Source: an uncultured Calditrichaceae bacterium (GTDB lineage Bacteria > Zhuqueibacterota > Zhuqueibacteria > Oceanimicrobiales > Oceanimicrobiaceae). Taken from it: a stretch of DNA of 64,000 nucleotides. The notes beneath the pieces are model-generated. The model had not been told where the DNA came from. It did no database searches and saw only the letters and a program-made list of their open reading frames with translations. The first letter of the stretch is position 1; every line of letters begins with the position of its first letter. The translations under genes and the position numbers were made by a program. Below, one piece after another: positions 1 to 64,000 of this stretch. The stretch lies in NCBI GenBank assembly GCA_964455375.1, contig CAYVXE010000001.1:8201-72200 (forward strand). Direction: 5' to 3'.

Positions 1-1
1 G

Positions 2-2152
2 GAAACTCCGGAAAGGGCACCATCCGCAGAACAAGGTTCAGAGGATTCTCCCTGGCTTGCATTAAGCCCGGAAAACGGTGAAGAATTTGGCAAGGATGAA
101 GAAATTTTAATTGCGGTCTCTTTTACCGGAACCACCAACGATTCTGTAGACGCCAACAGCGTGCATCTGTTTCTGGATGGTCGGGATGTAACCCAACGTA
201 CGGAAGTTTCAAATTATTTGATGACACTTGCGGCTCCGCAAATTTCTCCAGGCCGCCACACCGTACTTGTTAATGGCCTGCTGTATTCCGGAAAAGAATT
301 GCCGGTCTTGAGCTGGTCGTTTACAATGAAGGGAGAGAAAAGGAAAATTGAACGGGAAGTACCGTTGGCACATGGGCGAATTTTTGCGGAGTCACGGCAG
401 GAAAATATCAGCGATATCGGGTTTACGGATAATAATATCGGGGGCGCTGTTTCCGGTAAATATGGTATCGCCAAGTATGATGCCCGGGTTTATTTCACCT
501 CGCGTGAAAATGGTCGTTTTCAGTCAAGAAACCGTTTCACGTTTGATTTGCAACTGCCGGTGCTTGGGGTGACCGTTGGCGACACCTATCCCCGCTTCAA
601 TGATTTGATGCTTTGGGGAAAACGGGTACGCGGAATTTACGGCCGTTTGCATACCGGTTTTTTTAACGTGGATGTGGTGCATGGGGAAACGGTGCGCAGA
701 GTGTCGGCACTAAATCAGGTTGCTGTGGACACTACAACCGGAGACACGTTGAAATCCGTCGTTACCGGTCTGGACTCTTTGTTTATAGCTGAATTAGGCA
801 CCTTCAGACAAAAATTGTTGGGGATTCGCTCCAGCTTTGGCAGCGGACGTAATTTTCAACTGGGCTTTAATTTGCTGAAAGTCCGCGATGATACCACCTC
901 GCTTGCTGCCGGACAGTTCGGTGTTGCACCTCAAGATAATATTGTGGTTGGGTCAGACTTTCTTTTGTCCTTGGCGAGACGGCGCATCGAATTTAAGGCT
1001 GCTACAGCCATCAGTCTGCTATCAAACGATATTTCCACAGGGCCTCTATCGAAAGCTGAGATCGAAAATCAATTTGACGTGAACCTGCCGTTTGATCCGG
1101 CAGATTTTAGCAAATATCTGATTATCAATGCAAGTACAACTCCGTTGGACCCGCGGGATTTAACGTCGTTGGCATATAATTTCAGCATGGGCTTGAATTT
1201 TTTTAATAATAGCCTCCAGGTTGGTTATAAACGTATCGGTTCGCAATATATGTCGTTAGGGAACTCATTTTTAAGAAATAACCTGCGCGGATTTTATTTG
1301 AACGATCGTATTCGTATGTTCCAAAATAAATTTTATTTAAATTTCGGGTTTGAGAATAATAAGGATAATTTTAATTCCGCCGATGAAAATGCGCCAACTA
1401 ATTTAAGGACGGTGACCACAGGTTTCTCATTTTATCCCGGACAGGGGTTGCCAAATTTAACGTTCAACTTACGAAATCACAATCGCGATAACAATATCGA
1501 CTCTCTGTTTATCGATTTATCAAATGGTGTTCCGGATACCACTGATAATCGTGAAAATAACAACACCAAAGATTTAACGGTGCAGTTGAGTTATGATGCC
1601 CGTTTTTTAAATTTGCATCATTCGGTTTCGTTGAGCTACATTACGTCAGACCGCGACGATCGATTTAATCAAAGCAGAGTTACGGTGCTCGGCTCACCGT
1701 CTACTGAGACCTCGTCTAATGTTGAAGTGTTCTCCGTGCGTACGCGTTATGAAATTCCTTTGGTGACGACCATTAATTTTGCCCGTAATGACAATAGCTT
1801 TTCCGGAGGACTCAATTCATTTAATTTCAAAATGTTTGGTGCAAAAGCAGAGTACAAATTACTGCGGCAGCGCTTAAATACGTATGTGGGGATCAATTAT
1901 ACGACGGCTTCCGGAGTTTCCGCTACAGACACAACTGCAACAGGTGTCACATCTATCACAGACTATAAACGCATTACGTTCAATTTTGGTGCGCGCTACG
2001 AATTTATGCCGGGAAATTTTATCTTGCTGGACGGAAATCTTGTCAGTTTTAATGATAATGGGGCAACGCTGAACACCACGACCGGTGTTCTCGATCCGAA
2101 TCCCTCTTTCGCGGATCGCATTTTCCGCGTTTATTATGAGAAACGGTTTTAG
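2..2152 (+). CDS. Outer-membrane beta-barrel protein, 5' partial. The reading frame is open back to the window start.
   Basis: The frame is continuous from nt 2 with no stop, so the listed GTG at 161 is probably internal. The sequence is rich in Asn, Gly and Ser, with alternating hydrophobic stretches typical of beta-strands. The C-terminus is ...YYEKRF, a terminal aromatic residue as in outer-membrane protein (OMP) beta-signals. Confidence 0.5.
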   Translation, partial: ETPERAPSAEQGSEDSPWLALSPENGEEFGKDEEILIAVSFTGTTNDSVDANSVHLFLDGRDVTQRTEVSNYLMTLAAPQISPGRHTVLVNGLLYSGKELPVLSWSFTMKGEKRKIEREVPLAHGRIFAESRQENISDIGFTDNNIGGAVSGKYGIAKYDARVYFTSRENGRFQSRNRFTFDLQLPVLGVTVGDTYPRFNDLMLWGKRVRGIYGRLHTGFFNVDVVHGETVRRVSALNQVAVDTTTGDTLKSVVTGLDSLFIAELGTFRQKLLGIRSSFGSGRNFQLGFNLLKVRDDTTSLAAGQFGVAPQDNIVVGSDFLLSLARRRIEFKAATAISLLSNDISTGPLSKAEIENQFDVNLPFDPADFSKYLIINASTTPLDPRDLTSLAYNFSMGLNFFNNSLQVGYKRIGSQYMSLGNSFLRNNLRGFYLNDRIRMFQNKFYLNFGFENNKDNFNSADENAPTNLRTVTTGFSFYPGQGLPNLTFNLRNHNRDNNIDSLFIDLSNGVPDTTDNRENNNTKDLTVQLSYDARFLNLHHSVSLSYITSDRDDRFNQSRVTVLGSPSTETSSNVEVFSVRTRYEIPLVTTINFARNDNSFSGGLNSFNFKMFGAKAEYKLLRQRLNTYVGINYTTASGVSATDTTATGVTSITDYKRITFNFGARYEFMPGNFILLDGNLVSFNDNGATLNTTTGVLDPNPSFADRIFRVYYEKRF

Positions 2153-2415
2153 TGCCCATCTTCGTAAGCTTTCGTGATCTTTTCGTCCGGAAGACTTTGC
2201 GCCGGAAAACCCTTTTGTGAAAGAAACTTTGGAAATCGGTATTAAAATCATTTGATGTATCCATGGTTCAATTTGTATTTGAACGATCATGTTGCTAATG
2301 GATGTGGCTTATACAGGCATCTTCGAAGCATTACGTCTACCTTCAATAATATGAATTTGAAAAGATTTCTTAAATTGTGCATCCCCTTACATTTCCGCAA
2401 TATTTCATTTTTTTG

Positions 2416-2445
2416 TTGATGAAGTCTTCTTAAAAAGTGTATATT
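2416..2445 (+). promoter_or_regulatory. Putative sigma-70 promoter: TTGATG, 18-nt spacer, TATATT. It lies only about 7 nt upstream of the cyclase ATG.
   Basis: The hexamers were read directly from the sequence. Their position implies a leaderless or near-leaderless transcript. Confidence 0.35.
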
Positions 2446-2452
2446 CCTGTCA

Positions 2453-4591
2453 ATGAAATTTCCCACAGAAAAACTTATCGAACTCTGGCATAACAAATGG
2501 TTATTCGGAGTTATTATAGCATTTTTCTCTGCAGTTCTGGCGCTCATACTGGCCGGGATGCCTGCGTTTGAAAATTTCGAGTTCAAAACCTACGATGCCC
2601 GGTTTGCACTGCGCGGCGTTCAGGATGCAGAACAGGATAGTATCGTTATTGTCGCTATCGATGATCAGAGTTTTGTTGACCTGGATACAAAGTGGCCGTT
2701 TCCCAGAGTATTGTTGGCCAAGACGATTTTGAATTTATATAAAGCCGGCGCAAAACTCATCGTGGTCGATATTGAATTGACGGAAACCGGCAGGCAGCAG
2801 ATGCGCCAGGATACACTCCTTTACGGAGCTATCAAGGTTGCACAAAATGTGGTTTTATCCGGAAAATTAGTAACGCATTTTGGGAAAAATGACACAAAAA
2901 CGACATTTATTCTACCACCAAGTCAACTTTTTTTACAGGCCGGTGCAAAGTGGGGACTTGTTAATGTGGACGAGGATGCCGACGGATTTATCCGTCGTTA
3001 CTGGCTGTTTCATCGGCAAAATGACAAACTTTATTTCCCGCTGGCGGCTGAATGCTATTTGAATACACACTTTGGTAAGGATGGTCTGAATGCCGTTCGC
3101 TATGATGATGACGGGCGTTTAATTTTTGCAGACCGCCGCGTACCTACTGACGGCAATTCTATGCTCATTAACTTTCGCGGCCCGGCAAAGACATTTCCAA
3201 CCTATTCTTTTTCCAGCATTCTCGATGATGAAAACTTCGATTTGCCCAATGCAGAAGCGGATGTGGATATGTTTGAAATTCATAAAGAGGAAGGAACGTT
3301 TAAAAATAAAATCGTTTTTGTAGGAGCCACGGCAGAGGAGCTTCAGGACAATAAATTTGCACCGTTTTTTAATTACAAAGGCATTCAACGGAAATTGCCC
3401 GGTGTTGAACTGCATGCCAATGCTCTGAGCACATTGATGCGAGGTGATTTTATCTCTCCGCAAAATCCCTGGTTTGGCATTTTTGTTGTGTTTGTCCTCG
3501 CATTTGTTTCCATGCTGGTGACAAAATTATTGAAACCGTTTCGCGGTTTGTTCGTGGTTCTTGGAATCGTTTTGGCCTATGTCATCATCAGTTTATATGC
3601 TTTTATGCACAACCAGGTCTGGATTGAAATAACCGCACCCATGACGGGAATTATGCTGAGTTTTGTCGGTAATGTTCTGCATCAAACGCTTACGGAACAG
3701 CGTGAACGGATCCGCATTAAGAAGTCGTGGGAACAATACATGCCGAAAAATGTCATCGAGGACATGCTTGAATCCGGGAAATTACCTACCTACGGCGGAG
3801 AACGGAGGGAGCTGACGGTCCTTTTTTCTGATATTCGCAGTTTTACAACTTTTTCGGAAAAACACTCTTCGCGTGAAGTGGTGGAGAAACTCAATGAATA
3901 TCTCACTGCTATGGTAGATGTCATTTTCAAGAATGACGGTACGTTGGACAAATTTGTCGGCGATGAAATCATGGCGCTTTACGGGGCGCCGCACGCCTTT
4001 AAAAATCATGCTGAGAAAGCCTGTTACACGGCTCTGGAAATGATCGAGCGTCTGAGTGTATTACAAAAAACCTGGTCGGCGAGGAAAGAGGATTATTTCC
4101 AAATTGGTATCGGTGTAAATTCAGGGAAAATGATTTTGGGAAATTTAGGCTCGCAGCAACTGTTTGACTACACGGTGATCGGTGATAATGTCAATTTGGG
4201 AGCGCGCCTTGAGGGCACGAACAAACAATATGGTTCGAGAATTATTATCAGTGAATATACGTATAAGTCGGTAAAGCGCAAAGCCAAAGTCAGGGAATTG
4301 GATTTGGTTCGGGTTAAAGGAAAGAAAAAACCGGTAAAAATTTATGAATTGCGGGGCATGGGCACGTTGCCGTCTTCCATCGAACAGGACTTGATTATCG
4401 ATGTTTTCACTCAGGCGCTAAAGTATTATAAAGATTATAAATGGTACCAGGCATTGACGGAATTTAAACGAATATTGGCCTATTTTCCCACCGACGGGCC
4501 CACACGTGTTTATATTAAACGCTGCCTCGATTTTATTGAAAATCCCCCACCGGAAAATTGGGATGGCGTCTACGAATTCACATCAAAGTAG
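2453..4591 (+). CDS. CHASE2-sensor membrane adenylate/guanylate cyclase (class III nucleotidyl cyclase)
   Basis: An N-terminal transmembrane (TM) segment is followed by an extracytoplasmic CHASE2-like region of about 300 aa and then a cluster of TM helices. The cyclase homology domain carries LTVLFSDIRSFTTFSE...FVGDEIMALYGAP...GDNVNLGARLEG. The C-terminus looks like a TPR repeat region. Confidence 0.85.
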   Translation: MKFPTEKLIELWHNKWLFGVIIAFFSAVLALILAGMPAFENFEFKTYDARFALRGVQDAEQDSIVIVAIDDQSFVDLDTKWPFPRVLLAKTILNLYKAGAKLIVVDIELTETGRQQMRQDTLLYGAIKVAQNVVLSGKLVTHFGKNDTKTTFILPPSQLFLQAGAKWGLVNVDEDADGFIRRYWLFHRQNDKLYFPLAAECYLNTHFGKDGLNAVRYDDDGRLIFADRRVPTDGNSMLINFRGPAKTFPTYSFSSILDDENFDLPNAEADVDMFEIHKEEGTFKNKIVFVGATAEELQDNKFAPFFNYKGIQRKLPGVELHANALSTLMRGDFISPQNPWFGIFVVFVLAFVSMLVTKLLKPFRGLFVVLGIVLAYVIISLYAFMHNQVWIEITAPMTGIMLSFVGNVLHQTLTEQRERIRIKKSWEQYMPKNVIEDMLESGKLPTYGGERRELTVLFSDIRSFTTFSEKHSSREVVEKLNEYLTAMVDVIFKNDGTLDKFVGDEIMALYGAPHAFKNHAEKACYTALEMIERLSVLQKTWSARKEDYFQIGIGVNSGKMILGNLGSQQLFDYTVIGDNVNLGARLEGTNKQYGSRIIISEYTYKSVKRKAKVRELDLVRVKGKKKPVKIYELRGMGTLPSSIEQDLIIDVFTQALKYYKDYKWYQALTEFKRILAYFPTDGPTRVYIKRCLDFIENPPPENWDGVYEFTSK

Positions 4592-4773
4592 TTAGCCTGT
4601 CAAGTACGGGACTTGGTTGTGTTTGCAGGCCATGATTCTTTGAAGAATACAGATTTTTCTTCCCACCATCCTGTAAAAGTCTTCGTTGAGTTTTCATGTA
4701 ACGTTCATCTTATCTTCTCTGTCATACATTTCTCACACCCGTTTAGGTTTAAATGAAATTCCCATGCATCTTC

Positions 4774-4802
4774 TTGACAATCAGATATTTTTGTCGTATA
4801 TT
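4774..4802 (+). promoter_or_regulatory. Sigma-70 promoter: TTGACA, 17-nt spacer, TATATT. It sits upstream of prfB.
   Basis: A perfect -35 hexamer at 4774-4779 and a -10 hexamer at 4797-4802. This is the only strong promoter in the 250-nt gap that precedes a long run of tightly packed genes. Confidence 0.5.
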
Positions 4803-4845
4803 TCACACTAAATTTTTTTCTAAAAATTAGTTGTTTGGATTTCTT

Positions 4846-5968
4846 ATGGAAGCAGAATTAAAAGACGAACTCGACCAGTTAAGAGCACGGATTGAAAAGA
4901 TTCGTGAGTATCTTTGACGTCGAAAACAGGGAAAAGCAGATTACGGAATTGGAGCAACTGAGCTCAAATACCGACTTCTGGAACGATCAGGAAAATGCGC
5001 AAAAGGTGATGCGCAAAATTAGCGATCATCGAGATTATGTCCAACGCTATCAAAATCTGGCTGACCGCCATAAAGATTTAGACGAGTTGCTTGAGTTGGT
5101 GGAGGAGGAAGGTGATGAGGAAACGGTTACTGAAATTCAACACGATTTGGAGGAATTAAAAAGGAGCGTCGACGCCGTTGAGTTTCAGAATATGCTCGGC
5201 GAAAGGGATGATCCGAACAATGCCCTTCTTACCATTCATCCCGGTGCCGGTGGAACGGAATCGCAGGACTGGGCGCAAATGCTCATGCGCATGTACCTGC
5301 GCTGGATCGAAAATAATCAATATGAATGTGATATCCTGGATTTACAAAACGGCGATGAAGCAGGTATAAAAAGCGTCACCATTGAAGTGAAGGGCAAATT
5401 TGCTTACGGCTATTTGAAGGCGGAGGCCGGGGTTCACCGCCTGGTGCGTATCTCACCATTTGATGCAAACTCCAGACGCCACACCTCTTTTGCTTCGGTA
5501 TTTGTATTCCCGGAAATTGATGATACCATTGAAATTAAGATCGACCCGAATGATCTGCGTATCGATACGTACAGAGCAAGCGGTGCCGGTGGCCAGCACG
5601 TGAATAAAACCAGTTCGGCGGTCAGGATTACGCATATTCCCAGCGGCATCGTTGTGCAGTGCCAGAGTGAACGCTCGCAGCACCGCAATAAAGACAGTGC
5701 TATGAAAATCCTCATGTCGCGTCTTTATCAGAAAAAGAAGGACGAGGAAGAGGAAAAAATGTCGGAAATTCAAAAAAGTAAAAAGGATATCTCCTGGGGC
5801 AGTCAGATTCGGTCGTACGTTTTCCATCCATATACTATGGTGAAAGACCACCGTACCAACATTGAAACCAGCAACACGCAGGCGGTTATGGATGGCCAGT
5901 TAGATCAATTCATTCAGGGCTATCTGATGAGCAAAAAGAAACGTGCTGAAGGTTCCGCTGCCGGATAA
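4846..5968 (+). CDS. prfB: Peptide chain release factor 2, with a programmed +1 ribosomal frameshift
   Basis: Frame 0 reads MEAELKDELDQLRARIEKIREYL from the ATG at 4846 and ends at an in-frame TGA at 4915-4917. That stop lies in the canonical TAT CTT TGA C shift site. The +1 frame then continues as DVENREK... and carries the SPF tripeptide motif and the GGQ motif (RASGAGGQHVNKTSSAVRITHIPSG). The ORF track shows only the +1 part, starting from a TTG at 4892. Confidence 0.9.
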
Positions 5969-5985
5969 TGGGCAGAGATGTATCC

Positions 5986-7095
5986 ATGGAGGAACAAACT
6001 ACATACGCTGAAATAGATCTTCGGGCAATTTCTCATAATCTGAAAGAGATTCAAAAAAAAGTATCTCCGGCCAAAGTGATGGCTGTGGTTAAAGCTGACG
6101 CGTACGGACACGGTATCCTCCGGGTCGCGGAAACGGCTGTAACAAGCGGTGCCGCTTATTTGGGCGTAGCGAGAGTTGAAGAGGGCGTCCAGCTACGAAA
6201 GAATGGAATTACAAGTCCTATTCTTGTGTTCGGCGGTTTTTTTGAAAATCAGATAAGCGCCTATTTGGTGCATAATTTGACAGCCACAGTGTACGATTTC
6301 AAACGTGTGCAAATGCTGTCCCAGGCGGCGAGAAAGGCACACAAAACGGCTGTCGTGCACATAAAAGTAGATACAGGCATGGGCAGGGTAGGTGTCAACT
6401 GGCAGGACGCGCCCGAATTTGTTACTCGTGTGCTGCAAGTTACACAGATAGAGCTGGAAGGCGTTTATTCGCATTTTGCTTCATCCGATACAAAAGATAA
6501 ATCGTATGCAGCGTTGCAACTGCAAAGGTTTAATCAGGTGCTTTCTTATGCCGAGCAGCAAAATATTCGCATTCCGTTGAAGCACATTGCAAACAGCGGT
6601 GCAATTCTCGACATGGAAAACAGTTATTTCGATATGGTTCGGGCTGGCGTGATGATGTACGGCTACTACCCTTCAACTGAAACCACGGAAAGTGTCACGA
6701 TTAAGCCGGCAATGACGCTGGCATCGAAAATTATTGCGGTCAAAGAAGTGGAAGCGGGAACGGCTGTAAGCTACAATTCGACTTATAAAACGGATCGACG
6801 AACCCGCATTGCAACGGTTCCCATCGGTTATGGCGATGGCTACAATCGTTTGCTTTCGAATCGGGGAACCGTCCTGATACGTGGAAAGCGTTTTCCGGTT
6901 GTTGGCCGGGTTTGCATGGATCAAATCATGGTAGACCTCGGGTCGGATGATGCTCAAACTGGTGACGATGTGATCTTAATGGGGCGACAGCGTGATGAAG
7001 AGATAAGCATCTATGAGGTCTGCCATCTGTTGAGCACCATACCGTATGAAGTGACATGTTTAATTACAAAGCGGGTTCCGCGGAAATATATTTAA
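5986..7095 (+). CDS. alr: Alanine racemase. An alternative start is the ATG at 5968, which overlaps the prfB stop.
   Basis: The pyridoxal-phosphate (PLP) lysine motif AVVKADAYGHG is present. The length and C-terminal region are typical of Alr. Confidence 0.85.
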   Translation: MEEQTTYAEIDLRAISHNLKEIQKKVSPAKVMAVVKADAYGHGILRVAETAVTSGAAYLGVARVEEGVQLRKNGITSPILVFGGFFENQISAYLVHNLTATVYDFKRVQMLSQAARKAHKTAVVHIKVDTGMGRVGVNWQDAPEFVTRVLQVTQIELEGVYSHFASSDTKDKSYAALQLQRFNQVLSYAEQQNIRIPLKHIANSGAILDMENSYFDMVRAGVMMYGYYPSTETTESVTIKPAMTLASKIIAVKEVEAGTAVSYNSTYKTDRRTRIATVPIGYGDGYNRLLSNRGTVLIRGKRFPVVGRVCMDQIMVDLGSDDAQTGDDVILMGRQRDEEISIYEVCHLLSTIPYEVTCLITKRVPRKYI

Positions 7096-7098
7096 CCA

Positions 7099-8631
7099 AT
7101 GAAGGAAATAATGGCAGAAAACCTTAAAGATACAGAAATACAGGAATTAAGTGAAATTCTGAAGATTCGGCGACATAAACTGGATCAGTTAAAAGAACTC
7201 GGTGTGAACCCTTATCCGTACAAGTTTGAGCGGTCACATTATTCCGGAGAGATTGTTTCAAAAGCTGATGATTTTCTTGAAAAGGACGTCTCGTTGACGG
7301 GCAGGTTAATGTCAATCCGCGGGCATGGTAAGGTTTATTTCGCTCATATAATGGATTTGCAAGGAAAGATTCAGATATATGTTAAAAAGGATTCCATCGG
7401 TGAAGACGCATTCCAAATGTTCAAACTTTTGGATATCGGTGATATTATCGGAGTGCGCGGAAAAGTATTTGTGACCCGCACAGGGGAGACCACAATTCAA
7501 GTGATACATGTGGAACTATTGTCAAAAACGTTGAGGCCCCTACCGATTGTCAAAGAAAAAGTTGCGGGGGATGAAAAAATCGTGTACGATCAGGTATCGG
7601 ATAAAGAACTCCGTTACCGTCAACGTTATGTGGATTTGATCATAAACCCGGAAGTCCGTGATGTTTTTGTTATGCGTTCTCGCATTATTTCCGGCATGCG
7701 CAGGTTTCTCGATGAACGTGGTTACCTGGAAGTGGAAACTCCGGTGCTTCAGCCTATTTACGGTGGCGCTTCAGCCCGTCCGTTCGTAACGCATCACAAT
7801 GCGCTGGATATTGAGTTGTATTTACGAATCGCTGATGAGTTGTACCTGAAACGTCTGATCGTCGGTGGCTATGAAGGTGTTTATGAAATCTCCAAAGATT
7901 TCCGGAATGAAGGGATGGACCGGTTTCATAATCCTGAATTCACTATGATGGAACTGTACGTGGCATACGAAGACTATCATTTCATGATGCATCTGGTGGA
8001 AGAGATGATTGGATTTCTGGCCACTGAATTGTTTGGTGAAATGAAACTTCAGTATCAAGGAGAAGAAATCGACTTAACGCCGCCGTGGAAACGCATTTCG
8101 CTGTTTGACGCGATAAAAGAAGCTACCGGAAAAGATTTGTATGGAAAAGGGTTGGATGATTTAATACATGTTGCAAACGAGTTAGATATTAAGGTTGAAT
8201 CATTTTGGCGCGAAGGTAAAATTATCGATGAAATTTTCAGCGAAAAAGTTGAATCGAATTTGATTCAGCCGACGTTTATTATGGATTATCCGGTTGAACT
8301 TTCGCCACTGGCCAAACGTCACCGTGATGATCCGAAATTGGTGGAACGGTTTGAACCGTTTATGGTTGGCGGTGAATTTGGCAATGCTTTTTCAGAGCTG
8401 AATGATCCTCTTGACCAGCGTGCGCGGTTTATGAAGCAAAAAGAACTTCTCGAACTTGGTGATGATGAGGCGCAGATGCTGGATGAAGATTATCTCCGTG
8501 CTTTGGAATACGGCATGCCGCCGACGACAGGTCTGGGAATCGGACTTGATCGATTGGTTATGTTGTTTACGAATCAATCGTCCATAAAAGACGTTATTTT
8601 ATTTCCGCAAATGCGGCCCGAATCAAAATAA
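7099..8631 (+). CDS. lysS: Lysine--tRNA ligase (class II)
   Basis: An N-terminal OB-fold anticodon-binding domain is followed by the class II motifs, including ...GLGIGLDRLVMLFTNQSSIKDVILFP. prfB and lysS are linked, as in E. coli. Confidence 0.9.
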   Translation: MKEIMAENLKDTEIQELSEILKIRRHKLDQLKELGVNPYPYKFERSHYSGEIVSKADDFLEKDVSLTGRLMSIRGHGKVYFAHIMDLQGKIQIYVKKDSIGEDAFQMFKLLDIGDIIGVRGKVFVTRTGETTIQVIHVELLSKTLRPLPIVKEKVAGDEKIVYDQVSDKELRYRQRYVDLIINPEVRDVFVMRSRIISGMRRFLDERGYLEVETPVLQPIYGGASARPFVTHHNALDIELYLRIADELYLKRLIVGGYEGVYEISKDFRNEGMDRFHNPEFTMMELYVAYEDYHFMMHLVEEMIGFLATELFGEMKLQYQGEEIDLTPPWKRISLFDAIKEATGKDLYGKGLDDLIHVANELDIKVESFWREGKIIDEIFSEKVESNLIQPTFIMDYPVELSPLAKRHRDDPKLVERFEPFMVGGEFGNAFSELNDPLDQRARFMKQKELLELGDDEAQMLDEDYLRALEYGMPPTTGLGIGLDRLVMLFTNQSSIKDVILFPQMRPESK

Positions 8632-8643
8632 ATTGAACAGCTT

Positions 8644-9882
8644 ATGTCTTACGAACTATTTATCGCGACGCGGTACTTAAAATCGAAACGTAAAACCGGA
8701 TTTATTTCTCTTATTACTTATATTTCCATTCTCGGCGTTACGATTGGTGTGGCTGCTTTGATTGTTGTACTGTCTATTATGAATGGATTTGAGAGTGAAG
8801 TGCGGGAACGCATTATCGGGTTTGGCGCGCATATCGAATTGCGAAAATTTCACAGTCAGGGAGTGGAAGATTACCAAAAATTAATCGATCAAATAAAAAA
8901 TATTGATCATATTAAAGGAATTTCTCCTTATATTAATGAGAAAGCTTTAATTATTTCAAAGTCGAAAAAATCAGGTTTGGGGGTTAAAGGAATAGATGCG
9001 AAAACCGTGTCGCAGGTGTCTGATATCAAGGACAATATTACCTATGGTGAATTCAATATTGGCAATGTTCCTTCGGACAGAAGAAAAACATATCCGGGAA
9101 TTATTCTCGGTGTGTACCTTGCGGACAAACTGGATGTGGATTTGGGTGATAAAGTAAGCATCCTGAGTCCCACGGGAATTTCACCGTTGATGTCGAAAAT
9201 TCCCGCGATGCGTACATTTGTCGTAACCGGTTTTTTTGAAACCGGAATATTTGAATTTGATGATGTTTTTGCGTATGTTTCCATTAAGGAAGCTCAGCGG
9301 CTCTTTGAAATGAAAGATAAGGTCACAGGTCTGGAAATAAAATTGGATGATCTGGACAAAGCAGACCTGGTGGCAAACAAGGTTGATCAGATTTTGGGCT
9401 ATCCGTATGCAACGGTTACCTGGTTTGAAATGAACAAAAATCTTTTTTCCTGGATGGAGATAGAGAAGTGGGGTGCGTTTATCATTTTAAGTTTGATCAT
9501 TATGGTCGCCGCTTTTAATATTGTTAGCACGTTGATCATGGTGGTATTGGAAAAGACCAAAGAGATCGGAATTTTAAAGTCCATGGGAGCGTCGTCATCC
9601 GGGATTTTAAAAATCTTCATGTTTGAAGGTTTAGTGGGTGGGGTAATCGGTACAATTTTGGGTTGTGTGATAGGCTATGGATTGTGCTGGTCGCAAATAG
9701 AATTCCAATATTTTTCGTTACCAGCCGATGTATATATCATTAACGCATTGCCTGTTTTGATGAAATTTCGCGATTTTATCCTGATATCAGGGGCGGGAAT
9801 TCTGCTCTGTTTTCTGGCCACCATTTATCCGGCCAGAAAAGCTTCTAAATTAGACCCGGTAGAAGCCATTCGTTATGAGTAG
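8644..9882 (+). CDS. lolE: Lipoprotein-releasing ABC transporter permease of the LolC/LolE (FtsX) family
   Basis: Four TM segments, a large periplasmic loop between TM1 and TM2, and a C-terminal FtsX-like region. It is translationally coupled to the following ATPase. Confidence 0.75.
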   Translation: MSYELFIATRYLKSKRKTGFISLITYISILGVTIGVAALIVVLSIMNGFESEVRERIIGFGAHIELRKFHSQGVEDYQKLIDQIKNIDHIKGISPYINEKALIISKSKKSGLGVKGIDAKTVSQVSDIKDNITYGEFNIGNVPSDRRKTYPGIILGVYLADKLDVDLGDKVSILSPTGISPLMSKIPAMRTFVVTGFFETGIFEFDDVFAYVSIKEAQRLFEMKDKVTGLEIKLDDLDKADLVANKVDQILGYPYATVTWFEMNKNLFSWMEIEKWGAFIILSLIIMVAAFNIVSTLIMVVLEKTKEIGILKSMGASSSGILKIFMFEGLVGGVIGTILGCVIGYGLCWSQIEFQYFSLPADVYIINALPVLMKFRDFILISGAGILLCFLATIYPARKASKLDPVEAIRYE

Positions 9883-10588
9883 TGATTATATGGCAGATAG
9901 AATACTGACAGCGACGGATGTGCACAGAACCTTCAAAATGGGGAAATCTGAAGTACCCGTTCTTAAAGGGATCGATATTGAGGTAAACCAGGGACAGATC
10001 GTGGCAATTGTCGGCCAATCAGGGGCCGGAAAAAGTACACTGTTGCACATCCTAGGAACACTGGATAAGCCGACGAGTGGAACAGTTGAAATCGATCATA
10101 CAGATATTCTTGATTTTAAGGAAAATGAACTCGCACATTTTCGGAATGAAATGATCGGTTTTGTGTTTCAGTTTCATCATTTATTACCGGAATTCTCGGC
10201 CCTGGAGAATGTGATGATGCCCGGGATGATCAAAGGAACCCAGAGCCGTTCCATGGAAGACAGGGCAAAAATGTTGCTCGCCGATGTTGGCCTTGCGAAT
10301 CGCATGAATCATAGACCCGGTGAGCTTTCCGGCGGTGAAATGCAGCGTGTGGCTGTTGCCAGAGCATTGATGAATGATCCAAAATTGATTTTAGCAGATG
10401 AACCATCCGGGAATTTGGATCAAAAGGCCAGCAAAGCTTTGCATGAACTGTTGTGGAATTTAAGCCGAAAAGATAATCGAACCTTTATAATTGTGACACA
10501 TAATCTTGAATTAGCGGGAAATGCCGATAAAATTGTAGAACTGTCTGATGGGCGTATCACGAAAGAACAATTAAACCAACTTGTGTAA
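9875..10588 (+). CDS. lolD: Lipoprotein-releasing ABC transporter ATP-binding protein
   Basis: Walker A motif GQSGAGKST, the ABC signature LSGGEMQRVAVARAL, and Walker B motif LILADEP. Confidence 0.8.
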   Translation: MSSDYMADRILTATDVHRTFKMGKSEVPVLKGIDIEVNQGQIVAIVGQSGAGKSTLLHILGTLDKPTSGTVEIDHTDILDFKENELAHFRNEMIGFVFQFHHLLPEFSALENVMMPGMIKGTQSRSMEDRAKMLLADVGLANRMNHRPGELSGGEMQRVAVARALMNDPKLILADEPSGNLDQKASKALHELLWNLSRKDNRTFIIVTHNLELAGNADKIVELSDGRITKEQLNQLV

Positions 10589-11117
10589 TATGTTGTGCCA
10601 GTTGTGTAAAAAAAATTCAGCGACTGTAAAGATTTCATATATGATTGCAGATACCAAAAATGAAATCAGTATTTGTAAACAATGTGCCGAGAACAAAGGT
10701 ATCGATAATCCGGCAAACACATTACCAAAAATATTTGATAATTTTCTTGTGGAAATCCTTGGTCAGCAGCCAATCAGTAATTCCAAGTCGTCAAAGGAAA
10801 AAGGATGCACTGTTTGTGGTACGACGTGGGAATCTTTTCATCAAACGGGAATGTTTGGGTGTGAAAATTGCTACTCTATTTTCACGAAGGAATTGGATGT
10901 TCTCTTAAGACGTATTCATGGAAGCAACAAACACATTGGCAGCCGACCGCAATCGCAGCGCAGCAAAATCGATGCGTCTGAATTAAAGCAAATGCAAATG
11001 GAACTTCAGGAAGCGATTAAAAGTGAAAAGTTTGAGTTAGCAGCGGAATTACGAGATGTGATAAAAGACGCGCAGCGCGAGTTAAAGAAAAAAGAAAATG
11101 ATGGAATTTTACGATGA
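10581..11117 (+). CDS. mcsA: McsA-like activator of protein-arginine kinase, with Cys-rich zinc fingers and a UVR motif
   Basis: Three CxxC pairs (CQLCKK, CKQCAE, CTVCG...CENC) and a C-terminal UvrB/UvrC motif, ELAAELRDVIKDAQRELKK. It lies immediately upstream of mcsB. Confidence 0.7.
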   Translation: MCNMLCQLCKKNSATVKISYMIADTKNEISICKQCAENKGIDNPANTLPKIFDNFLVEILGQQPISNSKSSKEKGCTVCGTTWESFHQTGMFGCENCYSIFTKELDVLLRRIHGSNKHIGSRPQSQRSKIDASELKQMQMELQEAIKSEKFELAAELRDVIKDAQRELKKKENDGILR

Positions 11118-12223
11118 ATGGAAGAAAAACCCGGAAGCTGAAAGATTATACAGGCTCTTCGACTGATGTTTCCAAAACCATGAGTGAGTTGCTCTGGAAT
11201 TTTGGCGGCTGGCTTACGGATGAAGATGAATATTCCGATATCATTGTTTCCTCGCGCATTCGTCTGGCGAGAAATCTTAAAGGATTTCCCTTTCCTGCTA
11301 AGGCCTCAAAAAGAGATCTGTCATATCTTCTGACACAGGTTGAATCCGCATGCGAAAAATGTCCGAGTATGAAAAACGCAAATTTCATAAATATCAATAC
11401 ATTAGATGAATGGGATTGCCGGTATTTTGTTGAACGCCGGTTGGCCAGTCCGCAGTTTATCGAAAGTAATAATCCTTCGTTACTGGTCATTGGCCCCCGC
11501 GAAAATCTCAGCATCATGGTGAACGAGGAAGATCATCTGCGAATTCAGTGTATTGAGGCAGGGCTCGGTATCAAAGAGGCCTGGAAGAAAATAAGTACTA
11601 TCGATGATGAGTTGGAAGGGTTCTTGAATTTTAGCTATTCAAATCAGTATGGGTATTTAACCTCATGTCCAACCAATCTGGGAACTGGTTTACGAGTTTC
11701 GTTCTCGGTTCATTTGCCGGCCCTTTCCATGACGAAACAAATAAATTCGATTATTAAAAAATTACCGACCTCTGAAATCGCTGTTCGCGGTTTTTACGGT
11801 GAGGGCTCTGAACCCATCGGGAACATTTTTCAGATTTCGAATCAATTGACTCTGGGCAGGACTGAAACAAATATTATTGACAGGATGTTGTCCGTTGCTA
11901 TTAAGTTAATTGAGATGGAACGAAAAGAGAGAAAGAAATTATTAAATGAGCACCCGGCACGATTGGAAGATGCTGTTTTTCGGTCCATGGGAGTCCTGAA
12001 AAATGCCAGAATTATAAGCTCTATGGAAGCCCTGGATTTGCTTTCTTCTTTGCGTCTGGGGTGTGAGATGGGTTTGATTGAGGAAATAAACTCACTTGCA
12101 ATCAATCAATTGATGGTTTTAGTACAACCTGCTCATTTACAAAAAATATATAGGAAAGACTTAACCCCGGAAGAGCGGGATATTATGCGCGCAGATTTTA
12201 TCCGTCAGAATTTATATGCTTAA
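11114..12223 (+). CDS. mcsB: Protein-arginine kinase (ATP:guanido phosphotransferase family)
   Basis: The phosphagen-kinase active-site signature CPTNLGTGLR is present, and the length is about 370 aa. Confidence 0.8.
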   Translation: MNGRKTRKLKDYTGSSTDVSKTMSELLWNFGGWLTDEDEYSDIIVSSRIRLARNLKGFPFPAKASKRDLSYLLTQVESACEKCPSMKNANFININTLDEWDCRYFVERRLASPQFIESNNPSLLVIGPRENLSIMVNEEDHLRIQCIEAGLGIKEAWKKISTIDDELEGFLNFSYSNQYGYLTSCPTNLGTGLRVSFSVHLPALSMTKQINSIIKKLPTSEIAVRGFYGEGSEPIGNIFQISNQLTLGRTETNIIDRMLSVAIKLIEMERKERKKLLNEHPARLEDAVFRSMGVLKNARIISSMEALDLLSSLRLGCEMGLIEEINSLAINQLMVLVQPAHLQKIYRKDLTPEERDIMRADFIRQNLYA

Positions 12224-12300
12224 AACAGGGAAGACTTTAGGTGAACGAGTTGTTGATAGTGTGGGATGGATTAACATTTTAACGAAATGGAGTTAAACAA

Positions 12301-14793
12301 ATGAAAAATAATTTTTCCAGTCGGGTCCAAATGGTCATTCAGTTCTCAAGGGAGGAGGCGCTGCGATTGGGCCATGATTATATCGGAACAGAGCATTTAC
12401 TATTAGGCTTGATTCGCGAAGGCGAAGGGATCGCGGTAGAAATACTCCGTAATCTCGGATGCGATCTTGACGAGATTAAAAGATCCGTTGAAGATTCCGT
12501 GAAACCTTCCGGCGAAACCATGACGATTGGAAATATTCCATTTACGAAAAGGGCTGAAAAAATTCTCAAAATGGCCTACGTTGAGGCGGAAAAATATAAA
12601 TCTGATATCATCGGAACCGAACATTTGCTCCTTGCCCTTGTTAAGGAAAAAGATGGCGTTGCTGCTCAGGTTCTATTGAGTTTTGATGTCACCTACGAGA
12701 CCGTGCGGGAAGAGCTGGAGAATATCCTTCGGGGTGCTCCAACAGGACGGGAAGCAGCATCCCAGCAAAAAACCAAGACGCCGGCTTTGGATCATTTTGG
12801 ACGGGATTTAACCGAACTTGCCAGAAAAAATGAATTAGATCCTATCATAGGCCGTGATATGGAAATTCAGCGTGTTGCCCAAATTCTTAGCCGGAGAAAG
12901 AAAAATAATCCCGTTCTTATCGGCGAACCCGGTGTCGGGAAAACGGCAATTGCTGAAGGATTGGCGCTGCGCATTGTTGAACGGAAAGTCCCGAGAATAT
13001 TGCATAACAAGCGTGTTGTTACGTTGGATCTTGGAGCCATTGTCGCCGGGACAAAATACCGTGGTCAATTCGAAGAAAGAATGAAAGCGATCATGAATGA
13101 GTTGCAGCGGGCGAGGGATGTCATTTTGTTTATTGACGAGTTGCATACGATTGTTGGCGCTGGTGGTGCCTCGGGCTCATTGGATGCATCGAACATGTTT
13201 AAGCCCGCCCTGGCGCGTGGTGAACTCCAATGTATCGGTGCTACAACGTTGGATGAATATCGACAATACATAGAAAAGGATGGTGCTCTGGAAAGGCGTT
13301 TTCAAAAAATCATGGTTGACCCGCCCACTGCAGAAGAAACACTGCTGATTTTGGAAGGCCTTAAAGAAAGGTATGAACAGCATCATAAAGTGAAATTTTC
13401 GGACGAAGCCATTAGGGCTACAGTCAAGTTTTCTGAACGCTATATTTCCGACCGTTACCTCCCGGACAAAGCAATTGATGTTCTCGATGAAACCGGAGCC
13501 AGAGTACATCTGGCAAATATTGTGGTGCCTAAGGAAATTACGGAGTTGGAGGAACAGATTAAATCGGTTCGCCATGAAAAAGATTCGGTGATAAAGGCAC
13601 AGGAATTTGAACGGGCGGCTGTCTTACGGGATCAGGAAAAGCGGTTGAATCGCAAACTTGAAACCGCAAAGCGCCGTTGGAAGGATACGGAAGATGATTT
13701 TTTAGCAACGGTAACAGAAGAGGATATCGCCGATGTTGTCGCCATGATTACGGGAATTCCGGTGCAGCGGGTGGCAAAATCGGAATCAGAAAAAATTCTG
13801 GCAATGGAAGACGAGCTGAAAAAACATATCATCGGTCAGGAGGATGCATTGCATCTTCTGAGTAAAGCCATTCGCCGCACAAGAGCGGGCTTGAAAGATC
13901 CCAATCGCCCTATCGGTTCCTTTGTTTTTCTTGGCCCTACTGGAGTTGGAAAAACGCAATTGGCAAAGGAACTGGCGAGTTACCTGTTTGAGGATGAAGA
14001 TGCCTTAATCCGAATTGATATGTCCGAATTCATGGAGAAATTTTCCGTGTCGCGTCTGACCGGTGCTCCTCCGGGATATGTGGGTTATGAAGAGGGCGGA
14101 CAGTTAACCGAAAAAGTCCGGCGTCACCCGTATTCCGTTGTTTTATTTGATGAAATTGAAAAAGCTCATCCGGATGTTTTTAATATTCTTCTGCAGATTC
14201 TTGACGATGGACAGTTAACAGACGGCCTGGGACGAAAGGTTGATTTTAGAAATACCATTCTTATCATGACCTCAAACATTGGTGCCAGAGAAATTAAGCG
14301 GGGCGGTGGAATCGGTTTTTCTTTGGATAGCGATGAGGTGGACTATGACAATATGAGCCATAAAATTATGGATGAGATGAAGAAAATATTTAATCCCGAG
14401 TTTATCAACCGCGTTGATGAAATCGTGGTTTTTCATTCTTTGACAAAAGCCCATATGCTGAAAATAGTCGATATTGTTATTGAAGAGATGCTTCACAAAG
14501 TGCAGGATCGTGAAATCTTGATTCAATTGTCCAAAGGCGCCAAGGAATTCGTAGCGGAAAATGGTTTCGATCCGGTATACGGCGCACGTCCTTTAAGACG
14601 TACAATTCAAAAATTCATTGAGGATCCTATCGCAGAAGAGCTTTTGCGCGGTAAGTTTGCAGATGGCAGTCAAATATCCGTTAAGAAAAAGGGGGATAAA
14701 TTGGAGTTTGTCGAAACAAGCCGCAAAAAAATTGTATCTGATAAAAATAATAAAAGTATACAAAAGTCGAAAACGGAAGAAGTTGAAAAATAA
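12301..14793 (+). CDS. clpC: ATP-dependent Clp protease ATP-binding subunit ClpC
   Basis: Two Clp_N repeats (GTEHLLLGL and GTEHLLLAL), two AAA+ modules (GEPGVGKTA and GPTGVGKT), a short middle domain with a UVR-like motif, and a total length of 830 aa. Confidence 0.9.
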
Positions 14794-14818
14794 CCAGTAA
14801 TTTAGTAAAAGTAAAAAT

Positions 14819-14846
14819 ATGCCCGAAATCCTCATTTTTCGGGCAT
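14819..14846. terminator. A 10-bp perfect hairpin, ATGCCCGAAA...TTTCGGGCAT, downstream of clpC. It may act as a terminator.
   Basis: The inverted repeat was read directly. No clean U-tract follows it on the + strand. An AT-rich tract follows it on the minus strand. Confidence 0.35.
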
Positions 14847-14992
14847 GTTACCCACAGGGAGGTAGGCGCGTCTCCTCAAGAAAAATTAATAAAAATCTGC
14901 TTGATTTGGTGGTTTGTCATCTTTATATTGAGACATTCACACTCTTTTTGTGATTCATGTAACTGATTATTCTTAATTACCTTAGGAATACT

Positions 14993-16147
14993 ATGCTGGT
15001 TTCTAAAGCAGTCATTAAAGCATTCAGGTCTATTTACGATTTCAAGATGCCTATCGACGCCAAAATAACTGTGTTAATCGGAGCAAATGAAAGTGGAAAA
15101 ACGAACACGTTGCGTGCAATCGATTCATTCAGGCCGGGACGTCCTTACTCGAGCAGCTTGACCTGCCAGTATTCCGATTATTATCATCAGGGGAAATGCC
15201 CGGAAGTAAGTTTAGAATTTACCAGTCTTTCAAGGGAAAATCGCAGAGCGTTGCTGCCATTGCATGAAGGATTTAAAGATGCAGAAACATTCATTGTGAT
15301 GAAAACCGGCGCTGAACTCAGCGATTACCATATCTATATTCGCAATGAAGAAGTACAGGTGAAGGATACGAAAAAGCTTTTGGATATACTCCCGAAGATT
15401 CTTTATTTTGATAACATTTCATTAATTAAAAGCAGAGTTGAGCTGGATACGTTGTTAAATGGGGATAAAAATTATTTAACTGAAAGGAACCTGTTAAAAA
15501 TTGGTGGCCTGCAAAATAATTATGAATTGATATTTGAGGATTCCACCCGAGGGCGCCGGGCGAGTGAAGAAGCCAGTCGCTTAATTACGCAGCAGATACG
15601 ACGTGTCTGGTCGCAGGAACCTACTATCGAAATTAAGTTGAATGTTAATGGCAAAGTGCTCTATATTGATGTTTCCGACGGAACCACTGTTTACGACACA
15701 CCGGAATCACGCAGTCTCGGGTTTCGCTGGTATCTATCCTTTTATATCAATTTTATTTCTCAAACATTTGAAGCAAAAGCGAACGAGTTTATTTTCCTGC
15801 TGGATGAACCGGGAATTCATTTGCATCCCGCCGGAATGAAAGACCTCACGAAAGTTATGGAAGACCTGGCGGTCAAGAACCAACTTCTCTACACCACGCA
15901 TTCACCTTTTATGATAAACCGTGAGTACCCCCAGCGTGTTCGACTGGTGAGCAAAGGACGTGAAGGAACTAAAATTGATTCACAGGCTTACCGGGATAAT
16001 TGGCGGCCACTTCGCCGTTCCATCGGTCTTATGATCGGTGATCTTTTTTTCTTCAATGACAGCAGCCTCATCGTCGAGGTACCATCCAAAAAAATTCCTT
16101 TTATGAAACGGTTGCAGATTTTTAAATCTGACGCTAGTAAAAATTAG
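14993..16147 (+). CDS. OLD-family / AAA_21-type ABC ATPase that lacks the usual C-terminal Toprim nuclease domain
   Basis: Walker A motif GANESGKTN, the ABC-signature-like SLGFRWYLSFY, Walker B motif IFLLDEPGIHLHP, and the H-loop TTHSPFMI. The ORF ends ...SSLIVEVPSKK..., about where OLD-family proteins begin their Toprim domain (LVEGxTE). Confidence 0.7.
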   Translation: MLVSKAVIKAFRSIYDFKMPIDAKITVLIGANESGKTNTLRAIDSFRPGRPYSSSLTCQYSDYYHQGKCPEVSLEFTSLSRENRRALLPLHEGFKDAETFIVMKTGAELSDYHIYIRNEEVQVKDTKKLLDILPKILYFDNISLIKSRVELDTLLNGDKNYLTERNLLKIGGLQNNYELIFEDSTRGRRASEEASRLITQQIRRVWSQEPTIEIKLNVNGKVLYIDVSDGTTVYDTPESRSLGFRWYLSFYINFISQTFEAKANEFIFLLDEPGIHLHPAGMKDLTKVMEDLAVKNQLLYTTHSPFMINREYPQRVRLVSKGREGTKIDSQAYRDNWRPLRRSIGLMIGDLFFFNDSSLIVEVPSKKIPFMKRLQIFKSDASKN

Positions 16148-16150
16148 ATA

Positions 16151-17122
16151 ATGACTCCCCAAAGAAAATCCATTTGTGACGTGCCCGGCTTAAACGTCGG
16201 TCATGCGCAAAACGATGTTGCAAAAACCGGTTGTACGGTCATTCTACCAGAAAACGGCGCTGTGGGGGGCGTTGATATACGTGGTTCTGCTCCCGGTACG
16301 AGAGAGATAGAAAGTTTGCATCCTGTTCGCCTTGTACCAAAGTTGAATGCGATTTTGTTAACCGGGGGAAGTGCCTTCGGATTGGACGCTTCCAGCGGTG
16401 TGCAGCAATTTTTGGAGGAAAAGGGAATTGGTTTTGATGTTGGGGTGACTAAAATTCCCATCGTACCAGCTGCTGTGATCTTTGATCTTCGGGAAGGCGA
16501 CTATCGGATTCGGCCTGATAAAGAGATGGGTTATGCAGCGGCATCGCGGGCTGCTAAAAGCCACCCTGAAGAAGGGCGAGTCGGCGCCGGCAGAGGGGCG
16601 ACTGTAGGAAAAATCCTCGGGCAGGAATACTGCATGAAAGGTGGAATCGGGACCTGGAGTGAAAAAGTAGGCGATATTACTTTGGGAGCTTTGGTCGTTG
16701 TTAATGCTTTGGGGGATATTTTTCAGCCAATGACAAATACCAAATTGGCCGGTGCAGTGAATCCAAAAACCGGAAAATTTTACGATACCATGCAGCATTT
16801 GCGCAAAAATCCCCCGAAATCTTTCGACCCATCCACCAATACTACGTTGGCCGTCGTTGCCACCGATGCCCAACTCACAAAAGAACAAACCATTAAACTT
16901 GCTCAAATGGCACAGGACGGATTGAGCAGAACCATCAAACCCGCGCATACGCCGTTCGATGGGGATATCGTTTTTGCGCTCTCTGTTGGTGATAAAGATG
17001 ATGTAAATATTACTGCTCTGGGGGCCATTGCAGCAGAGTTGGTTGCCGAGTCTATTGTTAGAGCGGTGAAAATAGCCAACGGGATGGTGAAAAAGTCTGA
17101 ATTAAATGAATCTTCATGCTGA
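16151..17122 (+). CDS. P1-family (MEROPS S58, DmpA/OAT-like) self-processing peptidase/aminopeptidase
   Basis: Recognised as P1 family from the autoproteolytic-site-like motif GTNTTLAVVATDA and a Gly-rich alpha/beta fold. It starts 4 nt after the ATPase stop. Confidence 0.75.
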   Translation: MTPQRKSICDVPGLNVGHAQNDVAKTGCTVILPENGAVGGVDIRGSAPGTREIESLHPVRLVPKLNAILLTGGSAFGLDASSGVQQFLEEKGIGFDVGVTKIPIVPAAVIFDLREGDYRIRPDKEMGYAAASRAAKSHPEEGRVGAGRGATVGKILGQEYCMKGGIGTWSEKVGDITLGALVVVNALGDIFQPMTNTKLAGAVNPKTGKFYDTMQHLRKNPPKSFDPSTNTTLAVVATDAQLTKEQTIKLAQMAQDGLSRTIKPAHTPFDGDIVFALSVGDKDDVNITALGAIAAELVAESIVRAVKIANGMVKKSELNESSC

Positions 17123-17262
17123 GTGTTGTCGCAACATGAGTGAAAAACAGCGGGTTGCAGCCTTCGACTCCGTTCGGGCTAAAGCTGGTAACTGTTTTTT
17201 CCCCGGTCTCAACAGACTGTTGACGGATGCAACTGCCGTGACGTTTCTTTAGTGTAAAATGT

Positions 17263-19212
17263 TTATTCTAATTTTTTCCCAAAGATTTTGATAATTCCCA
17301 CAAGAAGAACCGTTCCAAGTATAATTGAGAAGAGTGTATTCATTCCCCAACCTACGGGCAGGTAGGCCACGACCATTGCAATAAGTCCTACAGTGACAGC
17401 ATAAGGTAGTTGTGTCTTCACATGATCGATATGGTCAGCGGCTGACGCCATGGAAGAAAGGATGGTTGTGTCTGAAATTGGTGAGCAATGATCGCCGAAA
17501 ACCGAGCCTGAGAGAACAGCACCTATGGTACCCAGTAAAATATGATGACTCAGAGCTGCACTCATACCGGCTTCTATAGGAAATTTATATCCCATAGGAA
17601 TAACGATAGGGGTGAGAATTGCCATGGTTGCCCAGGATGCACCTGTAGAGAAACTGATGATTGCGGCAACGGCAAACGTCACCAGAGGCACTAAATGAGC
17701 TGATAAAATCCCTTTACTCAGATGGATGACATAATCAGCGGTATGCAAATCTTTACAAATATCGCCAATCGCCCAGGCTAAAATTAAAATCATAGCGGCT
17801 AAAATCATGGATTTGTAACCGTTAATTGCCGATTCGATAATTTGTTGTAAAGACAGAATTTTCTGCCCGATTGCCAAAAGTGCTGCAAGGAAAAGTCCGG
17901 TGAAGGATGCCCACATGAGAACATGGAAGGAATTAGCGGCACCAAAAATAGTTCCGAAATGGACATTTTGTGCTGTTGCTCCCAGGGCAGATTTTCCGCT
18001 GAAATACAAGCCGAAAATGGTCACAAGAATGACAATGCTGATGGGTATGAGAGCATTGTACCACTTTAACGGTGTCCCTTCGTCGGCAATCATATCCAGG
18101 GTTGAACTGTCGGCGATAGGCCGGGCACCATCTCGTAAAACCTTCCCTGTGAGTGCTGCTCGTTTTTCCGCGGCCAGCATGGGACCGAAATCCATCAACA
18201 GAATGCCGATGACAAAAACAAAAATAAGCGCTAATATGCTATATGTTGAATAGGGAATCGACTCGATAAATGTTTTGTAAGGGCTTAATGTCAGTCCTAT
18301 GGTTTTAAAGGCCTGATCGATTAATCCTACCTCGAATCCAATCCAGGTAGATATGATCGCAATGGATGCAACCGGTGCGGCTGTGGAATCCACGATATAG
18401 GACAATTTTTCCCGGGAAATTTTTAGTTTGTCGGTAAAAGGTCGCAGCGTGTTTCCCACAATCAGTGTGTTTGCATAGTCATCGAAAAAGATAAAAATGC
18501 CCATTGCCCACGTTGCCAGAATGCCGCCTCTGCGGTGGTTGGCGTGTTTGGATAATTTTTCTACAATCCCCTGAGTTCCTCCGGCTTTTGATATAATGCC
18601 CACCATACCGCCTAGCGTCATACTGAAGATGAGAATTGCGGCATGGTCGGGATCGGCCAGAGAATGAATCAAATAGGAATCGATTGTCTTCATGAATCCA
18701 ATGAACGGATTGTAATCATAAACGAAAATTGCACCTAACCAGATTCCGCAGAATAGGGAGATCAGTACCTGGCGGGCCATGAACGCCAATAGAATGGTCA
18801 CTAATGGCGGTAATAAGCTTAAGAGACCTGGGATAACCCTTATAGTTGTATCTGCAATCAACCCGTCAGATTGAATGGTAATGAGATGTTGTCCGGCTCC
18901 CTCTACACGAACGTCTTTCATTGAAATGGTTCCGTTGTGAAGCACGAGGCGATGCAGATCGGGAATGCCGCTCACGTGCAAGGTGTCTGTGGCGGTGTTA
19001 ACCAGGATACCGTTTTTGTTCAGAGCATCCACCCGCAGTTCGAAATCGACGCCATTTAGAATCAGATTCGGAGTGGTTATTTTTAGTTTGACAACATTAT
19101 CGGTCGGCGTTTGAGTTGTTGTGGCTGGTTGCTCGGCATTTGATTGAGCAAAGGAATTTGTCGGCAACAGATAAAACCATAAAAGTGTGATCAGAAGTGA
19201 GAATGATTTCAT
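17263..19212 (-). CDS. nhaC: NhaC-family Na+/H+ antiporter, with an N-terminal signal peptide and an extracytoplasmic beta-rich domain of about 120 aa
   Basis: A signal peptide is followed by a T/N-rich beta domain and then 11-12 TM helices of NhaC type (ANTLIVGNTLRPFTDKLKISREKL...). Confidence 0.8.
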   Translation of the reverse strand: MKSFSLLITLLWFYLLPTNSFAQSNAEQPATTTQTPTDNVVKLKITTPNLILNGVDFELRVDALNKNGILVNTATDTLHVSGIPDLHRLVLHNGTISMKDVRVEGAGQHLITIQSDGLIADTTIRVIPGLLSLLPPLVTILLAFMARQVLISLFCGIWLGAIFVYDYNPFIGFMKTIDSYLIHSLADPDHAAILIFSMTLGGMVGIISKAGGTQGIVEKLSKHANHRRGGILATWAMGIFIFFDDYANTLIVGNTLRPFTDKLKISREKLSYIVDSTAAPVASIAIISTWIGFEVGLIDQAFKTIGLTLSPYKTFIESIPYSTYSILALIFVFVIGILLMDFGPMLAAEKRAALTGKVLRDGARPIADSSTLDMIADEGTPLKWYNALIPISIVILVTIFGLYFSGKSALGATAQNVHFGTIFGAANSFHVLMWASFTGLFLAALLAIGQKILSLQQIIESAINGYKSMILAAMILILAWAIGDICKDLHTADYVIHLSKGILSAHLVPLVTFAVAAIISFSTGASWATMAILTPIVIPMGYKFPIEAGMSAALSHHILLGTIGAVLSGSVFGDHCSPISDTTILSSMASAADHIDHVKTQLPYAVTVGLIAMVVAYLPVGWGMNTLFSIILGTVLLVGIIKIFGKKLE

Positions 19213-22060
19213 GTTAAGTACTTTGGGTTTGGATGTGAAAGTTGACGATTATTATAAAAAATTGTTATCAGAAAGTAAAGAAGAAATTTCTGCGAGCCCA
19301 TTAAAGCTTGATTTTTCAGGATATTTTGTTAAATTGAATCAACTTTTACAAATAGTTCAGGCTAAAATACTATCTCATTTTCAATTACCGACCATGCTTT
19401 TTCCCACAAGATCGTTTCGAAATGACCTGTTAGTCCGACTCCTTATTTTTCTTGTCGCGGGATTTTTTATCCATGCAAACAATCTTCTGGGAGAGGATTG
19501 GACGTCTGAATATTTTCACCGGTCAAAGGAGGCGTCTCAACTTGTCCAGTATCAGCATCGTTATGTGGGAGCTACCCGCCGTCTTGTAAATTTAAACGGT
19601 GAATGGCAGGTGCGGAAAGTCGATGAAGATGCATGGCACGCTGCCTGGGTTCCGGGCGCTTATAGTTTCCAGGGTGATGTTGAGTACAAGCGTACCTTTC
19701 AAATTGATTCCAGTTTTGTGGGTAAGCACCTGCAACTCATCATCTGGGGAATCAATAACCGCTGTCAGATATTTCTAAACGGTGAATTTTTACAGAGCCA
19801 CAGTGGAGGCCGCACGTCATTTGCCGTCGACATCAGTGAAAATCGAATTCATCATGATTCCCCGAATGAAATCCGTATCATCATTCAAAACAAATTACTT
19901 TCCAAAAGCAGTGTCCCGTTAAGTTTCCCTCCCCGGTTTAGTAGAAATTACGGCGGTATTTTTCGTGATATTTTTGTTTTAGCCACGCCGGTAAGATATG
20001 TCCGGGATTTGAAAATAAGCCAGCAATTTGATACGAACTTTACAAATTGTCGCCTTAGAATAAAATCCATACTGGCTAATTTTTATGACGACATTGAGGG
20101 TGCAGGATCAAAAACATTTACCATTCAAAGTGAAGTCTGGGACATCCGAAAAAACGAGCGCATAGCTGTTACAAAAAAACGGCCGGTGCTATTTGAAAAG
20201 AGATTTTTGACTTTGGTTGACAGTTTAAGTATTCAAGGTGTGGACCTCTGGAGTCCGGATCATCCGAACTTGTATGAAATGCGGACGATTTTGTCTGATT
20301 CAAAGGGAATTCTTGATCGACTGCACCGGCGTGTTGGGTTCAAGGATCTGACATTTGAGAAATCTGTTTTGTTAAATGGTAAAAAGCTGCAGATAAAGGG
20401 GTTCGATTGGATTGATGATTTTCCAGGAATAGGGACAACTGCCGGGTGGAAAACGCTTAAAGCGGAGATTCAAGCAATTAAGAGCACCGGTGCAAATGCC
20501 ATTCGGATTATGGAAGGTGCACCGCATCCTTATTTTCTTGATTTGTGTGATGACGCGGGTTTATTGGTTTTTGAACAAGCACCATTATTTATGCTTCCGG
20601 ATACGCGGCTCAGAGACCTGTCTTTTGACGAGTTACTGGAAAACACATATAATGAGATGCTTGAGCGGGATAGCTGGCACACGTCATTCGCTGCATTGGG
20701 AATTGGAACTGATCTGCAGTTAGATTCTCCTTATACGAGGGATTTCTTTGCTCGTTTTGAAAAAAAAGTGGCAGGGCAGCAAATTGCACTATTTGTAGCA
20801 AGTAGATTTATGCCGCCGGCGCCCCTGCCGGATTTTATTGAGTTTAACTTTGTCGAACTTCCGGGTAAGATGCCAGAGGCAATCCTGACCTTTATTAAAA
20901 ATTATCAAACTTATTTTGAGGAAACGCCGGTGATCCTTTCGGTGGGGCAACCGGTTCGCAGTAAGGAGATTGAGTCGGATACCGGCCAACCTCAGAATAT
21001 ACGCCGCGGCCAATTTAAAAAATATTCTAAATCAGTTAAAGTTGAGGAATTGCAGGCCTATACGTTAAACCGAATTTTGACGGATGTCAACCAAACAGGA
21101 CGAGCAGCGGGGAGCATGATATTCAGTTTTGCTGATTGGCAATCGGGGCGGCCAAACTTAGTATTTGGCGGGGATCAAGATGATTTTTTGATTAAAACCG
21201 GCATCGTGAATCGTCATCGTGAAAAGCGTATCGCTTTTAACGTGGTGAAGAATTTGTTTAAGGCATATCAGCCCATTCGCATGTCGGTTAAAGTGCCGGT
21301 TAGGAAAAATCCAAACATTTATCCGGTTGCCGGTATTTTTTTGATTTTGGTTTTCCTGTTTCACTTTAATCGTAATCGAAAATTCCGTGGAAATCTTAAT
21401 AGGATTTTCGTGTATCCGCATGGATTCTATATTGAATTAAGAGAAAACCGTAAAGTGCAGGGCATGCACACCTTATTGCTGAGTTTTGTTATTTGTACCG
21501 CGTTAGGCATTGTTCTCTCAAGCATTATATATCATTTTCGACAAGACCTTCTTTTCGACGAGCTCCTTAATCTTTTTTTTCAGTCCCGCAATATCAAGAA
21601 ATATGTTATTGGGATGCTTTTGCAGCCTTTTACGTCAATTTTAGTGCTCACTTTTTTGTGTTATCTTTGGTTTACGGGCATTGTTGTAACTTCAATATTT
21701 GTTTCAAGAATATTGGGACAAAGTGTTCGCTGGAGTCAATTTTTTACCCTCGCCTTCTGGAGCGGTGCCAATTTTGTCTTGCTGCTGCCGTTAGTTCCGA
21801 TTTATTACAGGACGCTGAATTATCCAAATTTGACCATACCGGTAATAGCGATTCTGTTTGGTTTCGTAATATGGTTTGCCATTCGATTATTCCGCAGTTT
21901 ACATATTATGTATATGTTGACAATGGTACGGACGATTATATTGGGAATAACTATGTTTGTCGTGGTGTTTGGCAGCGTGGCCTGGTATTTTGAAGAAAAG
22001 TACGCTGCACTCGACTACCTGAAAATTTATTTTAAAATTATTCGAAGTTTTATAAGTTGA
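19187..22060 (+). CDS. GH2-like ectodomain, probably catalytically inactive, fused to a C-terminal polytopic membrane domain
   Basis: The N-terminus matches the GH2 sugar-binding domain (WHAAWVPGAYSF...RNYGGIFRDIFVLATP, compare LacZ WRMSGIFRDVSLL). The start of the TIM barrel (ANAIRIMEGAPHPYFLDLCDDAGLLVFEQAP) is followed by ALGIGTD where GH2 enzymes carry the acid/base motif (LacZ has SLGNESG there). Eight or nine TM helices occupy the last 300 aa. The true start is probably an internal Met such as MLFPTRSF..., because the listed start overlaps nhaC. Confidence 0.55.
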   Translation: MIRSENDFMLSTLGLDVKVDDYYKKLLSESKEEISASPLKLDFSGYFVKLNQLLQIVQAKILSHFQLPTMLFPTRSFRNDLLVRLLIFLVAGFFIHANNLLGEDWTSEYFHRSKEASQLVQYQHRYVGATRRLVNLNGEWQVRKVDEDAWHAAWVPGAYSFQGDVEYKRTFQIDSSFVGKHLQLIIWGINNRCQIFLNGEFLQSHSGGRTSFAVDISENRIHHDSPNEIRIIIQNKLLSKSSVPLSFPPRFSRNYGGIFRDIFVLATPVRYVRDLKISQQFDTNFTNCRLRIKSILANFYDDIEGAGSKTFTIQSEVWDIRKNERIAVTKKRPVLFEKRFLTLVDSLSIQGVDLWSPDHPNLYEMRTILSDSKGILDRLHRRVGFKDLTFEKSVLLNGKKLQIKGFDWIDDFPGIGTTAGWKTLKAEIQAIKSTGANAIRIMEGAPHPYFLDLCDDAGLLVFEQAPLFMLPDTRLRDLSFDELLENTYNEMLERDSWHTSFAALGIGTDLQLDSPYTRDFFARFEKKVAGQQIALFVASRFMPPAPLPDFIEFNFVELPGKMPEAILTFIKNYQTYFEETPVILSVGQPVRSKEIESDTGQPQNIRRGQFKKYSKSVKVEELQAYTLNRILTDVNQTGRAAGSMIFSFADWQSGRPNLVFGGDQDDFLIKTGIVNRHREKRIAFNVVKNLFKAYQPIRMSVKVPVRKNPNIYPVAGIFLILVFLFHFNRNRKFRGNLNRIFVYPHGFYIELRENRKVQGMHTLLLSFVICTALGIVLSSIIYHFRQDLLFDELLNLFFQSRNIKKYVIGMLLQPFTSILVLTFLCYLWFTGIVVTSIFVSRILGQSVRWSQFFTLAFWSGANFVLLLPLVPIYYRTLNYPNLTIPVIAILFGFVIWFAIRLFRSLHIMYMLTMVRTIILGITMFVVVFGSVAWYFEEKYAALDYLKIYFKIIRSFIS

Positions 22061-22185
22061 TGCTGGTTGTATGATTCAGGTCAGCTTGCCTGTTTTTCAC
22101 GTCTGCATTTATGACAATAATATTATTTTTTCGTCTAACCTAATGATTTATAATCGGTGTTCTGTATTTTCCTCAAAAAAAGCGC

Positions 22186-22214
22186 TTGACTTTTGTTGAA
22201 TATTGGTCTATATT
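22186..22214 (+). promoter_or_regulatory. Sigma-70 promoter: TTGACT, 17-nt spacer, TATATT. It sits upstream of smc.
   Basis: The hexamers were read directly. The site lies in a 260-nt AT-rich gap, about 105 nt upstream of the smc GTG. An SD sequence, AGAAGG, precedes that GTG. Confidence 0.5.
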
Positions 22215-22318
22215 CAGACGAACAACAGTATGTCGTAGTTCTCTCCTTTGAGTTATACTGTATATAGTATGCTTTAAAATAATACATTGAAAAAAACAAA
22301 CAATAAAGAAGGTAAACT

Positions 22319-25300
22319 GTGTATTTAGATGGTATTTCAATTCACGGATTTAAGTCGTTTGCAAAAAAAACACAGATCAATTTTAACAATGGAATCACGG
22401 CGGTGGTGGGCCCTAATGGCTGTGGTAAAAGTAACATCGTCGATGCGATCCGGTGGGTTTTAGGAGAGCAAAAAGCCGGCTCAATTCGCAGCGAGAAAAT
22501 GGAAAATGTGATTTTTAACGGTACCCAAAATATAAAACCTCTCGGAATGGCTGAAGTATCTTTAAAAATACACAACACAAAAAATGTTTTACCCATCGAA
22601 TATTCGGAAGTACTGATTACCCGACGTTTATTCAGATCAACTGAAAGTCAGTATTTATTGAATAATAGTCCTTGTCGCTTAAAAGATATTCAGGATTTGT
22701 TCATGGATACGGGTATGGGAGTCAATGCTTATTCTATTATAGAATTAAGTATGATAGAAACTATTCTTAACGGCAAGCCGGAAGAGCGGCGAAAAATAAT
22801 TGAAGAAGCTGCCGGCGTCACAAAATATAAACTGCGTCGTAAAGCTGCATTTCGGAAACTGGAGGCCACTGCGGCAGACCTTGTTCGTGTAAATGATATC
22901 ATTAGCGAAGTGGAAAAAAATGTTTCTTCACTGCAAAGACAAGTAAGAAAGGCGAGAAGATATCAGGAGTTCAGTGAATTGTTGAAAGAGGATGAAATCA
23001 AGTTAGCCACTCACAACTATTCAAAAATATTGTTTGAACTTGACCCCCTGACTGAAAAACTGAAAGAAACTCAAAATAGTCGTGTGGAACTGAGTACGGT
23101 TTTCGATGAAAAGGAATCTGAAATTGAAGAGGGTCGCCGCCAATTACTTGATTTGGAAAAGCGACTGAGCGCGGAGCAGAAAGCATTAAATAGTTTTGCC
23201 TTGAAAATCCAAAAGCAGGAAGAACAAATTCTGGTTGCACGTGAACGACGCAAGGCTTTGGAAACGGCCAAAGAAAGGTTGAAAAGAGATAAAGGAGAAC
23301 TTCATGAACGAGTGGATAGAAATAAAAGTCAGCTTTTAGCCTCAAAAGAGGAGGTTCAGCAATTATTTGCAAAAATTCAACTCGCTGAAAACGATTACCA
23401 GGAGAAGAACTCGGCGCTTAAGAAAATAGAGCTGCGCTTTCAAGAAAAAAACGATTCCTTGAAGAGTCTCGAAAATCAGCGTTTGCAGGCTGTCGAAGGT
23501 TTGACGGACAGTAAGAAAGAAGAAGAGCGTATTAAAACACAGCTTGAAAATATCGAGGAGCGTGAGAAAGCAATCGACCGCCAGCTTGAGGAATATGAGC
23601 TTCTGTCAAAAATCAGAGCTGACAAGTTAGAGAAGACAGTTGACAGGAAATCGGAAAAGGAAGCTGTTCTGCGCAGGAAGGCATTTGAGAAAAAGAAACT
23701 CCTTGCTAAAATTGAAACTTTGACTAAACAAAAAGAGCAGATCAAAGAGACAATTTTACAGCGAAGAAGCGAAATTCAGACTCTTAAAGAGCGCATTGAA
23801 TTGTTGAGGAAGTTTTTAGAGTCGTATGAGGATCATCCAGAAGGCGTGCAGCATCTTATAAAGGAAGGCTATTTGAACGGTGGCTATAAGGGTACGATTG
23901 CAGAAGTTTTATCCGTTGATGAAAACTATCGCTATGCCATCGAGACGGCGCTTGGCGACGCAGCCGTTTCGTTGGTTGTAGAAAATACGGATCAGGCGCT
24001 GAAATGTATCGACGTGCTCAAATCCGGTGAAAAGGGGTCTGTAACGTTTTTTCCTCTGGATAAAATTCATGTGACGAATGGCGCTAACACCAAAGATATC
24101 AATCCGGAACAAACCGAAGGCATGGTTGATTGGGCGTACAATCTCGTACAATGTCGCGATGACTATAAACCTTTGATTCGTTCTTTGTTGTATGACTATA
24201 TTATCGTTAAAGATTTGGCTGTGGCCAGGCAATATGCAGACAAGATACAGGATAAGCGTATTAATTTAATTACGTTAAATGGAGAAATTTACTCGACTTG
24301 GGGTCCCATCAGGGGGGGCGGAACCGCAAAGCAAGGCGGTATTGTGGGCCGAAAAGAGTTAGTCAAAAAATTAGAAAAAAAACTGCAAAAATCCTCGAAA
24401 ATGATCCAGGATGATGAATCGCTTCTACAAACGGTGGAGCAAAATTATAAAAAGGCGTTTGAAAAGGGACAGGCGTTGTCCTCTGAAATAAAATCTCTGG
24501 AATCGAATGTAAATGATTTAGATGTTAAACAAGCCCAATTAAATTTTGAAACCAAGAAGGATGCTGAAGTAATAGAAAGACTGAGCCAGGAAAAACAAGC
24601 ACATCGTACTAATAGAGAACAATTACATAAGAAGTTCCGGACAATTGCACCGTCTCTAAATGATTTGCAGGAAAATAAATTCAAATTTGAAGTTGACCAT
24701 AAGCGTATTTCCGAGGAATTAGCCGGATTGGAAGATGACATAAGGGAACATCGTGAAATTGAGCAGGACAGCCGGGTTATGCTCGTTGATCTTAAAGGTC
24801 AGGAGCGGCATCTTCAGGAAAATATTTCAAAGTTGATTGACTATCAAAGAGAGTTGATAAAATCTCAGGAGCGAATTACTCAAGAAATTGAATTTACCTC
24901 CAGGGAATATGTGGAGCTTGAAAATCAGATTGAAATAAATAAGAAAAATATTCAGGTCGATTTCGAACAACACCAGGTGTTAGAGTCTAAAGTGCATGAT
25001 CTTGAACAGACTTATTTTAAGCAGAAGGAAATTCTCGAGGAGAAAGAAAAAAAGGTAAAGAAGATCCGGGAAGAGCGCGATATGGTTTCGGAATCTTTCC
25101 ACGGCATAGAATTGCGTGTGTCGGAGTTGAAGCACAATAGCGAAAAGATAAAAGAAATGATCGAGGAGGAGCACGACGTCGGGATTTCACGGCAACAGAT
25201 CGATGAAAACCTGGACGAGTTGGCATTGACGGCTAACATCGAATCTCTGAAAAATAAGTTGAACTCTATGGGGCCTGTGAACCTCCTGGCATTAAAGGAA

Positions 25301-25876
25301 TATGATAAAGAAAAATCCCGGTTTGAATTTTTGCAGACACAAAAAAATGATTTGATCGAAGCGGAGAAGAATCTCAACGAAACCATTCATGTGATCAACA
25401 GAACCGCACGGGACAGGTTTGAGAGTGTTTTTGAGCAGATACGGAAAAATTTTATTCAGGTATTTACCGGGTTTTTTGAAAACGGCCAGGCGGATTTGAA
25501 ATTAGGACCAGGTGCTGATCCCCTTGAATCGGATATCATCATCGAGGCTGACCCTAAGGGAAGAAAAATTGCTGCAATATCCTTGCTCTCAGGCGGCGAA
25601 AAGACGTTAACAGCGATTTCTTTGCTATTTGGTATTTATTTAGTCAAACCCAGCCCGTTTTGCATTCTGGATGAAGTAGACGCACCACTTGACGATGCCA
25701 ACATTCAAAGATATGTAAAGGCTATTCGCAAGTTTTCGGAAAACACGCAATTTATTGTCGTGACTCACAACAAACTGACCATGCGGGAAGCTGATTGTCT
25801 CTATGGCATCACCATGCAGGAAGAAGGCGTCTCAAAAGTCGTCTCAGTAAATTTTCACGAAATGGAATTGAATTAA
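22319..25876 (+). CDS. smc: Chromosome segregation protein SMC
   Basis: N-terminal Walker A motif VVGPNGCGKSN, long coiled-coil arms interrupted by a hinge, C-terminal signature motif LSGGEKTLTAISLLFGI, and Walker B motif FCILDEVDAPLD. Confidence 0.9.
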   Translation: MYLDGISIHGFKSFAKKTQINFNNGITAVVGPNGCGKSNIVDAIRWVLGEQKAGSIRSEKMENVIFNGTQNIKPLGMAEVSLKIHNTKNVLPIEYSEVLITRRLFRSTESQYLLNNSPCRLKDIQDLFMDTGMGVNAYSIIELSMIETILNGKPEERRKIIEEAAGVTKYKLRRKAAFRKLEATAADLVRVNDIISEVEKNVSSLQRQVRKARRYQEFSELLKEDEIKLATHNYSKILFELDPLTEKLKETQNSRVELSTVFDEKESEIEEGRRQLLDLEKRLSAEQKALNSFALKIQKQEEQILVARERRKALETAKERLKRDKGELHERVDRNKSQLLASKEEVQQLFAKIQLAENDYQEKNSALKKIELRFQEKNDSLKSLENQRLQAVEGLTDSKKEEERIKTQLENIEEREKAIDRQLEEYELLSKIRADKLEKTVDRKSEKEAVLRRKAFEKKKLLAKIETLTKQKEQIKETILQRRSEIQTLKERIELLRKFLESYEDHPEGVQHLIKEGYLNGGYKGTIAEVLSVDENYRYAIETALGDAAVSLVVENTDQALKCIDVLKSGEKGSVTFFPLDKIHVTNGANTKDINPEQTEGMVDWAYNLVQCRDDYKPLIRSLLYDYIIVKDLAVARQYADKIQDKRINLITLNGEIYSTWGPIRGGGTAKQGGIVGRKELVKKLEKKLQKSSKMIQDDESLLQTVEQNYKKAFEKGQALSSEIKSLESNVNDLDVKQAQLNFETKKDAEVIERLSQEKQAHRTNREQLHKKFRTIAPSLNDLQENKFKFEVDHKRISEELAGLEDDIREHREIEQDSRVMLVDLKGQERHLQENISKLIDYQRELIKSQERITQEIEFTSREYVELENQIEINKKNIQVDFEQHQVLESKVHDLEQTYFKQKEILEEKEKKVKKIREERDMVSESFHGIELRVSELKHNSEKIKEMIEEEHDVGISRQQIDENLDELALTANIESLKNKLNSMGPVNLLALKEYDKEKSRFEFLQTQKNDLIEAEKNLNETIHVINRTARDRFESVFEQIRKNFIQVFTGFFENGQADLKLGPGADPLESDIIIEADPKGRKIAAISLLSGGEKTLTAISLLFGIYLVKPSPFCILDEVDAPLDDANIQRYVKAIRKFSENTQFIVVTHNKLTMREADCLYGITMQEEGVSKVVSVNFHEMELN

Positions 25877-26134
25877 TTTGATATTGAGTTCATCTCCCCG
25901 ATTTATCAAAAATTAAACTGTTCTTCCACCTGCTGAATTTGACACATTTTAGCCTTAAATCTGTCCATAAGCCCTCCAGCGAAAGCTTTGAGATGGGTGG
26001 TGCCAATTTGAATCTTTCCTGATTCGCATTTACAATTCCAACCGTTAAGAATTCTTCATCTTTCATTAATGTTTAACAAATTTTATGCCGATGTTTAGGT
26101 ATAATTGTTCAGGAGTTAATATTAAGGTTATAAG

Positions 26135-26374
26135 ATGAATAATACCATGTGGTTAACTAGTTCAGATGTGATTGATAAACTAAATATCAGTTTACGGCAA
26201 TTGTATTATTGGGAACTGAAGGGTATTGTAAAACCGAGAATGATTTCAATGGGATCTCGTGAATTTAAACGATACTCTTCCAGGGATTTCGAAGTATTAC
26301 GGCAAATTAAAGATTATTTGGACCAAGGTTATACGTTAACGAGTGCAGTTCAGCGTGTTCAATCATGCAATTAG
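26135..26374 (+). CDS. Small MerR-family HTH DNA-binding protein
   Basis: A 79-aa MerR-type HTH (SSDVIDKLNISLRQLYYWELKGIV) with no effector domain. It immediately precedes pilD. Confidence 0.5.
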   Translation: MNNTMWLTSSDVIDKLNISLRQLYYWELKGIVKPRMISMGSREFKRYSSRDFEVLRQIKDYLDQGYTLTSAVQRVQSCN

Positions 26375-27153
26375 CAGGGCAGTATTTTATTACGCTTCAA
26401 ATTTGCGTCATTTTCCTCGGCGGTGCCATTTGGGGGAGTTTCCTGAATGTGTGCATTTACCGGCTTCCGCGCAAAGAATCGGTTGTCTGGCCGGGTTCAC
26501 ACTGTCCTGATTGTAACACAGCTATACCTTTTTGGTATAATATTCCTATCATAAGTTATTTTATCTTACACGGGAAATGTAAATTCTGTAAATCTCCAAT
26601 CCCATTTCGATATCCACTTATTGAAGCATTAACGGGCAGCATGTTTGTCCTGTTATGGTACGTTTATGGTTTGAGTCACATGTTTATTTTTTACTCGACT
26701 CTTATTTTGTTTTTACTCCCCATTAGCTTTATTGATTTGGATACGAAACTGATCCTGAATGTTTTGACTTTTCCCGGAATCGTCATAGGTGTGGTGCTTT
26801 CAATATTTCTCAAAGAGACGTCTGTCTATCAATCATTGGTGGGTTTGATTTTAGGTGGTGGATTCCTTTGGTTGTTGGGTATCATCGGAGAATTCTTGTT
26901 TAAAAAAGAGAGTATGGGGGCGGGCGATGTGAAGTTAGGTGCTATGATTGGTGTTTTTCTCGGCCCCGAAGTCATCATAGCTCTTTTTCTTGCTTTCTTT
27001 TTAGCCTTTCCTGTCATTGCAATTGGTCTTGGTGCAAAAAAAATAAAACTGGACAGCGCCGTTCCTTTCGGACCGTTCATTGCGCTGGGAGCAATTCTGA
27101 TTGTGTTTTTCGGACAGACATTGTATAGCTTCTATTTTAACCTCATTGGATGA
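26365..27153 (+). CDS. pilD: Prepilin peptidase (A24 family)
   Basis: An N-terminal Cys tetrad (CPDC...CKFC) lies between TM1 and TM2. Multiple TM helices follow, with a C-terminal peptidase_A24 domain. Confidence 0.85.
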   Translation: MQLAGQYFITLQICVIFLGGAIWGSFLNVCIYRLPRKESVVWPGSHCPDCNTAIPFWYNIPIISYFILHGKCKFCKSPIPFRYPLIEALTGSMFVLLWYVYGLSHMFIFYSTLILFLLPISFIDLDTKLILNVLTFPGIVIGVVLSIFLKETSVYQSLVGLILGGGFLWLLGIIGEFLFKKESMGAGDVKLGAMIGVFLGPEVIIALFLAFFLAFPVIAIGLGAKKIKLDSAVPFGPFIALGAILIVFFGQTLYSFYFNLIG

Positions 27154-28676
27154 GGTCCATCATGAAAGATGTTGAAACGGGGCATAATAATCTGACCATC
27201 GTTGAAAGGGCTTCAATCAATCTGCAGTCGGAAGCGATTGAGGAGTGGTTGTCCCTGCTGCGTTTTATGGCTGTGACTGTTATTCAAGATACTTTTTGTG
27301 TGGCTACCATACAAATCGGTGGAAACAAACTTCAAATCAAAACCCAAAAATCGATCTCTTCTGAGGATATCGCCGGATTAAAGAAGAAATTTGCAGAGGT
27401 TGAGACATTGCATTTTGAGCATATTGACACGATAATCAATTCTCAGGATGAAAATGACTACCGTTTTGATATGCAAAATCGGATTGAAGCCAGCTTTTTT
27501 TCCCCTCTCATCAACGAGGATTCCGAAGTTGCCTATGTTTATATTGCCGGTAGTCAGAAAACAAGTTTCATTGAAGCGCAAAAATTTTTCAGAAATCCCG
27601 GGCTGCTGGATTCTCTGAAGAATCTTCTGGAAATTATGTCTGGCAGGTTAGACCTGTTTGAAGCCCTTGTGGATAGAATATTCGATGGCGTCATTCTTAT
27701 TGATATGCAAAAACAGATTTTGCTCATAAATCCGGCAGCGATAAAATTGTTGGATATAAATAATGAAAGAAATTATGTCGGACAAAAAATAACCGAGTTG
27801 GGCGTTGATTTTGTCACGGATTTTCTTCTGGAAGCTTTGGAAAACAATCTTCATGAAATAAATAAAGTTGTCAGCAGTCCAAAAGACAAATCAAAATTGA
27901 TAGGAATTCACACTGAGTTACTAAAAAACGCCAGAAATGAACAAAGTTGCTGGATGATTTGTCTGAAGGACGTTACCATGAACTGGCAAGTAGACCAGAT
28001 GCGTTCATCCCTGACAATTGTTTCGCACGAAATAAAAACCCCATTGAATTCAATTCTTGGATCGATCGATTTATTACTCGATCAGGATTTGGGGACACTT
28101 AACCAAAGTCAAGTTCATTGCTTGAATATTGTGAAGGACGATACGGCCAGATTAAATCGCTTGCTTACAGATATTCTGGATTTAGCTCGATTTGAGGAGG
28201 GGGTTCAATTCATCGATCGGCGAAAACAGGTAGCACTGATCTTTTTGGTTAATAAGGTCATTGATTCTTTTAAGTCTTATGCACGTTCGAAAAATGTTAC
28301 GTTGATCAGTACCATTCCGAAGTCAATTCCGACATTTAGAGGTGACCGCGATAAGCTGCAGCAAGTTTTTTTCAATTTAGTCGAAAACAGTATCAAATAT
28401 TCATTGCCCGGCGGGCTTGTTCAAATACATGCGGACTTAAATAATTCTGTGCTGACACTGTGGATAAAAGACCAGGGCGTCGGAATCCCAGCCGCTGAAC
28501 ATGAAGCGATTTTCCAAAAATTTAAACAGCTAGACAATTTTGATGGCCAGGGCGAACGTGGATATGGCCTTGGTCTGAGCATTACTAAAGAAATTATTGA
28601 AGCATTAGGTGGAAAAATATGGGTGGAGAGCGAAGTCGGGAGAGGAAGTACATTTTATTTTACGATTCCTGTGTAG
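27150..28676 (+). CDS. Cytoplasmic sensor histidine kinase (GAF/PAS-like N-terminal region; possibly PilS-like)
   Basis: H-box SHEIKTPLNSILGSIDLL and an HATPase_c domain carrying N, G1 and G2 boxes (NLVENSIKYS...DQGVGIP...GYGLGLSI). No TM segments. Confidence 0.8.
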   Translation: MRSIMKDVETGHNNLTIVERASINLQSEAIEEWLSLLRFMAVTVIQDTFCVATIQIGGNKLQIKTQKSISSEDIAGLKKKFAEVETLHFEHIDTIINSQDENDYRFDMQNRIEASFFSPLINEDSEVAYVYIAGSQKTSFIEAQKFFRNPGLLDSLKNLLEIMSGRLDLFEALVDRIFDGVILIDMQKQILLINPAAIKLLDINNERNYVGQKITELGVDFVTDFLLEALENNLHEINKVVSSPKDKSKLIGIHTELLKNARNEQSCWMICLKDVTMNWQVDQMRSSLTIVSHEIKTPLNSILGSIDLLLDQDLGTLNQSQVHCLNIVKDDTARLNRLLTDILDLARFEEGVQFIDRRKQVALIFLVNKVIDSFKSYARSKNVTLISTIPKSIPTFRGDRDKLQQVFFNLVENSIKYSLPGGLVQIHADLNNSVLTLWIKDQGVGIPAAEHEAIFQKFKQLDNFDGQGERGYGLGLSITKEIIEALGGKIWVESEVGRGSTFYFTIPV

Positions 28677-28685
28677 AGAAGAATC

Positions 28686-29063
28686 ATGGCAAAAAAAATA
28701 CTGATTGTAGAAGACTATGTGAATATTGTGGATGTCATGACTATGCGTCTCAATGCAATGGGCTATGAAGTGATTGCCGCGTATGACGGACAGCAAGGAT
28801 TAAATTTGGCGCGCACAAAGAATCCTGATTTAATCATTTTGGATGTTTTGCTGCCTAAAATGAACGGTTACAAAGTCAGTCGGTTGTTGAAATTCGATTC
28901 GAAGTATAAACACATTCCGATCATAATGTTGACCTCCAGAGAGACAAAGCGTCATGAACGATTAGGCTTTGAAACCGGTGCAGATGACTATGTTTACAAA
29001 TCCGACCAGAGCGGAAAGCTGCTGAAAGCTGTTCGAAAATATCTTGAACGGGTTACGACATAA
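28686..29063 (+). CDS. Single-domain CheY-like response regulator
   Basis: A 125-aa receiver domain with the DD...D...K residues (ILIVEDY, LIILDVLLPKMNG, TSRE...K). Confidence 0.8.
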   Translation: MAKKILIVEDYVNIVDVMTMRLNAMGYEVIAAYDGQQGLNLARTKNPDLIILDVLLPKMNGYKVSRLLKFDSKYKHIPIIMLTSRETKRHERLGFETGADDYVYKSDQSGKLLKAVRKYLERVTT

Positions 29064-29281
29064 TACCATGACGTTGTTTTTCAAAAAGACAGATCGAGGT
29101 GTTTATCTGGCGAATTTACCACAAAAAAAGGAAAGCTCGTGCAGAAATCTTTTCACCGGCTTTCTGAAATGGGGATCAGCCTTGCTGGACAGGCTATCGC
29201 TGAACTGCCTGAGCATTTTCGGAATGAACATGATTCTGGAAAAAAATAAAACCGGGTTTTATATATTAACTGACATTTAAA

Positions 29282-30997
29282 TTGATTACTGATGAAGATA
29301 GAAAATTCGGACAGCTCTTAATCAAACGGGGACTTCTTAAAGAACAGGAATTACTCGATGTTTTGAAATATAAAAAGCATCATGATGAAGAGCTCTCCAC
29401 GATCATTATTCATAAGGGGCTGGTAAACAAGAAAGCTGTATACAGTTGCCTTGCAGAATATTTAAACATTCCTTTCATTGAACTTTGTGATTATACCATA
29501 GACTCGCTGGTCCTGGAACTTGTTCCAAAAGACCTGGCCTTCCAATATAAAGCCATTCCCGTTTTTAAAATTGAAGATAGTCTAACCATTGCGATGGCTG
29601 AACCTGGTGATGTTCAGATAATAGATACATTGCACAGGGAAACTGGTTATAAAATCGAGCCGGCTGTGGCGGTGGAGGAAGAAATTCAAGACGCGCTTAA
29701 TTTGTATTACGAAGCGTCTTCGGAATTAGACTCCTCTTTGGATGAAGTCATTGAAAATATCAAGAATCAAAAGCCACAGGAAGATGAAAAAGAAAAGACA
29801 TCTGCTGAGAAGCTTAAACAACTCAGCGAAGGCACGCCGGTTGTAAAACTGGTGAATCTCATTATCAGTCAGGCGATTTTGGATAAAGCGAGCGACATCC
29901 ACATTGAACCGGAAGAAAACAGTTTGCAAGTCAGGTACCGTATTGATGGTGTATTACATGAAAACCTGAGTCCGCCAAAACATTTGCAAGCGGCTATCAT
30001 TTCCCGAATTAAAATTCTTGCCGATATGGATATCGCCGAAAGCAGAATACCGCAGGACGGCCGCTTTCAGGTGAATGTCAACGGCCGTGAAGTGGATTTA
30101 CGAGTTTCAACCCTGCCCACCGTGTATGGTGAAAATATTGTCATGCGAATTCTTGATAAAGGCAGTCTTACATTGAATATTGAGGATCTGGGATTTGATG
30201 ATGTTATGCTCGGTCAATTCAAACAAATATTGTCGAGCTCGTACGGCGTCATTTTAGTTTGCGGTCCCACCGGAAGTGGTAAGACGACCACACTTTACTC
30301 TGCTTTACAATCCATCAATACGCCGGATAAAAATATTATAACGGTGGAAGACCCCGTGGAGTACCGGCTGAAGCGTATCAGACAATCGCAAGTGAACATG
30401 AAAGCGGGTTTGACATTCGCTGTCGGTTTAAGGTCGATTTTGAGGCAAGACCCGGATATTATTATGGTCGGAGAAATCCGTGATACAGAAACGGCAAAAA
30501 TCGCAGTGGAGTCGGCTCTTACCGGACATTTGGTTTTATCCACTATTCACACAAATGATGCTCCCGGCGCACTAACCCGATTGTCTGAAATGGGTATCGA
30601 ACCATTTTTAGCGGCCTCCGCAACCGTGGGCGTCATGGCACAGCGGCTGGTACGTAAACTCTGTGATAACTGTAAGCAACCATATACCTTAAAAAAGACT
30701 GCTTTGCAGGATCTGAATCTTCCCGCTGAATTCCGGGAACTCACTATTTATCGTAATATGGGATGCAGCACTTGTAAAAACACAGGTTACAAAGGCCGTC
30801 TTGGTATCTATGAAATTATGGTTATTAATGAGGAACTGAGAGATTTAATTCTAAAAAAAGAATCGAGCCTTCTGGTAAGACAGGCGGCGTTTAAAAATGG
30901 TATGCGTAGTTTGCGACAGGACGGGTTACTGCGGGTTCGACAGGGTTTGACCTCGCTGGAGGAAGTGTTCAGAGTGACAAATGCAGATCAGGTGTGA
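29282..30997 (+). CDS. pilB: Type IV pilus assembly ATPase PilB (GspE family)
   Basis: An N-terminal GSPII_E_N domain, Walker A motif GPTGSGKTTT, Asp box, His box, and the tetracysteine CDNC...CSTC. The start appears to be TTG. Confidence 0.9.
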   Translation: MITDEDRKFGQLLIKRGLLKEQELLDVLKYKKHHDEELSTIIIHKGLVNKKAVYSCLAEYLNIPFIELCDYTIDSLVLELVPKDLAFQYKAIPVFKIEDSLTIAMAEPGDVQIIDTLHRETGYKIEPAVAVEEEIQDALNLYYEASSELDSSLDEVIENIKNQKPQEDEKEKTSAEKLKQLSEGTPVVKLVNLIISQAILDKASDIHIEPEENSLQVRYRIDGVLHENLSPPKHLQAAIISRIKILADMDIAESRIPQDGRFQVNVNGREVDLRVSTLPTVYGENIVMRILDKGSLTLNIEDLGFDDVMLGQFKQILSSSYGVILVCGPTGSGKTTTLYSALQSINTPDKNIITVEDPVEYRLKRIRQSQVNMKAGLTFAVGLRSILRQDPDIIMVGEIRDTETAKIAVESALTGHLVLSTIHTNDAPGALTRLSEMGIEPFLAASATVGVMAQRLVRKLCDNCKQPYTLKKTALQDLNLPAEFRELTIYRNMGCSTCKNTGYKGRLGIYEIMVINEELRDLILKKESSLLVRQAAFKNGMRSLRQDGLLRVRQGLTSLEEVFRVTNADQV

Positions 30998-31069
30998 AGG
31001 TGCCGAAACTTTAACTTAAATTTATAAAAATAGTGACGATAAAAATGTTAAATAATTAGATAAAATATC

Positions 31070-32491
31070 ATGCAGTTATCCGGAAAAGTTACGATGGACA
31101 AAATCGCTTCTTTACTCGTTGTTGACGATGAAAACGAATTCACCAGAACGATCCGTGAAATTTTAGAGAAACATAATTACAGTGTAAGTGTGTCAGGCTC
31201 TGGCTATGAAGCATTGGAAATGTTGAATACCAAAGATTATGATCTTGTGCTATTAGACCTGACCATGCCGTTGATAAACGGTGTGCAAACTTTGAAAAGA
31301 ATTAAAAAAGCTGACCCCGGACTACCCGTTATAATTTTGACCGCCGATAGCAGGATAGGCACAGTCGTGGAGGCTATGAAATTAGGGGCATACGATTACT
31401 TTGCAAAGCCGCTGGACTGGAAGAAACTGGAGATTTCCATTAAAAATGCATTAATAACAAAAGAATTGCGCGGTGAAATTTCTCGTCTAAAAGGACAGCT
31501 CAAAAGCAAATACAGTTTTGAACAGGTAGTCGGGCAGAGTAAAAAAATGCAAGATATTTTCAAAAGTCTTGACCGCGTTGTAGATACAAATGTAACCGTA
31601 TCTATTCGTGGTGAAAGCGGAACCGGTAAGGAGTTACTGGCCAGGGCCATTCACTTCAACGGCCCGAGAAAGAACAAACCGTTTATCGCCGTGAATTGCG
31701 CCGCCATTCCGGACAATTTGCTGGAGAGTGAATTGTTCGGACATGAAAAAGGCGCATTTACCGGTGCGGTGGCGAAACGTTTAGGAAAGTTTGAACAGGC
31801 TGACGGCGGAACTATTTTTCTTGATGAAATCGGTGAAATGGCATCTGCTACGCAAGTAAAAATTTTACGTGTTTTACAGGAACGAAAATTTCAGCGGGTG
31901 GGTGGGAACAGTACTGTAAACGTAGATGTCAGGGTCATTTCCGCTACCAACAAGAATTTAGAGGAAGAGATGAGGAAGGGTAATTTCCGTGAAGATTTAT
32001 ATTACCGGATTAGTGTTTACCCGATATTCTTGCCGTCTCTCCGTGAACGGAAAGAAGACATCCCGACCCTCTCAGCCTGCTTTTTAGAAAAATTTAATCG
32101 ACAATATAAAAGAAAGGTAAGTACCATTTTACCTCGAACAATGGACTATCTGATCAATTATGATTGGCCGGGAAATGTGAGAGAGCTTGAGAATGTTCTT
32201 GAACGTTCTTTGCTGAATTCAACGAATGGTACTCTAGCCCCGGAGCATCTCCCAATCACTATCACATCCTACAAGGAAGACTTTAAATTGTCTGATTCGG
32301 TTATGGATTTGAAAAAAATTGTTCCTCTGACCCGCACAATTATTCCACTCAAGGAGTTGGAAAAAGAGGTGTTACTTCAGGCTTTGCGAATAACAAATTA
32401 TAATATGTCCAATGCAGCTCTGGAACTCGGAATCGGCAGAACGACATTATATAGAAAATTGGAAAAATACCGCATTCAACTACAGCGGTAA
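31070..32491 (+). CDS. pilR: Sigma-54-dependent response regulator (NtrC/PilR family)
   Basis: A receiver domain, an AAA+ sigma-54 interaction domain carrying GESGTGKE and GAFTGA, and a C-terminal Fis-type HTH. Confidence 0.85.
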   Translation: MQLSGKVTMDKIASLLVVDDENEFTRTIREILEKHNYSVSVSGSGYEALEMLNTKDYDLVLLDLTMPLINGVQTLKRIKKADPGLPVIILTADSRIGTVVEAMKLGAYDYFAKPLDWKKLEISIKNALITKELRGEISRLKGQLKSKYSFEQVVGQSKKMQDIFKSLDRVVDTNVTVSIRGESGTGKELLARAIHFNGPRKNKPFIAVNCAAIPDNLLESELFGHEKGAFTGAVAKRLGKFEQADGGTIFLDEIGEMASATQVKILRVLQERKFQRVGGNSTVNVDVRVISATNKNLEEEMRKGNFREDLYYRISVYPIFLPSLRERKEDIPTLSACFLEKFNRQYKRKVSTILPRTMDYLINYDWPGNVRELENVLERSLLNSTNGTLAPEHLPITITSYKEDFKLSDSVMDLKKIVPLTRTIIPLKELEKEVLLQALRITNYNMSNAALELGIGRTTLYRKLEKYRIQLQR

Positions 32492-32515
32492 AATCAACGT
32501 GTAAACAATTTTATT

Positions 32516-33724
32516 ATGTCTGATTTTGAATATAAAGCAATTGATGATTCCGGAATGGAAGTGATTCAAGTTATAGAAGCTTCAAGTGCCGATGAGGTGG
32601 CCGAGAAATTAGATAAGCTGGGCTATTTCCCCATAAATATTAAAGAGAAAAAAACTTCTTCGAGTATTTCGTTATTCAAAAAGAAGAAAAAGATCAAGCA
32701 GGCTGAGATTATTGTTTTTACCAGACAACTAGTTACGTTGCTGAAAGCAGGAGTCCCATTGTTATCTTGTTTGGAAGCTATGGTAAAGCAAACGGATAAC
32801 GAAGATTTACAGACAGTCATTCAGGATATTTATGTTGATATTGAGAGCGGTCACAGCTTTTCTGATGCGTTAGCGATACATCGGGACGAATTTTCCGATC
32901 TGTATGTAAACTCAATTAGGGCGGCTGAAATGGGTGGTGCTTTAGATGAGGTGTTGGAGCGCATCGCCTCCCTTATGGAACATGATATGGAAACACAATC
33001 CCGCATTAAATCAGCCATGCGATACCCAATTATCGTCATTATCAGTTTGGTAATGGCATTTATCGGGTTGATGTTGCTGGTCGTTCCAAACTTCATATCC
33101 TTGTTTGATTCAATGAAAATCGAATTACCTTTACCAACACGGGTATTGATTGGATTTCATCATATTCTAACTGAATACTGGTATGTTTTGGTTTTGGTTT
33201 TCGCTGTGGTTTATTTCGGTTTTATGCGGTATATAAAAACCGAAAAAGGCGCGTATCAGTGGGATAAATTTAAAATTAGTATACCGCTTTTGGGCCCTCT
33301 GAACTTAAAATCTTCGATGTCTCGATTCACGCGGATGTTTGAAACATTGAATAGCAGTGGTTTACCAATTTTGCAGACGTTGGATATTGCTTCTAAAACG
33401 GTGGGTAATTTGGTTATCAGTAAAGAAATAGAGAATGCAGCTTACGGTATTTTACAGGGCGAGGGAATAGCCGAGCCGTTGGGCAGGGGAAATATATTTC
33501 CTCCCATGGTCGTTCGAATGATCGCTATTGGTGAGCAATCCGGCTCGTTGGATACAATGTTGTTGAACGTGTCTAATCATTATGACACGGAGGTAGATTA
33601 TGCAGTTAAAAATTTAACGTCAATGATTGAACCGATTTTAACGGTTGGTGTAGGGGTGATCGTTTTGTTTCTGGCAATGGCGATTTTTCTACCAATGTGG
33701 GATTTGACGAAACTGGCTCAATAA
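32516..33724 (+). CDS. pilC: Type IV pilus inner-membrane platform protein PilC (GspF family)
   Basis: Two T2SSF repeats and three TM helices, within a 402-aa protein. Confidence 0.85.
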   Translation: MSDFEYKAIDDSGMEVIQVIEASSADEVAEKLDKLGYFPINIKEKKTSSSISLFKKKKKIKQAEIIVFTRQLVTLLKAGVPLLSCLEAMVKQTDNEDLQTVIQDIYVDIESGHSFSDALAIHRDEFSDLYVNSIRAAEMGGALDEVLERIASLMEHDMETQSRIKSAMRYPIIVIISLVMAFIGLMLLVVPNFISLFDSMKIELPLPTRVLIGFHHILTEYWYVLVLVFAVVYFGFMRYIKTEKGAYQWDKFKISIPLLGPLNLKSSMSRFTRMFETLNSSGLPILQTLDIASKTVGNLVISKEIENAAYGILQGEGIAEPLGRGNIFPPMVVRMIAIGEQSGSLDTMLLNVSNHYDTEVDYAVKNLTSMIEPILTVGVGVIVLFLAMAIFLPMWDLTKLAQ

Positions 33725-33952
33725 TCTTAATCTGGCAAGTGTTCCTAAATGAATCTTTTTAAAAGAAAAAGTGAAACACTATTCCAAAATGAAACAATGA
33801 ATGATCTAAGTTTCAGAAAAACAATGATATGGCGGGTGATGCGGATTTAGACATCTATGCGGTATTTCAGAATGGAACAAATATTTTTATTTTAAAAGAG
33901 GCTCCGTATTGCCTAACTTAATTAAAAACAACAAATAATTGCCATGAGTTAC

Positions 33953-33967
33953 ATGGCATACAAGTTG
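33953..33967 (+). promoter_or_regulatory. Sigma-54 (-24/-12) promoter, TGGCAT-N5-TTGC, upstream of pilA
   Basis: The GG and GC dinucleotides are separated by 10 nt, about 72 nt upstream of the pilA ATG. The site overlaps the palindrome TGCCATGagttaCATGGCA. An NtrC-type activator, pilR, is encoded directly upstream. Confidence 0.5.
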
Positions 33968-34038
33968 CGTTATGCGACATTACGGACAGGTAAACAAATA
34001 ATATCATTTATACTAATTCACTGATGGAGGTGTTTTTT

Positions 34039-34389
34039 ATGAAGAATCAAAGCGGTTTTACTTTGATTGAGTTGATCATGGTTATTGTGATTATCGGAAT
34101 TTTGGCTGCCATTGCCGTGCCGAAATTTGTTGATTTAAGCAGCAGCGCGCAAGCATCACAATGTAAAGCAAATCAGGCAGCTATCGAAGCGGCGGCATCC
34201 ATTGCTTATGCAGATAGCGCTATTGCAGGTAACGCCACGTTTCCAAGCAATTTAGCTGGCAGTATGTTTAAAACGGGGTCTGTCCCGACATGCCCGACGA
34301 CCGGAACTGCCTATTCTGCCGGAGCCGGCTACAACGCCACCACAGGTTTAGCGTCGTGTCCGACATCGATAACAACTCATGCACGGTGA
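34039..34389 (+). CDS. pilA: Type IVa major pilin
   Basis: Leader MKNQSG, then FTLIELIMVIVIIGILAAIA, the class III signal with Glu at position +5. The protein is small, with a C-terminal Cys pair. Confidence 0.8.
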   Translation: MKNQSGFTLIELIMVIVIIGILAAIAVPKFVDLSSSAQASQCKANQAAIEAAASIAYADSAIAGNATFPSNLAGSMFKTGSVPTCPTTGTAYSAGAGYNATTGLASCPTSITTHAR

Positions 34390-34420
34390 TGTATCGTTGG
34401 CGTAATTTTAAACGCGCAGA

Positions 34421-34456
34421 AAGGGAAGTCTTGCATTTTGTGGGCTTCCCTTTTTT
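34421..34456 (+). terminator. Rho-independent terminator after pilA
   Basis: A GGGAAG...CTTCCC stem followed by TTTTTT. Confidence 0.6.
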
Positions 34457-34484
34457 GTCTAAATAAATAACCACATTGAATTGT

Positions 34485-34982
34485 ATGAAATTATTCAAAG
34501 GACAAAAAGGCTTCTCTTTAATTGAACTCATTGTTACAATCGTGATTGTGGGAGTTTTATCCTATGTCGTGACTGCAAATTACCATAATTCTTATACCAG
34601 TGTTCAATACCAATCAATGATTCATAAAATCGCCGCTGATATGCGTTATGCCAGAGAGTTGGCTGTAACCAGTGGACAAAGTACAAGCGTCTTTGTCGAC
34701 CCGTCTCACAATCGATATTACCTGAAATGGGCTGATGGTTCCTATTTGCAAAATCCGTTGAAGGGAGGAAATTTTATTATTGAACTTGGAAAAGGCGATG
34801 TACCAAATGTACAGATAACCCAAACAGCCTTTTCCGGTGGGCGGTTAGACTTTAATAGATCTGGAGTACCCTTGAATGCCGGAAGCCCTTATTCTGGTAA
34901 ATTGACCTTACTGGTATTAAACAATGCAAAAAAAGTGAGTGTGACTGCAAATACCGGGTATATAAAAATTGAAGATATGTGA
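34485..34982 (+). CDS. Minor pilin / pseudopilin (FimT/GspH-like)
   Basis: Prepilin signal MKLFKGQKG followed by FSLIELIVTIVIVGVL. Confidence 0.7.
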   Translation: MKLFKGQKGFSLIELIVTIVIVGVLSYVVTANYHNSYTSVQYQSMIHKIAADMRYARELAVTSGQSTSVFVDPSHNRYYLKWADGSYLQNPLKGGNFIIELGKGDVPNVQITQTAFSGGRLDFNRSGVPLNAGSPYSGKLTLLVLNNAKKVSVTANTGYIKIEDM

Positions 34983-34986
34983 TAAA

Positions 34987-35481
34987 ATGAGTCGGGTTAA
35001 TCTTTCTCAGAAAGGATTTACGTTAATTGAGTTGATTATGGTCATGGTGATGGTTACGACACTTGCCGGGTTCATCGGAAATATCATTTACTATGAAGTC
35101 AATACATACAAAATTGTTGCAAATCGAAAAGAAGCATTGCAGAATTCACGTTTTGCCTTTCGTAAAATTGCCACTGATGTGAGACAAATTATCGCCCAGG
35201 ATAGTATTTTTAAAGCCACAGCCGATTCCATTCGATTTAAGGATGTAAACAATAATGAAATTGCATACAAATTTACAGATAATGAAATTCTACGCAACGA
35301 CGATGTTTTGATCGATGGAATTTCCACGTTCCAGTTCTCGTATTTTAATAATAATGGCAATCAGTTAATATTGCCAATTAACGATATGAAGAACATTCGC
35401 TCCATTGCATTATTTTTATCATTGCAAGTTCAAGGTAAGACGGTTGTCTCTCATATGAAAGTTACGCCACGAAATTTTTAA
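34987..35481 (+). CDS. Minor pilin (PilW/PilE-like)
   Basis: Prepilin signal ...SQKG followed by FTLIELIMVMVMV. Confidence 0.7.
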   Translation: MSRVNLSQKGFTLIELIMVMVMVTTLAGFIGNIIYYEVNTYKIVANRKEALQNSRFAFRKIATDVRQIIAQDSIFKATADSIRFKDVNNNEIAYKFTDNEILRNDDVLIDGISTFQFSYFNNNGNQLILPINDMKNIRSIALFLSLQVQGKTVVSHMKVTPRNF

Positions 35482-35489
35482 CAAGTACT

Positions 35490-35900
35490 ATGATGAACTT
35501 GTTTAAAGACAAAATTTTTGCTCGTCATCGTACAAATGACCAGGCAGGGTTTACGCTCATTGAAATAATCCTGGTTATGATATTTCTAAGTGTTGCATTG
35601 CTGGCCACAATGAATATGATTTCCACAAGCCTGTCAAAAAGCTTTGATATGGATATCATCTCAACGGCTAACAATCTTGCGAATGAGCAGATGGAAAAAA
35701 TATTTACTGACAAAAAAAGCAAAGGCTATGGTTATGTGGTCTCTGAAAATTATCCCCCTGAAACAAATGCCGGTGGGTTTCAGGGATTCAACAGATATGT
35801 CACGATCATCACTTATTCAACCAACAAAAAGATCGTCGTTACCGTAACGCATGCTTCAATTGATGATTTTATTTTAATATCGTATTTGACTAACTATTGA
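35490..35900 (+). CDS. Minor pilin (PilV-like)
   Basis: ...DQAG followed by FTLIEIILVMIFLSVALLA. The leader before the cleavage site is unusually long, about 19 aa. Confidence 0.65.
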   Translation: MMNLFKDKIFARHRTNDQAGFTLIEIILVMIFLSVALLATMNMISTSLSKSFDMDIISTANNLANEQMEKIFTDKKSKGYGYVVSENYPPETNAGGFQGFNRYVTIITYSTNKKIVVTVTHASIDDFILISYLTNY

Positions 35901-37207
35901 TTATGAAGCCTTTACAGAAATTAAAGCGAGAAGAAGGTATCGCTCTTATTATGGCGATTGTAGCCGGGATGTTTCTTTCTGTCTTAGGCTATGTCACGGT
36001 TTCTACAGTTGTCATGGATGCGAGAATCGGTGCGAAACAGCTACAGGCAACACAGGCATTTTGGCTCGCTGAAGGTGGAATTGAGTTGGCCTATCGCTGG
36101 CTGGAATATCAGGACCCTCCGCCGAGTGGGATAAATCCGTTTATTCAATATAATGAAGTGCAGGCAGGTGCCGGCACCTATACCGTTACCATCGACCCGG
36201 ACAACGGAAATACTGGAACCTACCTGAAAAAATATACAATCACCTCCGTAGGTAAAGTTGCAGACGTTGAGCGAAAACTACAGATTGAAATGCAAGTCAC
36301 AACTTTTAACCGCTATGCGTATCTCACGGGAAGTGAAGGTGGAACAATCTGGTTTAATACGGGGGACTTGGTCGAAGGTCCCATGCATAGTAACGACCAA
36401 ATTTCTATTGTGGGCAGCCCTGTCTTTATGGGAAAAGTGACCAGTACTGCGTCAAGTTTTCACAAGGGATTTCCTTTTATGCCGGATTTCCAGGATGGGT
36501 ATCAGTTGGGAGTGCCGCCGGTAGTTTTTCCAACCATGCAAGATATTATGGATAATTATTGGGCTGTCAATACAGACCCTCCAAATCTTATTATCGATGC
36601 GAGGTTTGGCCGGCGCTCCAGTATTGAATTCAAAGCCGATGGCACGCTTAAATATAATGTGTGGCATTGGGTTTGGGGGTCTAAAGTTTATGATATTCAT
36701 GATGCCGTTGTAAATGTAGCAGACCTGAATGGTTTTGTGAAAGTCAAAGGGTCCACTCACATAAAAGGCACTCTCGACGGTGTCTTAACTGTCATAACAA
36801 CGGGATATATTTATATTCAGAATGATATTATCTATGAGGGCTCTGACTCTGACGGAAAGCCGTTGCCTGGCTGTGATGATATGTTAGGTCTGATCGCCAA
36901 GAAAGATATTATCGTTGAGGATAATTCGGCTAACAGAAATGATGTTATCATCGATGGGGCGTTACTAACGCTTGGAGATTCTTTCACGGTAGAAAATTAT
37001 GCCTGGGGTTCACCACGCGGAGATCTGACGATTTACGGCTCGTTAAGTCAAAAAGTTCGCGGTCCCGTAGGAACGTTCAGTTGGTGGGGGACCACAGGCT
37101 ATGCAAAAGATTATCATTATGATACGCGCTTTTTGGACGTTCCGCCGCCGTACTATCCAACGACAGGCCAATATCATTATACTTACTGGAAAGAAATAAC
37201 GGAATAA
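35897..37207 (+). CDS. PilX-N-domain pilus-associated protein, enlarged to 436 aa
   Basis: The N-terminus, EEGIALIMAIVAGMFLSVLGYVTVSTVVMDARIGAKQLQATQAFWLAEGGIE, matches the PilX N-terminal domain. A large beta-rich C-terminal extension follows. Confidence 0.6.
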   Translation: MIMKPLQKLKREEGIALIMAIVAGMFLSVLGYVTVSTVVMDARIGAKQLQATQAFWLAEGGIELAYRWLEYQDPPPSGINPFIQYNEVQAGAGTYTVTIDPDNGNTGTYLKKYTITSVGKVADVERKLQIEMQVTTFNRYAYLTGSEGGTIWFNTGDLVEGPMHSNDQISIVGSPVFMGKVTSTASSFHKGFPFMPDFQDGYQLGVPPVVFPTMQDIMDNYWAVNTDPPNLIIDARFGRRSSIEFKADGTLKYNVWHWVWGSKVYDIHDAVVNVADLNGFVKVKGSTHIKGTLDGVLTVITTGYIYIQNDIIYEGSDSDGKPLPGCDDMLGLIAKKDIIVEDNSANRNDVIIDGALLTLGDSFTVENYAWGSPRGDLTIYGSLSQKVRGPVGTFSWWGTTGYAKDYHYDTRFLDVPPPYYPTTGQYHYTYWKEITE

Positions 37208-37238
37208 GTTATGATTTTTATTTTGGAGTTACATTAGA

Positions 37239-38900
37239 TTGAAGGTAAAAGCACGTTGTTTGTTTTTGGCTATAATGCTGTTTTGGTTAAATTTGGCCGC
37301 CGGTACCATTAGCGGGCAACTTACTGTTGATACGCTCAAAGTGGCTGATAGTCCAATCAGCGTGATTGGAAATATTTCCGTACCTTCATGGCATACGTTG
37401 ACCATTGAACCGGGGGTCATTTTAAAGTTTGACGCCGGTTTAAGTTTTACAATTGATGGCACGTTGAATGCTGTGGGAACTGAAGCCGATTCAATTTTCT
37501 TTCACTCTAATGCGGCCACTCCGCAGAGTGGGGATTGGTCCGGTCTGATCTTTAATACAGCCAGTGCTGGTTCTTTACATTATTGCAGTATTAAATATGC
37601 AAGTGTGGGTTTAACAGAAAATAATGCAACTTTTGAAATCAAATCTTCAACATTTTCCAAAAATACAAATGGGATTGATTGTCGCAATGGTAGTGCACCC
37701 GTCATTCAGTTGAACACGTTTACTGCCAATGAAAATACTGCCATTCGTTGTACGGATTCAAGTCCTTCGATTCTTCAGAATAAATTTTTAAATAACGTGT
37801 CTGTTTCTTCCACGATTTTATGTCAGAATTCTTCACCGACCATCAGTCAAAATCTAATCAGTCGCAATTTGAATGAGGGAATTTCCTGTGTCAACGGTTC
37901 CAAACCGAATATTTGGCAAAATACGTTTTATGATAATAATTTGGGTATTGCGGTTAACGATTCATCGGGACCCATCATCAAAAATAATATCATCATCGGG
38001 AATAAACAGTTCGGTGTTGCGGTGATTGATACCTCAGCTACGGAAGTAATCGAATATAATGATGTTTGGGGAAACGAGATTTCCGAATTTGTCGGCACGG
38101 ACGTATCCGTTGGTAATTTGACTACGAGCAACAGCAATGGCCATGCATCTGATGTTCATAACAACATCAGATTGAATCCGGTATTTGTGGATACTGCTGC
38201 GGGTAATTTTCATCTTCTTGTCGCTTCGCCTTGCATCGATGCAGGCGATGCCGCCAATCCTGCCGGCATTACTTTTTGGGGAAATGCACCAGATTTAGGA
38301 GCTTATGAGTATGATGGTGCGCTGCCAGTGGAGCTGGTTTCGTTTCGAATAGTGGACAGGAAATTAATCTGGACAACCGCTACCGAAACGAATAATTTTG
38401 GCTTTGAGGTGCAAAGAAGAAGCGAAACTGAGCAGCATTTTCAAAGGGTGGCGTTTATCCCCGGCGCCGGTACGACGTTAGTGCCACAGCATTATGAATA
38501 TGACGAATCAGATATTTTCGGAGTTTATTTTTACCGCTTAAAGCAAATCGATACGGATGGAACTTTTTCATTCAGCGATATTCTCAAAGCGGCGTTTTCG
38601 GAGGTTAACTCATTTGAATTGTATACAAATTATCCGAATCCATTTAATCCGTCAACGACAATTTCGTTTCATGTGCCGTTCAATCGTAATCGTGAACCGG
38701 TTTCATTAATATTGTCAATTTTCAATATAAGGGGAGAGCAAATTGTTACCCTGTTGGATGACAAAAAGGTGCCTGGAGAATATAAATTAAATTGGCGCGG
38801 TGTCGATAATTTAGGTAATCCGGTAGCTTCCGGAGTTTATTTTTATCGCTTAAAAATGGGCGATAATGTCCTGTCAAAACGAATGCTTTTGTTGAAATAA
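37239..38900 (+). CDS. Secreted right-handed parallel beta-helix repeat protein with a T9SS C-terminal sorting domain
   Basis: A signal peptide is followed by repeated segments of about 22 aa (N.F..N...I.C.NGS.P.I..N.F..N) typical of pectate-lyase-like beta-helices. The C-terminal segment of about 80 aa (...YTNYPNPFNPSTTISF...SGVYFYRLKMGDNVLSKRMLLLK) looks like a T9SS type A sorting domain. Confidence 0.7.
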   Translation: MKVKARCLFLAIMLFWLNLAAGTISGQLTVDTLKVADSPISVIGNISVPSWHTLTIEPGVILKFDAGLSFTIDGTLNAVGTEADSIFFHSNAATPQSGDWSGLIFNTASAGSLHYCSIKYASVGLTENNATFEIKSSTFSKNTNGIDCRNGSAPVIQLNTFTANENTAIRCTDSSPSILQNKFLNNVSVSSTILCQNSSPTISQNLISRNLNEGISCVNGSKPNIWQNTFYDNNLGIAVNDSSGPIIKNNIIIGNKQFGVAVIDTSATEVIEYNDVWGNEISEFVGTDVSVGNLTTSNSNGHASDVHNNIRLNPVFVDTAAGNFHLLVASPCIDAGDAANPAGITFWGNAPDLGAYEYDGALPVELVSFRIVDRKLIWTTATETNNFGFEVQRRSETEQHFQRVAFIPGAGTTLVPQHYEYDESDIFGVYFYRLKQIDTDGTFSFSDILKAAFSEVNSFELYTNYPNPFNPSTTISFHVPFNRNREPVSLILSIFNIRGEQIVTLLDDKKVPGEYKLNWRGVDNLGNPVASGVYFYRLKMGDNVLSKRMLLLK

Positions 38901-38906
38901 ATTGTA

Positions 38907-41639
38907 TTGATTATGAAAGTTGCCACAAGGAAGTCATTAAAATACGTTCTGCTTTATCTTCTGTTCACTGTTTCTTTAATTCTTGTTTGTTCAAAGAATC
39001 CTCCACTTGATCCCACCTCCAATACCGGTGATCAATTCAAACTGTTTGTGGGATTACAGGCAAATCCGACGACCGTTGCACCAGACGGAAACTCGATCAT
39101 TCGTGCATTGATTTTAGATCAGTCAAATCGACCTGTTGCCGGCGATACGGTTCGATTCTCGACAAATATGGGTTTATTATCCGCCACAACGCAGACCACA
39201 AATGATTCGGGATTTGCGACTGTCCTATTTACTGCGCCACAACGTCGTGGTGAGGCGCTTATTTCCGGGATATATGGTGCAAACAAAAAGAGCGTCACAA
39301 TTGATGTGCGTGATACGACCCCGGAAACAATTACTATCGAACCGGAGGAGACGTCATTATTAGCGGACGGAATCAGTTCAACGATTATCAACACCGAATG
39401 GCAAAATGAAGCCGGTGACCCCATTACCGGTTTGCCCATTACATTTGAAACCAATGTGGGGTCAATTACCCTTGCGGCGGTAACGGATTCCTCGGGGATA
39501 GCACAAGTCACATTTACCTCTCAAGCTCTGCGGACGGATACGATTGCGCAAATTGATGTCCGCAGCGATAGTGCCGCAGCGATGACTCAAATCTTGCTGA
39601 GAGGTGTGGATTTCCAAATCGACGCAAATCCACAGAATATTATAGCGGATGGTAGAAGTGAGTCGATCATCAGAATAATTTTAAAAGAGACCACCAGCAC
39701 CATAGCCATTTCAGGTGCTCAGATTCAAGTGGGAGCAGATTTAGGCACGATCCCCAATAGTGTGGTTACAGATGCCAGTGGCGTTGCCACCGCAAGGTTG
39801 ACCAGTTCTGTACAAACCGGTCTGTCCACGGTGACAGCTATTTACGGGAATGCATTGACGGATACGGTGCATGTCATGTTTGGTGAGTCCGTCCCGACTT
39901 ATTTGACTGTGTCGGCAAACCCGGTTTCCATTCCGGCGGACAACCAGAGTACGTCTACGCTAACAGCATCGGTAACGGATGGGCAAAACAATCCTGTGTC
40001 GGATGGTACTGTGGTTAATTTTCAGATTATCGATGGAACCGGTACGATTGAATCCCAAAAAATGACAAGCGGAGGCATTGCCCGGAGTGTTTTGACCAGT
40101 GGTACAAAACCGGATACTGCCGTCGTTGTTGTCAAGGTGGACCAATTGACAGACACAACCTCTGTCCGGTTCGTTGTGGGAGATGCAGCCGTAATTACTT
40201 TGGCGGCCGATTCAACGTCGTTGCCGGCAGACGGCATTACATCGACCCGTATTGTGGCGCGCGTTTTTGACGCTGCAGGCAACACCGTTGTTGACGGTAC
40301 ACGAGTAAGTTTTTCCACCGATATCGGGGATGTGACTGAATCATCACAAACCGTTGCTGGTCAAGCCGAAGCCCAATTTTCCAGCAGTCAAACCGGCGTT
40401 GCTACAATACAGGCTTCAGCCGGAGGCGTCTCTGAACAGTTAAACATTCAGTTACGCCCTGGACGACCCAACAGCATTTTGTTGAATTTTGATCCCAATA
40501 GTCTCGGTGTAAAAGATTCTGGCCGCAATCAAACGGTCACGATCGCTGCAACGGTTGTGGATAGTAAAAATAACCCGGTGCTCGATGGAACTTTGGTTAG
40601 ATTCTCGATTTTTGCTTCCCCGGGTGCAGGAGAGTTTTTAAGTAGTACAGAAGCGATTCCTACCGTAAATGGAAACGCACAGGTTTCTTTAAATAGTGGT
40701 ATTCGTTCGGGGAGCGTTCGAATTATGGCGCAGGTTACCGATGTTTCAGGTGTTCCCGTCCTACCGGAAGTGCGTGCTATCTCAACGGAAATATTGATAT
40801 TTGCCGGCCCGCCATTTATTGAAAATGTAAATAATGCACTGACCAGTCATTTAACGGTTGGTGTGGGACCTTCGAATATTGTGGGTTGGGATGTTGTCAA
40901 CAATACGGCTAGGGTGACGGTTGTTGTGGGTGACAAATTTAACAATCCGGTTCCTGCCGGGACCGCAGTCTTTTTTACAACCACAGCCGGTGTGATTTCA
41001 ACACACACAGGATTCACTGATGAAGAAGGAATCGCGACGGTCACGATACATTCCGGAAACCCTCTTCCGGACATTACACGATTTTATAATACATTTTTTG
41101 ATCCGAATGAAAATCACCCGGATTGGGCGTTGGGAAGCAATGTTATTCCCGGGCCGATTCCGGATTATGATCTGGGAGAAGTGGTCAATTCTCTTGGTGG
41201 AGTTGGCGAAAATGATGGGATCGTTCGTATTATTGCAACGACGGAAGGTGTCGATGCAACCGGGAAGTCCGCCCGCCCGTGGTCGGTGGTAAATTTAGTG
41301 TTTTCAGGTGCGATTTCAACGTTTAGTGTGACAGCAGATTCTACGGAATTGGCTCCGGGAGAATCCGCTTTGATTTCCTTCACTATTTATGACGTGAATG
41401 GCAATCCGATTGTTGGCGGCTCTGAAATAACCATTTCTTCCAGCGGCGGGGCTTTGTCATGGACGAGTTTAATCACCGCTGACCCGGGACAAACTCATTA
41501 TGATGTAACCATCACAAACAATATTGATCCTTCCGATCCAAGTGCCCGGACATTTTCAACCCCGGTGACAATTGACGTAAAAAGTGAAAATGGAAACGTC
41601 GTTCAATCATCGCCTGTTATTAACTTTAATCTGAATTAG
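38907..41639 (+). CDS. Large surface protein made of tandem bacterial Ig-like (Big/invasin-like) domains; a lipoprotein-type N-terminus is possible
   Basis: The signal peptide ends ...LILVCSKN. At least eight repeats of about 90 aa recur with motifs such as ...G.ATV.L/FTS..., ...G.V.F.T..G and ...ADG.S.S.I.A.V.D..GNPV.DGT.V.F. Confidence 0.65.
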   Translation: MIMKVATRKSLKYVLLYLLFTVSLILVCSKNPPLDPTSNTGDQFKLFVGLQANPTTVAPDGNSIIRALILDQSNRPVAGDTVRFSTNMGLLSATTQTTNDSGFATVLFTAPQRRGEALISGIYGANKKSVTIDVRDTTPETITIEPEETSLLADGISSTIINTEWQNEAGDPITGLPITFETNVGSITLAAVTDSSGIAQVTFTSQALRTDTIAQIDVRSDSAAAMTQILLRGVDFQIDANPQNIIADGRSESIIRIILKETTSTIAISGAQIQVGADLGTIPNSVVTDASGVATARLTSSVQTGLSTVTAIYGNALTDTVHVMFGESVPTYLTVSANPVSIPADNQSTSTLTASVTDGQNNPVSDGTVVNFQIIDGTGTIESQKMTSGGIARSVLTSGTKPDTAVVVVKVDQLTDTTSVRFVVGDAAVITLAADSTSLPADGITSTRIVARVFDAAGNTVVDGTRVSFSTDIGDVTESSQTVAGQAEAQFSSSQTGVATIQASAGGVSEQLNIQLRPGRPNSILLNFDPNSLGVKDSGRNQTVTIAATVVDSKNNPVLDGTLVRFSIFASPGAGEFLSSTEAIPTVNGNAQVSLNSGIRSGSVRIMAQVTDVSGVPVLPEVRAISTEILIFAGPPFIENVNNALTSHLTVGVGPSNIVGWDVVNNTARVTVVVGDKFNNPVPAGTAVFFTTTAGVISTHTGFTDEEGIATVTIHSGNPLPDITRFYNTFFDPNENHPDWALGSNVIPGPIPDYDLGEVVNSLGGVGENDGIVRIIATTEGVDATGKSARPWSVVNLVFSGAISTFSVTADSTELAPGESALISFTIYDVNGNPIVGGSEITISSSGGALSWTSLITADPGQTHYDVTITNNIDPSDPSARTFSTPVTIDVKSENGNVVQSSPVINFNLN

Positions 41640-41643
41640 AGAA

Positions 41644-42429
41644 TTGAAAAATATATTACAAAATTTTTATTGGTGGGGAACGATACTGTTCTGTATATTA
41701 AGTTTTTCGTATGACGTGCATGCGCAATCCGGCTTTGCATCGGTTTTAACTGCGGGCAATAAAGAACTAACCGTAAGTGTAAACGGTTCTTATTTTACCC
41801 GAGCGATTGCCGGTATTGATAATTCTTCAAAGGGTTTGCATCTTAAAGCATTATATGGACTGGTGAAAAATATAGATGTGTGGGCATCGGTTGGTTTGGT
41901 CGATTTAACTCTGAATCATGTTGATTCTACGGGTTTGACGTTAAGGGACAATACCAATTTAAGCTATGGCGCAGGTCTGAATGTTAAATTTGTTACAATT
42001 AGACGTGCAGGGTTGTGGTTTGTGACGGGTGTAAGTTACAGACGTTTTGTTGCCACTGCGAAAAAACAAAATTCACTTTTTATCGGTAATTCTGAAGTTA
42101 GACAGGCTTTAGAATTAAGATATGATTGGCAGATCTTTAATGCCAACATAGGCATGGTGAAACAATTTACATTTATGAATTTTTATGCAGGGTTAAATCT
42201 CAGGCAGATTAATCGTCCGGAAACAAAAAGCAACAAACTTACTTTTGGGAGTGAATCTGTCCCTTCCGGTGTGGTGACAGGTGAGTATAAAAGCGGGGTT
42301 ATCGTAAGTCCGGCTTTAGGTGTTGATTTTAAATTTGAATCGAGAATTAAATTGAGTTTAGGTTTGACTGTGAACAGTCGGTCGGATTATACGTTTTCAG
42401 TGGGGATAAGTCAAACTGGAAAACCATAG
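41644..42429 (+). CDS. Small outer-membrane beta-barrel protein (OmpA-TM/OmpW-like)
   Basis: A signal peptide (...DVHAQS) is followed by alternating amphipathic strands rich in Gly, Tyr and Asn. Confidence 0.5.
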   Translation: MKNILQNFYWWGTILFCILSFSYDVHAQSGFASVLTAGNKELTVSVNGSYFTRAIAGIDNSSKGLHLKALYGLVKNIDVWASVGLVDLTLNHVDSTGLTLRDNTNLSYGAGLNVKFVTIRRAGLWFVTGVSYRRFVATAKKQNSLFIGNSEVRQALELRYDWQIFNANIGMVKQFTFMNFYAGLNLRQINRPETKSNKLTFGSESVPSGVVTGEYKSGVIVSPALGVDFKFESRIKLSLGLTVNSRSDYTFSVGISQTGKP

Positions 42430-42589
42430 CAACTTCGGGATAGTACCGGAAACAAAGGCTGGAATGGAATTTGCCACTTTTCCTCTAAACTTTCCTGAGC
42501 TATTTAATAAACTATTGATGGAGGATTCTTTCTGTACAAGCTACATTGTATAAATGTGAGTTTTTGTTTAGCTGACAGAGAATAAATTT

Positions 42590-43528
42590 ATGAAAATTAC
42601 AAAATCGCACAGGCTGGATAAAATCCGTTTGATTTTCTTCTCAACTGGAGAAACAGATTTTCGTCAATTTGATTTTCATCTGCAAAAGGTCCTTTTGTAT
42701 CTTCTGGGTATAGGTATTGTTTTTACCGGCATATTTTTTGGCACTGTAACAATTATCAACACAATGTATCAGACTAATACAAGTAAATCCGTGTTGGAGG
42801 CAAATGATTTTTTAAAAAGGAAAATTTTGGCGTTGCAACAGGATATTCATTTAATGAACAATAAACTTCATGGTCTGGAAGAGGATACCCAGGGTCTTGA
42901 GACTTTGGTAGGGTTATCCGTCTCGTCTAAACCGAAGGATTCAAATAGTCAAAATTTATTTTCAGAAGATGATATGCTCATGGCATCCCTGCCGGTAGAT
43001 TATGAATATCAGACAGATAAAATGTCACAATATTTGACTAATTTAGAAGGTCGTGTTGACCGGGCAATCCAGGTACAGGATGAAATTGAACATCAGTTTT
43101 TGCAAACCCGCAAGGAAATTAAGCACATTCCTTCTATAAGACCGATTCAAGGTGCCAGAATTACGGATAAATTCGGGAATCGCAAAGACCCGTTTGTTGA
43201 AAGAATACGGCATCATAATGGCATCGATTTAGCTGCAAAGTTTGGAACAAAGGTTTATGCTTCGGCCTCCGGTGTGGTTGAATTTGTCAGAACAAAATAT
43301 CGTCTTAATAAGGGGTACGGACGAGTCATCATTATTAACCACGGGTACGGATATAAAACCCTCTATGGTCATCTCTCAAAAATATTTGTAAGACCCGGAC
43401 GAAAAGTGAACCGATGGGACGTCATCGGATTGTCAGGAGATTCAGGTCGTTCCACCGGGCCTCACCTGCATTATGAGGTGTGGCACAATCGTCGACCGCT
43501 TGACCCTGAAGAATATTTGCTCAATTAG
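42590..43528 (+). CDS. M23-family metalloendopeptidase (LytM/EnvC-like) with an N-terminal TM segment and a coiled coil
   Basis: HxxxD and HxH motifs (HHNGIDLAA...GYGYKTLYGHLS...GDSGRSTGPHLHYEV). Confidence 0.85.
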   Translation: MKITKSHRLDKIRLIFFSTGETDFRQFDFHLQKVLLYLLGIGIVFTGIFFGTVTIINTMYQTNTSKSVLEANDFLKRKILALQQDIHLMNNKLHGLEEDTQGLETLVGLSVSSKPKDSNSQNLFSEDDMLMASLPVDYEYQTDKMSQYLTNLEGRVDRAIQVQDEIEHQFLQTRKEIKHIPSIRPIQGARITDKFGNRKDPFVERIRHHNGIDLAAKFGTKVYASASGVVEFVRTKYRLNKGYGRVIIINHGYGYKTLYGHLSKIFVRPGRKVNRWDVIGLSGDSGRSTGPHLHYEVWHNRRPLDPEEYLLN

Positions 43529-43594
43529 GAAATGATATATTGAGGTTTTGACTTGACTATTAAATAAAAAATGTGTACAATGACACCGAAAATT

Positions 43595-43678
43595 TCCTTT
43601 AATCCTATTCAGTGAGGTAGGAAAGGTTCCTTGGAAAAATTGATCATGCCTTCTCGAGCTATCGAAGAAGGCTTTTTT
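43595..43678 (+). promoter_or_regulatory. PyrR-type transcription attenuator: a candidate PyrR-binding loop plus an intrinsic terminator, immediately upstream of pyrR
   Basis: UUCAGUGAGGUAGG resembles the PyrR binding-loop consensus UCCNGNGAGG. It is followed by the hairpin GCCTTCTCGA-gcta-TCGAAGAAGGC and then TTTTTT (43648-43678), which ends 10 nt before the pyrR ATG. Confidence 0.5.
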
Positions 43679-43688
43679 ATGTGAAGCC

Positions 43689-44237
43689 ATGATGACCAAA
43701 AATAAAATTGTGACTCCTGAGGGTTTAAACAGAACCTTAACCCGGCTTGCTCATGAAATTATCGAGCAAAATAGTGGTGGTGAAAACGTCGTTTTCCTTG
43801 GAATACGATCGCGGGGAGTTCCACTTGCTGAACGCATTATCGAAAGGATATTTGCTGTTGAGCAGGTAAGACCTCCTCTTGGGGTTCTGGACGTCACCAT
43901 GTACCGTGATGATGTGTTTGAAAATATTAAATTGCCATCGGTGCAGACCACGGATATCGGCTTCAAAATCGGCGGTAAGGTTGTCATTTTAGTTGATGAT
44001 GTTTTATTCACCGGCAGAACGGTTCGCGCCGCATTGGATGCGATTATGGATTTTGGCAGACCAAAATGCATTCAACTAGCAGTGCTTGTGGATCGGGGGC
44101 ATCGTGAACTGCCAATCCGGGCGGATTATGTCGGTAAGAACATACCCACCTCACAGAATCAGGAAGTGAAAGTTTTGGTGAAGGAAATTGATAATCAAGA
44201 TGGTATTTACCTGATTAACTCTGGTGAGGAAACATAA
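43689..44237 (+). CDS. pyrR: Bifunctional pyrimidine operon regulator / uracil phosphoribosyltransferase (UPRTase)
   Basis: The phosphoribosyl pyrophosphate (PRPP)-binding motif VVILVDDVLFTGRTVRAALDAI and a length of 182 aa. Confidence 0.9.
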   Translation: MMTKNKIVTPEGLNRTLTRLAHEIIEQNSGGENVVFLGIRSRGVPLAERIIERIFAVEQVRPPLGVLDVTMYRDDVFENIKLPSVQTTDIGFKIGGKVVILVDDVLFTGRTVRAALDAIMDFGRPKCIQLAVLVDRGHRELPIRADYVGKNIPTSQNQEVKVLVKEIDNQDGIYLINSGEET

Positions 44238-45179
44238 TTGAAATTTCAGAAGAAGCATTTGTTAGGTTTAGAAGATTATACAAAAGAAGAGATAACCAGC
44301 ATATTGGATACCGCCGAATCCTTTAAGGAAGTTTTATCCCGGCCTATTCCAAAAGTACCCACCCTGAGAGGCAAAACAATCGTCAATTTATTTTTTGAAG
44401 CATCCACGCGCACCAGGATTTCTTTTGAACTGGCGGAAAAACGTTTATCCGCTGATTCGGTAAATTTTTCAACTTCCGCGTCTTCGGTGAAAAAAGGAGA
44501 GACGCTTCGGGACACAGCCAGAAACATCGAAGCTATGCAAATCAGTTTGGTGGTCATTCGTCATAGCGCTGCAGGCGCACCGCACTTTCTCACGCAGTGT
44601 GTGGATGCATCCATTGTAAACGCTGGGGACGGTCAGCATGAACATCCCACACAAGCTTTGTTAGATCTTATGACGTTGCGACACAAGTTTAAAAAATTGA
44701 ATAATTTGAAAGTTGCAATTATCGGGGATATAGATCATAGCCGGGTTGCCCGTTCCAATATTTATGGTTTAAAAGCGATGGGCGCGAAAGTAGCGCTTTG
44801 TGGCCCCAGAACATTTCTTCCTGTGAAGGCAGAGCAGTGGGGGACGGAAATTTTTACAAATCTCGATGCGGCTATCGAATGGGCGGATGTGTTGAATGTG
44901 TTGCGCATTCAACTTGAACGGCAACAAAAAGGTCTGTTCTCCACCATTCGTGAATATCATAACTTGTTCGGCATCACTCGGCAGCGGTTAGAACGTGCCA
45001 AAAAAGATATCACAATCTTGCATCCGGGGCCCATTAACCGGGGTGTGGAAATCGAAAGCGAACTGGCTGACAGCGATTTTTCATTAATTCTGAATCAGGT
45101 TACCAACGGTGTCGCGATTCGGATGGCGGTGCTTTACCTGCTTAGCGGCGGCAAGCCTGCTGTGTATTTTGATGCATAA
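44238..45179 (+). CDS. pyrB: Aspartate carbamoyltransferase catalytic subunit
   Basis: STRTR motif ([13 protein letters not shown]), HPTQ motif ([11 protein letters not shown]), and HPGP near the C-terminus. Confidence 0.9.
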
Positions 45180-45218
45180 ATTCTGTCAGATAGTCATTTT
45201 AAAAAAAAGTCATTTACA

Positions 45219-46532
45219 ATGAGCCTAACTCAATTTACCGAATCTGTTTCAAAATTATTATTAACCAACGGTACCGTTGTGGATCCGGTTTCTTTAAAGG
45301 AATCGATTTCAGATGTTCTCATCGAAAACGGTGAATTAAAAGAAATAGGCAAAATCAATGCAGAAGGATTTGACGGCCAAATTACGGACGTAGCGGGTAA
45401 GGTTGTCTGTCCCGGCCTCATCGACATGCATGTGCATTTGCGGGAGCCCGGCAGGGAAGATGAAGAAACCATCGATTCCGGTTGCGATGCCGCGATGGCG
45501 GGAGGATTTACTGCGGTTTGTTCCATGCCTAACACAGAACCTGCTGCCGATAATGCCGAGGTGATTTCGTTCATCAAAAACAGAGCAAAGAACCTTCTGG
45601 TGAATGTTTATCCCATTGCAGCAGTCACAAAAAATCGTGCCGGCAATGAGCTCACCGAAATGGGCGATTTGGTAGATGCCGGCGCTGTCGCTTTTTCAGA
45701 TGACGGAGAGCCGGTTGCCACATCAGAAATTCTCAGACGTGCACTTGAATATTCTTCCATGTTTAATACGCCAATCATTGAACATTGTGAAGATAAGACA
45801 CTGACTGTCGGTGCGTCCATGCATGAAGGAGAAATTTCCACAAGATTGGGTTTGAAGGGAATCCCGGGCATTTCCGAGGATATCATCGTGGCGCGTGACA
45901 TTCAGGTGACTGAGTACACAAAAGGGAAACTGCATATCGCACATATTTCTACTGCGGCGTCAGTGGACCTGGTGCGACAAGCCAAAAAACGCGGGGTGCA
46001 GGTTACTTGTGAAGTGATGCCGCACCATTTTACGTTGAACCATACGGCGGTTAAAAATTATGATACAAACGCCAAAATGAATCCGCCTTTGCGCACGCAA
46101 GCCGATGTTGATGCCATGCTCGAAGGCTTAAAAGACGGCACCATCGATGTCATTGCTACCGATCATGCACCGCATGCTATTGAAGAAAAGCAAGTGGAGT
46201 TCGACGCCGCCCCGTTTGGCATCGTCGGTTTGGAAACAGCGCTCGGCATTGTGATAAAATATTTAGTACAGGGAAAAATTCTTTCTCTGCCACAAGCAGT
46301 GGCAAAACTCACGAGTACGCCCGCTGAAATACTGAACCTCAAGGCCGGTCGTTTTGTGAAAAACCAACCTGCTTCCATCACAATTTTCGATCCAACTGTG
46401 GAGTGGGTTGTGGATAAGAGAAAATTTAAATCAAAATCCCGGAATACACCGTACGATAAGTGGGATTTGGCCGGAAAAGTGTTTGCCTTATATAATAAAG
46501 GCTTGTGGTGGCAGTCTAATTTGATCAGTTAA
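45219..46532 (+). CDS. pyrC: Dihydroorotase (amidohydrolase superfamily)
   Basis: Metal-binding motif DMHVHLREPG, and later HIAHIST and DHAPH motifs. Confidence 0.85.
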   Translation: MSLTQFTESVSKLLLTNGTVVDPVSLKESISDVLIENGELKEIGKINAEGFDGQITDVAGKVVCPGLIDMHVHLREPGREDEETIDSGCDAAMAGGFTAVCSMPNTEPAADNAEVISFIKNRAKNLLVNVYPIAAVTKNRAGNELTEMGDLVDAGAVAFSDDGEPVATSEILRRALEYSSMFNTPIIEHCEDKTLTVGASMHEGEISTRLGLKGIPGISEDIIVARDIQVTEYTKGKLHIAHISTAASVDLVRQAKKRGVQVTCEVMPHHFTLNHTAVKNYDTNAKMNPPLRTQADVDAMLEGLKDGTIDVIATDHAPHAIEEKQVEFDAAPFGIVGLETALGIVIKYLVQGKILSLPQAVAKLTSTPAEILNLKAGRFVKNQPASITIFDPTVEWVVDKRKFKSKSRNTPYDKWDLAGKVFALYNKGLWWQSNLIS

Positions 46533-46690
46533 TACGTTGGTAGTGTCGGCTTTGTAGATGCTTTTTTAAAACCTGAAACACTCATCCGTTACTCCTCTGG
46601 TTTTTACCGGGCAGGGCGTGGCTATACTTCCTTTTGTTTTGCGGTCGTCGAAAGCAATAGCCGGAACGTCGTGTTTGAAGGAATCCTAAT

Positions 46691-47248
46691 TTGGAAGCGA
46701 CCATGTCTTTAGTACCGCAAAAAATGTTTTTCACCAAAGGTGTGGGAAAACATAAAGAAAAACTGACCAGCCTTGAATTGGCATTGAGAAATGCCGGTAT
46801 CGCAAAATATAACCTGGTAAAAGTGTCCAGTATTTTTCCGCCGGGCTGCAAGATTATTTCAAAAAACGAGGGGCTGAAATTGCTGACACCGGGACAAATT
46901 TCCTATGTGGTGATGAGTCAGGCAGAATCCAATGAGGCGCACCGGTTGTTAGCAGCATCGGTGGGGGTAGCAGTTCCAAAGGATAAGCGTCAATACGGCT
47001 ACCTGTCTGAACACCACAGTTTCGGCCAGCGCGATGATGTTGCCGGTGAGTATGCGGAGGATTTAGCGGCTACAATGTTGGCAACAATTCTTGGCGTCAA
47101 CTTTGACCCGGACGCCTCCTGGGATGAAAAAAAAGAGATCTGGCGCATCAGTGGTGAAATTGTTCGCACCCGCAATGTCACCCAATCAGCTATTGGCGAT
47201 AAGAACGGTTTGTGGACGACGGTCATAGCTGCCGCGGTTTTGCTTTGA
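46691..47248 (+). CDS. pdaD: Pyruvoyl-dependent arginine decarboxylase
   Basis: A PdaD-like sequence throughout ([14 protein letters not shown]...[12 protein letters not shown]), with a serine at the putative self-cleavage site, in a protein of about 185 aa. Confidence 0.8.
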
Positions 47249-47254
47249 AGGTCG

Positions 47255-48151
47255 ATGCGTAGGCAGACAAAATTTCTCGATTTGCCTCCGGAATTGTCCG
47301 GATTTAACGAATCAAAAGTGGCCATTCTCAGCCTGCCTTATGAAGCGACCACCAGCTACGGAAAAGGGACGAAAGCGGGCCCCGAAGCGATTATTCAAGC
47401 CTCAACTCAGGTAGAGTTTTATGATGAGGAATTGGACTGTGAGCCCTGCCAAGCCGGCATTTCCACGGTCAGGCCGTTTACATCATTTCCTAAGAAACCG
47501 GAAGTAGCAGTCGGAGAAATAAAGCGTGCAGGCAGCAATCTTTTGGCAAGGAATAAATTTGTCGTTGGACTTGGCGGTGAGCACACGGTAACTGTGGGAT
47601 TGGTACGAGCTATGACAGAAAAATACCCGGGTTTGTCCGTGCTGCAATTAGATGCGCACAGCGATTTACGGGACACGTATGAAGGAACGCCATTCAGTCA
47701 TGCATGCGTGATGAGACGTATTTTAGAGATGTGTTCGTATGTGGGGTTGGGAATACGCAGCTCTATTCCGGGCCAGCGAAAAATATTGGGTTCTGATTCA
47801 CATATTTTTTATGCTCACGAAATGATACGGCATGCAAATTGGCCGGATTGGATTCTGGGGCGGTTGGGTAATCCGGTTTATGTGACGATTGATTTGGATT
47901 TTTTTGATCCGTCATTGGTTCCTTCTGTGGGTACACCGGAACCGGGCGGTTTTCAGTGGTATGAAACGTTGTCTTTGCTGCGTGAAATATCCACAAAACG
48001 CACTATTGTTGGCTTTGATGTTGTGGAGTTGACGCCACAAAAATATGCACCTGCATCAGATTTCATTGCAGCAAAGTTAGTGTATAAATTATTAGGCTAT
48101 ATTTTCACTGCTCGGGATGATGTTTCAAAAAAGAAAAACCTTGACTATTAA
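47255..48151 (+). CDS. speB: Agmatinase (arginase/ureohydrolase family)
   Basis: Mn-binding motifs GGEHTVT, LQLDAHSDLRD and TIDLDFFDPS. It is adjacent to pdaD. Confidence 0.85.
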   Translation: MRRQTKFLDLPPELSGFNESKVAILSLPYEATTSYGKGTKAGPEAIIQASTQVEFYDEELDCEPCQAGISTVRPFTSFPKKPEVAVGEIKRAGSNLLARNKFVVGLGGEHTVTVGLVRAMTEKYPGLSVLQLDAHSDLRDTYEGTPFSHACVMRRILEMCSYVGLGIRSSIPGQRKILGSDSHIFYAHEMIRHANWPDWILGRLGNPVYVTIDLDFFDPSLVPSVGTPEPGGFQWYETLSLLREISTKRTIVGFDVVELTPQKYAPASDFIAAKLVYKLLGYIFTARDDVSKKKNLDY

Positions 48152-48205
48152 ATGTTAAATTATTAATTTCGAAGTCGAATTTTTTTTAACAGTAAGGAGT
48201 TAGAA

Positions 48206-48634
48206 TTGAAGACACATATCGCGAATCCAGCCAATGTTCACAGGAGGTGGCTTTTAATAGATGCAGAAGGCCAAACGCTCGGTCGTCTGGCTGCAAAAGT
48301 TGCCACATTACTCAAAGGTAAACATAAGCCAATATATGCACCGCACATGGATGTTGGTGATAATATTATTATTATCAATGCCCAAAAAATACACGTGACG
48401 GGGAAAAAGGCGCAAACGAAACGGTACTATCGTCATACAGGGTATCCCGGCGGTCTGCGTTCCGATGCATTTTCCGACTTAATTGTCAGTTATCCGGAAA
48501 GAATTTTGGAGAAAGCGATTTGGGGGATGTTGCCACACAATCATTTAGGCAGGAAAATGTTTAAAAAGCTTAAAGTTTATGCAAATGAAAATCACCCCCA
48601 TAAAGCTCAGAAACCTGAAATGTATGCACTTTAA
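48206..48634 (+). CDS. rplM: 50S ribosomal protein L13
   Basis: Recognised as L13. The start is TTG, with an AAGGAG SD sequence 8 nt upstream. Confidence 0.9.
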   Translation: MKTHIANPANVHRRWLLIDAEGQTLGRLAAKVATLLKGKHKPIYAPHMDVGDNIIIINAQKIHVTGKKAQTKRYYRHTGYPGGLRSDAFSDLIVSYPERILEKAIWGMLPHNHLGRKMFKKLKVYANENHPHKAQKPEMYAL

Positions 48635-48650
48635 ATAAATTGAGGAAACT

Positions 48651-49037
48651 ATGAAGTCGTTTGATGCAATAGGCAGAAGAAAAGAGGCCGTTGCCAGAGT
48701 GAGAATGCTTCCGGGAGATGGCAAGTTTATCGTAAACAAAAAACCCTTGTTGGAATTCTTTAAGAGGGAAATTCTCAAAATGATCATTGAGCAGCCTCTT
48801 GAACTAACTGAAACATTAGGGAAATATGATATTTACGTAAACGTAAAGGGTGGTGGTTTGTCGGGGCAGGCAGGCGCTGTTCGCCACGGGGTTTCCCGCG
48901 CTCTTTTAAAGGTTGACGGGGAGCATCGCGCAAAACTCAAATCGGCGGGCATGTTGACAAGAGATTCCAGAATGGTCGAACGTAAAAAATATGGTCAGCC
49001 CGGCGCAAGAAAAAGATTCCAATTTTCAAAACGTTAA
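48651..49037 (+). CDS. rpsI: 30S ribosomal protein S9
   Basis: A C-terminal ...[18 protein letters not shown] tail, and the conserved order rplM then rpsI. Confidence 0.9.
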
Positions 49038-49139
49038 TTGTTTTAAATACACACACCGGTGGAATGATCTGGGTGCCCGGTTTACGGGTTTTCTAATATT
49101 TAGCACCGGTGGCGGATAAACCCAAATAAGGAGGATAAG

Positions 49140-50006
49140 ATGAATGTCTCAATCCAGGATTTACTAATTGCCGGGTCTCATTTCGGCCACCTCACCCGCA
49201 GGTGGAATCCCAAAATGAAAAAATACATTTTCATGGAACGAAATGGTATCTATGTCATCGATTTAAAGAAAACTCTCGATTGTTTGCAAAAGGCGTATGA
49301 TGCGGTTGTCAATTTTGCGCGTGGCGGTGAGAAAATATTGTTTGTGGGCACAAAAAAACAAGCCACTGATATTATAAAAAATGAAGCTGAGAGATGTAAT
49401 GCTTTTTTTATGAATGACCGCTGGCCTGGCGGCACATTGACCAATTTCAGTACCATTAAAAAAAGTATCAGGCGCATGAAGCAAATCGACAAAATGGCCG
49501 GCGACGGAACCTACGACAAACTGTTGAAAAAAGAGATTTTGCGACTTGAGCGTGAAAAAGAAAAATTGGAGATTGTACTTGGTGGAATTCGCGATATGAA
49601 TACACTTCCGGGTGCAATTTTTATTGTTGATGTCAAAAAAGAAAGTATTGCAGTCGCAGAGGCCCAGAAATTAAATATCCCCATTATTGCCATGGTTGAT
49701 ACAAATTGTGATCCGGAAGTGGTGGATTACCCTATTCCATCGAATGACGATGCGTTTAAATCAATCAACCTGATCACGCGAACCATTGCCGATGCTGTAA
49801 TCGAAGGGATCAGTGCACAGGCAAAACCAAAGGATGAAACCAAATCCAAAGATGCTGTTCCAAAGCGGCAAACCGAGTCGAAAGATGATGTCATTGTAAC
49901 TGAGGACGCCGCAGAAGTCGAAGCAGTTTCCGAACTCATAAAAGAAACTGAAACTGAAACTGAAAGTGAAAGTGAAAGTGAAGAGAAAGATCAAAACGCT
50001 GAATAA
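49140..50006 (+). CDS. rpsB: 30S ribosomal protein S2 with an acidic C-terminal extension
   Basis: [19 protein letters not shown]... is an S2 N-terminus. A strong AAGGAGG SD sequence lies upstream. The C-terminal tail is ...[20 protein letters not shown]. Confidence 0.9.
49944..49979 (+). repeat. In-frame hexanucleotide tandem repeat, (GAAACT)3(GAAAGT)3, inside the 3' end of rpsB
   Basis: The repeat was read directly. It encodes [12 protein letters not shown]. Confidence 0.9.
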
Positions 50007-50036
50007 AGAATCGAATATTGGGAGGGTCGTACAAAA

Positions 50037-50630
50037 ATGGCAGTAAATGCAGCAGATGTTAAAATATTACGGGAACGTACCGGCGCCGGAATCATGGAGT
50101 GTAAAGGAGCGTTGACGGACAGTGAGGGTGATATTGATAAAGCCGTTGAAATTTTAAGAAAAAAAGGTGTCGCTTCCGCTGAAAAAAGGGCAGGCAGGGA
50201 AACCAATGAAGGGATGGTGGATTCCTATATTCACCCCGGAAGTCGGCTTGGTGTTTTGGTGGAAGTAAATTGTGAAACCGATTTTGTAGCAAAGACCGAT
50301 GATTTTAAAAATTTTGTCAAAGATATCGCAATGCAGGTTGCCGCAACCAGCGCAAAGGTCGTGAGTCGTGAAGAATTTCCTCAGGACAAAATAGAAAAAG
50401 AGAAAGAAATTTATACGACACAAGCAAAGAATGAGGGCAAGCCGGAAAATATTATAGAACGCTATGTACAGGGTAAATTGGAGAAATTTTTTCAGGAATC
50501 CGTTTTACTCGAACAAAGCTTTATTAAGGATCCAAATAAAAGTATTAAAGATTTACTGGCCGAGGTGATTGCAAAGACCGGCGAGAATATTCAGGTTAAA
50601 CGATTTGTTCGTTTCCAATTGGGTGAATGA
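50037..50630 (+). CDS. tsf: Elongation factor Ts
   Basis: The N-terminal UBA-like motif [19 protein letters not shown], and the conserved order rpsB then tsf. Confidence 0.9.
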
Positions 50631-50652
50631 AATTATCGTTCACCCTTTTTTT
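50621..50652 (+). terminator. Rho-independent terminator overlapping the tsf stop codon
   Basis: The 7-bp stem GGGTGAA/TTCACCC with an 11-nt loop is followed by TTTTTTT. Confidence 0.55.
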
Positions 50653-50676
50653 ATAAGTAAACAATCAAAGGAGTAC

Positions 50677-51387
50677 ATTACGTATAAACGTGTTTTGATA
50701 AAACTCAGTGGTGAAGCTCTCATGGGCGAGCAAGGCTTAGGTATCGATCCTTTGATTGTTGAAAATATCGCCGTTGAGATAAAAGAAGTCAATGAGATGG
50801 GGGTTGAAGTTGGCATCGTTATCGGTGGTGGAAATTTTTTTCGTGGTTTGTCGGCAAGTGCCAGAGGCATGGACCGAGTCTCTGCAGATTATATGGGCAT
50901 GCTGGCGACGGTTATCAATGCGATGGCGTTACAAGATTATTTAGAACGGAATGACGTTTATACGCGTGTTCTTACTGCTATAAAAATGGAAGAGGTTGCG
51001 GAACCATTTATTCGCCGACGAGCGATTCGTCATTTGGAAAAAGGCCGCGTGGTTGTTTTTGCCGCCGGAACCGGTAATCCCTATTTTACGACCGATACTG
51101 CCGCTGCACTGCGCGCTGTCGAAATTGAGGCGGATGTCATTATTAAGGCAACAAAGGTTGACGGTGTCTATGACTCCGATCCTATGCAGAATCCCAAAGC
51201 AGTAAAATATGATGAGTTGACTTACATGGATGTGGTTAAACGTCGGTTGAAAGTGATGGACAGTACGGCTGTTACTCTTTGCATGGATAATGATTTGCCA
51301 ATTGTTGTTTTTAATTTGAATCAACGAGGCTATTTAAAGCGTGTGATTGAATGCGAGCCTTTAGGAACTAAAATCAGCGGGGCTTAA
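50677..51387 (+). CDS. pyrH: Uridylate (UMP) kinase. The start codon is uncertain: candidates are an ATT at 50677 and a GTG at 50623.
   Basis: [13 protein letters not shown]...GGGNFFRG... are the UMP kinase signature motifs. See the findings for the start-codon problem. Confidence 0.85.
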
Positions 51388-51389
51388 CC

Positions 51390-51950
51390 ATGGAAATTAA
51401 AGAAACCAAAAATGATGCGGAAAGCCGCATGAAAAAAGCTGTTGAAAGTACACGCAGTGAATTGGCGAAAATAAGAACGGGAAAGGCCTCTCCGGCTTTG
51501 GTTGATGGAATTAAGGTTCCTTATTACGGGTCATCCGTACCATTAAAACAGGTGGCGAGTGTCAATACTCCTGAGCCCCGGTTGTTAACCATTCAACCCT
51601 GGGAAAAAAATTTGATTGGTGAGATTGAAAAAGCAATCATGAAATCTGATTTGGGTTTAAATCCGGTTAATGATGGAATTCTCATCCGATTGCCAATTCC
51701 GCAACTTACTGAGGATAGACGTAAAGACCTGGTTAAAGTGTGCCACAAAATTGCTGAGGAAGGGCGCATCGCCGTTCGAAATATTCGACGCGACGCCAAT
51801 GAGTCTTTGAAAAAGACCGAGAAAGAACACGACATTTCCGAAGACCAATATCATACGGCTATTGACGATATCCAACAGTTGACAGACAAATATATCAAAG
51901 AAATCGATGATATCTTAAAGTCTAAAGAAAATGAGGTTATGGAAGTTTAA
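51390..51950 (+). CDS. frr: Ribosome recycling factor
   Basis: A 186-aa protein. The conserved order tsf, pyrH, frr is preserved, and the C-terminus is a charged helix. Confidence 0.9.
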   Translation: MEIKETKNDAESRMKKAVESTRSELAKIRTGKASPALVDGIKVPYYGSSVPLKQVASVNTPEPRLLTIQPWEKNLIGEIEKAIMKSDLGLNPVNDGILIRLPIPQLTEDRRKDLVKVCHKIAEEGRIAVRNIRRDANESLKKTEKEHDISEDQYHTAIDDIQQLTDKYIKEIDDILKSKENEVMEV

Positions 51951-52322
51951 TTTTTAGAAACACAATTTATTTAAATGCCGTCGATTTTTTGGACACTCCG
52001 TCATCGTATTGTAAACAATCCACCGACCGAACGAAAACCGGCTTGCGGCTCATTCCTCAATCGCTGTCCTATTTCAGAATCCACCCTTACGATTGTAAGG
52101 TTAAAAACTGCTACTCAGTTGACGAACGGTCATTGTAAAACATCGAGTAGTCTCCCAAATTTTTTTTAGATTCCAAGTTTTAGTGTTTTGATAATTACTG
52201 TTTCGCTGCATTAAGCCGTTTTGGTTCCTGTTCAAGAGTCAGTGGATTTTAGTTTGTATTTTATCGGAAATTTAGTTATTTTTTTATTGTACAATTAAAG
52301 AACGGAATGTTGAAAGAAAAAT

Positions 52323-53282
52323 ATGATTTATAAAATGCGAATCTTCCTGGTGATGGTCATGATTCAAATATTCTCCGGCGCTCTTGTCGGTGCACAGACG
52401 CCTATTGACAGGACGCCTGTTGTTATAAAGTATCTTGCCATGATTCCGGGGAGTGTCGATTCAACATTCGTTTTATCTAACCCCCAGGCAATTTCAGCCG
52501 ATATTGACGGCAATATCTATTTAGCCGATACCGGGCAGAACCGGTTACTGAAATTGAATGCGAAGGGCAAATTACTTGATTCCGTGGGAGGGTTCGGTTG
52601 GGAGCATCAACAGTTTGACCGCCCGTTGGATGTGTCTGCTAAAACGGGGTTGGATGTGTTTGTGGCCGACTATAACAATGAGCGTATTGAGCGTTATGAT
52701 AAAGATTTGAATTTTATTTCCACGTTAAGTTCCGCGGATGTTGTGGACAGTGCGTTGAAATTTGGTTTTCCTTCCGGTGTGGATTTGTCCAGGCATGGTG
52801 AATTGTTTGTCTGTGATACGGAGAATAATCGTATTTTAAAAGTGAATTCATTTGGTGAGCCTCTCCTGAGTTTCGGTGATTTTAACTGGGGCAACGGGGA
52901 ACTGCAATTTCCGTTTAAATTGTATGTGAGTGATCATGACATCGTTTATGTGGCCGACCGGGAGTCGAATCAAATTGTCGTATTTGATTATTATGGTAAT
53001 TATATCACACGGTTTGGTGAGTCGATTCTGGAACAGCCCGGGGGACTCATCTGGTGGCACGAATTTTTGTTGGTTGCAGACTCCGGGCACGACCGGGTTG
53101 TGGTTTTCAATCGTAATTATGAGCTCGTTTTCAAGTGGGGGAGCAAGGGGGATAAAATCGGTGCATTTAACAATCCTGCGGATGTTACTGCGTGGGATGA
53201 TAAAGTCTATGTCTGTGACTCAAATAATAATCGTGTGGAAATATTTCAATTACATTTCGATGATTTAAGGAAAAATCAATAG
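52323..53282 (+). CDS. Secreted NHL-repeat (six-bladed beta-propeller) protein
   Basis: A signal peptide is followed by six repeats of the form (V/L)AD...N(R/Q)(I/V)...(F/Y). Confidence 0.75.
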   Translation: MIYKMRIFLVMVMIQIFSGALVGAQTPIDRTPVVIKYLAMIPGSVDSTFVLSNPQAISADIDGNIYLADTGQNRLLKLNAKGKLLDSVGGFGWEHQQFDRPLDVSAKTGLDVFVADYNNERIERYDKDLNFISTLSSADVVDSALKFGFPSGVDLSRHGELFVCDTENNRILKVNSFGEPLLSFGDFNWGNGELQFPFKLYVSDHDIVYVADRESNQIVVFDYYGNYITRFGESILEQPGGLIWWHEFLLVADSGHDRVVVFNRNYELVFKWGSKGDKIGAFNNPADVTAWDDKVYVCDSNNNRVEIFQLHFDDLRKNQ

Positions 53283-53388
53283 GAGGTCAGCTTAAAATTT
53301 TGATACAAAAATAACCTGATAATCTGTTTGACGTTTCATTGCAAACGATTTTCATTTTAATATTAAAACGCTGACTTTCTGTTTTATT

Positions 53389-56300
53389 GTGAAGATTCGA
53401 TTCAATAGCATTTGTGTTGTCATCTTTCTGCTTGTGGGTTTGTGTTTAAAACTTTTTGCACAAACGTCACATTCAAGCAATCCTTTTTCTCTTCTTTTTC
53501 GAAAAGAAATTAAATTCCCGGTCCAAAATTCTAAACTAACGTATGCGCTGCCGGATAGTTTTATCGTACCAGGCTCTCAAACCGTGTGGCTGGACTCCGT
53601 GGAGATGAAACCGGACATAAATTATAAATTCGATTTTATTGCCGGAATGATCTTCTTTCAGCAGCGTTTAAGCAAGGCAAAGCAGATTCGTCTCTCGTAT
53701 GATTTGTTTCCATTCACACTAAAGCAAAAATACCGTCATCGTTCTCCGGTGCGCGAAAATAACAGCCGCTCATCACAAAAGTTACATGCGAACCGTTCCA
53801 GCAAAATATATAAACCGAATCCATTAACTCAAAATATTATTCCGTCGCGGTTAAGGAAAAGCGGCAGCATCATCCGCGGATTGTCGGTAGGAACGAACCA
53901 GAATTTGCAGGTAAATTCCGGTCTGCGGCTGCAATTGTCCGGGCAGTTGACGCAAAATGTCGAAATTGTCGCATCCCTCACCGACCAAAATACACCCATT
54001 CAACCAGAAGGCAATACGCAGACCCTGCAGGAAATCGATAAAGTTTTTATTCAATTAAAGGGGCCGCATTTACAGGCGACTTTTGGCGACTTTATCCTCA
54101 AGTTACCCGATCATGAGTTTACGAGGTACAATCGCAAATTGGAAGGAATTATGGGACGTGGAAAGTATGACCATGTGAACTTTACGGTTTCCGGTGCTGT
54201 GTCTCGCGGTCAGTTCGCAACAAATGAATTTCAAGGCAAAGAGGGTAATCAGGGGCCTTACCAATTGACGGGGAAGAATGGTGAAGTCAATATTCTGGTT
54301 TTATCCGGTACGGAACGTGTCTGGATAGATGGCGAACAAATGACCAGAGGTGAAAACAACGACTACATTATTGAATATGGCAACGGCCAGATCACCTTTA
54401 CCAGAAAACGGCTGATTACGGCAGACTCCAGAATTGTCGTCGATTTTCAGTTTTCAGATGAGAGTTTTCAACGCAATTATTGGGCTGTTCAGGCAGAGTC
54501 ACAGGTGTGGAAAAATAAAATCCGCCTGGGAACCACGTTCATCCGGGAAAGCGACGATAAAAATAACCCGTTAACTCTCTCTCTCTCAGATGATTTATTG
54601 ACTGCGCTGGAAAATGCAGGAGACGGTCAGCCAATCGTCCCGGGCTCGAAATTTGTCGGTGCCGACAGCGGAAATTATGTGATGGAGGGCCCCGGAATTT
54701 TTAAATTTGTTGGCACAAAACAGGGCGATTACACCGTGACGTTTTCATTTTTCGGCGCTAACAAAGGTGATTACCGCAATATCGGTTTGGGGCGTTTTGA
54801 ATATGTCGGGGAGAACCAGGGCAGTTACCGTCCTTTTATTTTGTTGCCGAAAGCACAACGGCACGATATGGTGGGCTTTAATGTCGGTATTTCGCCGGGC
54901 GCCGGGCTGACCGTAAACAGCGAATTTGCTATTAGTCAATTCGATCAGAATACCTATTCTTCACGGGATGATGGAAATAATACCGGGAATGCATATTCGA
55001 TCAAGTTCGACTTCAAGCCGGAAAACGTATCTTTAGGAAAGCTAAAATTAGGTGAATTTAGTTTAACCGGCAAACTGCGAAGAAAACAGCCAAATTTTCG
55101 TGATATTGACCGCACCACCATCGCCGAGTTTAATCGCAAGTGGAATTTGGAAAATCCCAAACTGACGACGGAAGAATCCATTCAGGAATTTGCAGGAAAA
55201 TACCGTCCGGTGTCCGGTTTGATATTTAAGAGCGGTTTTGGTCATTTACGCAAAGCCGCTGTTTTTAATTCGAATCGCTGGGAAGCACAGACAATCCTCT
55301 CAAGAAAGAAACTGCCGAAAATGAATTATTTTGTGGAGTTTATTGACCGTAATGACAAACTCGTTCAGCAAAAAAGTACCTGGCTGCGGCAGCGGGGGCA
55401 GGCTCATTATCAGCTTGGCTTCCTGAAACCGAATTTTAGCTATGAGGGGGAGGTTAAGAAAGACGTCCCTGCAGACACCACTGAAACCGGTTTCCGCTTT
55501 GATTCATATACGCCGGGTCTGGAGGCGCATTTGTGGAAGCCTTTGTTTCTCTCTGCACGTTACAATGTCAGGGATGACAAACAGCGCGTGGCCGGAGGAT
55601 TCAGACCCAAATCTATCGCCAAGACACAAACGTATTCGCTGGACTTAAAACGCTGGCATGCGTTCAATATTTCGGCTGCTTTTACCCACCGAAATCGAGC
55701 ATTTTCCGATAGCAGTAGCCGTGACATCCGCTCTGATTTGGCGGATATTCGCATAGGTTACACACCGAGAAATGGTGGTGTGAAAGGCAATGTTAATTAT
55801 CAAATCTCCAACACGCAAATTGCCAGCCAGGAAGAAGTGTTTATCGAAGTGGAAGAAGGACAAGGGAATTTCCGGTTTAATGAGATGCGCAATGAATTCG
55901 AACCAGATCCATTTGGAAATTTCGTAAAACGGCTTTTTTCGACGAAAAATTTTACTCCCGTGGTGGAACTGCGATTTCGCACCGCTCTACGGTTTTCGGC
56001 ACAAAAACTCTTCTGGAGAAGGCAAAAAAATTCCGGGAAGAAATCTTTCCTGCAAAAAATAGCCGCGCCTGTTTCCACTGAGACATTTTTGAGAATCGAT
56101 GAACGAACGCGGGAGAAAGATGTCGCAAAAATATATCTCTTGCAGTTAAGTCATTTTCAACAGGATTCCACAACTGTGTTTGGTAATATGGAATTGCGCC
56201 AGGATGTCTATTTGTGGGAAAATAGCCGCCAACTTTCTTTTCGTTACCGCTTTCGCAGCCGTTCTGAGTTGAACAATCAGCTCGTTGACGGCGGGCAGGA

Positions 56301-56832
56301 TCGCGATGTCCGGGAACACAAATTCAGATTTTTGCATCGCCTGACGAATCGAATTACGTCGCAGGTGGAGTTTACCCATTCTTCCGAAGATAAGCTGTTC
56401 AAATCCGCGTCCAGGGAAGACCGCAGAATTCGGTCAAACGACGTGCAGTTAGATTTGGTCTTCAGACCGAGACCGAGAATGGAACTCGGTTTGAAAGGCC
56501 AGTTTAGCCGCAATAAGGACATAGCCAAAAGTCCGGCAACCCGGGCTGATCTTTTCTCATTTGCGCCAAGGGCAAATTATTCTTTGAGCAATAAAGGACG
56601 CCTGCGGTCAGAACTGCAATGGACGTATGTGTCCACGTCACCAAAAACCGTATTGATCCCGTTTGAGTTAACCAACGGCAATAGAAGCGGCACCACGCTG
56701 CGGTGGAATGTTGGATTGGACTACCGTCTTTCGCAAAATGTACAGGCATCGTTTACTTACTTTGGGCGCAGCGAGCCCGACAGACCAAAAACGCAGCATA
56801 TCGCCAGAGTGGAAATGCGGGCGTTTTTTTAA
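53389..56832 (+). CDS. Large (1147 aa) secreted/outer-membrane protein of unknown function. It starts with GTG and is beta-rich.
   Basis: A signal peptide (...KLFAQTS) and a long beta-rich sequence with a high Arg/Asn/Gln/Phe content. It ends ...VEMRAFF, an aromatic C-terminus like an OMP beta-signal. It sits immediately upstream of an Omp85-family gene. Confidence 0.45.
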   Translation: MKIRFNSICVVIFLLVGLCLKLFAQTSHSSNPFSLLFRKEIKFPVQNSKLTYALPDSFIVPGSQTVWLDSVEMKPDINYKFDFIAGMIFFQQRLSKAKQIRLSYDLFPFTLKQKYRHRSPVRENNSRSSQKLHANRSSKIYKPNPLTQNIIPSRLRKSGSIIRGLSVGTNQNLQVNSGLRLQLSGQLTQNVEIVASLTDQNTPIQPEGNTQTLQEIDKVFIQLKGPHLQATFGDFILKLPDHEFTRYNRKLEGIMGRGKYDHVNFTVSGAVSRGQFATNEFQGKEGNQGPYQLTGKNGEVNILVLSGTERVWIDGEQMTRGENNDYIIEYGNGQITFTRKRLITADSRIVVDFQFSDESFQRNYWAVQAESQVWKNKIRLGTTFIRESDDKNNPLTLSLSDDLLTALENAGDGQPIVPGSKFVGADSGNYVMEGPGIFKFVGTKQGDYTVTFSFFGANKGDYRNIGLGRFEYVGENQGSYRPFILLPKAQRHDMVGFNVGISPGAGLTVNSEFAISQFDQNTYSSRDDGNNTGNAYSIKFDFKPENVSLGKLKLGEFSLTGKLRRKQPNFRDIDRTTIAEFNRKWNLENPKLTTEESIQEFAGKYRPVSGLIFKSGFGHLRKAAVFNSNRWEAQTILSRKKLPKMNYFVEFIDRNDKLVQQKSTWLRQRGQAHYQLGFLKPNFSYEGEVKKDVPADTTETGFRFDSYTPGLEAHLWKPLFLSARYNVRDDKQRVAGGFRPKSIAKTQTYSLDLKRWHAFNISAAFTHRNRAFSDSSSRDIRSDLADIRIGYTPRNGGVKGNVNYQISNTQIASQEEVFIEVEEGQGNFRFNEMRNEFEPDPFGNFVKRLFSTKNFTPVVELRFRTALRFSAQKLFWRRQKNSGKKSFLQKIAAPVSTETFLRIDERTREKDVAKIYLLQLSHFQQDSTTVFGNMELRQDVYLWENSRQLSFRYRFRSRSELNNQLVDGGQDRDVREHKFRFLHRLTNRITSQVEFTHSSEDKLFKSASREDRRIRSNDVQLDLVFRPRPRMELGLKGQFSRNKDIAKSPATRADLFSFAPRANYSLSNKGRLRSELQWTYVSTSPKTVLIPFELTNGNRSGTTLRWNVGLDYRLSQNVQASFTYFGRSEPDRPKTQHIARVEMRAFF

Positions 56833-56841
56833 TTTCAAAAG

Positions 56842-58629
56842 ATGTTTATGAAGAAGTTTCTGCAAATCATATCTTTGTGTGCCCTAATTTTAGGCGTCAG
56901 AGCATTGTCGGTTTCGGCTGCTCCCGCTCATAAAGCGGCGTTGAAATCATTCCGGTTTCATGGGCTAAACCGCGTGAGTAAGTCGAAAGTCGTAGCCTGG
57001 TCGGGGTTCCAAAAAGGTGCATTGCTGACGGAAAAGATGGTTATTGACCGATGTCTAAAAACCTTGCAGCATTTTAGAGAAGCGGGGTACTATTTTGCCG
57101 GCATTGATTCCGTCAATTATCGTTTTAATAAAGATTCAACGCAAACAGAGATCGATATTTTCTTTGATGAAGGGGATTTGCTTTATGTACAGGATTTTCA
57201 GATTACCGGGCTGCCGCAGGAGAACGAAGCATTGTTTGATGATTTGCAAACGCGTCATGGGGAGCCGTTTTCGTCTGATAAACTTGAAGGAGACATTGAG
57301 TGGATTTTGAACTTTTTTGAAGAAACCGGGTATCCGTTTTGTCAGGTGAAGGTTGAAAAACTCGATCTGATTAAAGGCGAGCAACCCGGAATTTCAATTT
57401 GGTTGCAGATGAAAACCGGGCGGCAGGTGACCATTGACCAGATTGAGGTTCATGGAAACGAACTAACGAAAGCGAATGTGATTTTGCGCGAAATCGGGAC
57501 TCATGTTGGAGAGATTTATGATCAAAGAAAAATCGACAATATTAAGCCTAAGTTGGAAAAACTGGAACTGTTCAAATGGGTCAATCCACCGAAGCTGGTG
57601 GTTTCTGAGGGAGGAAAGGGAAAGCTGGTTATCGAATTGGCAGAGGGCAACTACAATCGTTTTGATGGGGTGGTCGGGTACAATCCGGGAACAGCCACGG
57701 AATCTGGATTCCTGACCGGGTTTCTGAATTTTTCATTTGGAAATCTGTTTGGTACCGCCCGGCAAATCGACGCCCGCTGGGAACGGCGAACAGAGAAAAC
57801 GCAAAATTTGTATTTTCGTTACCTGGAACCGTGGGTTGGCGGAATTCCGTTGCGTACATCGTTTCATTTTCAACAACTTATTCGGGACACCAGTTATGTG
57901 GAACGCGGCGTGGGGCTCGAATTGAGATATTTTTATAGCGATCGCTTTTCTCTGTTTTCTGAAGTTTCGTCACGCACAATTTCCCCTGATTCACTGGGTG
58001 CTCTGCGATTGGGCGTTCAACCGAGCAGTGCGGTGAATTTAAAAATTGGGTTTTCATTTAGCACACTGGATAATTATTTGAATCCCGGCAAAGGAGTACA
58101 ATATCAGACCGCGTTTGCCTGGAGCCGGAAAAATATAAAGACGAACGCCGGTCAGGAAAAATTTGAGCCTCAGGGAAATGTGAATCAGAAGCGAATTTCG
58201 ATTGATTTTGAATCCTATTTTTCCTTATTTAAATGGCAGGTTCTTGCCGTTGGATTACATGGGAGGAAAATAAGCAGCGGTGAAGCGGTCGTGCCGTTAA
58301 GCGACCAATACCGATTCGGTGGAACGCTTACGTTGCGCGGCTATCGTGAGGATCAGTTTCGCGGCACAAGCATTGGGTGGGGAAACTTTGAATATCGGTA
58401 TTTGTTAGGCCCGCTTTCACGTTTTTTTCTTTTTCTGGATGTGGGTTACTTCTCATTGGACAAACTGCAGAACAATTCGAAACTAAGTGTCAGTGACAGA
58501 AAAATCGGCTATGGTTTTGGTTTACGCCTTGACACCAAACTTGGTTTGCTGGGCATTGATTACGGTCTTGGGGAAGGAGATAGTTTTTCGAACGCCAAAA
58601 TACATATCGGGTTAAAGAATGAATTCTAA
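56842..58629 (+). CDS. Omp85-family outer-membrane protein with POTRA domains (TamA/BamA-like)
   Basis: A signal peptide, N-terminal POTRA-like repeats, the conserved barrel motif GGTLTLRGYREDQFRG, and a C-terminal ...KIHIGLKNEF beta-signal. Confidence 0.8.
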   Translation: MFMKKFLQIISLCALILGVRALSVSAAPAHKAALKSFRFHGLNRVSKSKVVAWSGFQKGALLTEKMVIDRCLKTLQHFREAGYYFAGIDSVNYRFNKDSTQTEIDIFFDEGDLLYVQDFQITGLPQENEALFDDLQTRHGEPFSSDKLEGDIEWILNFFEETGYPFCQVKVEKLDLIKGEQPGISIWLQMKTGRQVTIDQIEVHGNELTKANVILREIGTHVGEIYDQRKIDNIKPKLEKLELFKWVNPPKLVVSEGGKGKLVIELAEGNYNRFDGVVGYNPGTATESGFLTGFLNFSFGNLFGTARQIDARWERRTEKTQNLYFRYLEPWVGGIPLRTSFHFQQLIRDTSYVERGVGLELRYFYSDRFSLFSEVSSRTISPDSLGALRLGVQPSSAVNLKIGFSFSTLDNYLNPGKGVQYQTAFAWSRKNIKTNAGQEKFEPQGNVNQKRISIDFESYFSLFKWQVLAVGLHGRKISSGEAVVPLSDQYRFGGTLTLRGYREDQFRGTSIGWGNFEYRYLLGPLSRFFLFLDVGYFSLDKLQNNSKLSVSDRKIGYGFGLRLDTKLGLLGIDYGLGEGDSFSNAKIHIGLKNEF

Positions 58630-59455
58630 GCTTTTTGCGTGTCTGAAGTTATGCCGTCCTGTGAATATTCTCATTGGAGCAGCCACGGTTTTTGTTGGAG
58701 TTGTCCTGACGCAAAAAATCCAGCCGCTCATGAATGTCGTTTTAGCCTGTGCGTCCGGCAGTTTAATCATGGCGGGGGGGAATGCTTTAAATGATGTTTT
58801 TGACAGTGAAATTGATAGGATAAATAAGCCGCAGCGTCCAATTCCTTCAGGAGAATTGACACTGAAAACGGCAGCTATTTTGTCTGTTATTTTATTTGTT
58901 CTGGGAATTTGTCTTAGTATATTAATTAATTTTTGGGCAATAGTTGTTGCTGTTTTTGCCACTCTGATTTTATTTTTATATGATGCATTCTTGAAACGCG
59001 TTTGCTGTATTGGAAATATCCTCGTAAGTTTACTGACGGCATTTGCGTTTATTTACGGCGCGGTCGCGGTGGGAAAATGGCATGCAGCAATTTTTCCGGC
59101 ACTATTTGCTTTTCTGTTTCATCTTGGTCGTGAAATTATTAAAGATGTCGAAGATGAGGCAGGGGATAAGGTGTATTCCGCAAAGACACTTTCTATCAAG
59201 TATGGTAAAAAAGTTGCGCTTTTAACTGCAACGGTCGTGTATGTTCTGCTGATAATTTTGACGTTTGTGCCGTATTATTTTCATATTTATAATCATTATT
59301 ATTTTTGGATTGTTCTTTTCGGTGTGGATATGGTTTTAGCAGCAACAATTTTTTTCTTGTGGAGTTTTTATTCCAAAACAATGTTGCAGCGAATTTCAGT
59401 GGTTTTGAAAGCGGACATGGTCGTCGGTCTTTTAGCAATTTATGTGGGAATTTAA
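58619..59455 (+). CDS. UbiA-superfamily prenyltransferase that looks like a DGGGP synthase
   Basis: Two Asp-rich motifs, NALNDVFDSEIDRINKPQRPIPSG and IKDVEDEAGD, in a 278-aa protein with eight or nine TM helices. Confidence 0.7.
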   Translation: MNSKLFACLKLCRPVNILIGAATVFVGVVLTQKIQPLMNVVLACASGSLIMAGGNALNDVFDSEIDRINKPQRPIPSGELTLKTAAILSVILFVLGICLSILINFWAIVVAVFATLILFLYDAFLKRVCCIGNILVSLLTAFAFIYGAVAVGKWHAAIFPALFAFLFHLGREIIKDVEDEAGDKVYSAKTLSIKYGKKVALLTATVVYVLLIILTFVPYYFHIYNHYYFWIVLFGVDMVLAATIFFLWSFYSKTMLQRISVVLKADMVVGLLAIYVGI

Positions 59456-59468
59456 CAGGAAATAATTC

Positions 59469-59912
59469 TTGAAAGCTTTGATTCAACGCGTGCAAAGAGG
59501 AGCCGTAACGGTTGATTCTGAGATTCTTGGTCAAATCGGGTCCGGCCTCGTTATTTTACTTGGAATAAAGACTTCAGACACGTCAAGGGATGTGCGCTAT
59601 TTGGCAGAGAAATGTGCAAACTTACGTATTTTCCCGGATGAGGATGGTAAATTTAATTTGTCCTGTTTGGATGTCAATGGCGGCGTTCTTGTGATCTCAC
59701 AGTTTACGTTATACGGAAATACGCAGAAAGGACGGCGTCCTAGCTTTGTGGAAGCAGCTCCTCCTGACATAGCAGAACCGCTTTACGAGCAATTTATCGA
59801 AGCAATGCAACATAGCGGTCTGTCTGTAAAAAGCGGCAGATTCGGTGCCATGATGCAGGTGGAAATAATCAATGATGGTCCTGTAACCCTCATGGTTGAA
59901 AGTAAATCATAA
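59469..59912 (+). CDS. dtd: D-aminoacyl-tRNA deacylase
   Basis: MKALIQRV..., the SQFTLYG motif, and a length of 147 aa. Confidence 0.85.
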   Translation: MKALIQRVQRGAVTVDSEILGQIGSGLVILLGIKTSDTSRDVRYLAEKCANLRIFPDEDGKFNLSCLDVNGGVLVISQFTLYGNTQKGRRPSFVEAAPPDIAEPLYEQFIEAMQHSGLSVKSGRFGAMMQVEIINDGPVTLMVESKS

Positions 59913-60525
59913 AATGAATGTGCAAACGCCAATAAAATTACATGGCAAGAAAATTATTTTAGCCTCGGAATCGCCCAGAAGAGCGTCATTATTAAAGCAA
60001 ATCGGATTTGAGTTTTCCATTCTTGCCAGTGATATAGATGAAAATGAAGAAGAGTATTTCATTCCTGAAGTACATGTTTTGGAATTAGCGCACAAGAAAG
60101 CGGAAAAGGTTGCCGAAACTATTAATGATGGCATCATTATTGGGGCGGATACGATTGTCGTGTTGAATGGTAAAATTCTGGGAAAACCGGAAAATGCCGG
60201 GCAGGCGGCACAAATGCTGCGGGAACTCAGTGGAAAAACGCATATAGTATTTACAGGCTTCTCTATTTTAGAAAAGCCATCCGGAAAATATGTGAATGAA
60301 TATGTGAAAACACAGGTGAGTTTTCGTGATTTAAGCGAGGATGAAATAAACGCCTACATTGAAACAGACAGCCCTTATGATAAAGCAGGAGCTTACGGAA
60401 TTCAGGATTTCAGTGCTATATTTGTGGATAAAATTGACGGGTGCTATTTTAATGTTATGGGTTTTCCTATTTCCAAATTTTATGAATCAATAAAACAGTT
60501 TGTTGAAAATTTGTATAAATCTTAG
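59896..60525 (+). CDS. maf: Maf-family nucleoside triphosphate pyrophosphatase
   Basis: ILASESPRRASLLKQIGF... is the Maf N-terminal signature. Confidence 0.85.
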   Translation: MKVNHKMNVQTPIKLHGKKIILASESPRRASLLKQIGFEFSILASDIDENEEEYFIPEVHVLELAHKKAEKVAETINDGIIIGADTIVVLNGKILGKPENAGQAAQMLRELSGKTHIVFTGFSILEKPSGKYVNEYVKTQVSFRDLSEDEINAYIETDSPYDKAGAYGIQDFSAIFVDKIDGCYFNVMGFPISKFYESIKQFVENLYKS

Positions 60526-60540
60526 GATAGTGAAGATAGT

Positions 60541-61350
60541 ATGGAGAACATAGGACTTATTCTCAAAAAAGCTCGTCAGGAGCTTAATAAATCTTTTGAA
60601 GAAATACACGACCAGACCCGTGTAAGTGTGGAGCATCTAAAAAATCTTGAAAATAATGAATTTGATTTCTTGCCGGAGACCTATGTAAAATCATTTTTAA
60701 AATCGTACGCAGATGCGTTGGGTTTAAAGGCAAATGACATCCTTGACCTCTATCAGAAGATTAAAATTGTAGAGGTCGAAGAGAACGACGCAGAGTTGGC
60801 TGTTTCGAAAGCCGAAAAAGGACATCCTCAACAAGCTGTAGTTTCCATCGTAGCTACAAAGGAGAAAGCAGTTACTGAAAAAAATCATTTTGTTGAATGG
60901 TCTTTGGGCGTAGCATTTGTTGTGTTAATAATCGGCATAATTCTGATTTACTCAGAATATAAATCGAAGCTTTATGTTGGACAGTCACCTTCATTCAAGA
61001 TCAATGCTGTGGCAGAACCCACACAATTTGCAGAAATTGAATTGCATCAGCCATCGGTAAAAGTTAATGGAAAAGTAATCAACCCATTGGAACTTGAGAT
61101 TACGGCAAACGAAAATATCTGGATCAGCCTGAAGATTGACGGACAAAGCACCGCCGAATATACACTTGCTCCTAAAGAGAATCTAATCTGGATGGCCGAA
61201 AAAAGATTTGATATCACCATCGGTAAAATGAGGCTTGATCGTTCATTCTCGCAAGGCACCACAGGTTTTTCTGCTAAAGATGAAACAGTCAGTTTCACCC
61301 TTTCCAGCAAGGATTTGGAAAGGGCATCGAAAGAGGCTTACAAAAACTGA
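60541..61350 (+). CDS. rodZ: RodZ-like cytoskeletal protein: an XRE-type HTH, one TM segment, and a C-terminal beta domain
   Basis: An N-terminal HTH (LGLILKKARQELNKSFEEIHDQTRVSVEHLKNLENNEF), a TM helix at about residues 120-140, and a C-terminal DUF4115-like region. Confidence 0.55.
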   Translation: MENIGLILKKARQELNKSFEEIHDQTRVSVEHLKNLENNEFDFLPETYVKSFLKSYADALGLKANDILDLYQKIKIVEVEENDAELAVSKAEKGHPQQAVVSIVATKEKAVTEKNHFVEWSLGVAFVVLIIGIILIYSEYKSKLYVGQSPSFKINAVAEPTQFAEIELHQPSVKVNGKVINPLELEITANENIWISLKIDGQSTAEYTLAPKENLIWMAEKRFDITIGKMRLDRSFSQGTTGFSAKDETVSFTLSSKDLERASKEAYKN

Positions 61351-61451
61351 TATAAAAAAACTGTTTTTTTCTAAGTAAAAAAATATGTATATTCTATTTG
61401 CAAGTTACTTTTTAAAAATAGTTCCCATTAAATAATTCTGAAAATTTTTAC

Positions 61452-62864
61452 ATGTTTAAACTTGATCCCGATTCCTGTAATTCAATTTATTTAATTGCAA
61501 TTTGCGGAACCGGGATGACGGCGTTAGCCGGGTTATTGAAGGAACGCGGATTTCGCGTGTCCGGTGCAGATCTCGATGTGTATCCTCCAATGAGTACATT
61601 TCTTAATGAATTGAAGATACCTGTACATATTGGCTTTGACGCAGAGCATTTGGCGTCGTGTCCGGATCTGGTGGTTGTTGGCAACGCCATGTCACGAGGC
61701 AACCCGGAAGTCGAAGCGGTTTTAAATCAAAAAATAGATTATGTCTCTCTGCCAATCGCGTTAAGGGAGTTTTTTATTCGGGGAAAAATTTCATGTGTGG
61801 TAGCTGGGACGCATGGAAAGACAACCACGAGCTCGCTGTTAGCCTGGGTGCTCGAAAACGCCGGACGCGATCCCGGTTTTTTTATAGGGGGAATTCCTGA
61901 AAATTTCGGTAAGGGGTATAAACTCGGTTCCGGAGAGGTGTTCGTTTCCGAAGGTGATGAATATGATTCGGCATTTTTTGATAAACATTCGAAATTTTTG
62001 CATTACCTGCCGGATCTGGTAATCTTAAACAATATAGAATTTGATCACGCGGATATTTTTAAGTCGTACGATGACGTTGAAATTGCCTTTAAGCGGCTGA
62101 TAAACATCATTCCCGGCAATGGTTATCTCGTGGCTAGTTGGGACGATGAAAATGTGAAGCGGCTGTGCGAAAATGCCTTTTCAAATGTGGTCTCTTTTGG
62201 TTTACAGGATGGCGCCTTGTGGCAAGCGAAGAATATTGATTTTACTCGAAAGCAAACCAACTTCGAGGTATATTTTAAGAATAGCCAATTTGACACTTTT
62301 TCGACGCCGTTAACAGGCCAACATAATGTGAAGAATTGTCTGGCGGTGATTGCCGCGGCAACAGAATTAGGCTTAACTAAGGGAGAAATTTCAGCAGGAA
62401 TCTCATCTTTTAAAAATGTCCGGCGGCGCATGCAACTTAAGGGAGAGGTGAATGGCGTTAAGGTGTTTGATGATTTTGCGCATCATCCCACTGAAATAAA
62501 AGCAACCCTTGACGGCGCTCGGAAACGGTACCCGCATCACCGAATCTGGGCTATTTATGAGCCGAGAACTGCTACGAGTAAGAGACGGGTATTGGAAGAT
62601 CAGTTTGTTGAATCCCTGGATTTGGCAGATCATGTCGTGTTAGCACCATTGCACCGGCAGGACAAAGTTCCGGCAAATGAAAGATTGGTGTTGGAAAATG
62701 TCTGCAGGAAACTTACCGGCAGGAATATTCCCAACCGAATATTACCGGCAAATGATGAAATGGTTGATTATCTGGCAAATAAAGTTGAAAAAAATGATCT
62801 CTTGTTGTTTATGAGCAATGGAGATTTTAATCAAATTCCCGAAAAACTACTGGCAAAATTATAA
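61452..62864 (+). CDS. mpl: UDP-N-acetylmuramate:L-alanyl-gamma-D-glutamyl-meso-diaminopimelate ligase (murein peptide ligase)
   Basis: Close motif-level match to E. coli Mpl: ICGTGMTALAG (compare ICGTFMGGLA), VYPPMST, GNAMSRGNPEVEAVL (compare GNAMTRGNPCVEAVL) and GTHGKTTT. Confidence 0.85.
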   Translation: MFKLDPDSCNSIYLIAICGTGMTALAGLLKERGFRVSGADLDVYPPMSTFLNELKIPVHIGFDAEHLASCPDLVVVGNAMSRGNPEVEAVLNQKIDYVSLPIALREFFIRGKISCVVAGTHGKTTTSSLLAWVLENAGRDPGFFIGGIPENFGKGYKLGSGEVFVSEGDEYDSAFFDKHSKFLHYLPDLVILNNIEFDHADIFKSYDDVEIAFKRLINIIPGNGYLVASWDDENVKRLCENAFSNVVSFGLQDGALWQAKNIDFTRKQTNFEVYFKNSQFDTFSTPLTGQHNVKNCLAVIAAATELGLTKGEISAGISSFKNVRRRMQLKGEVNGVKVFDDFAHHPTEIKATLDGARKRYPHHRIWAIYEPRTATSKRRVLEDQFVESLDLADHVVLAPLHRQDKVPANERLVLENVCRKLTGRNIPNRILPANDEMVDYLANKVEKNDLLLFMSNGDFNQIPEKLLAKL

Positions 62865-62884
62865 ATAAAACGGAAGACAGTCAA

Positions 62885-63370
62885 ATGAATGAAACAAGAA
62901 GACCTTCGTATCCCCGGGAAAGGAGCCATTCCTCGAAACCGATGGACAGCAATATACGCAATATGATTAAAGAAATTGAGGAAAAATTATCTGATTCGCT
63001 TTTACCGGAATCGAAAACAGAATTGAATTCGTTTGAGCGAAAATTAATTCATCGCCATTTTGATCATAATCCGAGTTTTGAGACCCGTACCTATCGGGAT
63101 GGTGACAGGTTTACATTATTAATTTATCCCGTGGAAAATTTGAAAAAATTCGCCCGTGCAAAGGCACTGGAATCCCTGGACAGCGGTGCGGATATTGAGC
63201 TTGACCCCATGGGAAGTTTTGAGCGCTATATTATTCACAATGAAATACAGGAAATTGCCGGTGTAGAAACGGTGAGTTTAGGTGAGGGGAAAGAGCGCCA
63301 CGTAAAAATAATTTCCAAGAAATTCGGTAGGGGTTTGAAGAAAATCGCCAGAAAAATCAGACTTTTTTAA
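62885..63370 (+). CDS. R3H-domain (Jag-like) putative RNA-binding protein
   Basis: Two R3H-like segments, ...ERKLIHRHF... and ...ERYIIHNEIQEI... This is a weak call. Confidence 0.4.
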   Translation: MNETRRPSYPRERSHSSKPMDSNIRNMIKEIEEKLSDSLLPESKTELNSFERKLIHRHFDHNPSFETRTYRDGDRFTLLIYPVENLKKFARAKALESLDSGADIELDPMGSFERYIIHNEIQEIAGVETVSLGEGKERHVKIISKKFGRGLKKIARKIRLF

Positions 63371-63494
63371 GGAGTTATGCCTGGCTGTTGTTATTTCTGA
63401 GAAACAGGCTATCTCGATAATACGAATGGTTCGGTCGCAATTGCCTCATGGGGCGCAATTTGGCTTATTGAATTACTCGTAGACGGTAGGGGCT

Positions 63495-64000
63495 CTATTT
63501 GTGGGTTGGTTCACGTTTCAACCAGATGGGATTCGTGAAACATCTGAATGTGTTTTTATCTTTGACCGTCGTAAGTTCAACGCGCAGGTAAAAGGACGAG
63601 TGGTTTTCTAATTGCATGGTTTCAGTGTGCTCGAATGCAGAAGCGAAATCCTTCCTTGTACGAAAAGTTTGTTCAGTCTTTTTTTGCAAATCACCCAAAA
63701 ACAGTGTTGCCTCTGTGAGTGGCCCGAATTCTTCTGTGGACAAAAAATTTGCAGTCAGCAGAAAATCAGTTCCGGCCAAGGTTTCGCCGGTAACAGCTTC
63801 TGAACCATGTTCATTTGTGACCCGCAATTCCACAAACGGCCCATCAGTTATCACCGTATTCCCGTGACGGATTGCTTGCAAAACCGAATTTAGCGAAAAT
63901 TTGTCTTTCAAATACACTGCGGTTCTCACTTTCCCAAACAGATGTTGATGATGTTCATTCATGGTGAAAAAGGGAAATCCGATCTGTCGAAACCGGTTGA
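63495..64000 (-). CDS. Hypothetical protein, 5' partial. The frame stays open to the window end.
   Basis: The minus-strand ORF reaches 63962, and the frame remains open through nt 64000. Confidence 0.4.
   Translation of the reverse strand, partial: NRFRQIGFPFFTMNEHHQHLFGKVRTAVYLKDKFSLNSVLQAIRHGNTVITDGPFVELRVTNEHGSEAVTGETLAGTDFLLTANFLSTEEFGPLTEATLFLGDLQKKTEQTFRTRKDFASAFEHTETMQLENHSSFYLRVELTTVKDKNTFRCFTNPIWLKREPTHK

Follow-up and report, generated by a model that had tools for sequence, protein, structure and literature searches.

The closest described enzymes are the three-domain GH2 beta-glucuronidases and beta-galacturonidases, such as those of Eisenbergiella tayi (6ncw) and Ruminococcus gnavus (5z18/6jz4). 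Within the Yip1 family (PF04893), which comprises the eukaryotic YIPF proteins and YknW of Bacillus subtilis, YknW is a fourth component of the YknXYZ transporter, which it modulates (PMC4338810). The SLC3 heavy chains 4F2hc and rBAT are membrane-anchored glycosidase-fold ectodomains that have no known glycosidase activity and associate with transporters (PMC8537225). Literature searches for a fusion of GH2 with Yip1, or for a membrane-bound GH2 pseudoenzyme, returned nothing relevant.

In the window (the whole stretch of 64,000 nucleotides that was analysed), one plus-strand gene encodes a GH2 scaffold without the catalytic dyad, joined in one protein to a multi-pass membrane domain. A first-pass annotation of this DNA had proposed such an arrangement, and our analysis bears it out. 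The features of the locus are as follows.

17263..19212, minus strand: divergent gene for a 649-aa NhaC-family transporter (Pfam Na_H_antiporter, E 1e-61)
19187..19393, plus strand: 5′ extension of the longest open reading frame, residues 1-69, part of the putative divergent promoter region 19213..19393
19394..19477, plus strand: probable start codon (M70) and N-terminal secretion signal, MLFPTRSFRNDLLVRLLIFLVAGFFIHA
19577..19990, plus strand: N-terminal jelly-roll ('sugar-binding') domain of the GH2 core, residues ~131-268, with NYGGIFRD at its end (PF02837, E 3e-10; model beta strands)
19991..20350, plus strand: GH2 immunoglobulin-like beta-sandwich, residues ~269-388 (PF00703, E 6e-11; model)
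20351..21271, plus strand: complete GH2-type (beta/alpha)8 TIM barrel, residues ~389-695 (eight model strands; PF02836)
20708..20713, plus strand: T508-D509 at the GH2 acid/base Asn-Glu position, end of barrel strand 4 (LacZ and L-INS-i alignments)
20939..20941, plus strand: S585 at the GH2 nucleophile Glu position, end of barrel strand 7 (L-INS-i alignment; model strand 513-518)
20966..21031, plus strand: close-clade-specific barrel insertion, residues ~594-615 (pLDDT <50 at model residues 525-546)
21317..21373, plus strand: TM helix 1, residues ~711-729, predicted to cross the membrane from outside to inside (hydropathy; model helix 16-34, pLDDT >90)
21377..21460, plus strand: basic juxtamembrane segment, residues ~731-758 (two short model helices; consensus RRFRENLxR...P.NFF.DIRDQR)
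21461..22003, plus strand: five-helix Yip1-like bundle, residues ~759-939 (Pfam Yip1 PF04893 in relatives; model)
22007..22060, plus strand: C-terminal amphipathic helix, residues 941-956, and stop codon (model helix 246-261)
22077..22100, plus strand: weak terminator-like hairpin with a 5-bp stem and a T-run, just past the stop
22319..25876, plus strand: smc (1185 aa), the downstream neighbour and the family's most widely conserved linkage

The annotated open reading frame (19187..22060, plus strand, 957 aa) does exist and reads through to a TGA stop codon at 22058-22060. Its start had been described as overlapping that of the NhaC gene on the opposite strand, which is a product of taking the longest frame. 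We favour the ATG at 19394, most likely the true start of an 888-aa protein, with residues 1-69 most likely left untranslated. The N-termini of the homologues align at M70. In comparison with an orthologue of 83% identity, the substitutions at the three codon positions number 8, 4 and 6 in the 61-codon extension and 92, 63 and 204 in the rest of the gene; the extension shows no third-position bias, and its changes are 3 synonymous and 12 non-synonymous. Promoter-like sites for both divergent genes also lie within 19213..19393 (19345-19373 on the plus strand, 19279-19251 on the minus strand). Overlapping starts were rejected on these grounds, and a start at 19394 leaves a divergent intergenic region of 181 bp. 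Residues 80-98 form a hydrophobic segment in the hydropathy profile, and a signal-like N-terminus is found at M70 in all homologues, ending in some of them with a lipobox-like ...FSC or ...FAC. The signal cleavage site is a prediction from the sequence.

The first-pass annotation had compared the N-terminal part of the protein by eye with the sugar-binding region and the beginning of the barrel of GH2 enzymes. The homology is far beyond chance, and it is not limited to the barrel start, since it runs through the entire TIM barrel, up to about residue 695. Matches to the Pfam models GH2_N, GH2 and GH2_C reach E values of 1e-10 to 1e-11, and the top PDB sequence match is the GH2 beta-galacturonidase 6ncw (E 1.7e-28), to which the phmmer alignment extends as far as residue 692. 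Only the first 80 profile positions of PF02836 are matched in the window protein, and near full length in relatives (e.g., 2-294 of 302 in P0024). In the Foldseek comparison that had been suggested, the AlphaFold model (pLDDT 87, pTM 0.85) matched solved GH2 beta-glucuronidases with E ~1e-39 and a target-normalised TM-score of ~0.8 over ~620 columns, at 17-21% identity. The jelly-roll, Ig-like and (beta/alpha)8 core of CAZy GH2 (clan GH-A) is found here in full, and the motifs YGGI.R, LWSP..P.LY, GAN..R, LDLCD..G and F.D are shared with the enzymes. In the alignment, the barrel insertion at residues ~594-615 is seen only in the window protein and in P0002-P0012, and the model suggests that it is probably disordered.

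The catalytic positions are a different matter. At the acid/base Asn-Glu site the window protein reads ALGIGTD, as had been noticed in the first pass, and the alignments agree: the LacZ alignment stops at E461, which corresponds to residue 509, and an L-INS-i alignment with 12 canonical GH2 sequences was used to place the NE and nucleophile columns. The earlier reading had missed that the nucleophile is replaced as well, by S585, which stands in LSVG at the site of the canonical TE[VIY]G. Neither the acid/base Glu nor the nucleophile Glu ([ST]E.G) is present in the window protein. Among 151 full-length representatives from independent assemblies scored for these columns, 12 have Glu in the acid/base column (as Asn-Glu in only 1) and 27 in the nucleophile column. 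Intact glutamates at both positions occur in none of the 151, and 77 have neither Asp nor Glu at either catalytic site. Asp occupies the acid/base column in 31, including D509 of the window protein and its close clade.

Other motifs of the -1 subsite are conserved in the 12 canonical sequences; in the family they vary or have been replaced. This applies to the Asp that precedes YGGI, the HYP His, the N.Y..WY Tyr, the W.F.D Trp and the NNKG loop, and the nucleophile-supporting Tyr motif is gone; we take the roles of these active-site motifs to be those in E. coli GUS and LacZ. Among acidic residues, only D377, D552 and D650 are well conserved, none of them at either catalytic position, and the D552 and D650 columns hold Asp in most canonical GH2 sequences too. 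A Glu after strand 3, D650 and G672 are still conserved in the family. These alignments indicate that the GH2 module most likely no longer hydrolyses glycosides. As the -1-subsite motifs are not conserved, the old pocket does not appear to have been kept as a binding site. Beyond the loss of NE, TE.G and other active-site residues, the protein differs from the GH2 enzymes in being predicted to be exported and permanently tethered to the membrane by a C-terminal 260-aa domain, and in having a housekeeping rather than a catabolic gene context.

The hydrophobic C-terminal domain is present, but the eight or nine helices first attributed to it are not: six TM helices are found, together with the N-terminal secretion signal. 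The domain (model pLDDT 90.8) begins with one TM helix, which a basic cytoplasmic loop connects to a five-helix Yip1-like bundle. Its orientation is suggested by the signal peptide and the positive-inside rule, and the 8 Arg/Lys residues of the juxtamembrane segment, together with the topology, would place that segment in the cytoplasm. No other part of the protein is as well conserved as this segment, whose mean top-residue frequency is 0.62 vs. 0.17-0.43 elsewhere; R739 is invariant, and F747 and R755 reach 0.98 and 0.97, respectively. Within the ectodomain, the jelly-roll domain is the best-conserved part (0.43) and has the lowest dN/dS (0.15).

Pfam Yip1 (PF04893) is matched by 19 of 42 full-length relatives (E<=0.01) and by 20 of 28 isolated membrane domains (E<=0.1), the best match having an E value of 2.7e-8 over profile positions 3-171 of 173. 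Most family members are matched along the full length of the Pfam model, with scores near the threshold, and two relatives pass the 28.6-bit cut-off (P0012 with 34.3 bits and P0006 with 29.5 bits; profile positions 2-172 of 173). The membrane domain of the window protein alone gives no significant match to PF04893. No other family competes with Yip1 for these membrane domains, and an NCBIfam search of them returned nothing; a fold search of the membrane domain against the PDB gave nothing below E = 1, and its profile has no significant match among PDB sequences. As in the Yip1 family, the multi-helix bundle follows a cytosolic N-terminal segment, according to the model and hydropathy. The window protein differs in that its bundle is preceded by an additional TM helix and a periplasmic domain of ~600 aa, and there is no sign of a Rab-type or MFP partner. 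The DLYGP-type motif ahead of the first helix, which we take from the Pfam description to be a mark of Yip1, is absent from residues 696-957; the family has a motif of its own, P.(N/G)F(F/Y).(D/E)(I/L)R(D/E).R. Neither the Yip1-like nature of the domain nor the conservation of the cytoplasmic loop had been remarked upon in the first pass.

The homologues show the GH2-Yip1 fusion to be conserved in several bacterial phyla that have received little study. Full-length homologues (n=41) are 22-83% identical, and a search with the membrane-domain profile yielded 615 cluster representatives, 453 of them at E<=1e-30. The family forms its own tight cluster and is present only in the GH2 fusion: among 186 family proteins examined, the GH2 part lies directly upstream of the membrane domain in all 179 informative ones. 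It had been conceded at the outset that a frameshift might have joined two genes. We regard this as practically negligible, given that the same architecture recurs across independent assemblies, in the 151 full-length representatives and in all informative fragments, that the junction between the two parts aligns without gaps, and that a coding signature is seen in every segment of the gene. An assembly or annotation artefact was rejected with the same near certainty.

The gene is under purifying selection, with a dN/dS of 0.21 overall and 0.15-0.23 in each domain, yet it evolves faster than its neighbours (0.035-0.11). Likewise, the protein is 44% identical to its L001 orthologue, compared with 71-86% for the neighbours.

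The reading that we favour, tentatively and with a little less than even confidence, is that of a periplasmic scaffold without catalytic activity, linked to a Yip1-type adaptor. The protein would be exported through its N-terminal signal, and the three-domain GH2 fold would remain tethered at the inner membrane, facing the periplasm, by one TM helix, the conserved basic cytoplasmic segment and the five-helix Yip1-like bundle. The GH2 module would then most likely be a rigid scaffold in the periplasm, or a surface for docking. Selectively, the Yip1-like domain and its cytoplasmic loop would matter most, and by analogy with YknW this domain would be an adaptor through which another membrane or envelope complex is organised or modulated. 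The surroundings of the gene are of a housekeeping kind: smc, then lpxB beyond it, and tpiA upstream in some loci, with no CAZyme, PUL or carbohydrate-utilisation genes near the gene in any locus examined. This context points to a role in envelope maintenance rather than sugar catabolism, and the usual position upstream of smc suggests a core envelope function in these phyla; both the scaffold/adaptor role and the envelope function are what we infer. Several observations were counted against the scaffold reading. The Yip1 match is near threshold and absent for the window protein alone, the analogy with YknW goes through a distant family assignment, the membrane fold has no solved relative, and Asp stands at the acid/base position in 31 of 151 members, the window protein included.

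Dead glycosidase folds can serve as lectins, as chitinase-like lectins do, and the inactivated GH2 pocket might similarly bind a sugar and report it across the membrane, a use close to the sugar sensor or lectin-like anchor first suggested. A GH2 fold with its jelly-roll 'sugar-binding' domain under purifying selection, and the conserved Glu after strand 3, D650 and G672, would suit such a sensor. We nevertheless hold it to be quite unlikely, as nearly all canonical -1-subsite residues are free to vary in the family, no signalling output domain (kinase, cyclase or HTH) is attached, and sugar-utilisation genes are missing from the vicinity. A new, non-canonical ligand site on the ectodomain is possible. 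That the protein is an active membrane-bound glycosidase with non-canonical catalytic residues, for example D509 as the acid/base, seems very unlikely. The Asp of the close clade, the intact barrel under purifying selection and the database names of relatives speak in its favour, but S585 brings no carboxylate to the nucleophile position, the two Glu do not occur together in any member, the Tyr motif that supports the nucleophile is missing and the conserved D377, D552 and D650 lie off both catalytic positions.

Two further explanations draw on the neighbouring genes. The divergent NhaC-type gene noted in the first pass is indeed there; its product carries a signal peptide and, at the N-terminus, an extracytoplasmic segment of ~100 aa, and its N-terminal 132 aa have no match in Pfam or the PDB. 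The dead ectodomain might dock on this N-terminal periplasmic domain and stabilise or regulate the transporter in a 'heavy-chain-like' manner, as 4F2hc and rBAT, transporter-attached glycosidase-fold ectodomains, do for SLC7 (PMC8537225); bacterial YknW, too, is an accessory of a transporter. The divergent pair is kept in all Calditrichota/KSB1-type loci with enough sequence and in the P0014 lineage (29% identity), where all other neighbours differ, and this part of the window has no large minus-strand gene other than NhaC. However, no NhaC gene lies within 6-8 kb in Ignavibacteria, Kryptoniota, CLD2 and other lineages, and the long NhaC form (52-55% identity) occurs in Gemmatimonadota and Myxococcota without a GH2-Yip1 neighbour, so that the adjacency is not reciprocal; six helices and a conserved cytoplasmic loop also exceed the needs of a mere anchor. 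NhaC as an obligate partner is weakened accordingly, and an NhaC accessory is, in our view, unlikely; the transporter-accessory role first proposed survives as a possible lineage-specific one in Calditrichota/KSB1 and not for the family, given the absence of the pairing in Ignavibacteria, Kryptoniota and others. The likeness to SLC3 chains, a membrane-anchored glycosidase-fold ectodomain and, in one clade, a paired transporter gene, is a design analogy only and not homology: SLC3 proteins are eukaryotic, have a GH13 (alpha-amylase) rather than a GH2 fold and are anchored by a single TM helix instead of six, and the NhaC pairing is not family-wide in GH2-Yip1.

The linkage with smc is the most widespread of the family and had escaped the first-pass annotation. 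A contig scan with the close-clade membrane alignment gave 11 loci. In the window and in L001, L004-L006, L017, L020 and L021, smc follows the GH2-Yip1 gene directly and on the same strand; in L008, L010-L012 and L014 it lies ~1.3 kb downstream. Ignavibacteria, Kryptoniota, CLD2 and the P0038 lineage, too, have smc as the next gene in the same orientation; there the GH2-Yip1 proteins share only 24-26% identity with that of the window, and the other neighbours differ. In three loci of Ignavibacteria and Kryptoniota the two genes are 1-8 bp apart. With the cytoplasmic loop as the most conserved segment, this could mean that the loop ties chromosome organisation to an envelope site set by the periplasmic module. 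More boldly, GH2-Yip1 might be an ancestral SMC operon partner in Calditrichota, KSB1, Ignavibacteriota and Kryptoniota, its loop contacting the chromosome machinery and its ectodomain reading or anchoring to a periplasmic or cell-wall landmark; chromosome segregation would then be coupled to the envelope. Both versions strike us as long shots. Operons with smc often include unrelated housekeeping genes, the adjacency is lost in the P0014, P0030, P0035 and L007 lineages, and a gene on the opposite strand intervenes in the L012 gap, the same ~1.3-kb gap being present in L008, L010, L011 and L014. In the window, moreover, the terminator-like hairpin and a promoter-like site at 22186-22214, upstream of smc, lie between the two genes, and smc may have its own promoter in this genome. 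An Rfam scan of the window produced no matches.

Whichever partner the protein of our preferred scaffold/adaptor reading may have, the family offers a large, conserved bacterial case in which an enzyme fold has taken on a membrane-tethered, non-enzymatic role, and the poorly understood prokaryotic Yip1-like domain gains a defined, conserved fusion context. The database labels of relatives are beta-galactosidase or GH2. Such hydrolase labels inflate inferences of carbohydrate degradation for MAGs of Calditrichota, KSB1, Ignavibacteria and Kryptoniota, and the misleading enzyme annotation extends to at least 450 sequence clusters.

The window ORF at 19187..22060 (+) encodes 957 aa, and residues are numbered here along this longest frame. 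Pfam searches of the ectodomain, together with a hydropathy profile and a model of residues 696-957 by themselves (pLDDT 90.8, pTM 0.87) for the membrane part, gave the following layout of the protein, GH2-Yip1:

Residues 130-268, GH2_N (Pfam)
Residues 271-386, GH2 Ig-like domain (Pfam)
Residues 392-467, GH2_C (Pfam)
Residues about 711-729, TM helix 1 (hydropathy and model)
Residues 731-758, strongly basic segment with two short helices (hydropathy and model)
Residues about 759-939, five further TM helices (hydropathy and model)
C-terminal, amphipathic helix (hydropathy and model)

Six TM helices plus a signal thus take the place of the eight or nine helices counted in the first-pass annotation. 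The GH2 likeness, ascribed there to the sugar-binding region and the start of the TIM barrel, holds but extends further. NCBIfam beta-galactosidase and beta-glucuronidase models matched residues ~110-510 with scores far under their cut-offs, and the top solved sequence relative was the GH2 beta-galacturonidase 6ncw, whose alignment runs from residue 155 to 692 (E 1.7e-28), so the similarity spans the entire barrel and not its start alone. An AlphaFold2 model built from 42 family sequences was confident (pLDDT 87, pTM 0.85), and Foldseek returned three-domain GH2 beta-glucuronidases as its neighbours (E ~1e-39, target-normalised TM-score ~0.8, ~620 columns). Additionally, we observed a clade-specific, charged barrel insertion of low confidence (pLDDT below 50) right after the former nucleophile strand (window 20966..21031, +); the 100-codon stretch around it, residues 570-669, has the weakest third-position bias of the whole gene.

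The phmmer alignment with E. coli LacZ stops exactly at E461, which corresponds to residue 509. When 23 family members and 12 canonical GH2 sequences were aligned with L-INS-i, the acid/base Asn-Glu fell on T508-D509 and the nucleophile motif [ST]-E-x-G on L-S585-V-G; barrel strands 4 and 7 of the model end at these positions. The acid/base motif is indeed lost, as had been read from the sequence, and no intact glutamate pair emerged among relatives either. None of the 151 full-length family representatives carries Glu at both positions, while 12 have it at the acid/base position alone and 27 at the nucleophile alone; the acid/base position is Asp in 31, and 77 lack Asp/Glu at either site. Other residues kept in canonical GH2 sequences, namely the Asp before YGGI, the His of HYP, the Tyr of N.Y..WY, the Trp of W.F.D and the NNKG loop, are variable or replaced in the family. 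Its conserved residues are mostly Gly, Pro, Asn and Trp with a few Asp/Arg, several of them within motifs common to canonical GH2. Given the missing Glu pair and the variability of the other determinants, we conclude from these alignments that the GH2 module should be non-catalytic and that the former sugar pocket has probably not been kept as a binding site.

The joining of this module to a membrane domain, also noticed at first pass, is real and conserved in relatives. The same architecture recurs in 41 homologues of full length (800-950 aa, 22-83% identity). When a profile built solely from the membrane domain was run against 1.84 billion representatives, it matched 615 proteins (453 at E<=1e-30); of the top 150, most measure ~850-900 aa and carry the domain C-terminally. 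Shorter matches are fragments truncated at the N-terminus that fit the GH2 ectodomain profile from their first residues on, and no alternative architecture was seen among them. One 845-aa match (P0153) carries the membrane domain mid-protein (residues 341-582), after an N-terminally truncated GH2 part and before ~260 extra C-terminal residues, which may come from a gene-calling error or from read-through into, or fusion with, the gene downstream. Members come from, among other named sources, Calditrichaeota/Caldithrix, candidate division KSB1, Ignavibacteria and Kryptoniota MAGs. GH2-Yip1, a probable glycosidase-fold pseudoenzyme, is widespread and mis-annotated; we found no literature on the fusion.

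Pfam Yip1 (PF04893) matched 19/42 full-length relatives and 20/28 isolated membrane domains, at best with E 2.7e-8 over nearly the whole profile. Two relatives passed the gathering threshold, and the query by itself gave no significant match. Neither sequence nor fold searches returned a solved structure resembling the membrane domain.

The annotated overlap with the opposite-strand NhaC gene did not hold up: it is a product of choosing the longest ORF. N-termini of 41 homologues align at M70, where a signal-peptide-like segment starts (in some homologues it ends in a lipobox-like motif). Compared with the 83%-identical orthologue, the 61 codons 5' of M70 show [8,4,6] substitutions per codon position (3 synonymous, 12 non-synonymous codon changes), against [92,63,204] from M70 on (159 and 147). 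Each of the two divergent genes also has promoter-like sequence within 19213..19393. Together these observations make ATG 19394 the most likely start, predicting 888 aa.

Against the same orthologue, dN/dS is 0.21 overall (jelly roll 0.15, Ig domain 0.22, TIM barrel 0.23, membrane domain 0.23) and lower for the neighbours (NhaC 0.11, SMC 0.09, S58 peptidase 0.07, AAA_15 ATPase 0.035). Identity to locus L001 is 44% for GH2-Yip1 and 71-86% for its neighbours. The protein is therefore kept by selection, yet evolves clearly faster than its surroundings. Conservation within the family peaks in segment 731-758 (0.62 vs 0.17-0.43 elsewhere), and R739 and R900 are invariant. As the ectodomain is exported, the positive-inside rule would place this basic segment in the cytoplasm.

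Since constraint is strongest on the cytoplasmic side and the former pocket has been dismantled, we favour a scaffold or adaptor over sugar sensing: a periplasmic pseudo-glycosidase lastingly attached to a Yip1-like membrane adaptor, which would serve a housekeeping envelope process. The sugar sensor or lectin-like anchor proposed at first pass is not supported, since the determinants of that pocket are variable or replaced across the family, and no carbohydrate-utilisation genes adjoin it in the loci examined. A role as transporter accessory, also proposed, could apply at best to the Calditrichota/KSB1 clade. A divergent NhaC gene of 650 aa stands upstream in every Calditrichota/KSB1-type locus with sufficient sequence and in the rearranged P0014 locus, as in the window, but is missing beside GH2-Yip1 in the other lineages examined (e.g. 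Ignavibacteria, Kryptoniota). This long NhaC form is itself widespread (52-75% identity in Calditrichota, KSB1, Acidobacteriota, Gemmatimonadota and Myxococcota), and in the last two has no GH2-Yip1 neighbour. Within that clade, two precedents keep the idea alive: YknW, the one studied bacterial Yip1 protein for which we located a report, modulates assembly of the YknXYZ transporter (PMC4338810), and a like design occurs in 4F2hc and rBAT, SLC3 heavy chains whose glycosidase-fold ectodomains are joined to transporters (PMC8537225).

A functional tie to SMC would be the boldest reading compatible with the recurrent synteny. GH2-Yip1 is followed directly by smc, in the same orientation, in the window, L001, the 83%-identical orthologue's locus (L021), Ignavibacteria (L004, L006), Kryptoniota (L005), Calditrichaeota CLD2 (L017) and the P0038 lineage (L020). 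The two genes abut by 1-8 bp in L004-L006, with dissimilar upstream neighbours. In five further loci (L008, L010-L012, L014) smc follows after ~1.3 kb. Such a tie is nevertheless very improbable, as the adjacency is not universal (absent in the P0014, P0030, P0035 and L007 lineages) and not clearly operonic in this genome, where a promoter-like site and a weak terminator-like hairpin lie between the genes. In L012, the gap holds an opposite-strand gene (8874..9812, -) for a 312-aa multi-pass membrane protein whose sequence resembles an AEC-type transporter.

The window combines a housekeeping region (RF-1, alanine racemase, LysRS, Lol-like ABC transporter, McsB/ClpC, AAA_15 ATPase, S58 peptidase, NhaC, GH2-Yip1, smc, pilD) with a type IV pilus cluster. 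It also encodes T9SS sorting-domain proteins, consistent with an FCB-group diderm. Further features are:

161..2152 (+), 663-aa ORF without Pfam match, with a CHASE2-adenylate/guanylate cyclase as next gene (2453..4591)
11114..12223 (+), McsB-like ATP:guanido phosphotransferase, followed directly by a ClpC-type AAA+ chaperone with UVR motif (12301..14793, +)
14993..16147 and 16151..17122 (+), tightly spaced AAA_15/SMC_N-type ATPase and Peptidase_S58 (DmpA-like)
17263..19212 (-), NhaC-family transporter with signal peptide and ~100-aa N-terminal extracytoplasmic segment (no Pfam/PDB match for the segment)
37239..38900 (+), beta-helix protein with T9SS C-terminal sorting domain, 3' of the pilus genes
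38907..41639 (+), 910-aa protein with 7-8 Big_1/Invasin_D3 repeats, after the beta-helix gene
53389..56832 (+), 1147-aa ORF without Pfam match, immediately followed by a POTRA+Omp85 protein (56842..58629, +); the two may form a TamB/TamA-like pair

The McsB/Clp arginine-phosphorylation module, known chiefly from Firmicutes, occurs here in a genome encoding T9SS-sorted proteins. Of the Calditrichota/KSB1-type loci that reach far enough upstream, most keep the ATPase/peptidase pair in synteny, and both genes are very strongly conserved (dN/dS 0.035 and 0.07). Strand bias is extreme, with 44/46 ORFs (>=150 aa) in 1..64000 on the + strand, and GC skew stays positive from end to end; the entire window therefore seems to belong to a single leading strand.
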